From Barthelona sp. PCE (taxonomy: Eukaryota): a stretch of DNA of 64,000 nucleotides. Where the stretch lies: NCBI GenBank assembly GCA_040285745.1, contig JAUFOR010000002.1:682001-746000 (forward strand), in the 5' to 3' direction. The number at the start of each line of letters is the position of its first letter. The stretch's first letter is position 1. Below the pieces are notes generated by a model. That model saw only the letters and a program-made list of their open reading frames with translations. It was not told where the DNA came from and did not search any database. A program made the position numbers and the translations under genes. This document shows positions 1 to 64,000 of the stretch, one piece after another.

Positions 1-989
1 TGATAGAGAGAGTCTGCAGCCCTCTCTGACCCGGCAAGATCGCAGCAGTTCAGGTAGGAGTATATTTGAGTACGACTTTGATGATCCTCTGTAACCATTT
101 TTAATTCAAAAATTGCATGTGTTCTTGATGAATCCGCGTTACGGTTGGTTGCGGAGACTCTTCGAAATGAAGAACCAATATCAAGCGCTTCGATCACGTC
201 TTCAACGTTTTCACACTCATAGTAAGTGATACCTCTCATCACCATCTTGCCATTAGCGTCCTCATTCGCAAACACTTCGTTCTTATTATTCAAAAGGTCA
301 TAGAGGTGATCTCCGTCAACCTCGTAGTATGATGCGATGACGCGACAGTTCCTGATGATGGAAGAGGGGGATTCAGCAATTGCTTCAAAAAGGGCACCAG
401 CCAAACGTTCTTGTAGATCGACAATCGTGTATGTTTTTCCGCTACCAGTCGCACCAAACGTGAATATGGTCGTGGATTGCCCGCCAATGAGCCCGTCAAC
501 TATTCCAGATCCCATGGTATGATAAATCTCAGAATTGCTCGAGTTCTCACCAAATACAAAGTCTGCTCGGAATTTACGGTTCTCCATCTTGATACTTCCC
601 GTTGTCATTGAAGATGTGCACTCGTGAACGTAGATCTGCGGTTGAGAGACAGAAATACAGTCATAATCACCAAGTGCAGATTCGCTATCAAACAATGGAC
701 GCTTACGGAGCACAGTAGACAGTGTGGGGAAACGTCGCGGGTACTGTGCTGGTGGGTTGAGCTTGGATCTGAAGAGATTGATCTTGTTCATCATAGGACG
801 AGAATGATCACGAGCAATCTGCAATGAATTGCTAACAACAGACTTCATGTGCGCCCTCGGCACGGGGGTGACACGTGTTGATGACCTGGATTTTGGTATG
901 CGTGGTTTAGAACCCGAAGGTTTTAACCTTGATCTTGAACCAGAACGCTCGATCCGCGGTTCTGATTGCTTTGGTTTTTTTGAATACAT
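1..989 (-). CDS. Kinesin-13-like motor protein (5' part; runs off the window start)
   Basis: Manual translation from ATG at 989 is open to position 1. Motifs: LRKRPL, FRADFVFGE, P-loop FTFGATGSGKTYT, switch I NADSSRTHAI, switch II DLAGSER(AAD). Internal motor domain after a basic N-terminal extension. Not in the ORF track because there is no stop in the window. Confidence 0.9.
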   Translation of the reverse strand, partial: MYSKKPKQSEPRIERSGSRSRLKPSGSKPRIPKSRSSTRVTPVPRAHMKSVVSNSLQIARDHSRPMMNKINLFRSKLNPPAQYPRRFPTLSTVLRKRPLFDSESALGDYDCISVSQPQIYVHECTSSMTTGSIKMENRKFRADFVFGENSSNSEIYHTMGSGIVDGLIGGQSTTIFTFGATGSGKTYTIVDLQERLAGALFEAIAESPSSIIRNCRVIASYYEVDGDHLYDLLNNKNEVFANEDANGKMVMRGITYYECENVEDVIEALDIGSSFRRVSATNRNADSSRTHAIFELKMVTEDHQSRTQIYSYLNCCDLAGSERAADSLY

Positions 990-1069
990 TGCAACAAAGA
1001 AATTCGTTGACTTAAGAAAGTGAAAAAAGAATTAGCGCATGTTTTGTTATAACACAAATCACATCTATC

Positions 1070-1939
1070 ATGTCTTTTACAGACGAAAACTTTGCACGAC
1101 TCGATCACTTTCTGAGGGAATATGGCATAAACGCTGACATAAACGAGATACTCAATGTTGAGCACAGTTTTCACGGTTTACTTGTTCAGATAATGTGTTT
1201 ACATGCAGATGAGAACAAAACCAGGCTGATCCAATCTCTAACAATACATGAGTTCGCAGATCTGCTTCATTCCTTGAACATTCTACAAACGCCTTCATTG
1301 TTACCAAATGATGCATCAAAACGTCTTCAATTAATTGAAGATGTATGCCTGCTGGTACCCCATCTCAGCCCAGAAGAAGGTTGTGTTGAGGAGTACCGTT
1401 TATTACAAAGAATAGGTGAAAAAAGCAATGAAGTTTTTGAGCCGCTGTCGATATCAATTAATGGAGAACAAACTGTATGTACAGAGGACTTTAACCTCGA
1501 AAGCAGCATTCTAAAAATTGATATGTTACGTTGTGGACTTGAAGATCATGCAGAAGTTTTGCAAAATGTACTTGAAAAGGATAACCAAGAATTCCCTGAA
1601 AAAGAAAAGGTTCAGCTTGATTCTGAGGTGGCTGAGCTAATCACAATGGCTAAGGATGCGCTCCCTTCGGTGTTATCAATCTTTAAAAGCAATCTTATTT
1701 CCGATGAACCAGTTTCTATGCCAGAAGGATTTGATCACACAACATCGGAATTAAGAGCTTTGTGCGACCGTGTAGTGGGCATCAACGAGCTCATTTCCAC
1801 CATAACCGAGACACAAGAAACGCTTCAGGAGAAAAAACAGCTTCACAAGGAATTAAAAACAAAAATCTTTGAAATGCATCAAATCGTGCTTCAAAAGCAC
1901 CACTTAGCTTCTGCGCTTCCTACGTCGACGGCGAGGTAA
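1070..1939 (+). CDS. Helical/coiled-coil protein, probable augmin subunit 7 (HAUS7/AUG7-like)
   Basis: 289-aa ORF. Segments KRLQLIEDVCLLV, EEYRLLQRIGEKSNEVFE and PEGFDHTTSELR resemble, in order and spacing, AUG7/HAUS7 blocks as I recall them. Divergent; not confirmed. Confidence 0.5.
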   Translation: MSFTDENFARLDHFLREYGINADINEILNVEHSFHGLLVQIMCLHADENKTRLIQSLTIHEFADLLHSLNILQTPSLLPNDASKRLQLIEDVCLLVPHLSPEEGCVEEYRLLQRIGEKSNEVFEPLSISINGEQTVCTEDFNLESSILKIDMLRCGLEDHAEVLQNVLEKDNQEFPEKEKVQLDSEVAELITMAKDALPSVLSIFKSNLISDEPVSMPEGFDHTTSELRALCDRVVGINELISTITETQETLQEKKQLHKELKTKIFEMHQIVLQKHHLASALPTSTAR

Positions 1940-2449
1940 TGGTGGTTGTCCCATTTCTTCATACAAAGCATCTTGTCCTTGTCCTTCAAGCAGAGGCTTC
2001 TCCTCTTCTTTCTTTTCCGTTGGAACCTGGACTCTTCCGAGGTCTGATGGCAGCGGGCGAAGTTGTAGACCTAACTGAGGAATGGCCAACCGCACTTTGA
2101 GGATATAACTATTCATAATGATAACTACAGCCATTGTAGCGGCTACAATAAATAAAACACACCACATTATACGCTTAGGGTAAAAATAACTTGTTCTTGA
2201 TGATTGAATCTCCTCCTGTGTGGCTTGCCAAGCTTTTGTTGAGAATATCATAAAAATTATACAAAAAAATACTCCTAGAAAGGATATGAGCTGATAAAAC
2301 TTCTTATTTTGATGTGAAGAAACCAAAAAACATATAAAAATCCCTACAATAACAAAAAAAATGCTCAAAGCCAGTCCCATGCCTATTCCGAATATGCGGG
2401 GGGAGAGGGCGTCAACCACCTCAGGACTGAGCTGTGATGTTCCCGTCAT
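1904..2449 (-). CDS. TMEM218: Three-TM ciliary transition-zone protein, TMEM218-like
   Basis: N-terminal IFGIGMGLALSIFFVIVGIFICFL followed by two more hydrophobic helices and YILKVRLAIP, matching the TMEM218 layout. Extra basic C-terminal tail. Confidence 0.65.
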   Translation of the reverse strand: MTGTSQLSPEVVDALSPRIFGIGMGLALSIFFVIVGIFICFLVSSHQNKKFYQLISFLGVFFCIIFMIFSTKAWQATQEEIQSSRTSYFYPKRIMWCVLFIVAATMAVVIIMNSYILKVRLAIPQLGLQLRPLPSDLGRVQVPTEKKEEEKPLLEGQGQDALYEEMGQPPLPRRRRRKRRS

Positions 2450-2495
2450 ATATTCAAGGTAGAAGTGATAATATTTGAATCACCCTTTACGTTCA

Positions 2496-3803
2496 ATGTC
2501 TGACTTTGAAACGCCTGTGGCCGATGAAATAGTAGATGTTGGCACAGTAGAAGTCAATGAAGTATCCGAATCTGTTGCAGTTGAAGAGGAAGTCGTTCGT
2601 CCAGCAGATATTAACAATTTCGATGCAAATAGTGAGGAGCACGAGGACAGCAAGCCGCTTAACAAGGCACTGACAACCGCTCTCGAGCAGAGGGAAGTTT
2701 TGGTTCAATATTCTTTACGCTTGCAACGTAAATTGAGTCTATACCTTAACTACAGACACTACCTCCAACACTCCGATGTACAATACACTTCCACACAACC
2801 TGTCGACCCCAGTATCGTTGAAGCACGTGGAACGATTGGTCGGAACAATAATCAACTCAGAGACACCGAACAACAATATTTAAAGGCTCTTGCACAGTAC
2901 GATGAGATCAAGGAGATGTTGAGCACAGCTGTATCGCATTTTGACGCTGAGGTTATCAGTTTGTTCAATGTTCTCAACAACCAAGAGAATTTGAGGGATT
3001 CAGCTATTGGATCCTTGAAAGACTTCCGCCGCAAGTTCTGCCTGTCATTGGAGAGCAACGGAAAGACCGTTTTCTCAAACAGAAAGATCAACGAGTGGGA
3101 AGGCGAGTTGAATTCATTCGACGACGTTTTGAACGTTGAACGCTTCCAGTACATGCTCCTGCAGCGCCGTTTGAACTCGATAGAGACCTCCCTGAAGACT
3201 ACTGCGTCCTACAAGAAGAAGAAGTCGACGCATGATCAAGAAAAGGCCGTTATGGACGAAACTGGAACAATGGTTGATCCATTCCTGGGAACTGAGTTCC
3301 GTGTCCTTGACGAGCGCCTTGATGATGAGATTGAGGATAACGTTGATATTGATGACGATATGAACGAAGTGTTTGATGATGATGACTGGCCTCATGTAAT
3401 TGATTTTGAACAATTAAAGATTGAAAACCAGACGTTAAACGAGAAGATTGAGGAAAGAAATGAAGATCTATTAAAATTAAGGAAAAAAATTGATATCTCC
3501 ATTCAGATTCTTTCACATATACGTAAGAAATATTTCTTTATATTGAACCAGACAGAGAAACTTAGGTTGGACCTAAACAACCTTAATGAGGAACTCCAGA
3601 CACACAGAGAAGCGCTGTCAAGGATCAGGAAGAAACGTGACATAACGAAGAACAGTAATCTGGAGTTGCGACAGACAACGGGTGTTATGGCGAATGCTTC
3701 ATTGAGTGATGACTTCGAGCGTAAGATGAGGGAATATGAGGAACTTCAAAATGTATTATCAGGTTTGCAAAAGAGATACCACGATATAGTAGATGATGCA
3801 TAG
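2496..3803 (+). CDS. CCDC96: CCDC96/CFAP184 (DUF4201) coiled-coil ciliary protein
   Basis: Signature HVIDFEQLKIENQTLNEKIEERNEDLLKLRKK. First ATG at 2496 (the track starts at an upstream TTG). Confidence 0.88.
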   Translation: MSDFETPVADEIVDVGTVEVNEVSESVAVEEEVVRPADINNFDANSEEHEDSKPLNKALTTALEQREVLVQYSLRLQRKLSLYLNYRHYLQHSDVQYTSTQPVDPSIVEARGTIGRNNNQLRDTEQQYLKALAQYDEIKEMLSTAVSHFDAEVISLFNVLNNQENLRDSAIGSLKDFRRKFCLSLESNGKTVFSNRKINEWEGELNSFDDVLNVERFQYMLLQRRLNSIETSLKTTASYKKKKSTHDQEKAVMDETGTMVDPFLGTEFRVLDERLDDEIEDNVDIDDDMNEVFDDDDWPHVIDFEQLKIENQTLNEKIEERNEDLLKLRKKIDISIQILSHIRKKYFFILNQTEKLRLDLNNLNEELQTHREALSRIRKKRDITKNSNLELRQTTGVMANASLSDDFERKMREYEELQNVLSGLQKRYHDIVDDA

Positions 3804-3824
3804 ATATTGTAAACTAATTTGTGA

Positions 3825-5936
3825 TTATTTATTGACGGTGTGACGTGCTTCCATTGCATCAAATTCACTTAATTTTTCCAAAGTCCTCTCATCGCAAAGA
3901 TCGGAGTACCCAAACACCAGGAGAGTGCGGTTCGGTGAGTAACACTTGAAACAGTGGTCGAATGTGGTTCCATTTGCGTCAAATTCACCTTCAAAAGTAA
4001 AGTATTCACCACCAACGCACAGTCTGGCGTGGCCACCAAAATCGACAGCATCGGAGTGGAACAGCAACGTAAGCTTGCCTGGTCGGCGAACTGGCACCAC
4101 CAAATCACTAATTGACTTTGAGTGGTTAAAGTTAAAAACAAAAACAAAATTATTACGGTCAAGGAAAATCAACTTACGAAGCTCATCAACATGCGTTACG
4201 AACGCGGGCATTGATGCGAGAAGGTTGTGCTGAAGTCCAAACTGCATAAAATAGGAGTGGAATGCCAGTACGTGCTGATATCTTAACAACTTGTCGGTAG
4301 AAAGCGACCATTGACGACGTGCGTAGTGGTAGGACCATTCGTTCCTCTCACAGGGAAAGTCCAGCCATTCGGGATGCCCGAACTCGTTACCCATGAAATT
4401 GAGGTATGCTTCACCACCCAATATATATGTTAGAGCCTGAATAAGGTGAATGAGATGAATGCCACGGTGTAAAGCTTCGGATACATTTGAAAGAATTGAC
4501 ATCTCGGTGTACATCAGCTTGTCGAGTAGCCAAAAGATAAGCGTCTTGTCTCCAACGAGAGCCTGGTCATGTGACTCGGCATATGCGATAACGGGCTCCA
4601 AATGACGCCTGTTCTGTAGGATGTAAACAATATGTCCGAGCTCCCACTCATCATCTTTCTTCTCCTTCAGTAATTTAATCCATAGATCTGGGATGGCCAT
4701 TCCCAGACGGAAATCAAAGCCAAGACCTCCGCTTTCGATCGGGCGGCACAGGGTGGGCAATCCGCTGACATCTTCTGCAATTGATATAATACGTTTACCA
4801 AACTGTGAAGAATGTAAGAGCTCATGTGCTAGTTTCATGTATACAACAGCAGATGTCTCCAGTGCGCCACTGAAGTACTCGTGATACTCACCTGTAAATC
4901 CAACTCCGATACCGTGGTGCGTGTACAGCATTGATGTCACAGCGTCGAACCTGAATCCATCAAATCCAAACTCCTCAACCCAGTATCGTAAGTTGCTCAG
5001 CAGAAAGCGTACCGTCTCGTAACTGTCGTAGTTAAAGATCCGAGAGTCCCACTGCTCGTGATAACCTTTCTTCCCAGAGTGGAAGTATCCGCTATCACTC
5101 CCGTCCATGTAACTGAGTCCATCGAAAGTGTTGGATGATGAGTGTGAGTGACAGATGTCCATGATCACCAGAAGACCCATCTCGTGGGCCTTGTTAATCA
5201 AATACCTTAAATCATCTGGGCTACCAAAACGGTAGGATGGTGCAAAGAAAGAAGTAACCTGGTACCCAAAGGAGGCATAGAACGAGTGCTCTGCAATCGC
5301 CATCAGCTGCACGACGTTGTAGCCGGCTGATTTGACTCTGTGAAGTACGTTATCTGCAAACTCTCGATAGGTTCCAACACGCTGCTCTTCGGTTGCAATA
5401 CCGACGTGGCTCTCGTATATGTGCAGTTGAGACGGGAATGGGGGCACAACGTCGCTTACGGCCACAATCTCGTGCTGTGGTGGATCATAATAGACTCCAT
5501 CAAGGAAAGAATTGCCTTGCACGTGTGTAGTCTTGTTAAGGTATGCGGGAATGCGAGAGAACTCCTTACCATCCGGTCCCTTGACGTGAACACGGATTTT
5601 GGAGAGATGTGGAATATGATCATCGAATATGATGGACCAAACACCGTTCTCATCACGCTGCATGCCATGTCTGGATGGGTCCCAGTTGTTGAACTCACCA
5701 ATTAGGGCTGCGTATTGAGCTGCGGGAAGCCATTCGCGATAAATCTTCCTGCCATCGTGCATTTTTTGAATGCCAAAGAATTTGTGGCCCGTGGCGAAGT
5801 CATAAAGCGATCCATGGTTGTTCAAAAACCTATCCTTCGCTCTGAGGAAAGATTCATGGTATGTCTGGAATATATCGCAATACGGCTTAAGAGATGGATC
5901 CTCAACGCATACCTGTGTCCCGTCCAGTATTTCCAT
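3825..5936 (-). CDS. GBE1: 1,4-alpha-glucan (glycogen) branching enzyme, GH13
   Basis: 703 aa with motifs YREWLPAA, IYESHVG, SFGYQVTSFFA, FDGFRFDAVTSMLY, IAEDVSG, YAESHDQA, YLNFMGNEFGHPEWLDFP. Confidence 0.97.
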   Translation of the reverse strand: MEILDGTQVCVEDPSLKPYCDIFQTYHESFLRAKDRFLNNHGSLYDFATGHKFFGIQKMHDGRKIYREWLPAAQYAALIGEFNNWDPSRHGMQRDENGVWSIIFDDHIPHLSKIRVHVKGPDGKEFSRIPAYLNKTTHVQGNSFLDGVYYDPPQHEIVAVSDVVPPFPSQLHIYESHVGIATEEQRVGTYREFADNVLHRVKSAGYNVVQLMAIAEHSFYASFGYQVTSFFAPSYRFGSPDDLRYLINKAHEMGLLVIMDICHSHSSSNTFDGLSYMDGSDSGYFHSGKKGYHEQWDSRIFNYDSYETVRFLLSNLRYWVEEFGFDGFRFDAVTSMLYTHHGIGVGFTGEYHEYFSGALETSAVVYMKLAHELLHSSQFGKRIISIAEDVSGLPTLCRPIESGGLGFDFRLGMAIPDLWIKLLKEKKDDEWELGHIVYILQNRRHLEPVIAYAESHDQALVGDKTLIFWLLDKLMYTEMSILSNVSEALHRGIHLIHLIQALTYILGGEAYLNFMGNEFGHPEWLDFPCERNEWSYHYARRQWSLSTDKLLRYQHVLAFHSYFMQFGLQHNLLASMPAFVTHVDELRKLIFLDRNNFVFVFNFNHSKSISDLVVPVRRPGKLTLLFHSDAVDFGGHARLCVGGEYFTFEGEFDANGTTFDHCFKCYSPNRTLLVFGYSDLCDERTLEKLSEFDAMEARHTVNK

Positions 5937-6370
5937 TGCTTGCAGTTAACGGAAAAAAGTAAAAACGGACTTGTTGAGACTTTTTGAAGCTGAACCTACA
6001 ATTGAGCTTATTTTCGTTACGCTTTGTGGTACAAATTTTAACTATATGCCGTTTTAAACTACTATTAGAATAAAATCAAGATATAATCAATAAGATCATC
6101 TTATTCTTCTATCTTTCGCAATTCACACCACTGTGTCAACTGTATTTTTCATTTTGTGATCGAGATGGACCATAATTTGTTCATAATTCTCAAAAAAAGA
6201 CATAATTTGAATCAATAACAGTAATCGAGAAACAAATCTGTTCACCTAAAATCTGACCTAATTTTGTGGAAATTGCTGGAACTTGACATTCAATATGCAA
6301 ATCCAATTAACAGATACGTGTTACCACATTTCTCCTTCTTTTCTCGGCAAAACTACATTTCTGGCATATT

Positions 6371-8245
6371 ATGCTATTTGCCCTAATATGTATGGCCCTC
6401 GGGGTTCCTTTGAGCATATGTTTATCATATAAATTTGCGGACCGAACAATTTCTTGGACAAGCATCATCATTGTTATCGCTTCATACATTATGGTTTTCA
6501 GTTTCACCTGTTTTATCTCGGTGGACATCCAATTATCAACATATGAACATTGTTTGAACGTAACTGATACCTCATTCGATCGTGACTGGTGTACATACCG
6601 TGAACCCATGTTTGACATCGCACCAAAGACTCGTGAGCTGCTTTGGGAATCTGTGTACTGGACAATGCAGATATTTACATGGATCGTTATCCCTTTCATG
6701 CAAGAATATGAGAATTCAGCAGGCTTTACAGTATGGGAGCGAATTAAGTATAGTTTGATCGTAAATGGCATTTATTATGCTGTCCTTATCGTTCTTGGCG
6801 GAATAGGAGCAATTTTTATTCTTGCAAAAAGTGGAGTTGGGAATTTCTGGGAATGGATTATGGATCTAGCCAATGCATGGGGAATTCTTCTTCTTATCTT
6901 GACCCTGAGCTATGGGCTGGTCAAGTTCCCTTCCCAGGCAATCAGGTATATACGCTGGGAGTATAGAAGACTGAGAGCGTTGAGAAAGGTTGAATCCTTA
7001 GATAACAAGTTGAAAGCAAAGAGTAAGGCATGTGGAAACGATGTCAAGCACTTCAAGAAGGTGCTTAAGTTGTTCCCCGTTGGTTCAAAAATAGGTATTC
7101 ATGAAGAACGGCTGGAAACTGCGCGACAAGGTGTGATGTCCCTCTTGCTGGTTGGTCCTCTTGAAAAAGAGGTAATCTGCGGGTTTAAAGCCGAGAAATC
7201 GATTATTGACAAAGTTAAAAGCAAAAAAGCAAAGAAGATTTTTGGGTTTTTGAAGAAAATCGTAGGTGGTCAAGAATTCCCTGATCATATAAGTCAGAGT
7301 CCTGAAAAGCTGCGAGAGGAGATCTTGAAGGCGTATGTTGCTCTCAAGAAGAGCTTGCAGGCCTTAAAGGTCGCTGACGCACGAATGTATGATTGCATCG
7401 ATGATTTCATTCGAAGTGATGAGAATTTGCTCAACATAAAGTTTAAGAATGACCAGAACAAACTGGATACAACCGAAACTGAGCTTTTATTGAGTCATAA
7501 GGCGTGGCGCCCGAAGAAGGCTGGTTGGTTTTTCGAAAGTAGACTTTATCCCAACAATATACCCACATTCGGTAAGAAAGTACGCTTTTACTTTGTTAAA
7601 TTCCTCTATAGACCTATTTTCATCCTCTATTTTGCCATTCTTTTGATTCTTTCTACGCTTGTTTCATTATCTCAATTTGGTACTTTTAATCCTCGTTCAT
7701 GGTCCGTCTTGCATATGATCATCGCACCAATCACCAACCCGTCAATAGCAAGCATTTTAATCACTATTGTGGTCATTTACATTGCCTGTTGCTCGTATTC
7801 GGCTCTGTTCAAGTTAAGGATGTTCTCGTACTATGAACTGGTGCCAAATAAGCGAACGGACGGTTTTTCATTATTATTCAGTGCCGCTTATCTTCAACGT
7901 CTCGTTGCTCCCATTTGCATCAACCTAGTAGCATTCTTAGGTGTCCCGCCCACTAGTTTCTCAGCTGTTTTCGGAAAGATTGATACCATTAACATCCTAG
8001 GACGTAACATAACAACTGCTTTTCCGTTGCTGATTGTTTTCATCGAAGTTTTATTTATCTTTAAACTGCCTAATAAGTTGCTGAGCATATGTGGCACGTC
8101 CATTGTCGATGAGGACGAGCTCAGCAGTTCACATCGTGCAATTATGGAAGAAAAAATTTCAACACTGCTTGATAATTCTGATGAGCAAGAAAAAGAAGCT
8201 GAGAATATTAGTCGAGGTTTAAAAAGATCTTGGGCAAACGTATGA
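6371..8245 (+). CDS. LMBRD2: LMBR1-domain multi-pass membrane protein (LMBRD2-like)
   Basis: 624 aa; WESVYWT..FTWIVIPFMQEY..AGFT, LANAWG, YGLVKFP, YSALFKLR..YYEL and SLLFSAAYLQRL..PICIN are typical of the family. Confidence 0.88.
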   Translation: MLFALICMALGVPLSICLSYKFADRTISWTSIIIVIASYIMVFSFTCFISVDIQLSTYEHCLNVTDTSFDRDWCTYREPMFDIAPKTRELLWESVYWTMQIFTWIVIPFMQEYENSAGFTVWERIKYSLIVNGIYYAVLIVLGGIGAIFILAKSGVGNFWEWIMDLANAWGILLLILTLSYGLVKFPSQAIRYIRWEYRRLRALRKVESLDNKLKAKSKACGNDVKHFKKVLKLFPVGSKIGIHEERLETARQGVMSLLLVGPLEKEVICGFKAEKSIIDKVKSKKAKKIFGFLKKIVGGQEFPDHISQSPEKLREEILKAYVALKKSLQALKVADARMYDCIDDFIRSDENLLNIKFKNDQNKLDTTETELLLSHKAWRPKKAGWFFESRLYPNNIPTFGKKVRFYFVKFLYRPIFILYFAILLILSTLVSLSQFGTFNPRSWSVLHMIIAPITNPSIASILITIVVIYIACCSYSALFKLRMFSYYELVPNKRTDGFSLLFSAAYLQRLVAPICINLVAFLGVPPTSFSAVFGKIDTINILGRNITTAFPLLIVFIEVLFIFKLPNKLLSICGTSIVDEDELSSSHRAIMEEKISTLLDNSDEQEKEAENISRGLKRSWANV

Positions 8246-8247
8246 TC

Positions 8248-8826
8248 CTATTTCTGATTAACAAACGAATCATATACTTCAATTAAGTGCTTCAAACATT
8301 TAACGAATTCATTTTCACTAACACAAAGTGAAAATTCAAGTAAAAATAGAAAATCTAGCTCTCTCCTGTTCAGTTCATCAGCGTCTATACCACCTACACG
8401 TGCATAAAACCGATTTGTATAGAAAACATCATCTGTGTGCTTCGCAGCTATCATTACCGCGGTTATCATAAGTCTGTGTATGTTATACATGGTCAGGGGC
8501 ACACTCTGCGCATTCAGTCTGTAGAGATACACGTACGAAACAATGAGCGCTTCATCGCTAGCGTTACAATATTGAAATATGCGATCAAAATAATCATATA
8601 TCGATATACCTGGCGGCTCAAACGAGTCAAACGGCGACGCCTCGTATCTTTCATCGTGGCTGTTACGCTTTGTGAGTAATTCTAAACAACTAGCAATGTG
8701 GGGTACAATTTCATCATGTTTGAGTTCGAAATCGCGCTCAAACTGTGCTTCAACACGTGTGGAGTTGTATTGGATCTCACTTTCAACGTACTTTAACGCG
8801 TCAATGTTTTCAAAATCTAAAGCCAT
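8248..8826 (-). CDS. PHO80/P-type (cyclin-U-like) cyclin
   Basis: PPGISIYDYFDRIFQY, YVYLYRL, NIHRLMITAVMIAAK..DD.FY.NRFYARVGG, ELNRRELDFL. First ATG at 8826. Confidence 0.92.
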   Translation of the reverse strand: MALDFENIDALKYVESEIQYNSTRVEAQFERDFELKHDEIVPHIASCLELLTKRNSHDERYEASPFDSFEPPGISIYDYFDRIFQYCNASDEALIVSYVYLYRLNAQSVPLTMYNIHRLMITAVMIAAKHTDDVFYTNRFYARVGGIDADELNRRELDFLFLLEFSLCVSENEFVKCLKHLIEVYDSFVNQK

Positions 8827-9582
8827 TTCTTCCTTTGTTTTGTATTTTAAAATCAAGAAGCGGTCGTAGTATAAGTAATGTGTTGTTATGCAAAAAGCTT
8901 CCACTTAAAAAATGGAGGAAAGGCTTGATATAATAAAAACACAACTTTCTACTCGATAACAGATATACAACTGTCAAATATTGGTATATAAATAAATTTT
9001 TCGTTCATTTTAGCACTTTATAAAGCAATATCTAGCTATTCTGAAAACCTGTTTTGTAAAATCTGTTCAATTATCAAAAAATTGTAATATACTGAATTGT
9101 AACATAATGTGCATATTATTTCCAATGAATTTAACACTACATCAAAGGAAAACAAAATTTTTTACTCATTTTAAAACCGACGATCCCTAAACTGTAATTA
9201 GTGCACTTGTTCAAGCAAAAATGTTCATCACATGACATAATCAACACAATATACTGTGTTCTAATCCACCAAACTCAACCTGTATATCAATCATGCAAAT
9301 ATTAATCAATAAAATATGACCTTGTGTGGATGATGAGTATATACGTAAAATAAAATCACAATATGACCAGCAATACCAGAAGAACGACAATGTAACGCAA
9401 GAAAAACAAATTTTCTCTAAAACCACACACAAAATAAAATAAAAACTCGTTAACTAGCCCAAATGAACATTTGGTCTGATCCTTGCAAAAACATTAATAC
9501 GTTAAATGGTACTAAATAGCAAAAACAAAAATATTTCTTTTGTAGTGTTTTTTTCAACCCCTTTCCACACACTTTGACACAC

Positions 9583-10026
9583 ATGCAACCCCAAAACGTT
9601 GACCCTGAAGTCCAAAAAGGTATGTTTTCAACGCGCGCATCAATACGACAGTTGCATATTTCGATTGTTGATTAATCGCTTAATAACCTTAATACCCTTA
9701 ACTAACACCTTGTAGCAAATGAACTCCGTGAATTAGCATCATCCGCTGAGAAATTTTCTTCAAAACTTAAGGAGCTTTACAGAACCCGTAACGAGACAGA
9801 GTCTGTTATTCGCAGCTTGGAGAGAGTTCCCAGTGATCGTAAGAGTTTCAGGTTGCAAGGAGAGATCCTCGTTGAACAGCCTGCCGGCAAGTCATTGATC
9901 GACATGCAAGCTGAGGTTGTGATGATCAGCGAGACTATCAAAGCTGCTGAACAACAGTATCACGCCACAACAGAGAGAATCACAATGCTCACACAAAAGC
10001 ACAACCTCCAACTCAGAACCCAGTAG
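9583..10026 (+). CDS. PFDN2: Prefoldin beta subunit (PFDN2-like); two exons, 9583-9619 and 9716-10026
   Basis: Removing intron 9620-9715 gives MQPQNVDPEVQKANELRELA...VIRSLERVPSDRKSFRLQGEILVEQ, the prefoldin beta hairpin (cf. RKCFRxxGGVLVE). Frame is preserved. Confidence 0.8.
9620..9715 (+). other. Spliceosomal intron (96 nt) in the prefoldin gene
   Basis: GTATGT donor; ACTAAC branch site at 9701-9706 close to the TGTAG acceptor; removal joins an ATG exon in frame. Confidence 0.85.
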
Positions 10027-10390
10027 TGTTGACTGTATCATAATACCTCATCATCTTTCATCTATCGTAAGATAATGGTATATTGAAGAAATATAAATTT
10101 CAATAAAAAGTAACGCAGGTATTCTAGGTTTTTAATCAATAGAAGCATTTATTACATATGTCGCCTTAAACGTGCTTTTATTCCACTTTACAGTTGTTGA
10201 ATTATTGAAATATGCTTACCAGCCATAATACAAATTACTACCCTTTAAAAAATGTTTTCCATATGTTTACACTGGTAAACAACTATTTCATTACATATAC
10301 ATTTCAGTAGTGTATATTATGCTTAAGTAAAAGGTTTCAAAGTCCTTCTTTAAAGAATTTAACTTTGTTCTTTTTACTGAGGAATTTAGA

Positions 10391-10825
10391 ATGTCTGAAG
10401 GAGGTAATATCGAAAATCTTGAAACTATGGGTGCCGTCGAGGAGGAAATCACTCCCGAAGAGGTCATCAAGAGCTGTATCCACCACGCTCGTTGCGTTAA
10501 CGGTGCTCGTGCCGGTCTTCGTTCCGTCGTCAAGGCTCTCGACGCCCAAATCGCTCGTGTTTGCTTCTTAGCTTCCGATTGCGGTGTTCCTGAGTATGTT
10601 GCTCTCGTTACTGGTCTTGCCAAGCAGAACAACATCGCTCTCGACAGAACTCTCACTGCTGAGAACTTGGGTCTCTTCATGGGCTTCGCCAAATACGATG
10701 CCGCTTCCCAGAAGGCCCGTAAGGTCGTTTCTACTTCCAGTGTTGTTATCACTGACTTCGGTCGTCTCCCTGCCGAGAACCGTGAGCTCCTCACTGAGGT
10801 TGTTGGTGATGCCATTGAGTTCTAA
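10391..10825 (+). CDS. RPS12: 40S ribosomal protein eS12
   Basis: L7Ae fold: GLRSVVKALD..ARVCFLASDC..EYVALVTGLA, KARKVVSTSSVVITDFG. Strong C/T-ending codon bias. Confidence 0.93.
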   Translation: MSEGGNIENLETMGAVEEEITPEEVIKSCIHHARCVNGARAGLRSVVKALDAQIARVCFLASDCGVPEYVALVTGLAKQNNIALDRTLTAENLGLFMGFAKYDAASQKARKVVSTSSVVITDFGRLPAENRELLTEVVGDAIEF

Positions 10826-10889
10826 TTTTATGAATTTTGATTTATAATAAAGTGATTCTCTTTTTTTGACTTTTTTCATTGCATCATCC

Positions 10890-11168
10890 ATGGATCAGAT
10901 CCCCAACATTGTGGGCTTTGTATTTGACAAGCTTTTTAAGCATCGTGATCTTCCATATCTTTTTTTGCACACTATGGACTTCAAAGAGGCTAAAAATATA
11001 CTTAATATTAAATGCCACGTTCCCACGCCCAATCTAATCATGGAACGTTACCATAAAATGCTGTTTATTAATCATCCTGATCGTTCTGGTAGTGCTTTAA
11101 TCTCTCAGTTTATTAACACTGCTAAGGATTGTTTGTTATTGGGATCGGCCCTAAAACAAACACATTAG
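10890..11168 (+). CDS. PAM18: Pam18/Tim14 mitochondrial import motor J-protein
   Basis: MDFKEAKNILNI...IMERYHKMLFINHPDRSGSALISQFINTAKDCL matches the short Pam18 J-domain (NHPDxGGSxxxxxKINxAKD) with an intact HPD. Confidence 0.8.
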   Translation: MDQIPNIVGFVFDKLFKHRDLPYLFLHTMDFKEAKNILNIKCHVPTPNLIMERYHKMLFINHPDRSGSALISQFINTAKDCLLLGSALKQTH

Positions 11169-11337
11169 ATAGCAATTATTCGATCTTCAAAAAATATCCT
11201 TAGCATCACAGAGAACCAAATTAATTTAGTTGTTTAATACTGTAAATATCGTTTTATTTCAATATTCATTTCACACAATGTGAAAAGCATAATAACCGAT
11301 ATGACTGCGATCTGTTTGTGTGTACATGGCTCTTTGT

Positions 11338-11817
11338 TTAATCACTGACATCCTCCAACGTACCCTCGATATCGAAGCTAAGCTCTTCCTCTTCTTCCTC
11401 AACTATACCACCGTTATCTTCATCTTTGCTCTTGATGTTCAGGCCCATATTGAACTGAGATGGTCGAGGGAGACCATGACCAATGCGAGGTAGACCTGTT
11501 TTCTTCACACGTCCGATAATCTTGTCCTTACCGACTACTTGAGGATTCACATACGCATGGATCTGACCATATACACCGGTGCAGTCAAAACCAGCGTATT
11601 TTTCTAAACATTCTGCTCCTCCACGATGTCTAGCACGATACTCTGTAACATCAATGATGATTCCATCAACGATTGTCCAAAATCCTGTTTCCTCACTCCT
11701 GTGACGTGCTATTTCTTGTGTTGTGTACTCTGGAAGACTTTCGAAGTCGACATCTAAGTGAAACATAGGTAGCCCTGCTGCCCTTCTTTGCATCATTTCA
11801 AAGGGGTTAAAATTCAT
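11338..11817 (-). CDS. Soluble cytochrome b5-domain protein
   Basis: YTTQEIARHRSE..FWTIVDG.IIDVTEY..HRGG...AGFDCT..YGQIHAYVN; both heme-ligand His present; no TM tail. First ATG at 11817. Confidence 0.88.
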   Translation of the reverse strand: MNFNPFEMMQRRAAGLPMFHLDVDFESLPEYTTQEIARHRSEETGFWTIVDGIIIDVTEYRARHRGGAECLEKYAGFDCTGVYGQIHAYVNPQVVGKDKIIGRVKKTGLPRIGHGLPRPSQFNMGLNIKSKDEDNGGIVEEEEEELSFDIEGTLEDVSD

Positions 11818-12388
11818 CGTTCCAGTTAGTAAGCAAAGTGTAAAAGCTTTGCTAAAAGAAAGGGGAAGAAAAATTATAGTAGGTTGAAATCTCTTATTCA
11901 ACCTATATCAATGGATATCTTTTACTTTTACTGATAATTGGGCACATTTTGTCGGGTAAAATATATATACCTTTATAATTCACTTCTCCAAAATTTTGTT
12001 GTCTTGAATCCATATTCAACCCAAGTTATAATGGTTTTGGTTGTATTTGGCCCTTGTTTACCACAACTCTGCCAATGAGTGTATTGCAAACCTCTATTTT
12101 GAGTCTACAATACTACAGTTTATCGAATTGAAACTTCAAAGTGTTTAAACAGTTTAACAGTAAAAAATCATGCCCAAAGATCAAATTAATTCAACAAAAA
12201 ATCCAAAAGTGGTTGAGAATGGTATGATTCGTTAATGCGAAGTGCATAACGCTTTCCCTCTGATTTATTGGTGTAATTACGCACGGTATTTCTGTTGGTA
12301 TTGGTGGAAAGAGAGAATTAGAAAAAGGCTCTGCTAACACTTAATATCTCCTTTTTCTTTGATACAGCATCTTTCTTTTGTTGAAACA

Positions 12389-13072
12389 ATGACACCGAAC
12401 TTCATGGAGACGCAAATGGCACATAATCATTCGAACGGGGCACGTGTTCAACCCGATACTATGCAAAAACAGAAAACGGGCACTACCGTCATGGCTTTCT
12501 GCGGAGATGGCGTTTTGGTTTTGGCCTGCGACAGTCGTACCAGTCAAGGAAGCTACATTGCCAATAGATGTTCATTTAAAATCGAAACAATCAGTCCCTC
12601 TATGTCTTTGCTGCGTTCCGGTGCCACTGCGCACACCCAGTACGCTGCAGAGTATCTGAGGACGAATATTCACTACAGAGAGCTTTTAGACAGCGAGAAA
12701 CCATGCGTTAAACACACAGCCGCCATTTTACGAAACTTTTTATATGAGAACAGACAATACTTGCAGGGTGCAATCATCCTCGGTGGTGTCGATGATGAGG
12801 GTCCGCATGTGTACCAAATTCCACTGGGAGGCGCGCTTCTTGAACGCGATATAGCCGTTGGTGGTTCTGGAAGTGTTTTTATCTCTGCCTTTATCGATGA
12901 GCATTACAGAGAGGGTATGAACAAGGAGGATGCGATCGACTTCGCAAAGGCTGCCGTTACACATGCCATGAGCAGAGATGGTTCATCTGGTGGTGTTGTA
13001 AGGATTAGGACAATTGACTTAGAAGGCAAATCTGAAGACTACACATTCACAGGGGATGAGGTCCGCCAGTAA
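12389..13072 (+). CDS. PSMB6: 20S proteasome subunit beta1
   Basis: Propeptide then G/TTVMA, DSRTSQGSYIANR, RSGATA, GGSGSVFI, AMSRDGSSGGVVR. Confidence 0.93.
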   Translation: MTPNFMETQMAHNHSNGARVQPDTMQKQKTGTTVMAFCGDGVLVLACDSRTSQGSYIANRCSFKIETISPSMSLLRSGATAHTQYAAEYLRTNIHYRELLDSEKPCVKHTAAILRNFLYENRQYLQGAIILGGVDDEGPHVYQIPLGGALLERDIAVGGSGSVFISAFIDEHYREGMNKEDAIDFAKAAVTHAMSRDGSSGGVVRIRTIDLEGKSEDYTFTGDEVRQ

Positions 13073-13163
13073 TACACCTCTTTTGTTAGTAAAAATGTGA
13101 ATCTTTTGTGCGAAAAAATTGTAAAACTTTTTTTTACCCATATAGCACTACATAACACTACAA

Positions 13164-13949
13164 ATGAAAGTAGACCGTGCAATTCCACGCCAAAAAACGC
13201 TTCTGTGCACATCTAGGGGTGTCACTCATGCAGTTCGTCATCTTGTGAAGGATCTTCACGCTCTCTTGCCTCACGCTAAGAAGGAATCTAAACTGCCCAA
13301 GAACGAAGGAATCCCTGCGCTTATCGATATCTGTCAGTTACGTAATTGCCAAAACGCATTATATTTTGAAGTCAGGAAGAGACAAGACGTATATCTTTGG
13401 CTTTCTCGTTGTCCAACAGGCCCCTCCATCAAGTTCCAGGTTCACAACATCCATACGAGTGGTGAAACTCACTTTACAGGCAACTGTCTTCTTGGCAGTC
13501 GACCCATGTTAGTTTTCGACGGTGCATTTGACAGCGCACCCCACTTGCACTTGACCAAGCAAATGCTCATGTATGCGTTCGGTGTACCACAAAACGAGCC
13601 AGGTAGCAAGCCATTCGTCGATCATATTCTCTCTTTTCACATTGTCGATAACATGATCCACTTCAGAAACTACCAGATCTCAACCATTGAGGGTAGCGAG
13701 CCCGAACTCATTGAGATTGGTCCCCGTTTCACCCTTGAATACATCAAGCTTTTCGAGGGCTCTTTCGGTGGTAATTGTCTGATGATTAACGAGAGCTGGG
13801 TCTCCCCCAATGAAGTACGCCGCATCGTCCGTCAGGAGTATGCTGATAAGTACGTTACAAGGACAGAAAACAACCGTAAGTATGCTAAAAAACATGCTGG
13901 TATTCAATTTTCAGAGGATCAAATCAAAAAGGTTTTTTCTTTGCGATAA
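13164..13949 (+). CDS. BRX1: Brix-domain ribosome biogenesis protein BRX1
   Basis: RHLVKDLHALLPHAKKESK, YFEVRKRQDVYLW, GNCLLGSRP, SKPFVDH, EIGPRF, FEGSFGG. Confidence 0.95.
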   Translation: MKVDRAIPRQKTLLCTSRGVTHAVRHLVKDLHALLPHAKKESKLPKNEGIPALIDICQLRNCQNALYFEVRKRQDVYLWLSRCPTGPSIKFQVHNIHTSGETHFTGNCLLGSRPMLVFDGAFDSAPHLHLTKQMLMYAFGVPQNEPGSKPFVDHILSFHIVDNMIHFRNYQISTIEGSEPELIEIGPRFTLEYIKLFEGSFGGNCLMINESWVSPNEVRRIVRQEYADKYVTRTENNRKYAKKHAGIQFSEDQIKKVFSLR

Positions 13950-14006
13950 AACGTGACAGAATCATTTAAAACATTTATTTACAGTAAAAAAGCTATTAAC
14001 AATTAA

Positions 14007-16706
14007 TTATAGTTGAATATCTTGAGCATCAACGTAACGGTAAAAATCAAAACCCTTGTTGATGGTCAAGTTATAGACGGCACATTTCTCGACAATCTCA
14101 TCAATTACGCTCTCCACGTCCTCGCCCTCGAAAAACTGGAGACCGCGAAGCCAGCCAATTGCTCCAACAATCACTCCCTCGATTGCATAGGAAAGATTAA
14201 CTTGAAGCAACTTACTCGCCTCCATGTAATTTTGGAGTCGTTGATCGAGCCCAGCAAACATAGAACGCTTTGAATCCAGCTCTGTATCGTTGAATGGTTT
14301 GAACAAAAGCGCATTAGCGGTCTGAACCAAGTGGCTGCGGAAGAAAGCGTTATTAACGCGGTGACCAAATCTAATCGCCTGCATCACGTCGCCCATGAGC
14401 AAACACTGTTGTGAGAGCTCCAAATCAGTCGCGGTGACCTCTTGTTTATCTAAAACAATAGTGTTGGTGTGAGTGATTCCACCGAGCATCGTTCGCTTCA
14501 GCAAACCATCGGATATGAGCGTGTCGATTGCCTGGGACCATGAAAGCTCGTTCATGTCAGACAACGTAGATAGGAGGGCTGGGGTGATGTTTGAAAGGTA
14601 AGCCCGCAGACGATCTGTTATATCTCTTGCCAAGGAGTTAAGCCCGTTAACAACGTGCTGACCCGGTTCACTTAGCGCATCGTGCAGCTTAGAGGTGCTG
14701 TGGACCTTGAGCAACATAGAAATACACTGTGACAAGAGCTTAGGGGTAGCTCTTGCAACGCTCACTATAGGCTCGACGGCGACGGCGACAACCTGCATTT
14801 TATCAACGTGTGCGTTGATGGCGTCAAGAACGAGCTCGCCGTACAAGCCGGCCTCTCCATGGGCGACCAAACCTTTGAGAGCCTCGGCAACGACTGATGG
14901 CATATCGTCTCTGAGAAACACATGTGATGCGACTGCGGCAGCCATTCGGGCGCGCACAGCTTCGTCGCGGTGATTAAGAACAGACATAACGATTGAATCG
15001 TCAAGAAGAGAGGGAGGGCACTTCTGTAACAGAAGGACAAAATCCTCATCGCTAAGCTCCTGCAGAATAGAAACATCGTGTAGGACGACAGCAGCGGCGG
15101 CGTTGGGCTCTGGATGCTTATGCGCCAACAACCAGCAGTACTGCTTTGCAGTAAAACGATCATCATCGCTGATAAGAGTGCCCAGTCTGTGAACCATAGA
15201 CAAAACAGCAGGTCCATTGAGGAGGGCGAATACTGTATCGTGGGACAAGAAGAATGGCAGAAGGAGCTTGCAGGGAAGCGTGGATCTATCTAACAACAGG
15301 AAACATGTTGTGATCTCAACCATATCGACTTCGAGCTGAGACAAAGACTCAAAGATATGTGACAGGCCACGAGATGCTGCGACAGTGAGTTCATGGACGC
15401 TACGAACAGTGTTGCCGATTTCTGTCAAAAAAGTTGCAATGTTACCATGTGTCTTCATGACGATCGCAATGACCTCGTAGAATAGCTCAGTGTCTATGTA
15501 ACCGTGCAGAATTGCAACTGTGCATGCCCTTACCAGACAAACAGCTAGCTGGAAGGTAGGGGTGATGGCTTTATCGCCATAGATGAACGAACACGTTTCT
15601 CTCAGAAGGCTCACAATTTCCTGCTCTGTGGCGTCGCCCGACGGACCGTCAATGACAAACGAACGCATAGCGGTCTCTACCTTGGGGAGCAGGAACTTCT
15701 TGATACCGTGAGGACCAAGAACGGGGAGGAGTGCCTTGAGCAACGCTGTCATGTCGTAGTCAACCGTCACAAGAGCATGGAGGGACTCACTGTGAGGTAG
15801 ATACTCGAGACATGTCTGTAAACAGCGCATGGCTTCGATATCGTTGGCCTCAGTAAGGGTCGTCTCGTTTGTGACCAAAGAAACTGTAAAGAGTGGAGCG
15901 AGGTGTGCTGCACAGTGCTCAGTAAGCTTAAATGACTGGGAGAGCAACAAAAAAGCAGAAAAAGCATCGCAAAAAACAAGGGCTTTCTCCTTAGTGTGAG
16001 GGACCAATGAAACGATCTTGTTAACAACGCCTCTCTTGTGGGCGTGGGCAAGGAGCTCACCGATGATCTCAACGTCCTCTGTGTTCAAAAGCGCACGAAT
16101 GGGCTCACTAGACTCCAAGTCAAAAAACATGCCAAACAGTTGGTAGATCTTATCTCTCAACACTGAGCCCGACGGCGATTTCACCAGGAGCCCGATGAGG
16201 GAATCTATTGAAATTACAAGTGGTGTTTCGGTGTGGAGATTCCCCGATAAAGATGGTAAGTCAAAGATAAAGTGTTGGAGGCAGTTAATCATCTCCAGTA
16301 GGTTTTCGCGGCGGGAGTCGCTGAGATGAGGATGGAAAACACATGAAAAGAAAAGATGCATATCCTTTGTGAAGAAATTAATCACATTCTCAAATTCTGG
16401 CTTAGTTATGATCACAGAAATCTTTGGTGCATTGCGGAACATACGGAAAGACTTCTGAAAAAGTCTTAAAATAGAGCTAACAGTCTGTTCCTTGGCGTAA
16501 TGCGTAATGAACTCCAGGTTGAAAGACTGGACCAAATTCTCGTAGAACGAGATGATGACGGGGATAAACTCAACCAAGGGTAAGGTTCCTTGTGTAAAAG
16601 CTTTGCAGGCCTCATAGTAATTGTTAAAGATTTTCTCTGAAGCCTCACACTGCGCTACAAGGTCCTGAGACTGATATCCAACCGAGTCATCGGCAAAAAC
16701 TGACAT
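14007..16706 (-). CDS. Hypothetical ~900-aa helical (HEAT/ARM-like) protein
   Basis: Long uninterrupted Leu-rich amphipathic ORF. Likely start ATG 16706 (track extends to 16811 in AT-rich sequence). Family not recognised. Confidence 0.75.
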   Translation of the reverse strand: MSVFADDSVGYQSQDLVAQCEASEKIFNNYYEACKAFTQGTLPLVEFIPVIISFYENLVQSFNLEFITHYAKEQTVSSILRLFQKSFRMFRNAPKISVIITKPEFENVINFFTKDMHLFFSCVFHPHLSDSRRENLLEMINCLQHFIFDLPSLSGNLHTETPLVISIDSLIGLLVKSPSGSVLRDKIYQLFGMFFDLESSEPIRALLNTEDVEIIGELLAHAHKRGVVNKIVSLVPHTKEKALVFCDAFSAFLLLSQSFKLTEHCAAHLAPLFTVSLVTNETTLTEANDIEAMRCLQTCLEYLPHSESLHALVTVDYDMTALLKALLPVLGPHGIKKFLLPKVETAMRSFVIDGPSGDATEQEIVSLLRETCSFIYGDKAITPTFQLAVCLVRACTVAILHGYIDTELFYEVIAIVMKTHGNIATFLTEIGNTVRSVHELTVAASRGLSHIFESLSQLEVDMVEITTCFLLLDRSTLPCKLLLPFFLSHDTVFALLNGPAVLSMVHRLGTLISDDDRFTAKQYCWLLAHKHPEPNAAAAVVLHDVSILQELSDEDFVLLLQKCPPSLLDDSIVMSVLNHRDEAVRARMAAAVASHVFLRDDMPSVVAEALKGLVAHGEAGLYGELVLDAINAHVDKMQVVAVAVEPIVSVARATPKLLSQCISMLLKVHSTSKLHDALSEPGQHVVNGLNSLARDITDRLRAYLSNITPALLSTLSDMNELSWSQAIDTLISDGLLKRTMLGGITHTNTIVLDKQEVTATDLELSQQCLLMGDVMQAIRFGHRVNNAFFRSHLVQTANALLFKPFNDTELDSKRSMFAGLDQRLQNYMEASKLLQVNLSYAIEGVIVGAIGWLRGLQFFEGEDVESVIDEIVEKCAVYNLTINKGFDFYRYVDAQDIQL

Positions 16707-16977
16707 AAAATTAGGGATCGGAGTTTGTATGGGTAAAAAATGGTTATTCAACAATCTTTGTTTGACACAGGTTTGAAGCATATAAAATGTATCGCATGTG
16801 CTACTTACCATTCATTCTATATATACAATATGCTTTCAAACATCAAGAATGAGTTAAATAAAAGCCGTAATCTACCATATCTTAAAACCATCTAAGGTGA
16901 GTTGTCTGCATCTACCAAACCAGGTTATCTATTTAAGTCACAGAATTCTATCGTTTTATGAAGTAAACCCCCATATC

Positions 16978-17838
16978 ATGAGCACTTGCCAGATACTTTC
17001 CGTGTGCAGGCAGTTAGATGTCAGTTTGCTCACGTATAACAAGGATATGACTAATTTACTGGTTTTCAAAGAAGGATCCTATGTTTTAGTCCATTTAGAA
17101 GCCTTTGTTTACCAAACACACTACTTTTTAGAGTTCCTTGATGTCTATTCTGAGTGCACATTCAACCAAAATCATGTCACCCTCGTAGGTTTAAATAGTT
17201 TTGCAGTTTTTTCTCTTTCTGGCCAGAGAGTTTTCTTTTCCGAAAAAAGGTATGACGAATGTTGCGTTTTATCCCCTTGCACCTACATTTTGAGGAAATC
17301 CACCACACATTTTGTTTTTTTAGAAATTGAAGGAGAAACTCATCAAATGAAAGAGTTAACATTCTCTCATGATGTTTATGCAACCATGCACCATGAAATC
17401 ACAGGAAATACAATACTTTTTGGGAATGATTGTGCCTATTTAGTACGTATTAACCCAGAAAAGAAATTTGTTATATTAGATTCCATAAACATTACATTAA
17501 ACCCTAAAGAACGCATGAGATTCATCAGAGATGAGCTGCTGGTTATTACAGAGAAAAGTTTTATCTTCTACAAAATAGATGATCGGTCATTAAGTTTAAG
17601 CTTTGAGAAAGCACTTGATTTTAATGTCAGAATAATAGATGATGTAACAGTGATACCTTACTTGGACCCTTACTTGGCCCTGCAGAATGAAGAAGATGGT
17701 ACAATTACGCTTTACAAAAGATGCATGGAGAATTTTTTGGTTTACACGAAATTTACTGCTGGATCTATTGAAGATGGTTATTTTGTTGTGCTTCGTATTG
17801 TTCCTCCCTCTATTATCCATCCTGATAGCAATAAATAA
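16978..17838 (+). CDS. Hypothetical beta-strand-rich protein
   Basis: About 286-aa ORF from ATG 16978, with repeated short hydrophobic strands (propeller-like). No family recognised. Confidence 0.65.
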   Translation: MSTCQILSVCRQLDVSLLTYNKDMTNLLVFKEGSYVLVHLEAFVYQTHYFLEFLDVYSECTFNQNHVTLVGLNSFAVFSLSGQRVFFSEKRYDECCVLSPCTYILRKSTTHFVFLEIEGETHQMKELTFSHDVYATMHHEITGNTILFGNDCAYLVRINPEKKFVILDSINITLNPKERMRFIRDELLVITEKSFIFYKIDDRSLSLSFEKALDFNVRIIDDVTVIPYLDPYLALQNEEDGTITLYKRCMENFLVYTKFTAGSIEDGYFVVLRIVPPSIIHPDSNK

Positions 17839-18137
17839 TCTATAGTTATGCATTCCAGAATAACATCTCTATTAATTAATATCAGAACGAATTAAGCATA
17901 ATTACTAGCATAGATGTTATAAGAACCTGTCTATTATAGTAAAAATTCTTAATTGCAGTTGATAGATATGGAATTGAAATTTCTTTCATCCTATCTTTTC
18001 AAAATGTATTTTAAAATGCTATGAGATGATATGTTCTTGATTTTTTTCAGTGTGAATTATAAACATCAGCATTGAATATTTATCAGGTTCTGTTTTCTTA
18101 TTTTATCCTCGTTTCAGCAATTTTTTTATTGCGCGCT

Positions 18138-18545
18138 ATGCCTGAACATGTTCAAGTACCAAGGTTTGTCATCGATAGAATTGAACAAATGACAAACGAT
18201 ATTATAGAAGGGGATTTTTTCAAGCAAATGGATGAAAATGACCAAAAGATTATGAAAGATAGAGTGAAGGCGTTCCGCAACCAGTGCATCTATGCCATTG
18301 CAAACAACGAAGATATATCATTCATCGATGAACCTACCAGGGCGCTTGATTCATTTAATACACGTATTATGGACATTAACCAGGAACTACTGTCACTTTT
18401 GTCGAACAAAGGTGCCCCTGGTGGTGTGCCTGATGCTCCAACTAATGTGCAAATAAGAATGCCTGATCTGATGGAGGTAAATGAAGCTATAGTTAAACGT
18501 ATCCCAAGTTTAGATGTGGAAATCATGGAGGATGTATATTTCTAA
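18138..18545 (+). CDS. Small hypothetical helical protein
   Basis: 135-aa ORF from ATG 18138; its stop lies 18 bp from the convergent COMMD10 stop. Confidence 0.65.
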   Translation: MPEHVQVPRFVIDRIEQMTNDIIEGDFFKQMDENDQKIMKDRVKAFRNQCIYAIANNEDISFIDEPTRALDSFNTRIMDINQELLSLLSNKGAPGGVPDAPTNVQIRMPDLMEVNEAIVKRIPSLDVEIMEDVYF

Positions 18546-18563
18546 CCATTTAAATCTATTTTA

Positions 18564-19151
18564 TTATTCAGTTATGGAATCGAGAGCTTGTTGAATTTTT
18601 TCTACTTCGATATACAAATTACGAAGTTCTTCATTGTTAAACTTAATCAACAACGGCTCATCGTCGTTAAACAAACTCATGACAGCCTTTGGTTCAGCTG
18701 ATTTGGAATTATAACTGGAAGAAACAATAGTCTGTAAGTTAAATAAACAATTCTCAACGTTATTAACTCCTGTGATCTTTGTAGTCTGTGCTAATGCTAC
18801 TAATTTATCTCTGTGTTCCTCAAAAGCTGAGCAAAGTGCTACACATTGACGTTCCTTTAATTCAAATCCTGATGCCTGAAGCTGCTCATATAGCTCCTCG
18901 CCATCCAGATTAAGGTATATGCTCTGCTGATATATATAGATAAGACCAGAAATGAGATCATGACCTAAACTCTGTGCGATATCAAGTGAATCAAAGAGAT
19001 CTAGTGTTTCCTGGTTGGATTCAAACGTGCTAAGCCCCTGTGAAAGCTCTTCACAAACGAATTTGGCGAGCAAATGTACCTTCTTTGATTTTAGAGTGCT
19101 CAATCCCTCTATGAAATTTTGGAACCGTTGTGTGTTAGGTACCAGACTCAT
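18564..19151 (-). CDS. COMMD10: COMM domain protein (COMMD10-like)
   Basis: Ends FNLQTIVSSS..KSAEPKAVMSL...LLIKFNNEELRNLYIEVEKIQQALDSIT, matching the COMMD10 C-terminus; YIYQQSIY in the helical N-domain. Confidence 0.85.
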   Translation of the reverse strand: MSLVPNTQRFQNFIEGLSTLKSKKVHLLAKFVCEELSQGLSTFESNQETLDLFDSLDIAQSLGHDLISGLIYIYQQSIYLNLDGEELYEQLQASGFELKERQCVALCSAFEEHRDKLVALAQTTKITGVNNVENCLFNLQTIVSSSYNSKSAEPKAVMSLFNDDEPLLIKFNNEELRNLYIEVEKIQQALDSITE

Positions 19152-19191
19152 TCTGCTGTACAAAAATTTATGAAATGGCAAAAAAAACAGT

Positions 19192-19779
19192 TTACAATGC
19201 ACTACCAAATGCACCAAAAAAAGCACATAAAATAAGCTCATTTGTGGATTTTTCTAAGTTGTCATACGGTATCTTAAGCATAGTAGCATACAAAATATAG
19301 CTACCCACAAAAGAAATTAGGAGAGTAATTGTAGATACAACTATCCACAATAAAAATGTCAATGCTAAAGAAAAAACCCCGGAAACAAAAAGAATTTTTA
19401 TCTTAGCACCACAGAACGTCATTGATGCAAAAGAATTCAATGAAAGGTAAGAGAATAATACAAGAGGCACGTTTGTGTCATAACTCCATGTGAACATGAG
19501 CCCCATCAGGCAGACTCCGATCCAACAAAATGCAAACATAACCCAATTAAGCCCCTCAACTGTACGCAAAATTGCTGCACTGACAAAAAAGGCAACAAAG
19601 ATTATTAAACTAGCCCAAAAGGCGCCATCGTGCTCCTCAATCCATCGGTCGCCGCTTGATCCCTGTGTTAACTGACCTAAAAGACAAACTACAGTAACCA
19701 AGCCAAAAAGCATCAATAACTTTAAAAAATATACCCTCAACTTGAATATTTCAAGATTTTTGAACTGATCAGCCCTCAT
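19192..19779 (-). CDS. Multi-pass membrane protein (possibly BI-1/TMBIM-like)
   Basis: 195 aa with about six hydrophobic helices; family uncertain. Confidence 0.6.
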   Translation of the reverse strand: MRADQFKNLEIFKLRVYFLKLLMLFGLVTVVCLLGQLTQGSSGDRWIEEHDGAFWASLIIFVAFFVSAAILRTVEGLNWVMFAFCWIGVCLMGLMFTWSYDTNVPLVLFSYLSLNSFASMTFCGAKIKILFVSGVFSLALTFLLWIVVSTITLLISFVGSYILYATMLKIPYDNLEKSTNELILCAFFGAFGSAL

Positions 19780-19846
19780 TTAAAAGAAAAACGTTTTAAA
19801 AACAAATACAGTATCTTCTTTCCATATATTTACATCTAATAGAGTA

Positions 19847-21496
19847 TTACCTACCAGAGATTACGGCTACAAGAGCCTCGTGCTTTGCGATAATGTGCTT
19901 TCCAAAAGAAAAACGACGTAACTGACCTAAAGATGGTTTTATAGCATCAACCAACCTTATCTGCCATATTCTAGGTAGTTGTTTGGCCACCTGTAGCATC
20001 TTTTGAATAACGTAATTCCCAAACGAATCCTTCATGATATAAACTAACACATTATCCGCGGCTACAAGATCTCTACGCATTCTAAAAATACGTTCCACCT
20101 CGCTCTCAGGCATGAGGATCTCCGTAAAGATAAGGGTGTTCTGACGCTGTGAAGCATTCAGTAACAAAACCTCAAGCACATTGGATGCGTACTTGTGAAC
20201 TGACAATTCCAGAAAAGTGCCTTTCAAAAGACCGACAATGCGTTCCCTGAGCACCTTGGAACAGGTCTGAATGATGTGTTGGCATACATAATTGCCGTAT
20301 TGATCACGTACGAAAAACATAAACTGAGCCATTATAATATCAACAATGAACTGGACTCTCTGCGCTGGCATCTTCTCGAGAAGACGCTGTATAACCCTGC
20401 AACCGTACGTGTGCGTTGCTAGGTCAACAATATGTGGCTCGACATGCTGCACAATAAATTCCAAATGGGGCACCGGTACCGTTTCTATTATTTTTTGTAT
20501 AACATGGTTGCCGTTCTGGTCATCAATGAGCTCCATGACATGCAAGTAGAGCTCCTGTATGATAGAAAGCTTCTCATCAATCGAAAGCACAGTCAGGCTC
20601 TTCTGTATTATTCTGCAGCCGTACACGTGCTTTGCAAGTGAAAGAACACGTCCACTGATGCACTCCATCATGGAAGAAGCCTCTTTAGGTGATGAAATCT
20701 CAAAAAACTTCTGAACAACATAATTCCCGAATGGATCAAGCATCAATTTCGGCATGACTTCCTTGATCTTTGCATAAAGTAGGGTACGAAGCTCTCCCTT
20801 AACATTGGGTGCGTGCTCCTGGATGAAACGAGATCCGAATTGATCCTTACATACTTCATCTAACGATGGAATGCACATTTCCAACTTCTTCATTGGATCG
20901 TCATTAATATTCAATTTCAGGTTAGTGAGAATGGCTGCAACACGCATTGCCTGGTCGGGCGTCGGCGCCCTATTCACAACAGACGCTGGAATGTAAGGGT
21001 TCGACTGCTTCAGTGCATCAGTGATCGATCTCTTCCTTACTGGCTCAGCAGCACGATATTCTTGTTTAGGAGGCATATAAGGTTTATATGTTGGCTCTGA
21101 GCCATCCAACTGCAAGTCTTCAAACTTCGGAGATTGAGATGGTGAAAAAGAACCATAAAAAGAATTTTTTGAAGTTGGTTGACCTGTGTGATTTGTATGA
21201 ATTAATGAATGGTCAGAATCAAAGGTTGAAAAGTCAGATAAAAAGTCAGTTGGGGTGTTTGCGAAAGGATATGCTCCAACTAGTTCAGAATTAGACGACA
21301 TTCCGGTCTTCATAAAAGAATTCGGTGGGAGTGCGGGGGCTGGCTTCGATACAGTCGGTACAGGACTGAAATCAAACTCGGGTACATCACTGGGTGCAGA
21401 AGCAAATGCAGAAATATTGGAACTTGGAGGTGCACTGCTTGTCCTCTCTCCCTGGCGCCTGAAAATACTCTTGTAGGGTTGACCATCAAATGACAT
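19847..21496 (-). CDS. Pumilio/PUF RNA-binding protein with 8 repeats
   Basis: Low-complexity N-terminus then repeats DQFGSRFIQ, DPFGNYVVQ, HVYGCRIIQ, DQNGNHVIQ, HTYGCRVIQ, DQYGNYVCQ, HKYASNVLE, DSFGNYVIQ. Confidence 0.96.
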   Translation of the reverse strand: MSFDGQPYKSIFRRQGERTSSAPPSSNISAFASAPSDVPEFDFSPVPTVSKPAPALPPNSFMKTGMSSNSELVGAYPFANTPTDFLSDFSTFDSDHSLIHTNHTGQPTSKNSFYGSFSPSQSPKFEDLQLDGSEPTYKPYMPPKQEYRAAEPVRKRSITDALKQSNPYIPASVVNRAPTPDQAMRVAAILTNLKLNINDDPMKKLEMCIPSLDEVCKDQFGSRFIQEHAPNVKGELRTLLYAKIKEVMPKLMLDPFGNYVVQKFFEISSPKEASSMMECISGRVLSLAKHVYGCRIIQKSLTVLSIDEKLSIIQELYLHVMELIDDQNGNHVIQKIIETVPVPHLEFIVQHVEPHIVDLATHTYGCRVIQRLLEKMPAQRVQFIVDIIMAQFMFFVRDQYGNYVCQHIIQTCSKVLRERIVGLLKGTFLELSVHKYASNVLEVLLLNASQRQNTLIFTEILMPESEVERIFRMRRDLVAADNVLVYIMKDSFGNYVIQKMLQVAKQLPRIWQIRLVDAIKPSLGQLRRFSFGKHIIAKHEALVAVISGR

Positions 21497-21679
21497 TGGT
21501 GTATTTACCTTGTAAAGAGAAAAAAAGGAAAAACCACCGATTCTGCATTTTCAAAGTTGCGGATCTTGGCATATAGATGTTCTGTTCAGGTGAGTCGTGT
21601 TTACCAAAGTATAATCCAGATCAACCTGTTATACGTTTATTTCCACTTATTGAATTCTCTTGGGATACAGTTTAAAAAG

Positions 21680-22285
21680 ATGAGCATTTTTGACCGTTTA
21701 TCGAACCCGAATAACTTCACAGGGATGTATAAGCAGCGTTTCAGACCAGAAAACGATGAGAAAGAAGCTGTACATGATCTTTCTGAGATTCTCAGGACGC
21801 CAACCCCTAAAAAACGCAACTCAAGGAAACGTGTGAAGTCTGCGACCCCAAAGACACGAGTGTATCCGGTACGCTCACCAAAAAGAATCACCCCTGCAAG
21901 AGATCGTCCAGAAAATAGTATTTTTGACAGATTAAGCAATCCTCATACATTTACAGGAACGCACAGCGTCGACAGAAAGCCAAGGCCAAAGGCTGTACAT
22001 GACCTAAGCGCAATTATGCGACCAGATTTTAAAACACCGTCTAAAGTAAGAGAACGACGTCGTAGGGAACCTAAAAAGCCTGATATCTGGCTAACAAAGC
22101 CCGAAGTACCACAAGATTCTGTTTTTAGTCGCTTAACGGATCACAAAACTTATAATTCTACCCATAAGCACAGATTTGATCGAAGTGGTAAAGGACGTGG
22201 TAAAATAGGCCGTGTGACGGAAAATGGAGCTGTACACCACCTATCTCAAATTACTAGAACATATCTAGGTAAGAACAAAATGTAA
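21680..22285 (+). CDS. Basic protein with three partial p25alpha (TPPP/apicortin-type) repeats
   Basis: SIFDRLSNPNNFTGMYKQRF, SIFDRLSNPHTFTGTH and SVFSRLTDHKTYNSTHKHRFDRSGKGRGKIGR; the last has the GxGxGxxGR motif. First ATG at 21680. Confidence 0.85.
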   Translation: MSIFDRLSNPNNFTGMYKQRFRPENDEKEAVHDLSEILRTPTPKKRNSRKRVKSATPKTRVYPVRSPKRITPARDRPENSIFDRLSNPHTFTGTHSVDRKPRPKAVHDLSAIMRPDFKTPSKVRERRRREPKKPDIWLTKPEVPQDSVFSRLTDHKTYNSTHKHRFDRSGKGRGKIGRVTENGAVHHLSQITRTYLGKNKM

Positions 22286-22736
22286 AAATGTAATATTCTA
22301 ATTTTTAAGCTTGGATTGGAAAGATTTCAAGAAATGACTTTACCATGGCTGATTTCACTCGGGTCATGTTTACTGACAGATATCTAGTTGGATGGCGTGA
22401 ATAAGTTCCTAAGATCAAGGTCGGGGTAATTGAGATCCCACCCTAAAAAATTGTAAAAAAAGAGAAATCTGAAATGTACGATAAAGGAGGTAATTCGGAC
22501 AGCACATTCATGAGTCACAGATTCACTCTGCCATGAGTTCCGTCAACCACATGCTTCCATCATTCAACAATTCACTCTGAAAAAAGCGTTCTATCAGGAT
22601 TCGAATTGAATACCTTCGCTTTCAACCAATTTTCAAAAAAAACCATACCGATCCAGCTCTGACGAGAGAGAAATGACCTTTAAAAAAATAAGTACAGTAA
22701 GCACACTGTATAGTTGCAAAAGAAAATTTCAAAAAG

Positions 22737-22807
22737 TACACCCGGGGGGAATCGAACCCCCGGCACATGGATGGCAACCATGAGTTTTACCACTAAACTA
22801 CAGGCGT
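22737..22807 (-). tRNA. tRNA with GCC anticodon (Gly), atypical acceptor stem
   Basis: ACGCCTG TA GTTT AGTGGTA AAAC T CATGG TTGCCAT CCATG TGCC GGGGG TTCGATT CCCCC CGGGTGT A forms a full 71-nt cloverleaf, followed by a T5 Pol III terminator-like run. Confidence 0.95.
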
Positions 22808-23624
22808 GTACGGAAATGAACTATACATTCTTTTTAATGTTTAATTTACTTTGACATTTTTTTGAAGAAAATCAAGAGAATATTTTGTTAAGGTAAATTT
22901 GTATTTCAATAACATCTATGATGTTTTCAAAGGAGGTTCAGTTAAGGGCAAAATTTTATTCGGTACATTTAAATTTAAAAAAAAATTAGTGAAAAAAATC
23001 TTCATATTAAAGAAATTTTTGCTATTTAATTGAATAAATAAAAATAACTAACCTTAAAATAACTAAATACCCAAATAAAGATGAAATAAAATGAAATAGT
23101 GTTCATATTTTTCCATTATATAATAATTTTTTAAGCAGGCAAACATTGAAAAAGCAATTAAGTAATTTTGAGTCGAAAAGTAAATGTAACACGAATAAAA
23201 AATTACTTTATCACAGTTAATTATTGGAATATCAAAACAAATTTGAGTATAAAAAAATTTTGTTCATTTCCACAAAACTCTGATTAAAAGCTTTGTAAGA
23301 ATTTTTTTGCACGTTATTTGCGATATGTCGCCCACACGACTTTTCTTACAAATGTTGCAATATATCAACCAGATTCTTTTTTTTTTTAAGCAGTTTATGA
23401 TTCAAATGAAAGAAAAAATCTTTGATAATTTGCTTTTAACGAATATTATAAAAGAAAACATTATATTTTGCAACCATTTTGTGGAAGAGTCATATTGTAG
23501 ATCAAACAGGTTTGTGGAAACTCAATTTTTATTTAAATAGTTGTCAAACTCATTCATAAATGAAATAGAAACACCTATACATTATAAATTTATTCTTATA
23601 TAAAGGTAAAGCAGGATGTTATGA

Positions 23625-24248
23625 TTATTCTTTCCTTTTCCAAGTGTTTTCACACACCAACTTTGTAATATTATCATCACCTCACCACTTTCAAGGAGAA
23701 GACGGCAGTTAGATGTTCCTAGACGCAGAGTTAGCCATACCAAAGAATTATCTATCCCAAAGCGTCATAGTGGTGCCGTATATACAAAAGAAAGGGTACA
23801 AAAGCGGCTAGAGGAATCATCCAAATTCTCCCTTGGAACCATATTTGACGTGAAGAGCTTTAGCACACAGTATTCCCCAAATTCACCGAAATCTCGACAT
23901 CCCCTTGCCCATATTGGGTTTTCAGGAGTTCCAACACTGAAAAACAGGCCTCCAACGCCTGTTTTTATGGATGTAAGCTCAAGGGAGATGACACCAAAGA
24001 ATTCCAAATTAGATATGTCTCCTTCAACTTCTTTGAAGCAATTGAACCCCAATTACATGGCATTTACGACCCCTGAGCCGTGGAGCGATGCCTCAAGCGC
24101 CTCTATTGAAGAACTTTCAACGGATGAAGAGTTTGAATCTTATAAAACGGAAGACATGGTCTTAACAACACCTAGAACATGTAATAGTTTGTATTTTTTT
24201 AAGGAAATGTCTGATTCGTTAAAGAATATTTTGATAGAAGAGTTATAG
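23625..24248 (+). CDS. Ser/Pro/Arg-rich hypothetical protein, start codon unresolved
   Basis: Frame is open from 23625 to the stop at 24248 with coding-like composition. First in-frame ATG is only at 23967; the track starts at GTG 23850. Confidence 0.55.
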   Translation, partial: LFFPFPSVFTHQLCNIIITSPLSRRRRQLDVPRRRVSHTKELSIPKRHSGAVYTKERVQKRLEESSKFSLGTIFDVKSFSTQYSPNSPKSRHPLAHIGFSGVPTLKNRPPTPVFMDVSSREMTPKNSKLDMSPSTSLKQLNPNYMAFTTPEPWSDASSASIEELSTDEEFESYKTEDMVLTTPRTCNSLYFFKEMSDSLKNILIEEL

Positions 24249-24267
24249 ATCTTTAAAAAAAAATACA

Positions 24268-24756
24268 TTATTTATTCCATTCGATGGGAAAATAGTTACA
24301 ATGACTTTTATCTACTGTAATATTGCGAATCATGTTCTCAAAGTTGAGTTCATCAGGTAAATTTATATCCATACTTGTTAATTCCTCATCATCTAAAAAA
24401 TACCTAGTTGATACAAGGAAACCTAATGAAGCAAACATATCTTCATTGTAAACCATCTGAATATTGAGCCCTATGACGCCCAGCGCATCAAAAAGATCAA
24501 ATTTGTTTTCTGAGAAATCGAAATCTTCTGTTTCGATTGGAATACTGTATATACCTCGTTCTATTCCTTCTGGTAGGCTGATCTCGTCAAATACGTACTC
24601 TTTATCACCTATAATATAACAACACTTGATATCAACGTAACTTTCCAAGTCATTGTGTACTTCTAAGTCTAATTGAAATGCAAGACCTTCAGAAAGGGCT
24701 GCTTTGTGGTTTTCGAAACTTATATCTCGAATGATTATCCAAGAATCTGCTGACAT
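24268..24756 (-). CDS. ASF1: Histone chaperone ASF1 (divergent)
   Basis: 162 aa collinear with the ASF1 core: FQLDLEV..DL, DALGV..LNIQMVY...FASLGFLV..Y, MIRNI, terminal FPIEW. Confidence 0.8.
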   Translation of the reverse strand: MSADSWIIIRDISFENHKAALSEGLAFQLDLEVHNDLESYVDIKCCYIIGDKEYVFDEISLPEGIERGIYSIPIETEDFDFSENKFDLFDALGVIGLNIQMVYNEDMFASLGFLVSTRYFLDDEELTSMDINLPDELNFENMIRNITVDKSHCNYFPIEWNK

Positions 24757-24792
24757 TGTTGAAAAGGGAAAGTTTCGTTTTTACAAGTTGCA

Positions 24793-25296
24793 ATGGAAAC
24801 TAAACTACTTTGGGAGGGCAATGTTTCGTGCATGTTTCCTCCGAACTCGGTATTAGCATGTGAATTTATTCCAGAAACACCACCAAACCAGGAAGTTGTC
24901 CTTACACAGTATGGTACTACACAAACCGATCGCATAATGACACTGTTTGAGATATGCGGGCACCAAAACGATGCTATAGATGTGGTTAAATCTAACTATT
25001 GGTTTGAAACTTGTCGTTTTGCTAATGTTCCTGTTGATACCAAGTTTTCTGACGCTGAGTTCACAGCAAAGGTGATATGTGACCGTCTTAGCTTTAAATT
25101 TGATTCATCATTCGCAATAATGTCGAACCTTGATGTTGAAATGCATTGTTGTACAATGGTTTTGCGTTCTGAGTCTTCAAATCTTGATCTTTTTATTGCT
25201 TCAGCATCTCATTCACGAGAAAAAGTTATAGAAACAATGACTACGGTTTGTGAAACAGTCAGAATTGAAGACGGTGCATTTTTAGGTATCAATTAG
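24793..25296 (+). CDS. Hypothetical protein (167 aa)
   Basis: ATG ORF divergent from ASF1 and filling the space to the next gene. No family recognised. Confidence 0.6.
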   Translation: METKLLWEGNVSCMFPPNSVLACEFIPETPPNQEVVLTQYGTTQTDRIMTLFEICGHQNDAIDVVKSNYWFETCRFANVPVDTKFSDAEFTAKVICDRLSFKFDSSFAIMSNLDVEMHCCTMVLRSESSNLDLFIASASHSREKVIETMTTVCETVRIEDGAFLGIN

Positions 25297-25722
25297 CTGC
25301 ATACGGTGCAAAAACACCTGCCCAACGTGTCTGTAGGCCTGGCAAAGTATCTCAATGGAGGGGTTTCTTTTTTTATGTTTGAGAATTATTATTGTGAGCG
25401 TTTGTACACCTGCAATACCTATTACAGCAAACATAAGCCACAATGGCCAAGAGCTGTGAACGTCAGGCTCAGCTTGAACAGGGCCAAGCTGGTTGGGAAC
25501 AAGTTTTCTTGGAGTGAGAGTACCATAGTAAATTTTGAAATGCGGTTTATAGTTGGTTTTGTAACTGACAGGTGTTGTTATGAATGAATAGTTTTTGAAG
25601 CTAGAGTATCCTAATGAAGCAGGATGTACTTTCATGACGATTATGTTCTCCTGGTTGAGTTTTAACCCTATACAAAAGCTAAAAGTCACAAAAATCAAGG
25701 CCAAACCCAAAAACTTAACCAT
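25282..25722 (-). CDS. Small type-I membrane protein
   Basis: Signal-peptide-like N-terminus, then TM WPLWLMFAVIGIAGVQTLTIIIL followed by KHKKR. Confidence 0.65.
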   Translation of the reverse strand: MVKFLGLALIFVTFSFCIGLKLNQENIIVMKVHPASLGYSSFKNYSFITTPVSYKTNYKPHFKIYYGTLTPRKLVPNQLGPVQAEPDVHSSWPLWLMFAVIGIAGVQTLTIIILKHKKRNPSIEILCQAYRHVGQVFLHRMQLIDT

Positions 25723-25904
25723 TGTTGCAAAAAGGAATGGAAAAATGAAAGCAGGTTTTTTTCGCTCCTCATTCTTACTTTACTTTTCTAAAATTAAGTT
25801 ATAAAATATCTTTTAAAGTGGAATAGTAGGAGAATTATTGTGAATGTTTTTTTTAAAGTTTTGTTTTCCAAATTACCATCCTTAACACTGTTGAACACTG
25901 CAAA

Positions 25905-27371
25905 ATGCAGGATCAAAGGAAGAGAACTGCGTCAGATAGGGCAAAAGTTGAGCTGATAACGGAGGAACCGAAGGAAGCATCACTCACCACCAAACTTTCC
26001 AAGTACTACAGAAATTCGTTCCCATATAACAGCTATTTCCGATGGCTCAGCCACCAGGAGGTTCCTGAACAGGGAGAAGATGTTGCTACACTTTGGACAC
26101 ATCGAGAGTTTGCATTTGCAAGCCAGGATAACGCTGGTACTGAGATATTCTCTCGTTATCGTTCGTTTCCCACGATAGCCGCGTTCAGGGAGTCTGTTAT
26201 TAAGAGAACACCAATTCGAATAGAGGTTGGTCCTGAGTATAACCTGGAGCCACGATTGCGTAAGAAAAGCGTTGCATTCATGGAGAACCTCACAGCAGTG
26301 CAGCGCGAGTTTGTGGTTGATCTTGATTTCGATGATTACGATGATGTAAGACCATGTGAGTGTAAGGGAGCGACTTTTTGTTACTCATGTTGGCGGCTGA
26401 TGATTGTCGCCGTCCAGGTCCTTACAGACATCTTAAAGAGACAGTATGGATGCTCGCATATCCTTTGGGTGTACTCTGGACGCCGTGGTCTGCATTGTTG
26501 GGTAAGTGACCCGCATATGCTTGATTTGCCGAACACAGTGAGAGCTGCGTTAATTCGTTCTCTTTCCCTCTGTGCGAGGCGCAGGGGCACCATGTTCACC
26601 GGAGGGATGCTTCCTGACCTCGAGGTGATATGGAGACTGCATCTAATGAAAACATTCATGCAGTTCTGTCAGGACGAACGTAATGATGGAGATATTAGGT
26701 TCTTACAGAAGCCTTCATCGCTGCAAGTGTTGGCTGAAATTCTTCCAGGCGACTTTGGTGATCGGTTCTTGCAGGAACTTCCCAGCGCATTGGGAAGTCT
26801 ACAGATTTTCAAGAACTACTCCAATTTTGTCAAGCGAACATTCAGTAATCAGAAGACACAGATCGCATACATCGCCGAGGCGGTGTTCAGATTCACGTTC
26901 CCCAGGCCAGATCTTAACGTATCGAAGGATCTTAATCATTTACTGAAATCTCCCTTCGTTATTCACCCCAAAACGGGTAATATATGTACACCGGTACCGC
27001 CAGAGCGTCTGGAGGACTTTGAGCCGTACGTGACGCTTGATACAAAGCTTGATAGCGAGAAACTTTATCCAGTCAATCTTGATGACCATGATTATGAAGA
27101 AAAGTTGACTGTTTACACCGAGTTCTTTACAAGATACACGGAAAAGCTTCTTGAAATCGAGCATGTAGGCATTAAACAGAGACAGGAGGAGCATCATGAG
27201 CGCAAGAAAGAGTTTTTCGAGCAGCTTGAACTGAAGAGGCAACAAATTGCGCAATCTTCAGCTTCATTTGTTAATAACCACGAAACAAGGACGCTCGTTG
27301 TTGATGAGATTGAGAAAAAACTGAATACGTTGAATATGCAGCGCCGCAGGTATATTAAGGTCAAGAAATAG
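25905..27371 (+). CDS. PRIM1: DNA primase catalytic (small) subunit
   Basis: HREFAF, REFVVDLDFDDYDDVRPCEC..C..CW, WVYSGRRGLHCW, PRPDLNVSK..HLLKSPFVIHPKTG. Confidence 0.96.
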   Translation: MQDQRKRTASDRAKVELITEEPKEASLTTKLSKYYRNSFPYNSYFRWLSHQEVPEQGEDVATLWTHREFAFASQDNAGTEIFSRYRSFPTIAAFRESVIKRTPIRIEVGPEYNLEPRLRKKSVAFMENLTAVQREFVVDLDFDDYDDVRPCECKGATFCYSCWRLMIVAVQVLTDILKRQYGCSHILWVYSGRRGLHCWVSDPHMLDLPNTVRAALIRSLSLCARRRGTMFTGGMLPDLEVIWRLHLMKTFMQFCQDERNDGDIRFLQKPSSLQVLAEILPGDFGDRFLQELPSALGSLQIFKNYSNFVKRTFSNQKTQIAYIAEAVFRFTFPRPDLNVSKDLNHLLKSPFVIHPKTGNICTPVPPERLEDFEPYVTLDTKLDSEKLYPVNLDDHDYEEKLTVYTEFFTRYTEKLLEIEHVGIKQRQEEHHERKKEFFEQLELKRQQIAQSSASFVNNHETRTLVVDEIEKKLNTLNMQRRRYIKVKK

Positions 27372-28854
27372 ATTGAAGCTCCATTTCTTTCTTCTTTTCT
27401 AGTTTTTCATTGTAAAAGTAACCAGTTGATCGGAAAGAAGGGAAAAAGCTCATGAAAATACCGGTGAAAATCTGAAATCCTCCAAAGACAAGCAGAGCAC
27501 CATACTTCAGTGAATCAAGGGTGACTCCCGCAATGGCTGTGCCTAAGGACAAACCAGCTTGGAATGCAAGGGTGTAGAAGCCAATGACACGACCTGTGAA
27601 GCTCATTGGTGCGACTTGCTGCATCCACGTAATTCCTGCGATCATGACGAAGGAATCAAAGATGCCGAGGAAGAACTCCATAGTTGCAAGAACAGCAAAT
27701 GAATGAAAGAAGTAGAAGGCAATGATCCCGAGACCGTGGCAGCATCCAAAGATAGCCCATGTCTTGTAGAATGTAGGGGGCTTGAAGCGGGACCATGTCC
27801 TCATGAAAATAATGCCACCAATCATTTCACCAACACCGAACGCAGTCGAAATGGTGCCCAAGAACGTCGCATTGAAGCGTTTGTTTGCCAAGTAAGGGAG
27901 GCACGAAAACGTGAAGCCTCTGTTAGCAATGGTCATCATGAACATAAATAGATAAAACATGAGGATATCCTTTTGTGTCTTAACGAAATCGAAACCTTCC
28001 TTTAAAAGTTCGAAATATGGACGTTTGCTCAGCTTGATAGGTGGCATTTCAATAAAGGAGACGATAATTGCTGCAAGCACAAAAATTATACTGTTTGCAG
28101 CGAAAATATACCACGTTGGTTGATAGTTCACCTTTTCCTCACCAATAAGCGCGTCCATGACGAATCCAGCGACTGCAGGTCCTATTGAGATAGCCGACAT
28201 AAGCGCAATCGTTTTCAACGAGTTAAATTTTGCAATTACATGCCTCTGCACAATGAAACGTGGGAGCGCATCCACTGCAGGGTAATAAAACGCGTCAACG
28301 ATGCCGAATACAAGTGTTGTGAGGCACAGCTTCAGGACAGTGGCCTCGTTGGACCACATTATGTACGAGATCATTGCGACACATAAGGCACGACCATAGT
28401 TCGACCAGATCATGATGGTTGTGACCTTCCGCTTATCACAGTATGCGCCGCTGACGAATAAAAGCGCCACTCGGGGAAGATATTGACATATTAGTACCAA
28501 AGACATGCCTTTCGCATCAGAAAAAATCAAAACAGCATAGGGAATAGCAATGAATTGCAGAGCTCCACACATTACGGACATAAAGGTGGCAGCGAGCATC
28601 AAATATACTTCTTTGCAACGTACAGTGGAACATTTGAGCTCTTCGCCTTCTTCAAGCTCAGGTTCGTTTTCGATGTTTTCGTCTGGCTGGAAGGCGTAAT
28701 TTAAGTCACTGCCATCATCTTCTGAAGCGATAGACTCGACGTCTATTTTAATATCTGTAAGATCATCGTGCTCATCATCAGTAGTTGATGAATACCCTTC
28801 GTCACTATTAAGCCCTTCATCATCGATGGAAGCGTTCGATTCCAAATCACTCAT
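27361..28854 (-). CDS. MFS transporter, DHA3/Mef-like, with acidic N-terminal extension
   Basis: About 12 TM segments; GAYCDK..IMIWSNYGRA, AFYYPA..LPRFIV, IGPAVAG, WMQQVAP...GRVIGF. Confidence 0.88.
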   Translation of the reverse strand: MSDLESNASIDDEGLNSDEGYSSTTDDEHDDLTDIKIDVESIASEDDGSDLNYAFQPDENIENEPELEEGEELKCSTVRCKEVYLMLAATFMSVMCGALQFIAIPYAVLIFSDAKGMSLVLICQYLPRVALLFVSGAYCDKRKVTTIMIWSNYGRALCVAMISYIMWSNEATVLKLCLTTLVFGIVDAFYYPAVDALPRFIVQRHVIAKFNSLKTIALMSAISIGPAVAGFVMDALIGEEKVNYQPTWYIFAANSIIFVLAAIIVSFIEMPPIKLSKRPYFELLKEGFDFVKTQKDILMFYLFMFMMTIANRGFTFSCLPYLANKRFNATFLGTISTAFGVGEMIGGIIFMRTWSRFKPPTFYKTWAIFGCCHGLGIIAFYFFHSFAVLATMEFFLGIFDSFVMIAGITWMQQVAPMSFTGRVIGFYTLAFQAGLSLGTAIAGVTLDSLKYGALLVFGGFQIFTGIFMSFFPSFRSTGYFYNEKLEKKKEMELQSIS

Positions 28855-28911
28855 GCAAAAATAAAGATGGGGGAAAGAAATTGAAATGCAGGATAAATAT
28901 TTACATTGACT

Positions 28912-29526
28912 TTAGAGCAAGAATTGAACTATTAGCACGATCAATATGCACAGAAGCACAAACTTTAGCATTTTACGGCGTAAAGAACTAACTGTGGAAG
29001 GATTTTTCATTGCAATAGAAAGATTCTCATTTTCTTTAAACTCTGGATCAGTAATCTTTATGAGTTCGTGTAGTTTTTTGCTGCACTCCTCACAGTAAAA
29101 GTGGTGGCTTCTGTTTGCTAATCGTTTCCTTACATCTGAGCTGGAATGAAGGTATCCAACAGCACCTATTCCACTATCATCAACCATAAATGATCTTAAC
29201 CCCACAAGAATGTTGCGCAAGTTCCATGTAGGATTCCACTCCTCAGGGTGAAAACCTGTGTTGCTCATGCAAATCCTGGAATTTGTCTCCCAACGACCAC
29301 TCTCACTCAGCAGATATATTTCAACTGGTTTGAGGGGGTATGATGGTGGAACAGATATTCTGCCGTGGTATAAGCCACCATCATAGTCTGTTTCTTCAAG
29401 TCCCTTGAATGTGAAATGCCAATCGAAGAGATTGCCATTGCATGGTTCAATGTGAAAATCTGTTACTGGATTCGCTTTTAGCTCCTGCCATTCGGCCATG
29501 AGCCGCCTCTTTGCAACCTGTGACAT
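28912..29526 (-). CDS. UBC6: Tail-anchored ubiquitin-conjugating enzyme Ubc6/UBE2J
   Basis: AKRRLMAE, WHFTFKG, YDGGLYHG, SGRWETNSRICMS.TGFHPEEWNPTW and a C-terminal TM. First ATG at 29526. Confidence 0.93.
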   Translation of the reverse strand: MSQVAKRRLMAEWQELKANPVTDFHIEPCNGNLFDWHFTFKGLEETDYDGGLYHGRISVPPSYPLKPVEIYLLSESGRWETNSRICMSNTGFHPEEWNPTWNLRNILVGLRSFMVDDSGIGAVGYLHSSSDVRKRLANRSHHFYCEECSKKLHELIKITDPEFKENENLSIAMKNPSTVSSLRRKMLKFVLLCILIVLIVQFLL

Positions 29527-29690
29527 ATTGATAAAGTGATAAGATCCGTTTACAAGCTCAGATAATTCCACACCGTATTGTGTGAGGTTTGATGGCTCAC
29601 AGGTTCAACTAGGTGTTAGTATTGATTTCATATGCATGGATATAAAGAATGTGCATACATTCTGTTATATTTATTATCTCCTTCTTTAAT

Positions 29691-30413
29691 ATGGACGAGT
29701 GGGAAGAGAGAAGAGCATTGCAGCACGACCTGGCTCGACGGGCCATCATTGCAGATGAAGAGGGTGCTGAATACAGATATATTGGGGGACTTGACATTTC
29801 CTTTTCCCCAAAGTACCCTACAAAGGGATTCGCGGCGCTTTCAATCTACGACATGACAATCAAGAAGATCATCTATGTTGTTAGCCTTGAAGTAGATGAA
29901 GATCTGGAATATAGATCGGGTTTCCTCGCTTTCAGAGAGGTGGACCCTTATTACAGATTGGTTGAGAAGCTTCGCGAGGAAAGACCAGACCTGGAGCCGG
30001 ACCTCCTCCTAGTGGACGGTAATGGTGTCTATCACATGTTGCATTGCGGAAGCGCCACACATTTAGGTGTCCAATACGACTTGAAAACAACTGGTGTCGC
30101 TAAGAACATGCTCCTATACGATAACTTCGACGTTGAGCTGCGTAACAAGGCGAAGACACTTGTCACGGATGAAAACCCAGTGTATGATATGATTGAATCA
30201 GACGGTTTCTTTGCTGGCTGCATAGTTAAGGCCACGCGCGCATCGTCCAAGCCCATATATGTGTCTGGTGGGCACCGTATCTCACACGAAAAGAGCTGTG
30301 AGATTGTCTTAGCTTGCTGCAATCATCGAGTTCCTGAACCTATAAGATCAAGCGATTTGAAGACTAGAGAGATGATTTCGTCTTGGGAGATTGACCACGA
30401 TTACGAAAGCTAA
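29691..30413 (+). CDS. ENDOV: Endonuclease V
   Basis: GGLDISF, YRSGFLAFRE, LLVDGNG, GVAKN, PIYVSGGH, RVPEPIR. Confidence 0.95.
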   Translation: MDEWEERRALQHDLARRAIIADEEGAEYRYIGGLDISFSPKYPTKGFAALSIYDMTIKKIIYVVSLEVDEDLEYRSGFLAFREVDPYYRLVEKLREERPDLEPDLLLVDGNGVYHMLHCGSATHLGVQYDLKTTGVAKNMLLYDNFDVELRNKAKTLVTDENPVYDMIESDGFFAGCIVKATRASSKPIYVSGGHRISHEKSCEIVLACCNHRVPEPIRSSDLKTREMISSWEIDHDYES

Positions 30414-30829
30414 TCACTCTTGCTCGTAAACATTGTGTGCTTTATGTGTAAAAAGATTCTTAAAACTTTTTCCTTACTTGTGAGATTATACGGGTTCAGT
30501 AGCGCTTTGCGGATTGCTATGGCGATGTGGAAGTGAAGTGGGAGCCCGTCGTTAACGTTAAGTCGCGTAAAGAAGTCGACGTAAGTCTCATCAGCATCTG
30601 CAATAATGCTTCCGTTCTTGAGTCGTTCAAGAACGATAGCGAGATGGGGTGGCTTTTCCAGGTACTGCAGATACTTGAGATAGTTCTGGACCTTCTTCTG
30701 TTGAAGTTTCCCGCTTGAGTACAGTACATCAACAAACTGCTGCTGTGTAAGGCTCTCTAAGAAGAGCAAGTCGCGGTCAAACTGCTCTTCCGGTGATAGT
30801 TGGTCAATATTGCCCTTAATTTCTTGCAT
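30410..30829 (-). CDS. MED31: Mediator subunit 31 (SOH1)-like
   Basis: FDRDLLFLESLTQQQFVDVL..G.L....NYLKYLQY..KP matches the MED31 signature NYLKYLxYW. ATG 30829 avoids overlap with DNA-PKcs. Confidence 0.72.
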   Translation of the reverse strand: MQEIKGNIDQLSPEEQFDRDLLFLESLTQQQFVDVLYSSGKLQQKKVQNYLKYLQYLEKPPHLAIVLERLKNGSIIADADETYVDFFTRLNVNDGLPLHFHIAIAIRKALLNPYNLTSKEKVLRIFLHIKHTMFTSKSD

Positions 30830-30893
30830 AATGGAAAAAAATGCAGAACGAGCTTCTTTCTGCTCATTTCCTGCACATTGTTGTTTATTATGG

Positions 30894-33800
30894 TTATACC
30901 CAAGATTTCCATCCCTCAAAGATGGTTGGGAGAATGGCACCATCACTGGCAAGATCAACAAGAACTTCTGCAATGTGGTTGCAGGACATTTGTTTTTGCA
31001 TCAGGTCCAGCTGATCCATGAGCGCAGGGATGCTGAACGTGTAGGGGTCAAAATCACCAAGGGCTGCCTTGTATAGGTTAACAAAACTGTCCCCACGAAT
31101 AGTGTTTTTCGATCCGTCCTCCGAAATGCCAAAGATACCCATCCAGAACATGCGGTCGTCCAGAATAAGTTTGTTCCACCTGTTGTCCAGCTTGAATGCT
31201 TTGATTCTGTTAATGTAATGCGTTTCAACGATCACAGGATGAACGCCTCTCATTTTCATATGGAAGACCTCTGCGTTTAAGTTGGTGAGTGTCTGGAATT
31301 GTTGTGCCTTACCTCCATCGATATTATCAAACGCAAGGGAACCAGAGTTGACGTTGAGACCGGTGATGTCCATCACCTTACTAAGCTTGGTTTTGATTGA
31401 CTCAAAGCAACTGTTGCGAACGAAGCAGTCAAATACACTGTTGATGAGTGTGCGATTACTCTGAAGCTTTTCAAACAAACTACCCTGTACTTCAACCATC
31501 AGCTCCTTTGTGCTATACGGCGCAGCCATCCCCTGCAGCATTGAAGTCAGGCGGAAGGGCACAAACTCGGGAACAGCGAGTCGGTACCGCATATCAAATG
31601 AATAGCCGAAATCAATCGGGCACGTCCGTCCTGTTGATGTGATGAGCGTGTTGTCGAGGTGGCGATCCGCTATGTTCAGTAAATATCCATACAAACAACT
31701 TGTCGAGTACGACTGGACGAAAAGCATACGCTCTGCAAAGAATTGGCGAACTGTCTGTGCCTTCTTGAGGTAGTAAGACCTTATGACGGTGCCGAACCTG
31801 GTGTTGACGAACTCCTCAAAGGCAGCACGGCGAGCAGCGGGCCCGACAGAGTGTAGTGTGACAGTATGAACATTGGGGTTAGGGGCGACATCGTCAACGT
31901 TGATATTATCAGCAGCCATTAGTAAATCCTGACGCCACTCGGAAAAATCAGTTTTGAGGTCGCTTAGCTGGTTTGACTTAACGAAACTCGACACAATCCC
32001 GCTAAAAGAAACACAGTCATCGACCCACTGGATAAAACCGACCTGATTTGTGAGAGGAACAACGTTATACGTCTCAACCCTTATGTTTTCTGGCACAAAG
32101 CTGTTGAACACATCAAACAACTGTTCTAAACGAGCATCCAGGCGCAGATCCTCAAAGTGTTTTGTCAGCAATCCCACCTTACGGTAGTCGGAAAGAACAA
32201 ATGTGATTTTGACAGGGCGCCTGATGGATGACTGCACAGCTACGTTTTGCTGGACCATTCGCACTGTTCTCTCTTTTGGAGGACCGTACTTAGCCTTATT
32301 AAAGACATCAACCACGTTCCACTCGGCGATATTCATTAGCTCAGGGCTCAACTGTGAAATCGAAGTTGTGGTCTCGGCTGGGAATTGTTTCCTAGAAAGA
32401 TCGCTCAAGCGCTGTGCAGATGTCCTTAGGCGATTGACGTGCTGTGCGAGAGGCTTGCTTCTCCACAGAACTACGTCGAACTTATCGTTGTCAACCTGTT
32501 TCCGGATGTAAGCGTTACACTTCTCTATCAATTCTAGAATGCCACCAATGATGGTGCGGAGAGGATCAATTATGGCACGGCTGACCATCCAATTCGCGCG
32601 CTGGGCACCAAAGACACTGGATAATCGCGATACATCGGGCTTAGGCTGGATAATCTCTTGATACATTGTCTGCACCAATTTACCCAAGTTCTGGATATCA
32701 TCGTAGTGCTTCAGCGCCTCCTTACCAAACTTAAACAGCTCAGAAAGACACCCCATGCAAAAAAGACCGGTATCGAGCAGGGCGAAACTGGCAAGTGTTA
32801 GATCTGATGTAACCTTGCCGCTCGCCCTGATGGTTGCAAGGAGCAGCCCGAGGTATGCCTGCTTCATAACAGTCTGACACAGATAAAGCTCTGTTGAGGA
32901 GAAGCAATCCCAGTTCTCATAAAGCGCTTTCAGTTCATCAATACTCTCACATTCGTTGACATACTGGTCTATAGCGGCCATATCGATGCCACATATGTAG
33001 TGAGGCGATGCCTCGAACTCAACGCCATCGAAAAACGGCTCCGTTACCTTGTACGACTGCCTAGTTCCGTTGATTGCGAATTGAACATGAACAGGGTATG
33101 TTTTGGCGACTTCTATGAGAATATCCACGAGGAATGTGCATATTAATGGGTTGGTGGAATGACTCACGATCTGAGAAAGCCACTGCAAGAAGAACCAATG
33201 TGGAATCTGAGTTGTGATTTTCCTCATCGACTGCACAATACTGTCGATCACAGCGCCTGCATCGTCCTGCTCCATGCGGCGGGTGCCTATCACGGCGTTT
33301 TCAAGAATGGAAAATAGTAACGGGAAGTGTGAGTGACCTTTAGTGTCTGCCGCGCACAAGGCGTTGCCGAACAAATCTAAAAGCATTGCCATGCTCTGCC
33401 CATCGAAGGTATCCTTAAGTGCATCATGTAACGCAGTGATTGCAATAAACTGATTCAACATAACGCCTTCGCCCTGGAGAGTAAGAATGGTTCTCTGCAG
33501 GTCTTCATTGGATTGCACCGACTGGAGCGTCGCCTCCACAAGCGCGTTGTGCGCAATCTGCTTAAGATACGGCTTTTCGGCGTTTTCGTATATGTGCTTG
33601 ATCATTTTGGAATTTTCAGAGCAGAGATCAAATTCGTGGTAATGAATGAGAGCAAGGCTCTTAAGCACGTCTGGGTAGTCAGCAAGAGACGTCTGAGACG
33701 CCTGTTGGATAAGGTTGAAAGCAAGATTCTGGTTTTTCGACTGAGTGCTCAACACCTGGAGTACTTCACTTCGCAGCGTGAAGTCGTCCACATGGTCAAC

Positions 33801-36800
33801 ATATGACTCCGTGGACAGCAGCATTGATCGAGCGTGTAACAGGAAGGAGAGCTGTTGTGGTGGTAATTTTGCTACCACAGAGTGGAATCTTTTCACTAGT
33901 GTTTCAACAGTACATGAACCGCGCTTTTGCTGCGAAAACAGTACGAGATCTGTCAGCAAAAGTGATGCTAGAGGACTGGTCCTGATTGTAGATACGATCT
34001 GAGGCTTTAACAAATTATTAACAGTTTGCTCCAACTTCACGTCTTGAGAGTCTAGTGCAGCAAAGAATCCCGTGAAATATGCTAAAGGCAGTCCAAAGCA
34101 CAGCTCACCACCATCAAGAGATGAGACGAATTGACGTAGCTCGTCGATTTTTTCCGAACACACAAGCGCCTGAAGCATGTGCTGTGTTCCGTATCCCTCG
34201 TGAAGGGCGTGTTGCGAAACGCTCTCTAGGTTATCCCATGAGCACATTTCAGAGCATGAACTAAGGAGGACGTGGGTGATCACCGACTTTTCAGTCGAAT
34301 TAGATTCGACGCTCTCAAGCAACTCGTTCAGTAAACGGATTGCATCGAGGTAAGAACCAGCACGGTACATGCGCACACCGCGCTGGATCTCAGAAAGAAG
34401 GCAGTCTTCCACGCGGTTGTTGAGCTGTCCGAATCCATGACGTACCAGAGGGACGATGAACTCTTCCGATGCTGTTGAGTTTCTAAATACATCAAACAGG
34501 CGTAATCTGTGCTCAAATACACAAATTATCTCAGACATCGAAGATGAAACTTTGTCCCTCATAATGTTATCAACAAAATGCAAGAATGAACTGACGTTTG
34601 TTTCGATAATATCAATATCAAGCACATCTCTGTCAAGCCCGCTTGTTGAAGCATTAACTGCAAGCTCGATGCGCTGCATAACAACACATAGAAGCTTAGA
34701 TCCTAAGTCAAAGGTAGTTGGCTGAGTGAGAATGGTTTCCAAGAGAGAAGTAAGTGCCGTGTTATGTGCCGACAATGTGTGGCGATTGACGCTTGTGATT
34801 ACCGACTCCGCGAGAGTAGAAACCCACGGCTCAAGCAAAACGTATAGAAGCTCAGCAGCAAAACTAGGATTGGTGAAACAAGCACCGAGCATGGGAATTA
34901 GCATCTGTGGCATAGAAAACGTGATCTTTGGCACATCTCTGGCTGCAACACGTCTCATATGACGCTTTCGTTTTTTCTTCATTTTGTGCATTCTTGAGAT
35001 GCTTTGTTTTCCTGAGTACCCTTTGCGTTCCTCAGGCATCGACATTTCCATCGAAAGCTCGTCGATCTGCTTCGTCACGTGCGCTGCATGGGTTTCCTGC
35101 GTTGCACGTCCCATCATTCCAAGCGTGTTCATGTTCTCGTCACCGAATAGGGATGCATCTAATGTCTGCGTGAAGGCACCTGTCTGTGTTGCTCTGACGT
35201 AACCAGCAGGCATGAATGTCGCAGTCGATAGTGAAAGATTAACATCTGAATCATCGGGTGCCAAAAACAAAAGGTCAGATGTGAAAGGTCGCTGCTCGTC
35301 AACGCACTTGAGAGTGCGCAAAAGCGTTGTAAGGAGGAATGAAAATGTTACAATGAGCTCGTCGGTTGCTGTGATGTCGTTGGTGAACAAACTCATGATT
35401 CCTGTCAACATTTCTGTAATTCTAACAACATCAAACGTTGTATCCAGGTTGAGCGGCGTTGTATCCCTGAATGCTCTCCAAAAGAAGGAAAGTATTTTCT
35501 TCTTGGTTCCCACAGAAGTTTTGTTACTGGTTCCCGCACACCCTTCTAGAAGGACATGCATCGTTTTTGTTTGTATTTCTTCATGGTGGACAAGCGAGAT
35601 TATAGCATTATACGCCTCAGTCTGTACAACTGGGCTCACAGAGGAGAAGGGAATAATTTTTTTATCAATAAACTCCAACAACGTTTCTGATGAAAGTACC
35701 TCCAACTCAAACAGTAGCGGAATACACTGACACAGAGTCTTCTGGTACGTCTCAGACTGGCGTTGAAGAAGCACAGGGAGACCGTACGTATAGTCGTCAA
35801 TGAAGCCACTAAAGGGAATGAGAGCTGTTTCATCAAGGCAGTTGTTATTCTTGCAGCACACCAGATGCTTAAGCACGTAGTACATAGTCTGAGCGGCTCG
35901 CGTCTGGAACGTAATTTGGTTTTTGTCGAGCATTGTGACAATGAACGGGAGTTGGCTGACGATTAGAGCAGGGAAGAATTTGGCGCATTCAAGCACAGCG
36001 GTTGTGTATGGGAGTTTGATGTCCCGTGTTAGAGCCTTTAATCCCTCGATATAGTTATCAACGAGCTGCAGATCGAAGAAATCTTTATCAATGATGATGA
36101 GCGCTGAGTCTACATGCGCAATCTCATCAAGCGAGAGCGTGTTCTCAATGTAAGAAGACAAGTAATAGTTCCTCAAAGCTAAGGCCATCGCACGGCTTAA
36201 TATACGCACAACAGGCGACTTCTTCGAGCGAGTCATCGAATTAACCAGAGCCTGTGCAAGCACAGCCGGCTGATAGTTATCAGTGAGCGTATCGTTGTGG
36301 TGCAGGAATCCGTGACGAAGAAGACTGGTTAGAATCACAGAACCCTTATCGCGGATGAACTCCCTATGCTCGGCAGTGTATCCGCGCTTCCTGTTCTCAA
36401 CGTCGAACAAAATCAGCGAATATACAACCTTAAGATTAGGGGTGAAGAAGTTGCGCACATGACCAAAAAGCGTGTGCACCAACTTCAAGTACCTGTCAGT
36501 GTGTTTGCTCTTGAATACGGCTTCCTTCGATAGGATCTCGACCAAGCGACGGAACAAAATTTCCAATTGGAAGGAGTCCTGTTTTGTAAAAAGTGTAGCA
36601 CCATCCTCTTCCTCTCCTGTATCAGCGCTATGCATCGTCTGTGTTTCGTGCGCCAGGGTATCGATGTAGTGCTCGTTAGGGGCAGCGGATGCTGTCTTTG
36701 TCTCTTTCTTTAGGTTATGCGACCAAAGGTTCAGTAACTTGATCGTATCAAATTGGATGTACGTAAAGCCGACGCGTAGCATCTGTAGCACCAGGTTAAA

Positions 36801-39800
36801 CTTCTCCAAGACGACAGGGGCCCACTGACGGGCCCACGGCATGAATTGAGATGGTCTGTTATGAAGCACACGAAGAATGAAAACAATTCCGCATAACGCA
36901 GAGCTATCAAGAGATTTGAAAATGTCCAAAAGACACGCCATGTACTCGGGCATAGGCGAGTCTACTGTGGCTCGGTTTGATATATCCTGATACATATCCA
37001 GAATCCCCAAGAGGTACTTCATCGAATCAAGTCTTGTAAAAGGATCGCCGCGAAGATTATTGGTGGTCTCGTCGAACGGAGACACATGCATAGTGCGACT
37101 GTATCGCTTCATCAAGTTCTCCATATCTTTTGGAGCATTTTGAGACGCATCTTCCACTGACAAGCCAAGCGAGAGCGAAGCTTCAATGGTATGCAGCAGT
37201 TGCGCCTCGCTTGCCGTCTTTGCTTCCTTGTTGATCGTGAATGTGCTCACGCTAATAACGCTATAGTCCTGACTTGTCTCTTTAAAATTACTGGTCTGGC
37301 TGTCGAAGTCAAAAGGCACAAACGGCGCAATAAAGAGCCTGGGGTCAACACGCCACTTGGCTTTGTTGACGAAAAACAGATACTCACCATACTTTGTTCG
37401 GAGCATGGCCTGGTTATCTGTAAAACGTGTGCGCAGTGAGGCTGCAAGTAACTGGACTGCAGCACTGGCAACGTATGCACCCGTGAGCCCCACAGCAGTC
37501 TTCTTCTGGGTGAGGTCCACTTCACTGCGCATGGTCCTCATCCTTTTGATTACCCAACCAGCGTATGGGTCTTTTCCGGGAGGCGCAGGACCCTTTCCAA
37601 GCTTGGGCACGACCTTGTATCTCCAGAAGTCGCATGGGATGCGTTCATACATACAAATTAAAATCTTCATATATATGTATCGACAGCCCATGGCTTGCTG
37701 ACCGTTTTCTGCGTTTGAGCTCTCAGGATCGAACTGAGCGAGATTGATAGACGTACCCTTGCTGAGTATTATGTGTTGCATCAGAATAGCAATGTGCTCA
37801 GCTAACTCTTGTAGAATCTCTTGGTCTATTTGTTCTAGGATTTTATAAAGCAGCTTTCCGATACGAATTGTGATACGAGCGTCATCTAGAGGCTCGTTGG
37901 AGTGGGATTCAAGGGCGATGTTGGTGAAATCCCGGATTAAGGTGAGGGTATCATCTAGTGTTTCGATTTTTGCACTAAATTTCCTGCCAAAACGATACAA
38001 AAGCGAAAACTGTGCCTCGGATGCCCATGCAAAATATCCAATGAACTCCTTGATTATTGAAGGAGACTTCGATTCGCTCCATAACTTGGAGATTGATAAC
38101 ACAGCGTCAACCAACTTCACCGAGTTTTGGGGTCTTATACAGTCTGAAAGGCAGAAGTAAACGCCCAACTTGTGTGTGAAACGCTTCAGTTTCTCTCCAT
38201 CAAAGTGACTTTTTGCGAGTTTAAGAGTGATATTAACAAAATCATCTAATCTTGCATTTTCGATTAAGCCATCCTCCAACATTGCAATACGGCCAGTAAC
38301 GCTCACAATGGCCTCTTGAAGCTCGATGTCGTCACCATACTCAAGAAGGGCGTTGATGACGCGGACGCCGACACCATCAGGTATGGAGAAATCTGATTCT
38401 GTCAGATACTGCCCTACAACAGCTACAACGTGTGGAACAGGTGACCCACGCTGTTTCTGATCCTTACAGTAGTGTAGAATGCTCGCAACGATGTTGACAG
38501 ATTGTGAATTGGAGAGCAGAAGTTGTAAGGAACCTGTTGTCATTAAAACACTCAGGCCTGGGTATCGTTCCATATAGAACTCGGAGTTGTGCGTAGTGAC
38601 AAAGACGTCAGGGGCCAGCGCAACGTACAGCTTAAGATACATTAGTTGATCGCGTAGTCCCATGCTTTGAAGCTGATCGAAGTTTGCGTACTTGGCCAAC
38701 CTTGTTTCGGGGAGTTCACCCTTTGTGAACTCAACGAGCTTCAGGATGAACCTCACATGTTTTCCGTCCTTGACGTTGAAAGGAACCCTGTTTAGAACGT
38801 TGAAAATAACTTCAGCTGTTGAATCCTTCAGCACTGTTGCAAAAGATAGGAGATCAGCTGTGTTGAGGTCCAGCACGGCATTGACGACTGCGAGCACTAG
38901 CTCATCATCCTCTACAAAGAGCGTGCGTATTAAAGAAGAACATTTTGCAAAAACAGGGCTGTAGTGCTTTGCCAAAGATGGCGTTTCAACCACAGCATAC
39001 AGCAGCTGCTCACCAATATCTCTGAACGGGACCATTGCTTTTTCACCAATGATAGGATCGACAAAAGGGAGCACATGCGCAATATACAATGGCTCTGCCT
39101 CATGAATGATGGATGCTATTTCGGGGTTGGTGAGAACAGACAGACGTTCTGCACGAGGAATCACCTCCCTCAGCACAAGGTATACGTACGTGTTTTGAAT
39201 GCGCTGTGTGATTTTGAACACTTTTACCAAGAATGCGTGCAGCTGTTCCTCAGAAAAAGTATTGAAGTAATGACGGATGATTCTGCCACACTTACGTATG
39301 GGCCATAGATACTGTCGACACATTGTGCGTACCATATCACTGTCACCGCCAACGTGTCTTTCAGGCAAAAGTAAATGAAGACAAGATTCGGCAATTGGAA
39401 GAACATATTCAACCGAGAGACGTTCTTCCTCTCGGAGCATTCTGAATATCTGGGAGAAAAGTGTGACTCCTGCAGAGTGGTTGAGCCCTCTTATGAGCTC
39501 AATGATGCGTTGAACAAAATCACTTATTCCCAGCATCGAATACGCACTCTCTGAAGCGTTGTTTATCTGCTTGAGACTGAACCCAAACAGCACGCTGAGG
39601 ATCTGAGACGCGACTCCCAAGGTGTTAGGGGATTCCAGCAACATGAAAAGTGTGTTTAATAGAATCTTACTTTCCTCACATCTCTTCTTGTGCAACGTGA
39701 TACTCTTCTGGTTCATAATGACAACCCACCTGATGATAGATGTTAACAAATTGAACGTACCCTGTTCTTTATCAAGACTAGCATGTCGTACAAGCATAGG

Positions 39801-42773
39801 GATGAATACATCTGCAAAGGCCTGGAATCGCTTATGCTCTTTTGAATTGTTAACGTCATATCCACCAATGAACAGCTTTGTCAGCTCTAACACTGCTTGG
39901 AAGGTCGCAGTATGGTGCTCAGTACCCTCTAAAGCAAAAGAAAGACTTGGTACAAGTCTTCCAAAGTCAAAACTGATTGCTTCTGATTTGCCTCCCTTTA
40001 GTGTGAATGGGAGCACCAAATTCGACACGGAGTAGGCAGTGGTGCTCAGTTCAATATGTGGGAGGCTTCCAATGATAAGAATGCATTGCTGAGCTAGAAT
40101 TGACTCCTGACTGATACGACTGGCCTTAATTTTGTGTCTCATTCGTGTAGCGCTAACTTCTGCATCCACATTATTGTCCTCTCCATCGAAGAAAGTCATT
40201 GGATCATCTACGAATTCAATTAGCGATGAAATCAAATCATAGATCAACTCATAAAGCGGTCTGAAAAGATCAACAACAAGAGAGAACCGTGAGGGACCTA
40301 AACTATACCGAGCATGTACGTAGTCCTGGATGAACACCAAGAGCTTCGGCAGGAGGAACACAAGGTCGTTTCTTCCGCTTAGTTTGATGGCAATGATGAA
40401 TGCTTCAATGTGGAAGTCGATGGGCAAGAGAAACGCTGGCATACATCCTACAAAACGACCTGCGATCGTGATGACGTCGACATCCAGCCCGTCCAAGCGC
40501 TGAACAAGTGACGTGCAGAACTGTTCCAGATAGTCCACCGTTGAATCATCAAACTTACGCACACCATGTGGTTGGGAGGCGGTTGCGGGGAGGGCTTCCA
40601 GTTGTGTGAGCGAGGAGATGGCAGACTCATCGACGTCGAATGGCAAGTTGTGAATAAGCAACGATTGCATTGATGAGAACGTTTCTTTTGCCGGAGATAT
40701 GTTTCTAAAAACACGTTGTATGACTGCGCCATCAAAGTTAACCGTGAAGAAAGATCTGCTCAAAGACAGATCAAGCAAGGAAAGGAGGATGCTAAAAATA
40801 TGCTTGCAGTGCATCGTCTCGAGTCCTTTTTTCAAAAAAAACGTCAGTAACGATTCGCAGAAGACACAGAGCGAGTTACGGACGCTCTCGCTTTCCACAA
40901 GATGTTCCTTAGTGCCACGCTGTATTAGCCGTTTGCTGAACTGTTGCAGGAAAAGGGAAAGCTGGCATATCCTTGTCCAATCAAGGGCGTTGACGTCGTC
41001 CAGTTCAGTGAAGTCCTCGTCTAGGTTCAAGTTATCAACCAAATCGATAATACACTCGGAAAGCAGTGTAAAAATTTTATCTACAGTCTCACTATTCAGG
41101 ACGATATACTCGCTCATCAGAATGTCTGCAAATGTCTGCCCCATCGACTTTTGGTTCTTGAAGGACGATTCATCTGTCTGTATGCAACCGTAAAGGATGT
41201 TGAAGACGTTTCTAAAGACTATCGTCGAGTTATTCTCCCTAGTTAGTGCTCTGAAAAAGACAGAAAGAGAAGTGCCAAACTTCGTACGGTAGCTGTTGGG
41301 GAGATCAAACATCACTGATACCACCTTTTCAACAAAATAGGTCATCAAGTTAAGCAATCCATCTCTGTAGTTGTCATTGATGTTTGTGAAGGAGTACGCA
41401 ATAACATCAATGCCCGCGGTGATCGTGTTCATGCTTGAGAAATCTATACCCCATGCTGACGGTCTTGGGTACTCCGATGTCGTCACTGTTGTTTTCAAGT
41501 AACTCAGCGTTTCCTCAACTTCAGTGACGACAGACGCATGCTTTGTGTCGAAGTATTCGATGACTTCGCTCCTATCACTCTGAAAAACAATAGAGCTCTC
41601 ACCAATATCCGACCACATCAAGTATGCTCCCGAAAGCCATCCAATCGATTGGCGGACAAGGCGCTTCAGGTGCGAGCCTATCTCATTGTTGATGAGCAGT
41701 CGTGATCGATGTCTGTGGACGAGGGTGAAAACGTTGAAATGGGTTAGAAGGATGCTTGATATATCATTCTCCTCATCATCATCAAGTTCAGGGATCTCGC
41801 ATAGGCGCGAACCGACGCTCGCAAGCAGAGATGCGAACGCTGCTTGTGCTGCCTTTCGCAGATCGGTGTTCGAATGCTCACAAAAAGTCTCAACTTTTTC
41901 CAGGAAGGAGTTCATATTGGGCAACAATACAGGCATCAGAAGATCTGCATGAACGGTTAACAGCTGCATTGCTGCACCTTGATGTGAATAAGAAGATGCT
42001 TTCCCCACATCACTCATGATGGTCAACACATATTTGACGATTTCCTTTAGTTCCTTCGTTTCCCGTATCTGGACGTCGTAGTCGTATGCGCACTTGGTGT
42101 ACAGATCCGACGCAACTGTTAGAATAGAAGCCAAACAGTTGAAGCAGCCTGACATAACCGAAGCACTGTATTTGGCCTCATTCATGATACTATCTCTCAG
42201 TTTAAGAACACAATTGCTCAGGAGATCTGATAGATTGAACTTTGTTTGCAAACTGGGGTAATGTTTGAACAATACTCCTATCAATTTGTATGATTGTGCT
42301 AAAATCGTTTTTTGGGTGGTATCAATGAGAATAAACTGATAAATCATCTGGCACAGGTCGGTGATGTTTGGTATACTGCAATTTAACTGAACACAATAGT
42401 TCAAACTAAGTATTGCACGCTCTTTCACCTTTGCTGTTGATGAATTCTGGATAAGCATTACCATGAGGTCTGTGAGGTGGTCTAGATAACTGTCTAGAAA
42501 GGTGACCTGCTCACTACTTGACTTCTCAAGATACAGAACTATGCTTTTCAACAAAATGGGAATATGACCTGCAGTTATGTTCTCAAAGAAGGGAAAAACT
42601 GAAGGGAGCCCGAACATGTATGTGCCAACCTGTCTTAGAACATCGTTGGAACACTTTGAAATATTGGTTGTGATGTGCTGCAAAAGATTATCAGATAAGG
42701 TTTCCAATTCCACGGAGATCTGGCAATCACCCATTCGTGTAAGAATATCTTCAACACGCGAAACTAATGACAT
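30894..42773 (-). CDS. PRKDC: DNA-dependent protein kinase catalytic subunit (PIKK), 3959 aa, single exon
   Basis: SIRRPVKI..EDLRLDARLEQLF, IADRHLDN, IDFGYSF..LAVPEFVPFRLT, FATC end LVDLASDGAILPTIFEGWKSWV, and internal RATQ..FTQ..RATQ resembling the autophosphorylation cluster. Confidence 0.9.
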   Translation of the reverse strand: MSLVSRVEDILTRMGDCQISVELETLSDNLLQHITTNISKCSNDVLRQVGTYMFGLPSVFPFFENITAGHIPILLKSIVLYLEKSSSEQVTFLDSYLDHLTDLMVMLIQNSSTAKVKERAILSLNYCVQLNCSIPNITDLCQMIYQFILIDTTQKTILAQSYKLIGVLFKHYPSLQTKFNLSDLLSNCVLKLRDSIMNEAKYSASVMSGCFNCLASILTVASDLYTKCAYDYDVQIRETKELKEIVKYVLTIMSDVGKASSYSHQGAAMQLLTVHADLLMPVLLPNMNSFLEKVETFCEHSNTDLRKAAQAAFASLLASVGSRLCEIPELDDDEENDISSILLTHFNVFTLVHRHRSRLLINNEIGSHLKRLVRQSIGWLSGAYLMWSDIGESSIVFQSDRSEVIEYFDTKHASVVTEVEETLSYLKTTVTTSEYPRPSAWGIDFSSMNTITAGIDVIAYSFTNINDNYRDGLLNLMTYFVEKVVSVMFDLPNSYRTKFGTSLSVFFRALTRENNSTIVFRNVFNILYGCIQTDESSFKNQKSMGQTFADILMSEYIVLNSETVDKIFTLLSECIIDLVDNLNLDEDFTELDDVNALDWTRICQLSLFLQQFSKRLIQRGTKEHLVESESVRNSLCVFCESLLTFFLKKGLETMHCKHIFSILLSLLDLSLSRSFFTVNFDGAVIQRVFRNISPAKETFSSMQSLLIHNLPFDVDESAISSLTQLEALPATASQPHGVRKFDDSTVDYLEQFCTSLVQRLDGLDVDVITIAGRFVGCMPAFLLPIDFHIEAFIIAIKLSGRNDLVFLLPKLLVFIQDYVHARYSLGPSRFSLVVDLFRPLYELIYDLISSLIEFVDDPMTFFDGEDNNVDAEVSATRMRHKIKASRISQESILAQQCILIIGSLPHIELSTTAYSVSNLVLPFTLKGGKSEAISFDFGRLVPSLSFALEGTEHHTATFQAVLELTKLFIGGYDVNNSKEHKRFQAFADVFIPMLVRHASLDKEQGTFNLLTSIIRWVVIMNQKSITLHKKRCEESKILLNTLFMLLESPNTLGVASQILSVLFGFSLKQINNASESAYSMLGISDFVQRIIELIRGLNHSAGVTLFSQIFRMLREEERLSVEYVLPIAESCLHLLLPERHVGGDSDMVRTMCRQYLWPIRKCGRIIRHYFNTFSEEQLHAFLVKVFKITQRIQNTYVYLVLREVIPRAERLSVLTNPEIASIIHEAEPLYIAHVLPFVDPIIGEKAMVPFRDIGEQLLYAVVETPSLAKHYSPVFAKCSSLIRTLFVEDDELVLAVVNAVLDLNTADLLSFATVLKDSTAEVIFNVLNRVPFNVKDGKHVRFILKLVEFTKGELPETRLAKYANFDQLQSMGLRDQLMYLKLYVALAPDVFVTTHNSEFYMERYPGLSVLMTTGSLQLLLSNSQSVNIVASILHYCKDQKQRGSPVPHVVAVVGQYLTESDFSIPDGVGVRVINALLEYGDDIELQEAIVSVTGRIAMLEDGLIENARLDDFVNITLKLAKSHFDGEKLKRFTHKLGVYFCLSDCIRPQNSVKLVDAVLSISKLWSESKSPSIIKEFIGYFAWASEAQFSLLYRFGRKFSAKIETLDDTLTLIRDFTNIALESHSNEPLDDARITIRIGKLLYKILEQIDQEILQELAEHIAILMQHIILSKGTSINLAQFDPESSNAENGQQAMGCRYIYMKILICMYERIPCDFWRYKVVPKLGKGPAPPGKDPYAGWVIKRMRTMRSEVDLTQKKTAVGLTGAYVASAAVQLLAASLRTRFTDNQAMLRTKYGEYLFFVNKAKWRVDPRLFIAPFVPFDFDSQTSNFKETSQDYSVISVSTFTINKEAKTASEAQLLHTIEASLSLGLSVEDASQNAPKDMENLMKRYSRTMHVSPFDETTNNLRGDPFTRLDSMKYLLGILDMYQDISNRATVDSPMPEYMACLLDIFKSLDSSALCGIVFILRVLHNRPSQFMPWARQWAPVVLEKFNLVLQMLRVGFTYIQFDTIKLLNLWSHNLKKETKTASAAPNEHYIDTLAHETQTMHSADTGEEEDGATLFTKQDSFQLEILFRRLVEILSKEAVFKSKHTDRYLKLVHTLFGHVRNFFTPNLKVVYSLILFDVENRKRGYTAEHREFIRDKGSVILTSLLRHGFLHHNDTLTDNYQPAVLAQALVNSMTRSKKSPVVRILSRAMALALRNYYLSSYIENTLSLDEIAHVDSALIIIDKDFFDLQLVDNYIEGLKALTRDIKLPYTTAVLECAKFFPALIVSQLPFIVTMLDKNQITFQTRAAQTMYYVLKHLVCCKNNNCLDETALIPFSGFIDDYTYGLPVLLQRQSETYQKTLCQCIPLLFELEVLSSETLLEFIDKKIIPFSSVSPVVQTEAYNAIISLVHHEEIQTKTMHVLLEGCAGTSNKTSVGTKKKILSFFWRAFRDTTPLNLDTTFDVVRITEMLTGIMSLFTNDITATDELIVTFSFLLTTLLRTLKCVDEQRPFTSDLLFLAPDDSDVNLSLSTATFMPAGYVRATQTGAFTQTLDASLFGDENMNTLGMMGRATQETHAAHVTKQIDELSMEMSMPEERKGYSGKQSISRMHKMKKKRKRHMRRVAARDVPKITFSMPQMLIPMLGACFTNPSFAAELLYVLLEPWVSTLAESVITSVNRHTLSAHNTALTSLLETILTQPTTFDLGSKLLCVVMQRIELAVNASTSGLDRDVLDIDIIETNVSSFLHFVDNIMRDKVSSSMSEIICVFEHRLRLFDVFRNSTASEEFIVPLVRHGFGQLNNRVEDCLLSEIQRGVRMYRAGSYLDAIRLLNELLESVESNSTEKSVITHVLLSSCSEMCSWDNLESVSQHALHEGYGTQHMLQALVCSEKIDELRQFVSSLDGGELCFGLPLAYFTGFFAALDSQDVKLEQTVNNLLKPQIVSTIRTSPLASLLLTDLVLFSQQKRGSCTVETLVKRFHSVVAKLPPQQLSFLLHARSMLLSTESYVDHVDDFTLRSEVLQVLSTQSKNQNLAFNLIQQASQTSLADYPDVLKSLALIHYHEFDLCSENSKMIKHIYENAEKPYLKQIAHNALVEATLQSVQSNEDLQRTILTLQGEGVMLNQFIAITALHDALKDTFDGQSMAMLLDLFGNALCAADTKGHSHFPLLFSILENAVIGTRRMEQDDAGAVIDSIVQSMRKITTQIPHWFFLQWLSQIVSHSTNPLICTFLVDILIEVAKTYPVHVQFAINGTRQSYKVTEPFFDGVEFEASPHYICGIDMAAIDQYVNECESIDELKALYENWDCFSSTELYLCQTVMKQAYLGLLLATIRASGKVTSDLTLASFALLDTGLFCMGCLSELFKFGKEALKHYDDIQNLGKLVQTMYQEIIQPKPDVSRLSSVFGAQRANWMVSRAIIDPLRTIIGGILELIEKCNAYIRKQVDNDKFDVVLWRSKPLAQHVNRLRTSAQRLSDLSRKQFPAETTTSISQLSPELMNIAEWNVVDVFNKAKYGPPKERTVRMVQQNVAVQSSIRRPVKITFVLSDYRKVGLLTKHFEDLRLDARLEQLFDVFNSFVPENIRVETYNVVPLTNQVGFIQWVDDCVSFSGIVSSFVKSNQLSDLKTDFSEWRQDLLMAADNINVDDVAPNPNVHTVTLHSVGPAARRAAFEEFVNTRFGTVIRSYYLKKAQTVRQFFAERMLFVQSYSTSCLYGYLLNIADRHLDNTLITSTGRTCPIDFGYSFDMRYRLAVPEFVPFRLTSMLQGMAAPYSTKELMVEVQGSLFEKLQSNRTLINSVFDCFVRNSCFESIKTKLSKVMDITGLNVNSGSLAFDNIDGGKAQQFQTLTNLNAEVFHMKMRGVHPVIVETHYINRIKAFKLDNRWNKLILDDRMFWMGIFGISEDGSKNTIRGDSFVNLYKAALGDFDPYTFSIPALMDQLDLMQKQMSCNHIAEVLVDLASDGAILPTIFEGWKSWV

Positions 42774-42877
42774 GGTGTATTGAATAACGTGTTGAAAATG
42801 GCGTTTTTTGTGAAATCACTCTTTTCATCGATTAGTTCTTTGTCTATGCGACGCTAATACGCACATAACACCATACT

Positions 42878-45598
42878 ATGGGACTTTTTTCTTTCAAAAC
42901 ACGATTACCAGTGTTTGAGTTTTCGGATGAGGGATTTATGGAGCTTATAGACTATGTCAATGACCTAGAGGGGCCGACACCATCGAACAGCGGCCGGCAT
43001 AAAGATGTTTTACGCCAAATTACAGATCTACTTATTCGAGCAGACCAAGAAGAAAATTCTGGAATTTTTGACTTGTTTTTAGAACATTACCTGCTCGACT
43101 TCTACTTTATTATCTTGAACTCTGACTCTGCAATTGATCTTAAAGCAGAACTATTACGTTCTATATCAATGTTAGTTGGTAATATCAAATATTTACCTTT
43201 TAAATTATGGTTATTGTCAAGCAATCATATAAATGACTTTATTATGTTTTTTGGAAGCTGGGAGGACCATAATGAAGAGACGCTAGGATATTTTTTATCC
43301 TTCTGCTCAATCGTTTCTAATATGATTTTTAGTCAGCCAGAGTATGTTTCTCTTTTCTGTACAACAACAAAATCGTTTCCTCTATTCACAGACACGCTTA
43401 TATACCTGAACCACGTGCTGGATCCGGTCAAGAACAAGGTGAGAGAAATAATCACCAATCTTTTGCTGTCCAACTCGTCGACAATCAGTTACTTCCTCAT
43501 CAATTACGAAAAGGAGATGCGCAGTAACGGGCAGATGGTGAATTTACTGAGAAATATTCTGTATAAAGCATTCTATTTGTGTAGGGTTTCGTGTCTTCAT
43601 CATGATTTCATGCATGGTGAGAATCAACTTGATTCCGTTGAAATTGACGTAGAAGATCTTTTTTTGGACGTACCAGACTCTTTCTTTGACACACAGAAAC
43701 CGACAGAATTGATTATTGAAGAAAACGGACCGGTTTGGTCGCAAGTTTTAATCGAGGACTTCCTCCGAGATGTTTATCTTGAGCGCACTCTACAGGACGT
43801 CGGATCGCTCACCAAAGCTTTGTTGCGTCTAAACAACGAATATATAGATAGTTTAGACTTTTTCACAGACATTTTGAGCTCCAAGAAACAGACAGCCATC
43901 ACATTACTCTTCCGAGATTTTTTCTTTTGCCATTTTTACACAAACTTGATTGATGTCATGTTGAAGAAGCTGTCTGACTACTTTTCAGTGAGTTACGACG
44001 AAAGAAAGGATGCAGATACATATGTTTTGCAGTTTTATGTTGAGTTGGTTTTTAATTTTGCATTCAGTTTCACGGATATGCGTTTAAAACTCCGGTGCTT
44101 CGATATGCTGAAGCTAAAGTTCGGATCGAATGTATTGTTGATGTTATTGAGCTATCTGGGTGATTGTAACCCTTTATTAAAGTCCATTCTTATCAAAATA
44201 ATAATCCGCTTTTGTTCTATCGTAGTTGCTGTTTTTTACCGTAATCACTTCATGTTCAGTCAGGAGATGCACACGTTCCGACAGCTGAAGGAGTTCATCG
44301 ATGCAGAGAACGGGAAAGAACCTCTTCGCAGATTCAGTTCAGTGAGATCTGTGAACGCCTTGTTTTGTGTTCTTGTTGAATCTATAGCGGCTGATGACAT
44401 GGATTTCACGCTTCCATTGGCTAAATCATTGGTTGAATCAAGGCGTTCGTATTATAAATTGGTGAAGTTGCCAATATATACGCAGGAGAACGTGCTGACG
44501 TCAATATTGGGCGAGTTCATGCTCTCTCAACCGCAATTAGGTGTATGTCTCGCGTTGACGCGCATGCTCATGTCATTTGGGTTTCCATACGAAAGTTTCA
44601 CTGAGCGTATGCGTAATAGGGCGGTAAATAACATTGTAGACATCTTTAAGACATCGAGGGAACTTCTTACGACTATTAGATTTATTGCTTCCATGCGAAA
44701 TTTCGAAAACTCGTTTATTTCAACGAAGGAAGTTGCTAACATGCCTTGTTTGGAGTGGATACTGACGGATTGCGACTACATGAACACTATATCAACCGTG
44801 AAGGATACCCTTCGAGACCCGCACACGCTTGAAGAGTCTATCAAGTATGCTTTGGAGTATTTTTTGTTGGCCCACATGTTGGACGTTACATACAGGAAAT
44901 CGTTAGTGACTGAGGGTGAGTTGGAGCTGACAAGATCAGACTTTGAATTGCATGTACGTAGTATCATTAAAGAGGATTGTTATGTTTTTCTCGACCAAAA
45001 ACTATCGGTTAATCAACTGCTGGGCCCAATGTTCAGTGGCCTAGACCCCAATGCACAGTGGGAGCGCTTTGCTCTGTTCAACGGGACTATGTTAGTGGAC
45101 AAGAAGAAAGTCCCTTGTTTCTTGCACATTAACCTCACATGCACATGTATTTATGTGCTTATGCCAACGAACATAAAGCATTACAAGCAGTGTGTGCGCG
45201 AATCAAGCCTGCTTGATAGCGAAGAGGATGTGGAATTCGTTGTTAAGCACATATTTCCTATGTGGTATGCCAGCATAGCAATGGTGAATGCTAACAGAAA
45301 GGGAGAGCATTTACAGATACAGAACGTTGATCCCATACTTGCAGAAGAGGATAAGGAGCAGAGGAGATCCATTCTTGACACTCAAATTCAGAGATTAAAG
45401 AGAATAGATAGCCAAAAGAGCTTGAAAATCAAGAAAAATCTTGTTTCATTTTATTGTCACGATGTCGCACAAGTTTACAGTCTTCTACAGAGTCAGATTA
45501 GTTTAACGTTCAATTCAATTATTTCGGATTTCTGTAGAGATCTTGGGATTCCTTCAAAGTATAAGATTGATCATAATGGTAGCTTGCTGATTCAGTAA
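42878..45598 (+). CDS. CLEC16A: CLEC16A/TT9/Ema family (FPL domain) endolysosomal protein
   Basis: LRQITDLLIRADQ..IFDLFLEH, LLRSISML..NI, LLSSNHIN, YFLSF, FPLF. Confidence 0.85.
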   Translation: MGLFSFKTRLPVFEFSDEGFMELIDYVNDLEGPTPSNSGRHKDVLRQITDLLIRADQEENSGIFDLFLEHYLLDFYFIILNSDSAIDLKAELLRSISMLVGNIKYLPFKLWLLSSNHINDFIMFFGSWEDHNEETLGYFLSFCSIVSNMIFSQPEYVSLFCTTTKSFPLFTDTLIYLNHVLDPVKNKVREIITNLLLSNSSTISYFLINYEKEMRSNGQMVNLLRNILYKAFYLCRVSCLHHDFMHGENQLDSVEIDVEDLFLDVPDSFFDTQKPTELIIEENGPVWSQVLIEDFLRDVYLERTLQDVGSLTKALLRLNNEYIDSLDFFTDILSSKKQTAITLLFRDFFFCHFYTNLIDVMLKKLSDYFSVSYDERKDADTYVLQFYVELVFNFAFSFTDMRLKLRCFDMLKLKFGSNVLLMLLSYLGDCNPLLKSILIKIIIRFCSIVVAVFYRNHFMFSQEMHTFRQLKEFIDAENGKEPLRRFSSVRSVNALFCVLVESIAADDMDFTLPLAKSLVESRRSYYKLVKLPIYTQENVLTSILGEFMLSQPQLGVCLALTRMLMSFGFPYESFTERMRNRAVNNIVDIFKTSRELLTTIRFIASMRNFENSFISTKEVANMPCLEWILTDCDYMNTISTVKDTLRDPHTLEESIKYALEYFLLAHMLDVTYRKSLVTEGELELTRSDFELHVRSIIKEDCYVFLDQKLSVNQLLGPMFSGLDPNAQWERFALFNGTMLVDKKKVPCFLHINLTCTCIYVLMPTNIKHYKQCVRESSLLDSEEDVEFVVKHIFPMWYASIAMVNANRKGEHLQIQNVDPILAEEDKEQRRSILDTQIQRLKRIDSQKSLKIKKNLVSFYCHDVAQVYSLLQSQISLTFNSIISDFCRDLGIPSKYKIDHNGSLLIQ

Positions 45599-45696
45599 AA
45601 ATGTTTTTACAAAAAATTCCAGTTCATATAAGATGTGTATATAATGCTATTAAGTAAGCATGCTATAAGCTGTTGAAAGTAGTAACAACTGTGGTG

Positions 45697-46557
45697 TTAT
45701 TCTTCAAATTTAAGTGGTCTAAATGAATCATTTAAAGCTGGTGTAGTGTGTAATATTATACTATTTTTCACGGGTGTTGTGTTTGCTGAACTGCCCGAAC
45801 GTAAATCTTCTTCGATAATTTCTAATTCGTGATCGTGATGCAGCTGGCTGAGGTAATAAGTTTCACGGTGTTCATTAATGTCTTCTCGTGCTCTACGGAC
45901 AGCCTTTTCAAGCTTTTTAGTTACTGCGTTAGTATATTTCAATGGTAAATCCTTTTCGTTCAACCTGTAACATAATTCAAGCTTCTGATTCAAATAAAAT
46001 TCATCTTTAATCTTGTAAAAGTACTCACCACCAGGGAATGGTTCAAAACCAGGACTAATAATTTCATTAAATATTTTTTCTCGCTTTTGTAACTTTGTGT
46101 TATAATCAAAAATCTCATCCATCTCTTGTACATCAGAAAACTCAGAATTATTAATTCTTGAACTCCAATAGATACGTTCCTTAGAATCATCATCTGCTGT
46201 TTTGTTTTTAAAACACAAGGAAAGGAAATAAAAAACTAAGAAACCAATAAAAATATACAACATGATCTCAAGAAAATCTATGAACGTAGAGATTGTGAAT
46301 GAGTCGTAGCACTCACCATTGCCTGATAATCCATCAGAACATTCCATTGTGAATGGGCAATTACACGGATAACAATCTGTACTGAAATATCGAGATTTGC
46401 AAAGTGTGCAGTTTGTACCCGAGAATCCAAAATTGCACACGCAACTATCAAGAGTGATGTTGTAACTACCGTGATTATTGCAAAGTGAAGAAGCATTAGT
46501 AGTGGTTAGAAACGTGCTACACACGACTATCGCTAGTAAAACGATCGATTTAAGCAT
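45697..46557 (-). CDS. Single-pass membrane protein with EGF/laminin-EGF-like domain
   Basis: Signal peptide; CNNHG..CVC..GFSGTNC..C..YF..C.PC.C...CSDGLSGNGEC; TM helix; cytoplasmic tail. Confidence 0.85.
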   Translation of the reverse strand: MLKSIVLLAIVVCSTFLTTTNASSLCNNHGSYNITLDSCVCNFGFSGTNCTLCKSRYFSTDCYPCNCPFTMECSDGLSGNGECYDSFTISTFIDFLEIMLYIFIGFLVFYFLSLCFKNKTADDDSKERIYWSSRINNSEFSDVQEMDEIFDYNTKLQKREKIFNEIISPGFEPFPGGEYFYKIKDEFYLNQKLELCYRLNEKDLPLKYTNAVTKKLEKAVRRAREDINEHRETYYLSQLHHDHELEIIEEDLRSGSSANTTPVKNSIILHTTPALNDSFRPLKFEE

Positions 46558-47070
46558 GAATGTCTAATGTAGGCATTCAGGTATGTGAAAAGAGGTTATA
46601 GGGATGATAGCAAATGTAAAGTGATTCTTTGTCTTCCGCGACTTGCATGACCCACATAACTCATTTACTGGTCTACTTGGACTCTGACAGACGAAGAATT
46701 AGTTTGAAAGCTATGCTTAGGTAGGTGATTAATTCGATTTTGTAATGTTTTACAAAAACATGCGCATGATGCAGTTTGTCCTCAGTATGCATATATTCAG
46801 GCATGAATATATTCAATGAAAATGTACAAACCTCATCCTTATGATATTCATCACAATAGGTTCCAACGTTTTTTGGACACTTCAGTTACATACGTACTAC
46901 CCCGTGGAACAAAACTGATAGTTTATAAAGCAAAAAATAGAGAAAAAAACCTTTTTAGGAACTTTTTTTCTTTTTGCATTTTCAATCTTTGACACTATTC
47001 TTGGTTGACATATTACATCCAATCTCTATTTTGCAGACAGTTTTTACCATTATAAAAAGAAAACATCATT

Positions 47071-48714
47071 TTACAAACCAGCAAGACCAGTGGCGTTCTG
47101 TTTCTGGTGATTCATACGACCAGAGATACCACCGGCAATAATTTCATCACAAGCAATCAAGTTAGCAAGGATACTGGCAGCGGACTGAATCAAATGGCGT
47201 TTAACCTTGTAGTTATCAAAGATACCGAGCAGAGTGGGGTGCATAGCCTTACCTGTATCAAGATCGACACCAACGGCGTGTTCACCACCTAACTCGTCTT
47301 GAATTGCAATGATGGTATCCTGCGCGTCCAGACCTGCGTTCTTGGCAAGAGTCTTGGGGATTACAAGCAGAGCCTTAGCAAAGGCCTCGACACCGAGACG
47401 ACGACGACCCTTGATAGTACGAGAGAAGTCCATGAGCTCACGGTGAGCAAAGATCTCAAATGCACCGGCACCGGGGACAAGCATGTTGTCATCGTAGGTG
47501 TTCTTGACGGCACGGAGACCATCACGGATAGCGTCCTTAGTACGAGCAATGGTGTAGTTAGTTGAACCACGGATGAGGATGGTAACTGACTGTGTCTTGG
47601 GACAACCTTCAACAAAGGTGTACTTCTCCTCACCGAGAGCAACTTCACGAATACGATCAGCGAAACCGAGATCGGCCTCAGTGACATTATCGAGAGAACG
47701 GAGAGCGGTACCGCCAACTGAGCGCACGAAACGCTCGAGGTTACGGCGCTTGGCACGACGGAGAGCAAGGATACCCTCATCAGCAAGCATCTGGAGAGAG
47801 ACGGAATCAACACCGGCCATGTTGAAGATGACAAATCCGTGATTCTCACGCTCGCCGGAACAGATCTCACGCTTGAGAGCAATGATTTTTCTGACACGAT
47901 CGTCAATGATCTTACGCTCAGCACGGATGAGCTCATCACGCTTCTCAGCAGTCTTGTAAACCATAGAAGAGTTGATAGTGGTCTTCTCGTACTCCAGAGA
48001 GACGTTCATGAAGAGAACATGACAGTTCTCGAGCTCAGAAGGCATACCAGGGTGACGGGAACCGTGATCAAGAACAAGGCCCTTCACCAGGACGGTATCG
48101 TTGGCGGTACGGTGCTTCATGTGCATCCTCTCAACCATGTGAAGATCAATCATATCGTCACGCTTAATGTAATTGACAGCATCAACGACGATCTCAGAGA
48201 GCTGATCGGCAAGTTCGTTGTCAACCTTTGTACGGATACAGGTACGGGCAACCTTGATGAGGTTCTCACGGGAAGTGACGTCCTCCTTGACGCTGAAGTC
48301 CTTGAGAAGTTCAAAAGTCTTCTTCTTTGCGATTTCCATTCCATCTGAAATAATACGGGGGTGAATTCCCTCCATGTGAAGCAACTGAGCCTCCTTCATG
48401 AGCTCACCGATAAGGACAATGAGAGAGGTAGTTCCATCACCTGTGAATTCGTCTTGGGATGTAGCAGCACGTGCAATGATTTGAGCAGTGGGAAGTTGGA
48501 TTTGCATCTCGTGCAACAGACAGGCACCGTCCTTGGTGATTCTGATCTCGTTACCACCTGAAACAAGCATCTTGAGAGTACCGCGGGGACCCAAGTTAGT
48601 TTTTAAAACTTCTTGCAGACCTCTAGCACCGGCGATGATGACACCCATGGCGTCAGCGCGCTTGACGACCTCAGAGTAAGGGTTTAAAGCTTGAACAGCA
48701 GCAGCAGTTGACAT
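47071..48714 (-). CDS. CCT6: CCT/TRiC chaperonin subunit zeta
   Basis: TNLGPRGTLKMLV, TGDGTTS, GLVLDHGSRHP, NVSLEYEK, LALRRAKRRNLER, DAIRDGLRAVKN. Confidence 0.97.
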   Translation of the reverse strand: MSTAAAVQALNPYSEVVKRADAMGVIIAGARGLQEVLKTNLGPRGTLKMLVSGGNEIRITKDGACLLHEMQIQLPTAQIIARAATSQDEFTGDGTTSLIVLIGELMKEAQLLHMEGIHPRIISDGMEIAKKKTFELLKDFSVKEDVTSRENLIKVARTCIRTKVDNELADQLSEIVVDAVNYIKRDDMIDLHMVERMHMKHRTANDTVLVKGLVLDHGSRHPGMPSELENCHVLFMNVSLEYEKTTINSSMVYKTAEKRDELIRAERKIIDDRVRKIIALKREICSGERENHGFVIFNMAGVDSVSLQMLADEGILALRRAKRRNLERFVRSVGGTALRSLDNVTEADLGFADRIREVALGEEKYTFVEGCPKTQSVTILIRGSTNYTIARTKDAIRDGLRAVKNTYDDNMLVPGAGAFEIFAHRELMDFSRTIKGRRRLGVEAFAKALLVIPKTLAKNAGLDAQDTIIAIQDELGGEHAVGVDLDTGKAMHPTLLGIFDNYKVKRHLIQSAASILANLIACDEIIAGGISGRMNHQKQNATGLAGL

Positions 48715-48984
48715 TATGAGTTAAATAAGTGAAAGCAGGTGATTCAGCAATTTAAGCTGTTGGATAGCAACTAAATTGGAGTAAGAGGCGCATATACAGT
48801 GTATGTAAATGGCGCGCGTGCTTATATGGAAATATTTTTCATTTCCTTAGATTGTTCAAATTTTCGTTTCTCCAATATGTTTGGCTTATAAGAAATGTAG
48901 GGATACACAATTTACAACATGAGAAATTGTTAGAAATAAACTCTGAGAGATTCTTTTACTCTTGTGATTGTGACAAAGACTATC

Positions 48985-49621
48985 TTAACGGTTGGACTTG
49001 GCAACACGCTCGATCTCGTCCTTCTTACGAATACCATAAGAAGAAGCGGAACCCTTGGAAGCGTTGAGGATCTCATCAGCCAAACACTCGGAGATGGACT
49101 TGATGTTGCGGAAAGCAGCAAGACGGGCACCAGTAGCGATCAAATAGACAGCCTGGTTGACACGACGAAGAGGAGAAACATCAACGGCCTGACGACGGGC
49201 AGAACCAGCGGAACCGACACGGGTAGAGTCTTCACGGGGACCACAGTTAACGATGGCACGAACGAGGTGCTCGATAGGGTTCTGGTTGGTAGCAAGGTTA
49301 ATGATTTCAAAAGCATCGCGAACAATCTTCATAGCGAGAACCTTCTTGCCGTTGTTGCGACCAGCACGCATGAGAGAGTTGGTAAGACGCTCAACGATGG
49401 GGCAGGAAGCCTTACGGAAACGAACCTTTTGCCAACGACCAGCAGTGTGAGGCAGGAAAACTTCTTTACCTTCAGAAGTGGCAATGTAGGGCTAAATGTA
49501 AGGAATCTCATGTCTATTTTTTGCTAAAAGCACAACATACCTTCAAAGAAGTATCATCTTCGTAGAAGTCAGCACTGTCGAAACTCCATTTGTTGAATAA
49601 CTTGATTTCACGAGCAGCCAT
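48985..49621 (-). CDS. RPS5: 40S ribosomal protein uS7 (RPS5); two exons, 49621-49541 and 49491-48985
   Basis: Exon 1 [19 protein letters not shown]; exon 2 [53 protein letters not shown]. Confidence 0.96.
49492..49540 (-). other. Spliceosomal intron (49 nt) in RPS5
   Basis: GTATGTTGTG...TTCCTTACATTTAG; phase 0; removal restores the conserved RPS5 N-terminus. Confidence 0.92.
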
Positions 49622-49821
49622 TGTGATAAGCGAGCCTTAAAGTGAAGAAAAAAGAGTAAAGATGGAAAAGGAAGTTTCTACTATTCTTTCTACTTTTACA
49701 GTGTTTCTAACAATACAGCGGGATGCAAATGGTGATAAAGGAGACATTTTACAAATAAATATATGCTATAGATAAAGCAGAACCTTCCTTTTACTTTTTC
49801 TACTAATTTGGCTTTAGATAA

Positions 49822-50481
49822 ATGAAGAAGACCGTTGCTTTTCTTAAGTTGAGCATTGCCAACCCCTCCACCGGTAAGCAAATGTCCATGAAGATCACTG
49901 ATCCTCGTAAGCTTTCCCAATTCTACGGAAAGAAGCTTTTGACTGATTTCCCCGGCGAGCTCATCGATGAGGCCTACCACGGTTACGTTTTCCGTGTCAC
50001 TGGTGGTTCTGACACTGATGGTTTCGCTATGAAGGAAGGTATCATGACTCACAAGCGTGTTAAGCTTCTTCGTTCCATGAAGAACGGTTTCAAGCCCAAG
50101 CGTGAAGGTGCCCGTAAGCGCTCAATCGTTCTGGGTTGTTTCATTTCTCGTGAAATTTCCACTCTTAACCTCGTCGTTGTCAAGCAGGGTCCCAACGAGA
50201 TCCCTCAGCTTTGTGGTGAGCCCCTCCCCGTCCGTCTCGGTCCCAAGCGTTACGATAACATTGTTAAGTACTTCAACCTTAACAAGGGTGATGATGTTCG
50301 TATGTACATGATTCCCCGTACCTTTAAGAAGAACGGTAAGGTTCAGCGTAAGTGCCCCAAGATCCAGAGACTCATTACACCCGTCACTAAGCGTCGTTCT
50401 GCTCGTCGTCAGGCTATCAAGACCGAGCGTCGTGAACGTGCCCGTGCCCGTGCCGCCGAGTACAATGCTCAGTCCGAGTAA
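49822..50481 (+). CDS. RPS6: 40S ribosomal protein eS6
   Basis: KLSIANPSTG, GYVFRVTGGSDTDGFAMKEG, RLGPKR, CPKIQRLITP. Confidence 0.96.
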   Translation: MKKTVAFLKLSIANPSTGKQMSMKITDPRKLSQFYGKKLLTDFPGELIDEAYHGYVFRVTGGSDTDGFAMKEGIMTHKRVKLLRSMKNGFKPKREGARKRSIVLGCFISREISTLNLVVVKQGPNEIPQLCGEPLPVRLGPKRYDNIVKYFNLNKGDDVRMYMIPRTFKKNGKVQRKCPKIQRLITPVTKRRSARRQAIKTERRERARARAAEYNAQSE

Positions 50482-50682
50482 GGAATTGCTCTGTTTATCT
50501 TTAAACACCAAAAGTAAACACAAAACTGTGATTCTTTTTATTATTGATTAGTAAAGTGCTTTTACATCATTGCTATACTGCATGTGTGTCATTGAGTAAG
50601 TTCAAACAGTATTACAAAGTTCTATCAAAGTGTTTTTTATTAAAATTCCTTTACGTGCGGGATACGCAATGGTCAGCTTATT

Positions 50683-52863
50683 ATGAGCGCCGAAGGAGAT
50701 ATTTTTGATCAGATTAGAAGGTTGAAACCGACAAAATCATTTGTTAAGCAACAAAAATTTGATGTTCTGGATAAATACACGGCTCAGATTGATTTTTTAA
50801 ATGAAGCGCCAGTTAAAACCCACAGGATGCCACAGTTGGAACCAGCAGAATGTGATAAACCCAACGATAATGCGGATTTACATTTACAGGAAGTATTTGA
50901 CAGATCTAGAGATAATTACATTGAGTCTCAGCTATCGGGCACAGAACTAGACTTTCTCAAAAGGTATAAACAATGTAAGGAGGAACGTGAGAAGTTTTAT
51001 AAACTTTCGAGGATTATTGATAGCGGCAAGAATTCTTTTAATTCATTGATGACATATCACTCAGAGTGTCTTGGGATCCTTAATGAACTCTCAACAACGA
51101 CACAAAAGGACTTTAAGACGTTGGAACGTATGAGTATCGTAATTGAACAGTTGGTTGAGATTCACAACTACTTTCAAGATAGTGATGAACTTTTAAATTA
51201 CTTTAAAGAGTTTTTTAAGGATAAAAACTTCGAAACTCTTGTATTAACCGATGTTTTTAAGCAAAAATTTAATTATTTGTTGAAAATTTTAAATTTTTTT
51301 GAAATATATAAGAAGACACTAAATTTACCAGTTTATTTAATAATTAAAGTATTTAACATCAAGAGTTTCTTGAATAATAACTTAAAAAACTTTTTTATTC
51401 ATTTTATGCAGGATTTAAGTTTTATAAATTTGAGTTGGGAATTTTGGGAAAGTAATGCAAACAAATTTAAAGATATTTTTGAAATTTTCTTGCAATTAAA
51501 TACTTCAATTAACTTCCAATTAGTGGTCAATGGTGATGAACATCAACAAATTCCTTTAGATTATAATACAGAAGATATTGTTAATCAAGTTTTTGGTTGC
51601 TATGTTGAACAAAGATTGTTATTCTTGAATCATTATTTTAAATCGTTTATTACTGCTTTATTACAGAAGAAGGGGAATAATATGCGTAATATTAAGTATA
51701 TATTTAACGAGTATTTATCACGAATGGAGAAATTTTTAAATAGTGAATTTCATCTATTTGAAGTGTATTTTGAGTCAAAAACAAACTATATTTGCATATC
51801 AAGTACTTTAAAAACTCTTTTAAGAAAACTAACTTTGTTTTTTGTAGAGAAGAACTCTGTTCTATTGAGAAAGTTCTTTGCTGTGCAGACAAAGGGGTCG
51901 GACCAACATATGGGCGATTTCAACTACCTAATTGAGTTATTAAATGTTTATATACTTAAAAAGGAAAGTTTAAAAATGAAAGGAAACAGTCAAGCTACAT
52001 CCATAATACAAGAGTTTATAGTTATTGTTCAGGAGAAGCTTATCTTTTTGATTAAGAAGATGAACTCAATGATTGCTTTTTCACCAGATTTTAACAGCAA
52101 AGTTTTGAAATATGATGTTGAAGGTTTACGCAACTACCATTGGAGTAAGCCTGTTGAAAGGTGTTTGTTTTTACTCAGCAGTACGTTTAATCTATTACCG
52201 TACGGTATGTTTAATACACTTTCGGGTGAGCTGCTAATGAAAGCACTGACGACAATACTTGAATTTGACCATGAAACACTTCCTAACAAAAGCATTGTTG
52301 TTCTGTGGAAGATCCAGCAACTTCTTGTGTTGCAGCAACAGTGTCTGAGCTTTTGCATTCAGCCTAGGATAAATTATTACAAGTTGAATTTGATTAATTT
52401 CCTTTACATAACAAAGAAGAACAGTCTTTTGATTAACAATAATCAGATAGATTTTTGGGTGTTTTTAAAGGAAAATTTACGTATTCTTTTAGATGTATTC
52501 ATAACATCTTTTTTTAAAGATTCACTGATGTTGATTGAGAATTTCTTGAGTATGGTGTCCCCCACCACCATAAAGGACGAGCAGAAGAGCTTTTTTAATC
52601 AGTTATTAGATCAAATTTATGTTAATATCAAAGATAATGTGGTGTTGATTGATTTCCTTTCGTTTTTCAAGGATTTTGATGATAAGGCTATGTTTAACGT
52701 GGGAGAAGAGATGACAACAATGGTTGCAGAACGTGTTGAGGGATATTTCGGTAAAGCAAAGGATATTTTTGGTGATGATTCCAAAGAGGTTGACAAATTG
52801 GTACAGATTATGTTATTCATCGGTGATTGTTTCATGGAGCACGGAGGTGCTGGTGGTAAGTAA
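50683..52863 (+). CDS. COG3: Conserved oligomeric Golgi complex subunit 3 (Sec34)-like, divergent
   Basis: VQEKLIF, WSKPVERCLFLLS....F..LSGE and WKIQQLLVLQQQ..F align with COG3 C-terminal blocks (VQERLVY, WYPTVRRTL.CLS, LIKHLLILREQI..F). Confidence 0.7.
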   Translation: MSAEGDIFDQIRRLKPTKSFVKQQKFDVLDKYTAQIDFLNEAPVKTHRMPQLEPAECDKPNDNADLHLQEVFDRSRDNYIESQLSGTELDFLKRYKQCKEEREKFYKLSRIIDSGKNSFNSLMTYHSECLGILNELSTTTQKDFKTLERMSIVIEQLVEIHNYFQDSDELLNYFKEFFKDKNFETLVLTDVFKQKFNYLLKILNFFEIYKKTLNLPVYLIIKVFNIKSFLNNNLKNFFIHFMQDLSFINLSWEFWESNANKFKDIFEIFLQLNTSINFQLVVNGDEHQQIPLDYNTEDIVNQVFGCYVEQRLLFLNHYFKSFITALLQKKGNNMRNIKYIFNEYLSRMEKFLNSEFHLFEVYFESKTNYICISSTLKTLLRKLTLFFVEKNSVLLRKFFAVQTKGSDQHMGDFNYLIELLNVYILKKESLKMKGNSQATSIIQEFIVIVQEKLIFLIKKMNSMIAFSPDFNSKVLKYDVEGLRNYHWSKPVERCLFLLSSTFNLLPYGMFNTLSGELLMKALTTILEFDHETLPNKSIVVLWKIQQLLVLQQQCLSFCIQPRINYYKLNLINFLYITKKNSLLINNNQIDFWVFLKENLRILLDVFITSFFKDSLMLIENFLSMVSPTTIKDEQKSFFNQLLDQIYVNIKDNVVLIDFLSFFKDFDDKAMFNVGEEMTTMVAERVEGYFGKAKDIFGDDSKEVDKLVQIMLFIGDCFMEHGGAGGK

Positions 52864-53198
52864 ATTTAAACCGAATTTTTGTGCAAGATTAGCCGCAGAG
52901 TATGGAGGATAATGAAGATGATTTTTTTAAGAGTTTTAGTTAATGATTCTGGCAACTAACCTGCAAAATATTTGCGCAAATGAGGAAGAAGGTATGTTCA
53001 TAACTATTTGGAATGACAAAACTATATTTGTCGTTAACATTCCATTTTACAGAGGTGAATTGCATCCATAAGATCATATTGTGGTAGTATATGGTGAAAA
53101 ACCCAATACACAATAGAATAAATCCTCCTAACAAAAAGTTTTCGGGTTTACAACCTCTTCCCCATAGATATCATTTTTTTTTTGGATACACAGTTATT

Positions 53199-53450
53199 AT
53201 GGGCGGTGGAGCATCATCAGCAAGGCCAAGAAGGGTCGAACAAGTTCCAGATCACGAGATTGGGGGTAATGAAAGCTCTCGTATTGGAAGAGATATTCGC
53301 AGATATTACCAGCAGGCATGTACACCAACAGGCCTCCCAAGATCAAATGGTATTCCACTCACAATTCTAATGCGCTTTTTAAGGAAAGAATGGCGTATTA
53401 ACGGAGAAGGTGTACGCCGTGAGTATGATTGGAGTGACGGTGAGATATAG
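53199..53450 (+). CDS. Small protein with N-myristoylation-like start
   Basis: 83-aa ORF MGGGASSARPRR..., GC-richer than its flanks. Confidence 0.55.
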   Translation: MGGGASSARPRRVEQVPDHEIGGNESSRIGRDIRRYYQQACTPTGLPRSNGIPLTILMRFLRKEWRINGEGVRREYDWSDGEI

Positions 53451-53601
53451 TTCCATTTTTAGCATTTCAACAAGAGTTTTCAGGTGTGATATTCTTTTTT
53501 TTTTGTGAAATTTTTTCTTTTTCCATACAAATTACACATCATTTCACAACCTCATTTGGACCTGTATTGGAATCTTTGCTTATTTTTAATCAAAAAATGA
53601 T

Positions 53602-54621
53602 TTATTGTTGTGTTCTTTTCTTTTTCAAATTTTGTAAAAAGTCATTATCATTGCCAGTAGTTTCATTACCACTGCCTCTCTTCTCAAGCTCAATCTGCCT
53701 TTTATGAGCATCAGGAGCAGCAACACGCTTCTCTTGACGATTATTCTTACTCTTCTTAGCAACCCATCTTTCTTTCTTCTCAAGCTCTTCCTTTGACAAC
53801 CAATACTCACCTGTAGCCATGGCGATATCCTCCTTACGGGGTTGAGGGGCGGTAGGCCACTTGGGACCCTCCGTTCTTCTATCCTTGGTAACAACCTTCT
53901 TGCTCTTCCTACGCTCGTTACGCTTTTTATATTGGGGGAGGAACTTATCCCAGCTCACATGCTTAAGGTCTTCGTTCTTTGCTAGCTCATTCTTCAGCAT
54001 TTGTTCTCTAATATTGTAAATAGGGTGGACGTTATTCATACAGTCTAGTACGATCTGGCGTACAATGCTCAGGCGGTCGAATGGGCCAATGGCGCACACG
54101 GTTCCGCCCTGCACAACAACGTAACAACCGGTGACAACCTCTAACGCCTTCAGAGTGGATCCGTTCGGGCCGATCAAACGCTGACGTCGCTTAACGAACC
54201 TCTCTCTGTTTTTCACAATATTTCTGATCTGGATGACGTCCGAGAAGACATCGTCCTTTAGTACGAGCTTGGCCATATCTAATGTGACAGACCTACTCAA
54301 CAGTTTCATCATATCTCGCGCTTTGATAATGACGTAGGGATCCCACGTCTTCCGAGTGGTTCTGACGTATATTGTGCCTTGAAGCAGATCTAGTTCGACC
54401 TCTATACCCAAAGGATCAAGTTCTTTGGTGATTAATCCCCAGTTTGCCTTCAAATACTCTTCTCTGTAACTAGGAAACAAAAGACTGAAACTGCTTTCTT
54501 CAGTGAGTGGTTGTTTCATATCCCCTTTGTTGAAATTCTTCCATTCCATTGAATTGTAAAACGCAAGTTCTTCTGGGTCTACTTCTTCATCTTTGTCATT
54601 CTTTTTCTTGTTCTTTCCCAT
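53602..54621 (-). CDS. KRR1: KRR1 small-subunit processome KH protein
   Basis: EESSFSLLFPSYREEYL, TTRKTWDPYVIIKARD, RFVKRRQRLIGPNGSTLKALE, DCMNNVHPIY. Confidence 0.97.
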   Translation of the reverse strand: MGKNKKKNDKDEEVDPEELAFYNSMEWKNFNKGDMKQPLTEESSFSLLFPSYREEYLKANWGLITKELDPLGIEVELDLLQGTIYVRTTRKTWDPYVIIKARDMMKLLSRSVTLDMAKLVLKDDVFSDVIQIRNIVKNRERFVKRRQRLIGPNGSTLKALEVVTGCYVVVQGGTVCAIGPFDRLSIVRQIVLDCMNNVHPIYNIREQMLKNELAKNEDLKHVSWDKFLPQYKKRNERRKSKKVVTKDRRTEGPKWPTAPQPRKEDIAMATGEYWLSKEELEKKERWVAKKSKNNRQEKRVAAPDAHKRQIELEKRGSGNETTGNDNDFLQNLKKKRTQQ

Positions 54622-55332
54622 TTGTTCTGTCTATAACCTGCTCCTGGATGCAAAAAAATTTTAGAAACGGGAATATAAGTTAAAGCATCAAACTAAATCA
54701 ACTTAGAGCACTCCGAAAGATGAAATCAGTGGATACGATGTTGTGTTGGTGAGAGGTAGTGCATTAGAATTACCGTATTATACTTATCCAGTCTGCAGAA
54801 TCTATTCATCCAAAAAGGATGAATACAATTATTTAACTTTGGTTTTCACGTATTTAAAGCAATATAATTATCGGATAACTGATAGAGATGTACATGTATA
54901 ACATGTATGGTGTTTTTGAGTACACTACATAAAAATTAAGTTAAACGCAACATATTGCTCTTTTGAACAGTGGCGCATGTTTAATGTATTAATTGTATGA
55001 TATTGGAAGTTTTACTTTAAGCAGGTTTTTTTGCGTTTAGCTGATAACTTTTAAAGCAAGCTTACATCTTCATAATATACTGCGAATACTGTATGATCTG
55101 ACAGGTTTATATATATATGATTCATACTCTCTTATGTCATTTTTCTCAATTTTTCTCATGAATTTAGGTAAACAATGTTGAGAGTTTCGTACAATATCCT
55201 AAATAAAACTTCCTAAACACGCTACAAAGCTCAGTAAACCAAGGCAACGTTTTTGTCTTAATGTTGTTCTCGTTTTCGTTTTTTCCCCTTTCATTTTCCT
55301 GCTAGTCCTACTTTGAACTCAAAACACATTTA

Positions 55333-58300
55333 ATGCGCCCAATTGATGTATTACCTGGAGGAAGTGCTATCTATACTCCATTTACAATTGCTACAAACGG
55401 TGACGGAACCAAATTGGCTGTTGCCACAACCCTGGCTGTATTTATATACGGGGTTAGGGATTTCACGCTTGAAAATATCCTCGCAGTTCACTCTAATGCA
55501 ATCATAAGCATTGATTGGTGTAAGACAGATCCAGATTTGATAGTCACATCATCCAATGACCACTCCATCAGAGTATGGAGCGTCTCAACATGTGTGCTTC
55601 AGAAAACCATAAAGTTGGATAGTCTCCCTGTATGCGTTCGGTTTAATCCACATAACTCAGGGCAAATTGGTATCGTCACGTCATCTGGCCACGTTTACGT
55701 ATACAACCGTAGCGAAGATAACATTAATGAGCTTTCATTCCGACCCTCTTATGGAAATTGTTTTTGCTGGGACATCCTCAGTCAGTTTGTGTACAGATTT
55801 GTTGTCGGTGGTCGTGGCATGGTGACGGTGTACTGCCACAACAAGAACAAGTACAAAAGAATGCATGAGATCAAGCACCCAACCAATAGTGATGCCCTCT
55901 GTCGTTCTCTAGCTTTTGATCCAGTTTCTCAGGATTATTTCGTTACAGCGTGGTCCACAGGCGACCTCATCATCTGTAACGCCGATAACGGCGAGATCTT
56001 AAACGTTTTAACACTGAATGGGGCAGACTTCTGCGGTGTTCAATGGATTCCTGGTATTCCAGGTGGTTTTGTCACGACAGAAGCGTCGAGTGGTGTTATC
56101 CGGAGATGGAACGTATCACAACCCACTGCTGTATTCAGTAAGAAGTTGTCACAAAATAAGGGTATTGTCTGTCAATACATTAACAACGAGTACGGTTGCG
56201 TGTTTTCGTTTGACGACGGACAGTTCATCTTGTATGACGTTCTCAAGGACAGGTATCTGTACCACTCTGTACCTGCACACACTGAGACAGTTTTTGACAG
56301 TACTTTTGTAGGAAAAAGTCCGGACTCATTTATTTCGGTGTCATACGATGGCACACTGCGCTTCTGGGAGATCGAGTACGAGAAGCCGCTTAGCAGAAGA
56401 GATAATATTGGTCTAAATGACCTCGTCCAGCCCACATTCCATCAACGCATTCAGGCAGTTGACTGCGTTCCGAATGCAAACATGGAGGTCATGTACTGTG
56501 TAGTTCAGAGCCCAGACAGCATGTCTGCGATGGCAGGAGGGTTCAACGGTAACATTTATTTGTTTGATTTGAAGAACAGAAGGTGCATGAGAGCATTTAA
56601 GATTCATGAGGCGTCAATATACAGGATTGCATGGTCTAGATTTGACGCCTCTCTCTTCGCATCCACATCCAGGGACAGGACAGTAGTTGTGTCAAAACTA
56701 CCAACAGGTTCTGCTGTTTGGAAGAAGACCTTTACTGAAATTCCTTATAGCGTTGCATTTGTTGACGCTACGACGATCGTCGTTGGCTTCCAGAGCGGTG
56801 TTATCGAACTCTACAACATTGCGCGCGAGGAGCCAGATCCCAGACCAATCCGCCGATTGAAAGAGCATAGGGAACGGGTTTTCCGCGTTGAGCCCAATCC
56901 TGCAATTCCTAACCTTTTGGCATCGGTCTCCGATGACCTTACTGTGCGTGTGTGGGACATAAGCAAGCCACAAGGACAGGAGGCTGTGTGCGTTTTGGAA
57001 GGCCACACAAATTTTGTCAGAGCAATCTGTTGGAATCCTGCCATGCCGTTCCTACTGTTATCAGGTGGCTGGGACTCAACCATTCGTGTCTGGGACATCC
57101 GTAAGCCACATACGGCACTTCGCTGTATCTCAGATCACGCAAGTGACGTGTATGCGATTTCGATTCATCCACAGAGACCGTTCACCGTACTCACCATCAG
57201 TAGGGATACGACAATTCGCCTCTGGTCCTTATATGATGAAACTATTCCTGAGATTGACAGACTAATGTGGAAATTGATGATGAGAAACGATGAAGACGTG
57301 TACAGCACTTCTTTTAGCGATGTGATGAATCCAAACCTGCCCATGCGCCTTTACATGAGCGCAGCAAACGTTGCAGTTTTCCGTCAACAACTTGCACACT
57401 CAAAGAATGACGTTTCGTACTTCTCCACAATTTTATCCTTCTTTTCACCACCAAATGGTCTTCGTAACTTCTTGGTGGCGGTTGTCTCCGAGCTCATGAA
57501 CCGTGGTGAGAGCCTTTCTGTTCCTATTTCATATCAACATCATTCGAAGTTGTTTAACGCAAAGGACTTTGTAGTTAAGGAGAAAGCGGAAGTTCGAGCA
57601 TTATTCAACAAGTTTAACAAGAAGAGGATGGCCGCTATCGGAGAGGCAACTCCTTTGGATATCATGCAGTCGCTGTCGGTTAGATCGTTGAGGATTGGCG
57701 ACCTCGAGATGTTCTGTAAGATCGAGTGTCATCTCAAGCACTGGGAGCGCGCTCTTGCGCTCGCTCCCCTTGTGAGTATGCAGCTGTGGAGCGATATCAT
57801 GCGTCAATACGCGTCATCGTTGGACACAAAGTCCGAGAGCGACATGCTTTTCACTAGTATAATTTCAGATGGTGATTCGTCACTTTCAAACTACTACGAG
57901 TCAATCAATCGTCCAGATCTCGTGATGGGTCTGCCAAAGATGGCGCTTGACAGTGTTAACGATGCGTTTAAGTTTACAATCGCAAGAGACTCTGATCCAG
58001 ATGTCGTAAAGCAGCTTTGTGAGCGATATATCGAGGAGGGCGAGCCAGTTTATGCCGCTATTGCACTGCTAACTGCGGGTTCGGTGGTTGAAGCACTGAA
58101 TATGTTGGTTGATTGTGAGGAGTCTGCATTGAGTTACACTCTCTTTAATCTAATTATCAAACAGAAGGTGGACGTGCCGGAGGATGTGTACAAGAAGTAT
58201 GTTAAGGAAGTTGTCTACAAATTGGAGCATTTAAATATGTTTGAAGAACTCAAGACTTTCGTTGACGATTGCGGTATTGATACTCATTTGTTAGTAGTTG

Positions 58301-59070
58301 AGATTGTATCACGTAACTTCGCATTAGGCACTCCGTTACACGATCTGTTTGGTCTCAGTGCATCACCAGATCCAAAATCCGATTCTGAAATGCATCAACT
58401 CGAGGTTGCACTGTTGACTAACAACACATCTAAAGCAGCACAGCACGCTATAGCCATCCTCACAGAGTATTATATGAAAGCCAAACAGTTAGCCGATAAT
58501 TCATCGGAGTTTATGGTTGTCATTCATGAAATGCGAGAGATTTGTGATTTAGTTATGGGAATTGATTTTTCAACGGTTTCGAAGGTTCCCCGCGCGCATG
58601 TGTACGTGTACATGTTATGGTGCGGTTTTTACTATCTGCGTGACATTATTGGTGAGCCAAGTCTGAATCAACGTATGCAATTTCACCCCAACGATGGGAA
58701 GGAAGCAGGTCTTGCAGTTTCTTTCAATATTCGTCGAACCTTATTGCAACTGAAGAACACACTTGATTCAGAAGGAATCTTTGATCCTATTTCCCCTCCT
58801 TTACTGGACTTAACCGATGAGGAATCTGTTGATTTGGCTAAGCCATTACAATTTAACGTTATGGGTGGATCATTCCCATTGCCTCCGCCGGGTGCTGGTT
58901 CCATTGCATCAACGACAAGAAGACCGATGACTTTGTGGGAGTTGTGTATATGGAGTAAGGGTTGTCCTTTGAGTCCGTTTGGACCAGGTGTTCCTCCTTC
59001 AGGTTACACTAACGTGGCAAGGAATATCCCCCAAGCAAAGTATTCAAGACTGCAGAGGATCGTATTGTAA
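55333..59070 (+). CDS. WDR17: WD40 repeat protein 17-like
   Basis: 1245 aa with multiple WD repeats (AHTETVFD, GHTNFVRAICWN, LLSGGWDSTIRVWDIR, DHASDVY, SRDTTIRLW), WERALALAPLVSMQLW and C-terminal IWSKGCPLSPFG. Confidence 0.85.
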   Translation: MRPIDVLPGGSAIYTPFTIATNGDGTKLAVATTLAVFIYGVRDFTLENILAVHSNAIISIDWCKTDPDLIVTSSNDHSIRVWSVSTCVLQKTIKLDSLPVCVRFNPHNSGQIGIVTSSGHVYVYNRSEDNINELSFRPSYGNCFCWDILSQFVYRFVVGGRGMVTVYCHNKNKYKRMHEIKHPTNSDALCRSLAFDPVSQDYFVTAWSTGDLIICNADNGEILNVLTLNGADFCGVQWIPGIPGGFVTTEASSGVIRRWNVSQPTAVFSKKLSQNKGIVCQYINNEYGCVFSFDDGQFILYDVLKDRYLYHSVPAHTETVFDSTFVGKSPDSFISVSYDGTLRFWEIEYEKPLSRRDNIGLNDLVQPTFHQRIQAVDCVPNANMEVMYCVVQSPDSMSAMAGGFNGNIYLFDLKNRRCMRAFKIHEASIYRIAWSRFDASLFASTSRDRTVVVSKLPTGSAVWKKTFTEIPYSVAFVDATTIVVGFQSGVIELYNIAREEPDPRPIRRLKEHRERVFRVEPNPAIPNLLASVSDDLTVRVWDISKPQGQEAVCVLEGHTNFVRAICWNPAMPFLLLSGGWDSTIRVWDIRKPHTALRCISDHASDVYAISIHPQRPFTVLTISRDTTIRLWSLYDETIPEIDRLMWKLMMRNDEDVYSTSFSDVMNPNLPMRLYMSAANVAVFRQQLAHSKNDVSYFSTILSFFSPPNGLRNFLVAVVSELMNRGESLSVPISYQHHSKLFNAKDFVVKEKAEVRALFNKFNKKRMAAIGEATPLDIMQSLSVRSLRIGDLEMFCKIECHLKHWERALALAPLVSMQLWSDIMRQYASSLDTKSESDMLFTSIISDGDSSLSNYYESINRPDLVMGLPKMALDSVNDAFKFTIARDSDPDVVKQLCERYIEEGEPVYAAIALLTAGSVVEALNMLVDCEESALSYTLFNLIIKQKVDVPEDVYKKYVKEVVYKLEHLNMFEELKTFVDDCGIDTHLLVVEIVSRNFALGTPLHDLFGLSASPDPKSDSEMHQLEVALLTNNTSKAAQHAIAILTEYYMKAKQLADNSSEFMVVIHEMREICDLVMGIDFSTVSKVPRAHVYVYMLWCGFYYLRDIIGEPSLNQRMQFHPNDGKEAGLAVSFNIRRTLLQLKNTLDSEGIFDPISPPLLDLTDEESVDLAKPLQFNVMGGSFPLPPPGAGSIASTTRRPMTLWELCIWSKGCPLSPFGPGVPPSGYTNVARNIPQAKYSRLQRIVL

Positions 59071-59221
59071 AAGAATAATTTTGTCATTGAAACTTTTTTG
59101 GCAATAAAAAATTGAGTTTTTGCTATTGAACTGTGGGTATATGTGGGAATCAGTTGGACCGCGTTGTATATTTCATGTACAAAATCGTGTAAAACACAAT
59201 ATTACCTTTCTCTGGATGTAG

Positions 59222-62200
59222 ATGAGCGATACGATCACTCCATCGACACAAAGCACGGGTCTATCGTCATCTGGGATAAGCTCGCCCACCGCACATTACT
59301 CCAAACCGCAATTTGAAGATTTATCGTATTTACGAGACATTCCAGCAAGGGTTGATACTGGTCCACATCAACCTCCTCAACACAATACGCAGAAAGAGGA
59401 GGAGGAATCAAAAGAATCACCAAAACCGAAGATTGATATTGCCGCAGTTGCTGAAAAAATCAAGAAAAACGCCGAGATCATTTTACTTAAGAAGAAAAAG
59501 GCACGAAGGGAGAAGGAGCGCCGTGAAAAGGAACGCATTGAGCGGTTGCGGAAGGTTGATGAGTTTAACAAACGTCAATTTGAGAAGCAACGTAATCGTG
59601 TCATCGAGCAAGAGAAGCGCAAGAAGGCAGAGAAAAAGCGCCAGGAAAAAGAGACAGAGGAGCTTAAACTTCGTCAGAAAGCAGAGAAAAAGAGATTAGA
59701 TGACAAGCGGAGAATGGAAGCTGTTCGTAGTCTTCAATCACGGTATAAGACAAACCCCCCCAAGCCCCGTAAGCGTATATCCAAGGATAAGCTCCGTAAA
59801 CAGAAGATTCTTGAGAAGAAGAGAAGGATTGCAGAATTTGATAAAAAAACACGTCAGCGCCTTCAAGAAGAGCAAAAAGAAGAGGAAAGGAAGCGCGAGG
59901 AGCGAAAGAAGCAGGCAAGCAGAGTTGTTATGCCTGTTGTTGTTGAAAGATCGCAACCAGAACCAGAACCTCAAGTCATTGAGCCATTACAGCCAATCAC
60001 TGTCGCACAACCGATCGAGAAACCTGCAGACCACAGCCAGAGCGTTGGTCAATTTGTCATTCTCGATCTGGACAGTAGCAGTGATAGCGAGATTGTATCA
60101 CTGGATTCAATTAACATAGCAGCAGTTATTGATGAGGTCATTGTAATGGATGAGACTCCTTCTCACGATGAGCAAAACATTGTTATCATTGATGAGCGTG
60201 ATGGTTTGAAACCGTTGCGTGAGAAAATTGACAGTCTATCAGTTTTGTTCGAAAGTTTGCCTGATTTCACAGAAGATTCTACAGATATTACCCAGTATGC
60301 TGAGAAGCAAGGTCCGGTGGTCGATAATGTTTTTGAAATGCCTGATCCAATTGTTATGTATGAAGAACCAGAGCCTATTGTACACGAAGAACCAGAGCCT
60401 GTTGTACACGAAGAACCAGAGCCTGTTGTACACGAAGAACCAGAGCCTGTTGTTACACATGAAGCGCCGCCCATTGTGATACAGAACAATGAAAACTATG
60501 ATGAACTGTTAAGCCAGTATCAGAGGATGGAGCGTTGGATGGCAAGCCTATCGTCCGCAGTTGTTTCCCGAGAAGATGAAACAGCGGATGATATGAAGAT
60601 GCAGATTTCGCAGATTCAGGAAGAGCTCGTTACACTTAAGGAAAGTGTTGACACGTTTGTTGATGCTTATTCAACGCGCGAGAGCGCAAACAAGGTCCTA
60701 CACGACTCCTTTGAACCAGTTCCGGTTGTAGAACCAGTTTCAATTGAGCCAACGGTTGAACCGATTCCAGAACCAGTGATCAAGGCAGCTGTTGATCAGG
60801 AGAAGGACGACAGAGACATTGTGTTTGACCTTCTTCTAAGCTCTCACAGGACAGTCGAATCAGCATGTTTAGATGATGGTTTTAGTGTTATTTCTGTATT
60901 GATGCGTCAGAAAAAGGAACTTCTTGAGACCCAGCCCGTTTTTACAATACCGGGTGAGGCTCCAAAGTGGTCAGATGACGCACTTTCTTTGCCTACTCCT
61001 GCACAACTTCAGGCCGAGATCGATGAGTTACAAGAGATAATGGAGGAGTCAAGCATTGACGTCGATGTCAGTGAGAGCATTATCCAACACCGTTTGGAAG
61101 AGCTTGGTCTTATTATCCACGAACCCGTACCTTCAGTTATCAGTCACATATCTGCTATTCCAATGGAGGATTCCCACTCTGAGATGTCCGAGAGCGAGGT
61201 GTTGAGCGAGTTCAACGCCGAAGACATAGTTGTTGAAGATGAAGAGGATGATCGTGTCAGGTATCACCCAGATGATCTTGATGCGCTTGCCATGCAGTCC
61301 CTGGAGGCCATGGACAGGAGCAGGGAGCATGAAAACATGCTCATGGGACTTGAATCTTCATACGCACACTCGATAAGAACCCAACAACAGCACATGTTGG
61401 AGGATGCGATACCAGCTGCCACTGTTTCACAATTTGTACCTGAGGCCGTCAACGAGGGCCGCTTCATGCACTACCCGACTACCCCAGAGACGACAACCAC
61501 CTCTGAAACACCGATTTTGAAAAAATCCAATATAATGCCGCTAGAGCCAATTTCTTCAGAGAGAGAACCATCTCGTCATGTCCAGGTCCACGTTGAGCCT
61601 ATGGTTCCCATGGATAAAGTTGTTACACATGAGGAGAACACACAGACTATGAAACAAGATGTTGAGGAGGATCGCTTACCGTTTACTGATGAGATTGCCA
61701 AACATCTATGGAGCTACGACACCGAGGGAGGTGTGCTGGAGAGCCAGACGAAGAGACAGGTGCAGGCGCATCTTCTCAGGCGCGATTTTGAGGCAGGGTC
61801 TGCGGTTGTGTATTCCAAACTTGAAAAACTAACTGATTCAATTGTTCCTTTGGTTTCCAAGCCCCCACCAACTGTAATCCCACAGGAGGAGCCAGTTATT
61901 GTCGAAGAACCTGTTGTTATGAAGAAAATTGTAATTTCAGATGAGGTTGTTGTCGTAGAACCTGTTGTCGAACAACAGGAAGAGTCAGACGAGGCAAGTG
62001 TTAATGATGAAGATGAGCAAAATTCTCCATTTATTGGTGAAGATCGAACCAGATCGATTAGAAGCCTTGATTTTATGTTGGAAAAACCCAAAGACGTCAC
62101 CTCTATCGAAGAATTCATTCCAACAGAGCCGAAAGAAACAAGTGCAGTGGTCAGTTCTCTTGAGAGTGTTGGTTCTGAATTGTTTGAACTTCAAACTCTT

Positions 62201-64000
62201 ATTGAGACATCAATCGACATCCCCAACGGAAATTCTTTTAATGCTTTGTTCAAGTGTCTTCTGGATGATACATATTCGTTTTTACACACAAAAGATATAG
62301 AATTAGTCCCCGAAGTTTACCTTTCGTTTTTAATTTGTTCTTATCTAAATCTGCAGTTCTCCAACGACATTCAAATCCTCATTATTGGTGATACAGCAGA
62401 TCAAATGGCAAAGATTGGTAGTTTGATCTCAAAGATCATGCCTGTTCAAGTCGACATGATTTTTGGGGATTTCCCACTCAAAAGCAATTGCCCTGTTGGG
62501 TTGATGACAGCAAATGTGTATTTGAACTGGAGTCATTCATGTGATATGGTTGTGTGTTTCTGTAAGAACGTCTCTTCAAAAATTTTCAGCCTATTAATTG
62601 AAGAGGAAGGAAGGCAGTTGAATCATGTAATTTTTGTTAACAACGATATTTTGGTTAAAAAACTGCTTGACGATCATAACGTGTCGTATATATTCTCTTC
62701 TGCGTTCCCGTTCAGTCAAGACGATGTAGACGAGGCGGAACTGTGTAGAGATCTGCAGGCATCTCGTATATTCATCAACTATGATAACAATGGCCGAACC
62801 AGCATCCCCCTGAGCAGCAGCCCGTTAATTGGAACGAGTACACCATACAACCAGTTTGAGTTGGAGAGAAAGAGCGATACTTTTGTTGTCCAGGACAATG
62901 ATAATCAGGAGCAGGTGCACCATGCGCTGAATCTGAATAAGGTTGATGTTGTTTCTATGAATGATGCTGTTGGGCAGCCCAACAATGTTGGAAACGAGAA
63001 GAGAACAGAACTTCTCAAGACGCACAGCGACCTAGCGAGCGAGTTCTTATTCCAGTCGATGCGAGAATCCGCTCTACTGATCGATAGTTCTTCCTCTTCC
63101 TCTCCACCACTAAGTCAGGATGCTGTAACGTCGTTATCGACAACAACTTCTGAAGAATTCTTTTTAGAAACTAGCCTAAATGTTGCATTGAACGAGCCTT
63201 TCGAACCCAGCGGTTTGAAGTATTCTGAAACAGGTAGTGTGTCGTCAGAAGTCAGTCCTACAAATTCAATTGATGATGAAACGTTGGAAAGCTCAGATAA
63301 GGTTGGATTCATGGGTTATGATGTGATCGAGGCAACACCAAAGACGCTCGAGCTATTGGATGAGCTCTACAGCTATGAACAGGTGTTTTACAAGACTGCA
63401 AGCCTAGATCTGCTAAAGTTGACCACTTTCAAAGATAAAACTATTACCACTTTCCAGGAAAACGGATTGAAGGTATTTCGACAGTTTGTTGAGACACGTA
63501 GCAGCTGTATCTATCTATATCCATACCGCCACGACTTTTACATGTTCATGAAGTTGTTTAATTGCTTCACTAATGGTTTTGTTGTGAAAAAACCAGAGGA
63601 TTTATATCCTTTTGAGAGCGAATACGAGTCAATTGATCAAAAACCGGATGAACCTGCTGCTTTTGTTATCAATATCAATTCATTAATGAAGTATCTTATT
63701 TATTTGGAGGAATCTTTGTTAGAATACGTTGTACCTCAGTTTTTGAAGAAGAAGTCATCCATTGTTTTGCTCGTCGTCGACTCGTTGGATGATGACGTGT
63801 ACATGTTTATAAGGAAGTTCTTTTCACCAGATGTCTTGGATTCTTTCGAACAGAATGTTTTTATACACAATAATGAACCGGAAATCGATTATTTCGACTT
63901 TTATACCCTCAATAGCGAGGGGGCTGAGACAGCCACGTCAGTTTCCAGCATTTCTATGTCTCCTCAAGATACAGCAAATGAAGAAACACAGGTTGTCGCT
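59222..64000 (+). CDS. Very large protein (>1590 aa) with K/E/R coiled coil and acidic low-complexity regions; runs off the window end
   Basis: ATG 59222 (MSDTITPSTQS...). The same frame reads sensibly at the segments checked and at the window end (PQDTANEETQVVA). Absence from the ORF track is consistent with no stop in the window. Confidence 0.85.
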   Translation, partial: MSDTITPSTQSTGLSSSGISSPTAHYSKPQFEDLSYLRDIPARVDTGPHQPPQHNTQKEEEESKESPKPKIDIAAVAEKIKKNAEIILLKKKKARREKERREKERIERLRKVDEFNKRQFEKQRNRVIEQEKRKKAEKKRQEKETEELKLRQKAEKKRLDDKRRMEAVRSLQSRYKTNPPKPRKRISKDKLRKQKILEKKRRIAEFDKKTRQRLQEEQKEEERKREERKKQASRVVMPVVVERSQPEPEPQVIEPLQPITVAQPIEKPADHSQSVGQFVILDLDSSSDSEIVSLDSINIAAVIDEVIVMDETPSHDEQNIVIIDERDGLKPLREKIDSLSVLFESLPDFTEDSTDITQYAEKQGPVVDNVFEMPDPIVMYEEPEPIVHEEPEPVVHEEPEPVVHEEPEPVVTHEAPPIVIQNNENYDELLSQYQRMERWMASLSSAVVSREDETADDMKMQISQIQEELVTLKESVDTFVDAYSTRESANKVLHDSFEPVPVVEPVSIEPTVEPIPEPVIKAAVDQEKDDRDIVFDLLLSSHRTVESACLDDGFSVISVLMRQKKELLETQPVFTIPGEAPKWSDDALSLPTPAQLQAEIDELQEIMEESSIDVDVSESIIQHRLEELGLIIHEPVPSVISHISAIPMEDSHSEMSESEVLSEFNAEDIVVEDEEDDRVRYHPDDLDALAMQSLEAMDRSREHENMLMGLESSYAHSIRTQQQHMLEDAIPAATVSQFVPEAVNEGRFMHYPTTPETTTTSETPILKKSNIMPLEPISSEREPSRHVQVHVEPMVPMDKVVTHEENTQTMKQDVEEDRLPFTDEIAKHLWSYDTEGGVLESQTKRQVQAHLLRRDFEAGSAVVYSKLEKLTDSIVPLVSKPPPTVIPQEEPVIVEEPVVMKKIVISDEVVVVEPVVEQQEESDEASVNDEDEQNSPFIGEDRTRSIRSLDFMLEKPKDVTSIEEFIPTEPKETSAVVSSLESVGSELFELQTLIETSIDIPNGNSFNALFKCLLDDTYSFLHTKDIELVPEVYLSFLICSYLNLQFSNDIQILIIGDTADQMAKIGSLISKIMPVQVDMIFGDFPLKSNCPVGLMTANVYLNWSHSCDMVVCFCKNVSSKIFSLLIEEEGRQLNHVIFVNNDILVKKLLDDHNVSYIFSSAFPFSQDDVDEAELCRDLQASRIFINYDNNGRTSIPLSSSPLIGTSTPYNQFELERKSDTFVVQDNDNQEQVHHALNLNKVDVVSMNDAVGQPNNVGNEKRTELLKTHSDLASEFLFQSMRESALLIDSSSSSSPPLSQDAVTSLSTTTSEEFFLETSLNVALNEPFEPSGLKYSETGSVSSEVSPTNSIDDETLESSDKVGFMGYDVIEATPKTLELLDELYSYEQVFYKTASLDLLKLTTFKDKTITTFQENGLKVFRQFVETRSSCIYLYPYRHDFYMFMKLFNCFTNGFVVKKPEDLYPFESEYESIDQKPDEPAAFVININSLMKYLIYLEESLLEYVVPQFLKKKSSIVLLVVDSLDDDVYMFIRKFFSPDVLDSFEQNVFIHNNEPEIDYFDFYTLNSEGAETATSVSSISMSPQDTANEETQVVA
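60362..60460 (+). repeat. Coding tandem repeat, 4 x 24 bp (EEPEPVVH)
   Basis: Unit GAAGAACCAGAGCCTGTTGTACAC; copies 2-3 identical, copy 1 has one substitution, copy 4 diverges at its end. Confidence 0.95.

Follow-up and report, generated by a model that had tools for sequence, protein, structure and literature searches.

The question raised by this locus is which amino acid is brought to GGC and GGU codons by a tRNA that combines a glycine anticodon with the alanine mark G3.U70, the textbook example in which the amino acid put on a tRNA is set by a single base pair. The gene had been noticed in a first-pass annotation of a 64 kb stretch of DNA (the whole stretch analysed here, referred to as the window). 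It was read there either as a naturally mistranslating tRNA, placing alanine at GGC and GGU codons, or as a sign of rewired identity rules for GlyRS and AlaRS. The same pair also guides the removal of glycine from alanine tRNAs by the AlaRS editing domain, AlaXp and DTD. A glycine tRNA with G3.U70 is chemically the target of these deacylases and also a likely substrate for alanylation. In humans, glycine tRNAs with G3:U70 are found as minority alleles only.

In the 64 kb window, ARAGORN returned a lone tRNA call on the minus strand at 22736-22807, a tRNA-Gly with anticodon gcc. The Rfam family RF00005 covers 22737-22807 on the same strand over the full model (positions 1-71 of 71) with 64.4 bits as compared to a gathering score of 29, the E-value being 8.8e-14 in a 501-nt search and 1.1e-11 for the whole window, and it is the sole Rfam family match across the window. 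Other Rfam matches near the gene (a snoRNA-like one with E 0.37, plastid UTR motifs and tmRNA) lie far under their gathering scores and were set aside as chance. The parts of the gene are listed below.

22737..22807, minus strand: tRNA-Gly(GCC) gene, 71 nt, standard numbering 1-73 (ARAGORN, RF00005, read sequence)
22801..22807, minus strand: 5' strand of the acceptor stem, A1 C2 G3 C4 C5 U6 G7, with G3 at 22805 and A1 at 22807 (read sequence and Rfam alignment)
22738..22744, minus strand: 3' strand of the acceptor stem, C66 G67 G68 G69 U70 G71 U72 (read sequence and Rfam alignment), with C66 at 22744, U70 at 22740 and U72 at 22738 (read sequence)
22737..22737, minus strand: discriminator A73 (read sequence; last Rfam model position)
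22773..22775, minus strand: anticodon G34 C35 C36, decoding GGC and GGU (ARAGORN, position 33 of the match; ggc on the plus strand)
22790..22800, minus strand: A-box-like element TAGTTTAGTGG, tRNA positions 8-19, putative internal promoter element (read sequence)
22748..22758, minus strand: B box GGTTCGATTCC in the T arm (exact consensus match)
22731..22735, minus strand: TTTTT run starting 2 nt past A73 (read sequence)

The acceptor stem consists of the pairs A1-U72, C2-G71, G3.U70, C4-G69, C5-G68, U6.G67 and G7-C66. It is followed by a D stem of G10-C25, U11-A24, U12-A23 and U13-A22 with the D loop AGUGGUA, an anticodon stem CAUGG/CCAUG with the loop UUGCCAU, a 4-nt variable region (UGCC) and a T stem GGGGG/CCCCC with the loop UUCGAUU. 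The bases U8, A14, G18 G19, U33, G53 U54 U55 C56, A58 and C61, which we take to be the invariant positions involved in tertiary structure, are all present. Every base given in the first-pass annotation for the acceptor pairs, A73 and the anticodon was found as described there, on a strand that it had left unnamed and that is the minus strand. The intact cloverleaf it described agrees with the full-length RF00005 match and the ARAGORN call, and the T run it mentioned is the TTTTT downstream of A73.

The locus has the features of a polymerase III type 2 gene, namely an exact B box, an A-box-like element and a downstream T run. TAGTTTAGTGG resembles the A-box consensus, and GGTTCGATTCC is the single exact B box copy in the window. 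The TTTTT is likely to be an RNA polymerase III terminator, to judge from its position. The minimum free energy (MFE) fold recovers the acceptor, anticodon and T stems and misses the D stem, and it is weakly better than shuffled sequences (z -1.70, with equal or better folding in 9/200 shuffles); the covariance model, rather than the single-strand MFE, was taken as the relevant structure test. An alternative acceptor register was rejected: the 6-nt palindrome on which it would rest (leader and positions 1-2 with positions 69 to +1) is not extendable to a 7-bp stem.

The identity elements of the tRNA were then compared with those described for glycine and alanine. In a review on tRNA identity (PMC9976931), the eukaryotic glycine set is given as A/U73, G1-C72, C2-G71, G3-C70, C35, C36 and the triple (G10:Y25):G45. 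C35, C36, C2-G71 and A73 are all found in the window tRNA, and so are the elements of the triple, with G10-C25 and with G45, a number assigned here to base two of the 4-nt variable region. It departs from the set at 1:72, where A1-U72 takes the place of G1-C72, and at 3:70, where G3.U70 stands instead of the G3-C70 of yeast or the A3:U70 of human. Thus, G3 is as in yeast-type and U70 as in human-type tRNA-Gly; both halves have a precedent, the pair does not. The earlier description of G1-C72 as a GlyRS identity element holds for bacterial GlyRS, where the review names the pair as important, and applies less to yeast, where the second and third pairs weigh more (PMC9976931).

For alanine, G3.U70 is the sole eukaryotic determinant given in the same review and the major one in general, while A73, G2-C71, G4-C69 and G20 are listed as minor determinants in bacteria (PMC9976931). 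The first-pass annotation had taken G3.U70 as the major AlaRS determinant and AlaRS as blind to the anticodon, both in agreement with this review, by which G3.U70 with A73 is the alanine mark (PMC9976931). The window tRNA carries G3.U70 and A73; at the remaining minor positions it has C-G at 2:71, C-G at 4:69 and U at position 20. Neither an alanine anticodon (NGC) nor an alanine-type body is present, and the anticodon GCC reads glycine codons. Since AlaRS ignores the anticodon, GCC excludes the name tRNA-Ala, not charging by AlaRS. Judged by its sequence, the tRNA at 22737-22807 is a real gene with a glycine-type body and no alanine tRNA.

How rare such an acceptor stem is was assessed with a fixed-length pattern that retained C2, G3, base 70, G71 and the D, anticodon and T loops of the window tRNA, all other positions being N. 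With U70, the pattern occurred in 0 stretches in 185,579 prokaryotic species genomes and in 0 stretches in the IMG/VR viral contigs; with C70, it occurred in at least 119 stretches in the prokaryotic species genomes and 30 in the IMG/VR viral contigs (at least 149 in total). From the C70 loci among the matches listed, 150 genes (90 distinct sequences) were taken as comparators. These are prokaryotic and viral, and positions 2:71 and 3:70 are set by the pattern, so that G3-C70 in 150/150 is a matter of design. Among these listed matches, position 1:72 is G-C in 149/150, G.T in 1/150 and A-U in 0/150, and at the discriminator position there are 102 T, 47 A and 1 G. A G5.T68 wobble is present in 17/89 of the listed comparators with G5, and two wobble pairs in one stem in only 2/150 of those listed. 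Wobble pairing at 3:70 (0/150) as compared to 5:68 (17/89) differs with a Fisher p of 1.8e-8, again among the matches listed and with 3:70 fixed by the pattern. In these prokaryotic and viral comparators, tRNAs of this architecture thus appear to tolerate a G.U pair in the stem, yet not at 3:70.

As compared to the comparator consensus, all changes in the stem of the window tRNA go towards A/U, namely G1A, C72U, C70U and possibly C6U. With canonical tRNA-Gly(GCC) of the cytosolic and archaeal type, the gene shares the UUGCCAU loop, C2-G71, A73, the short D loop AGUGGUA, the 4-nt variable region and the G-C-rich T stem; it differs in having A1-U72 and G3.U70 where the comparators have G1-C72 (149/150) and G3-C70. 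In metagenomes, 0 stretches with A1 C2 G3 ... U70 G71 U72 A73 in this architecture were found, a search that had no C70 control, and 0 stretches with the anticodon arm of the window tRNA. In metazoans, according to Westhof et al. (PMC9023262), G3oU70 is attached to alanine alone and A1-U72 is found in initiator tRNA-Met and, in mammals, in tRNA-Leu-UAA. A keyword search of the open-access literature, in which 'G3:U70' was unsearchable as written, returned no report of a glycine tRNA with G3.U70 fixed in any reference genome.

The genes around the tRNA gave an indication of the host and allowed the meaning of the GGY codons (GGT and GGC) to be read. Genes lie densely in the window, and long ORFs run without interruption on either strand. 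Among the products are a kinesin motor, CCDC113/96 and p25-alpha, all linked to cilia and microtubules, together with the DNA primase small subunit, CCT-zeta, a glycogen branching enzyme, KRR1, a Brix protein, endonuclease V, a proteasome subunit and a PUF protein. An ORF of 3959 aa is DNA-PKcs-like by precomputed Pfam families; a search with it returned only itself from 2965 candidates at E <= 1e-50, so that it contributed no alignment to the codon analysis. The best non-self identity was 35% for the primase and 57% for CCT-zeta, and the matches were scattered over fungi, animals, plants and protists. From these sequences we conclude that the host is a deep-branching eukaryote, probably flagellated, and that the databases searched contain no close relative of it.

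For the codon analysis, the window proteins were aligned with 119 primase, 119 CCT-zeta and 150 glycogen branching enzyme homologues. At the 48 columns of these three genes with at least 90% glycine, the codon is GGT in 30, GGC in 6, GGA in 7 and GGG in 2 cases, and 3 codons are non-glycine; GGY thus accounts for 36, GGR for 9 and other codons for 3 of the conserved-glycine columns. In the same genes, 32 columns have 90% alanine or more; there, 25 codons are GCN, 1 is GGT and 6 are others. The P-loop of the kinesin, GATGSGKT, uses GGT, GGT and GGA, as had been pointed out before for GGT. Thus, GGY means glycine in the genes of the window. Reassignment of GGY to alanine, which the first-pass annotation had called unlikely, is excluded by the conserved-glycine columns and by the kinesin P-loop.

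Reassigned or ambiguous codons are avoided at critical positions in other lineages. Such avoidance is not seen for GGY at the conserved glycines of the three genes, which argues against more than low-level insertion of alanine as far as codon usage can tell. When pooled, GGY even appeared enriched at conserved glycine positions (36/45 as compared to 19/34, p = 0.027); this is a between-gene effect that vanishes within genes and was discarded. The GGY share in primase and glycogen branching enzyme is 11/17 at conserved and 11/25 at variable columns, and in CCT-zeta, where GGT is strongly preferred (35/42 glycine codons), it is 25/28 and 8/9, respectively. With three genes, the codon test is able to exclude heavy ambiguity and has little power at an error of a few per cent. 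Residue 528 of CCT-zeta is encoded by GGT, where 119/119 homologues have alanine. Furthermore, CCT-zeta has glycine at 4/16 substituted alanine-consensus columns as compared to 0-3 in the homologues, numbers too small to interpret; alanine to glycine is a common substitution. Over 18 ORFs with 13,328 codons, GGT (244) and GGC (120) make up 364/576 glycine codons. At this share, heavy insertion of alanine would be costly, and the demand on tRNA-Gly(GCC) is high.

What is known from other systems makes charging by AlaRS plausible. Transplantation of G3.U70 makes tRNAs accept alanine in bacteria, in yeast and plants, and in human cells (PMC9976931, PMC5389508, PMC11212642). Six human tRNA-Gly variants in which a change at position 3 creates G3:U70, with alanine at glycine codons as the predicted outcome, were described by Berg et al. 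(PMC6779403), the allele frequencies being about 1-5% in high-confidence genes (PMC6779403). The human reference pair is A3:U70, and the A3G variants are reported to misincorporate alanine at glycine codons in mammalian cells (PMC11212642). The A3G variants, in tRNA-Gly-CCC-1-1 and tRNA-Gly-GCC-1-5, resemble the window tRNA in joining a natural glycine anticodon and body with G3:U70. They differ from it as alleles of about 1-5% in large multi-copy families with the reference pair A3:U70, whereas the window pair stands in an assembled protist reference and comes with A1-U72 and the second wobble pair U6.G67. Hasan et al. 2023 is reportedly the primary paper on mistranslation by the human A3G variants.

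With this precedent, natural glycine tRNAs with G3:U70 are a known kind, to which the window tRNA belongs by analogy; A1-U72 and a second wobble pair in such a tRNA were not described in the literature searched. The earlier suggestion of a mistranslating tRNA is plausible as a potential, given the human A3G precedent, and the use of GGY at conserved glycines speaks against alanine above a low level. Plant tRNA-Phe and the human tRNA-Gly variants carry C2-G71. Weakening of alanylation by C2-G71, also proposed there, is probably not to be expected, because plant tRNA-Phe given G3.U70 is described as an efficient AlaRS substrate (PMC9976931) and because the human variants mistranslate.

Further systems resemble the window tRNA in part. 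In the yeast tRNA-Pro genes SUF9/SUF2, the change C70U turns G3-C70 into G3:U70 and leads to charging by AlaRS and to alanine at the tRNA's own codons; in vitro, the G3:U70 tRNA-Pro accepts alanine and not proline (PMC5389508). These yeast variants were selected in the laboratory and have lost proline acceptance in vitro, whereas the window tRNA keeps the GlyRS determinants of the anticodon, of 2:71 and of position 73. Vertebrate tRNA-Thr with G4.U69 is, like the window tRNA, a natural and fixed non-alanine tRNA, and it is alanylated via a G.U pair in the stem; its pair is at 4:69 and the product is cleared by trans-editing through ThrRS and by the animal-specific deacylase ATD (PMC9976931). 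No editing route for Ala-tRNA-Gly was found in the literature searched. To our knowledge, GlyRS has no editing domain.

Alanine at glycine codons is also the outcome with yeast tRNA-Ala bearing a GCC(Gly) anticodon and with human tRNA-Ala-AGC-6-1 G35C, because AlaRS ignores the anticodon. Of 60 anticodon variants, the yeast one was in the group that impaired growth most (PMC10543346). In these cases, an alanine body has a changed anticodon, whereas in the window tRNA a glycine body has a changed acceptor stem, so that GlyRS can compete for it. On the glycine side, E. coli tRNA-Gly bearing G3-U70 could be prepared as Gly-tRNA-Gly, and DTD was more than 10-fold more active on Gly-tRNA-Gly with G3-U70 (PMC5409826). 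The AlaRS editing domain and AlaXp-M/L likewise choose their substrates via G3:U70 (PMC11295145).

When these results are taken together, we favour, with moderate confidence, a functional glycine tRNA with additional exposure to AlaRS and at most a low level of Gly-to-Ala error. The gene and its pairs are present as described above, and GGY is read as glycine. The gene would be transcribed as a nuclear polymerase-III-type gene, and its product would decode GGC and GGU mainly as a glycine tRNA, with GlyRS recognizing and charging it via C35, C36, C2-G71 and A73. Its acceptor stem may have drifted towards A/U, with A1-U72 compensated and with G3.U70 and U6.G67 as wobble pairs. Two pair-preserving changes are required to arrive at A1-U72, so that selection for pairing would have persisted, rather than decay. 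One base change separates G3.U70 from the yeast-type G3-C70 and one from the human-type A3-U70; it could thus be the intermediate between them, and lineages passing between these would have to cross G3.U70 or a mismatch. U70 should be compatible with a eukaryotic GlyRS, because the human tRNA-Gly has A3:U70. G3.U70 with A73 is the alanine mark and would thus expose the tRNA to AlaRS, so that some alanylation is expected and the tRNA may be partially charged with alanine. The glycine-charged form would in turn be exposed to the deacylases guided by G3.U70, namely the AlaRS editing domain, AlaXp and DTD. The predicted outcome is mostly glycine and at most low-level alanine at GGY, amounting neither to reassignment nor to a dedicated alanine tRNA.

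Different explanations have to be weighed against a working glycine tRNA with AlaRS exposure. The tRNA may be the normal, perhaps the only, GCC type and yet be insulated, with AlaRS and the deacylases inactive on it and with no mistranslation. The alanine rule would then be locally rewired, with A1-U72 or the stem context as an antideterminant or with an AlaRS of this lineage that reads extra features. The compensated A1-U72 and the high model score, which point to long-term function, are consistent with insulation, and so is the use of GGY at conserved glycines, with GGT at 35/42 in CCT-zeta. Position 1:72 can act as an AlaRS antideterminant, as the G1.U72 of C. elegans mt-tRNA-Ala blocks E. 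coli AlaRS, and AlaRSs vary in how they read G.U (PMC9976931); moreover, the organism is very divergent (best non-self identity 35% for the primase and 57% for CCT-zeta). Against insulation, G3.U70 acts as an alanine mark in all cytosolic systems that have been tested (PMC9976931, PMC11212642), and the literature searched yielded no eukaryotic data for AlaRS and A1-U72. We consider insulation rather unlikely. A1-U72 might nevertheless block AlaRS wholly, as described for G1.U72 and E. coli AlaRS, and alanine charging would then be zero, which counts against the reading favoured here. It also counts against that reading that the tRNA-Gly(GCC) at 22737-22807 may be a minor copy. The genome would then contain several canonical tRNA-Gly(GCC) genes, beside which this mutated paralogue or allele would be silent or weakly expressed, adding next to nothing or a slight alanine background at GGY. 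The human G3:U70 tRNA-Gly alleles of about 1-5% in multi-copy families would be a parallel. Four departures towards A/U together with two wobble pairs (the latter in 2/150 comparators among the matches listed) suggest such a copy, and so does the heavy demand for GGY decoding, which suggests more than one gene copy. The 64.4 bits, the intact invariant positions, the B box and the terminator give no sign of decay, however, a compensated A1-U72 would be unexpected in a decaying gene, and the tRNA is the lone one in the window, with no canonical copy seen there. On balance we regard a minor copy as unlikely.

A full switch to alanine, or a programmed and adaptive mistranslator that is mostly charged with alanine and diversifies the proteome at GGY, is in our view very improbable. 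The alanine acceptance of yeast tRNA-Pro with G3:U70, to the exclusion of proline in vitro (PMC5389508), would be in line with it, and so would the GGT at residue 528 of CCT-zeta, where all 119 homologues have alanine. GGY, however, stands unavoided at 36/48 conserved-glycine columns and at only 1/32 conserved-alanine columns, in yeast few substitutions do as much harm as alanine at GGY (PMC10543346), and the body and anticodon of the tRNA retain GlyRS determinants. The glycine at 4/16 substituted alanine-consensus columns is a small number in view of how common this substitution is. Two points that bear on GlyRS and AlaRS count against our preferred reading: the third pair is a GlyRS determinant in yeast, so that U70 may weaken glycylation (PMC9976931), and the identity of the gene could have switched fully, as in the alanine-only yeast tRNA-Pro with G3:U70 (PMC5389508). 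Least probable of all is an error of sequencing or assembly at position 70 or 3 that hides a true G3-C70. U70 does come after runs of C and G. A1-U72, however, takes two matching changes, the register of the cloverleaf is intact including the homopolymer runs, the contig is 2.13 Mb long, and a single substitution error exactly at this base is unlikely.

The biological meaning of a glycine tRNA with AlaRS exposure depends on its place among the GGY decoders of the organism. If it is an odd copy among normal ones, the human observation would merely be extended to a protist. If it is insulated, an alanine mark would have become fixed in a glycine tRNA. It seems doubtful to us that G3.U70 with A73 is present in every GGY-decoding tRNA; in that case, either A1-U72 shields them from AlaRS, its editing domain, AlaXp and DTD, or the organism has a statistical Gly/Ala proteome at almost two thirds of its glycine codons. 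As a normal GGY decoder, the tRNA would be a natural experiment on how the context, here A1-U72, can override the alanine rule, or, alternatively, a gauge of how much Gly-to-Ala error is tolerated by a free-living eukaryote.

At residue 528 of CCT-zeta, a GGT glycine codon stands at an alignment column that is occupied by alanine in every one of the 119 aligned homologues.

47071-48714, minus strand, CCT-zeta, with GGT as the codon of residue 528

Over the whole protein, glycine is present at 4 of the 16 substituted alanine-consensus columns as compared to 0-3 in the homologues, counts that are far too small to make the occurrence of glycine at such columns, considered alongside a tRNA-Gly carrying the G3.U70 alanine mark, more than suggestive. 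The relatives are distant for every window protein tested, with best identities of 57% for CCT-zeta and 35% for the primase, and of about 40-50% for the best full-length matches of the glycogen branching enzyme.

Two features were noted around the tRNA gene.

22733-22811, minus strand, complementary GTACAC and GTGTAC around the tRNA (sequence read)
22897-22974, minus strand, weak C/D-box snoRNA-like match (RF00528)

GTACAC comprises four leader bases together with A1 and C2 of the tRNA, and GTGTAC extends from G69 through the first trailer base. As the two are exact complements, an alternative 6-bp helix, two positions off the acceptor register, could form in the tRNA precursor. The RF00528 match is on the strand of the tRNA, some 90 nt upstream of it; its score was 20.4 bits (E 0.37) against a gathering score of 48, and no clear C box is visible within it. 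This match is probably due to chance.

Four long open reading frames were recorded.

30894-42773, minus strand, uninterrupted ORF of 3959 aa with precomputed Pfam families PF00454, PF20500 and PF08163
14007-16811, minus strand, ORF of 934 aa without Pfam family
50683-52863, plus strand, ORF of 726 aa without Pfam family
59222-64000, plus strand, ORF of >1592 aa without Pfam family, open at the window end

We take the three families of the 3959-aa ORF to be PI3/PI4-kinase and DNA-PKcs domains. In a word-based whole-length search (2965 candidates, E <= 1e-50) its sole match was its own protein, and the predicted product is therefore regarded as a very divergent DNA-PKcs-like protein. No Pfam family was found at E <= 0.001 in the other three ORFs.

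No sequenced close relative of the source was found in the databases searched with the window proteins as queries. Judged on its long ORFs, the genome looks intron-poor. The window contains ciliary or microtubule genes (CCDC113/96, p25-alpha and kinesin) and seems to come from a flagellated, deep-branching eukaryote with a compact genome.
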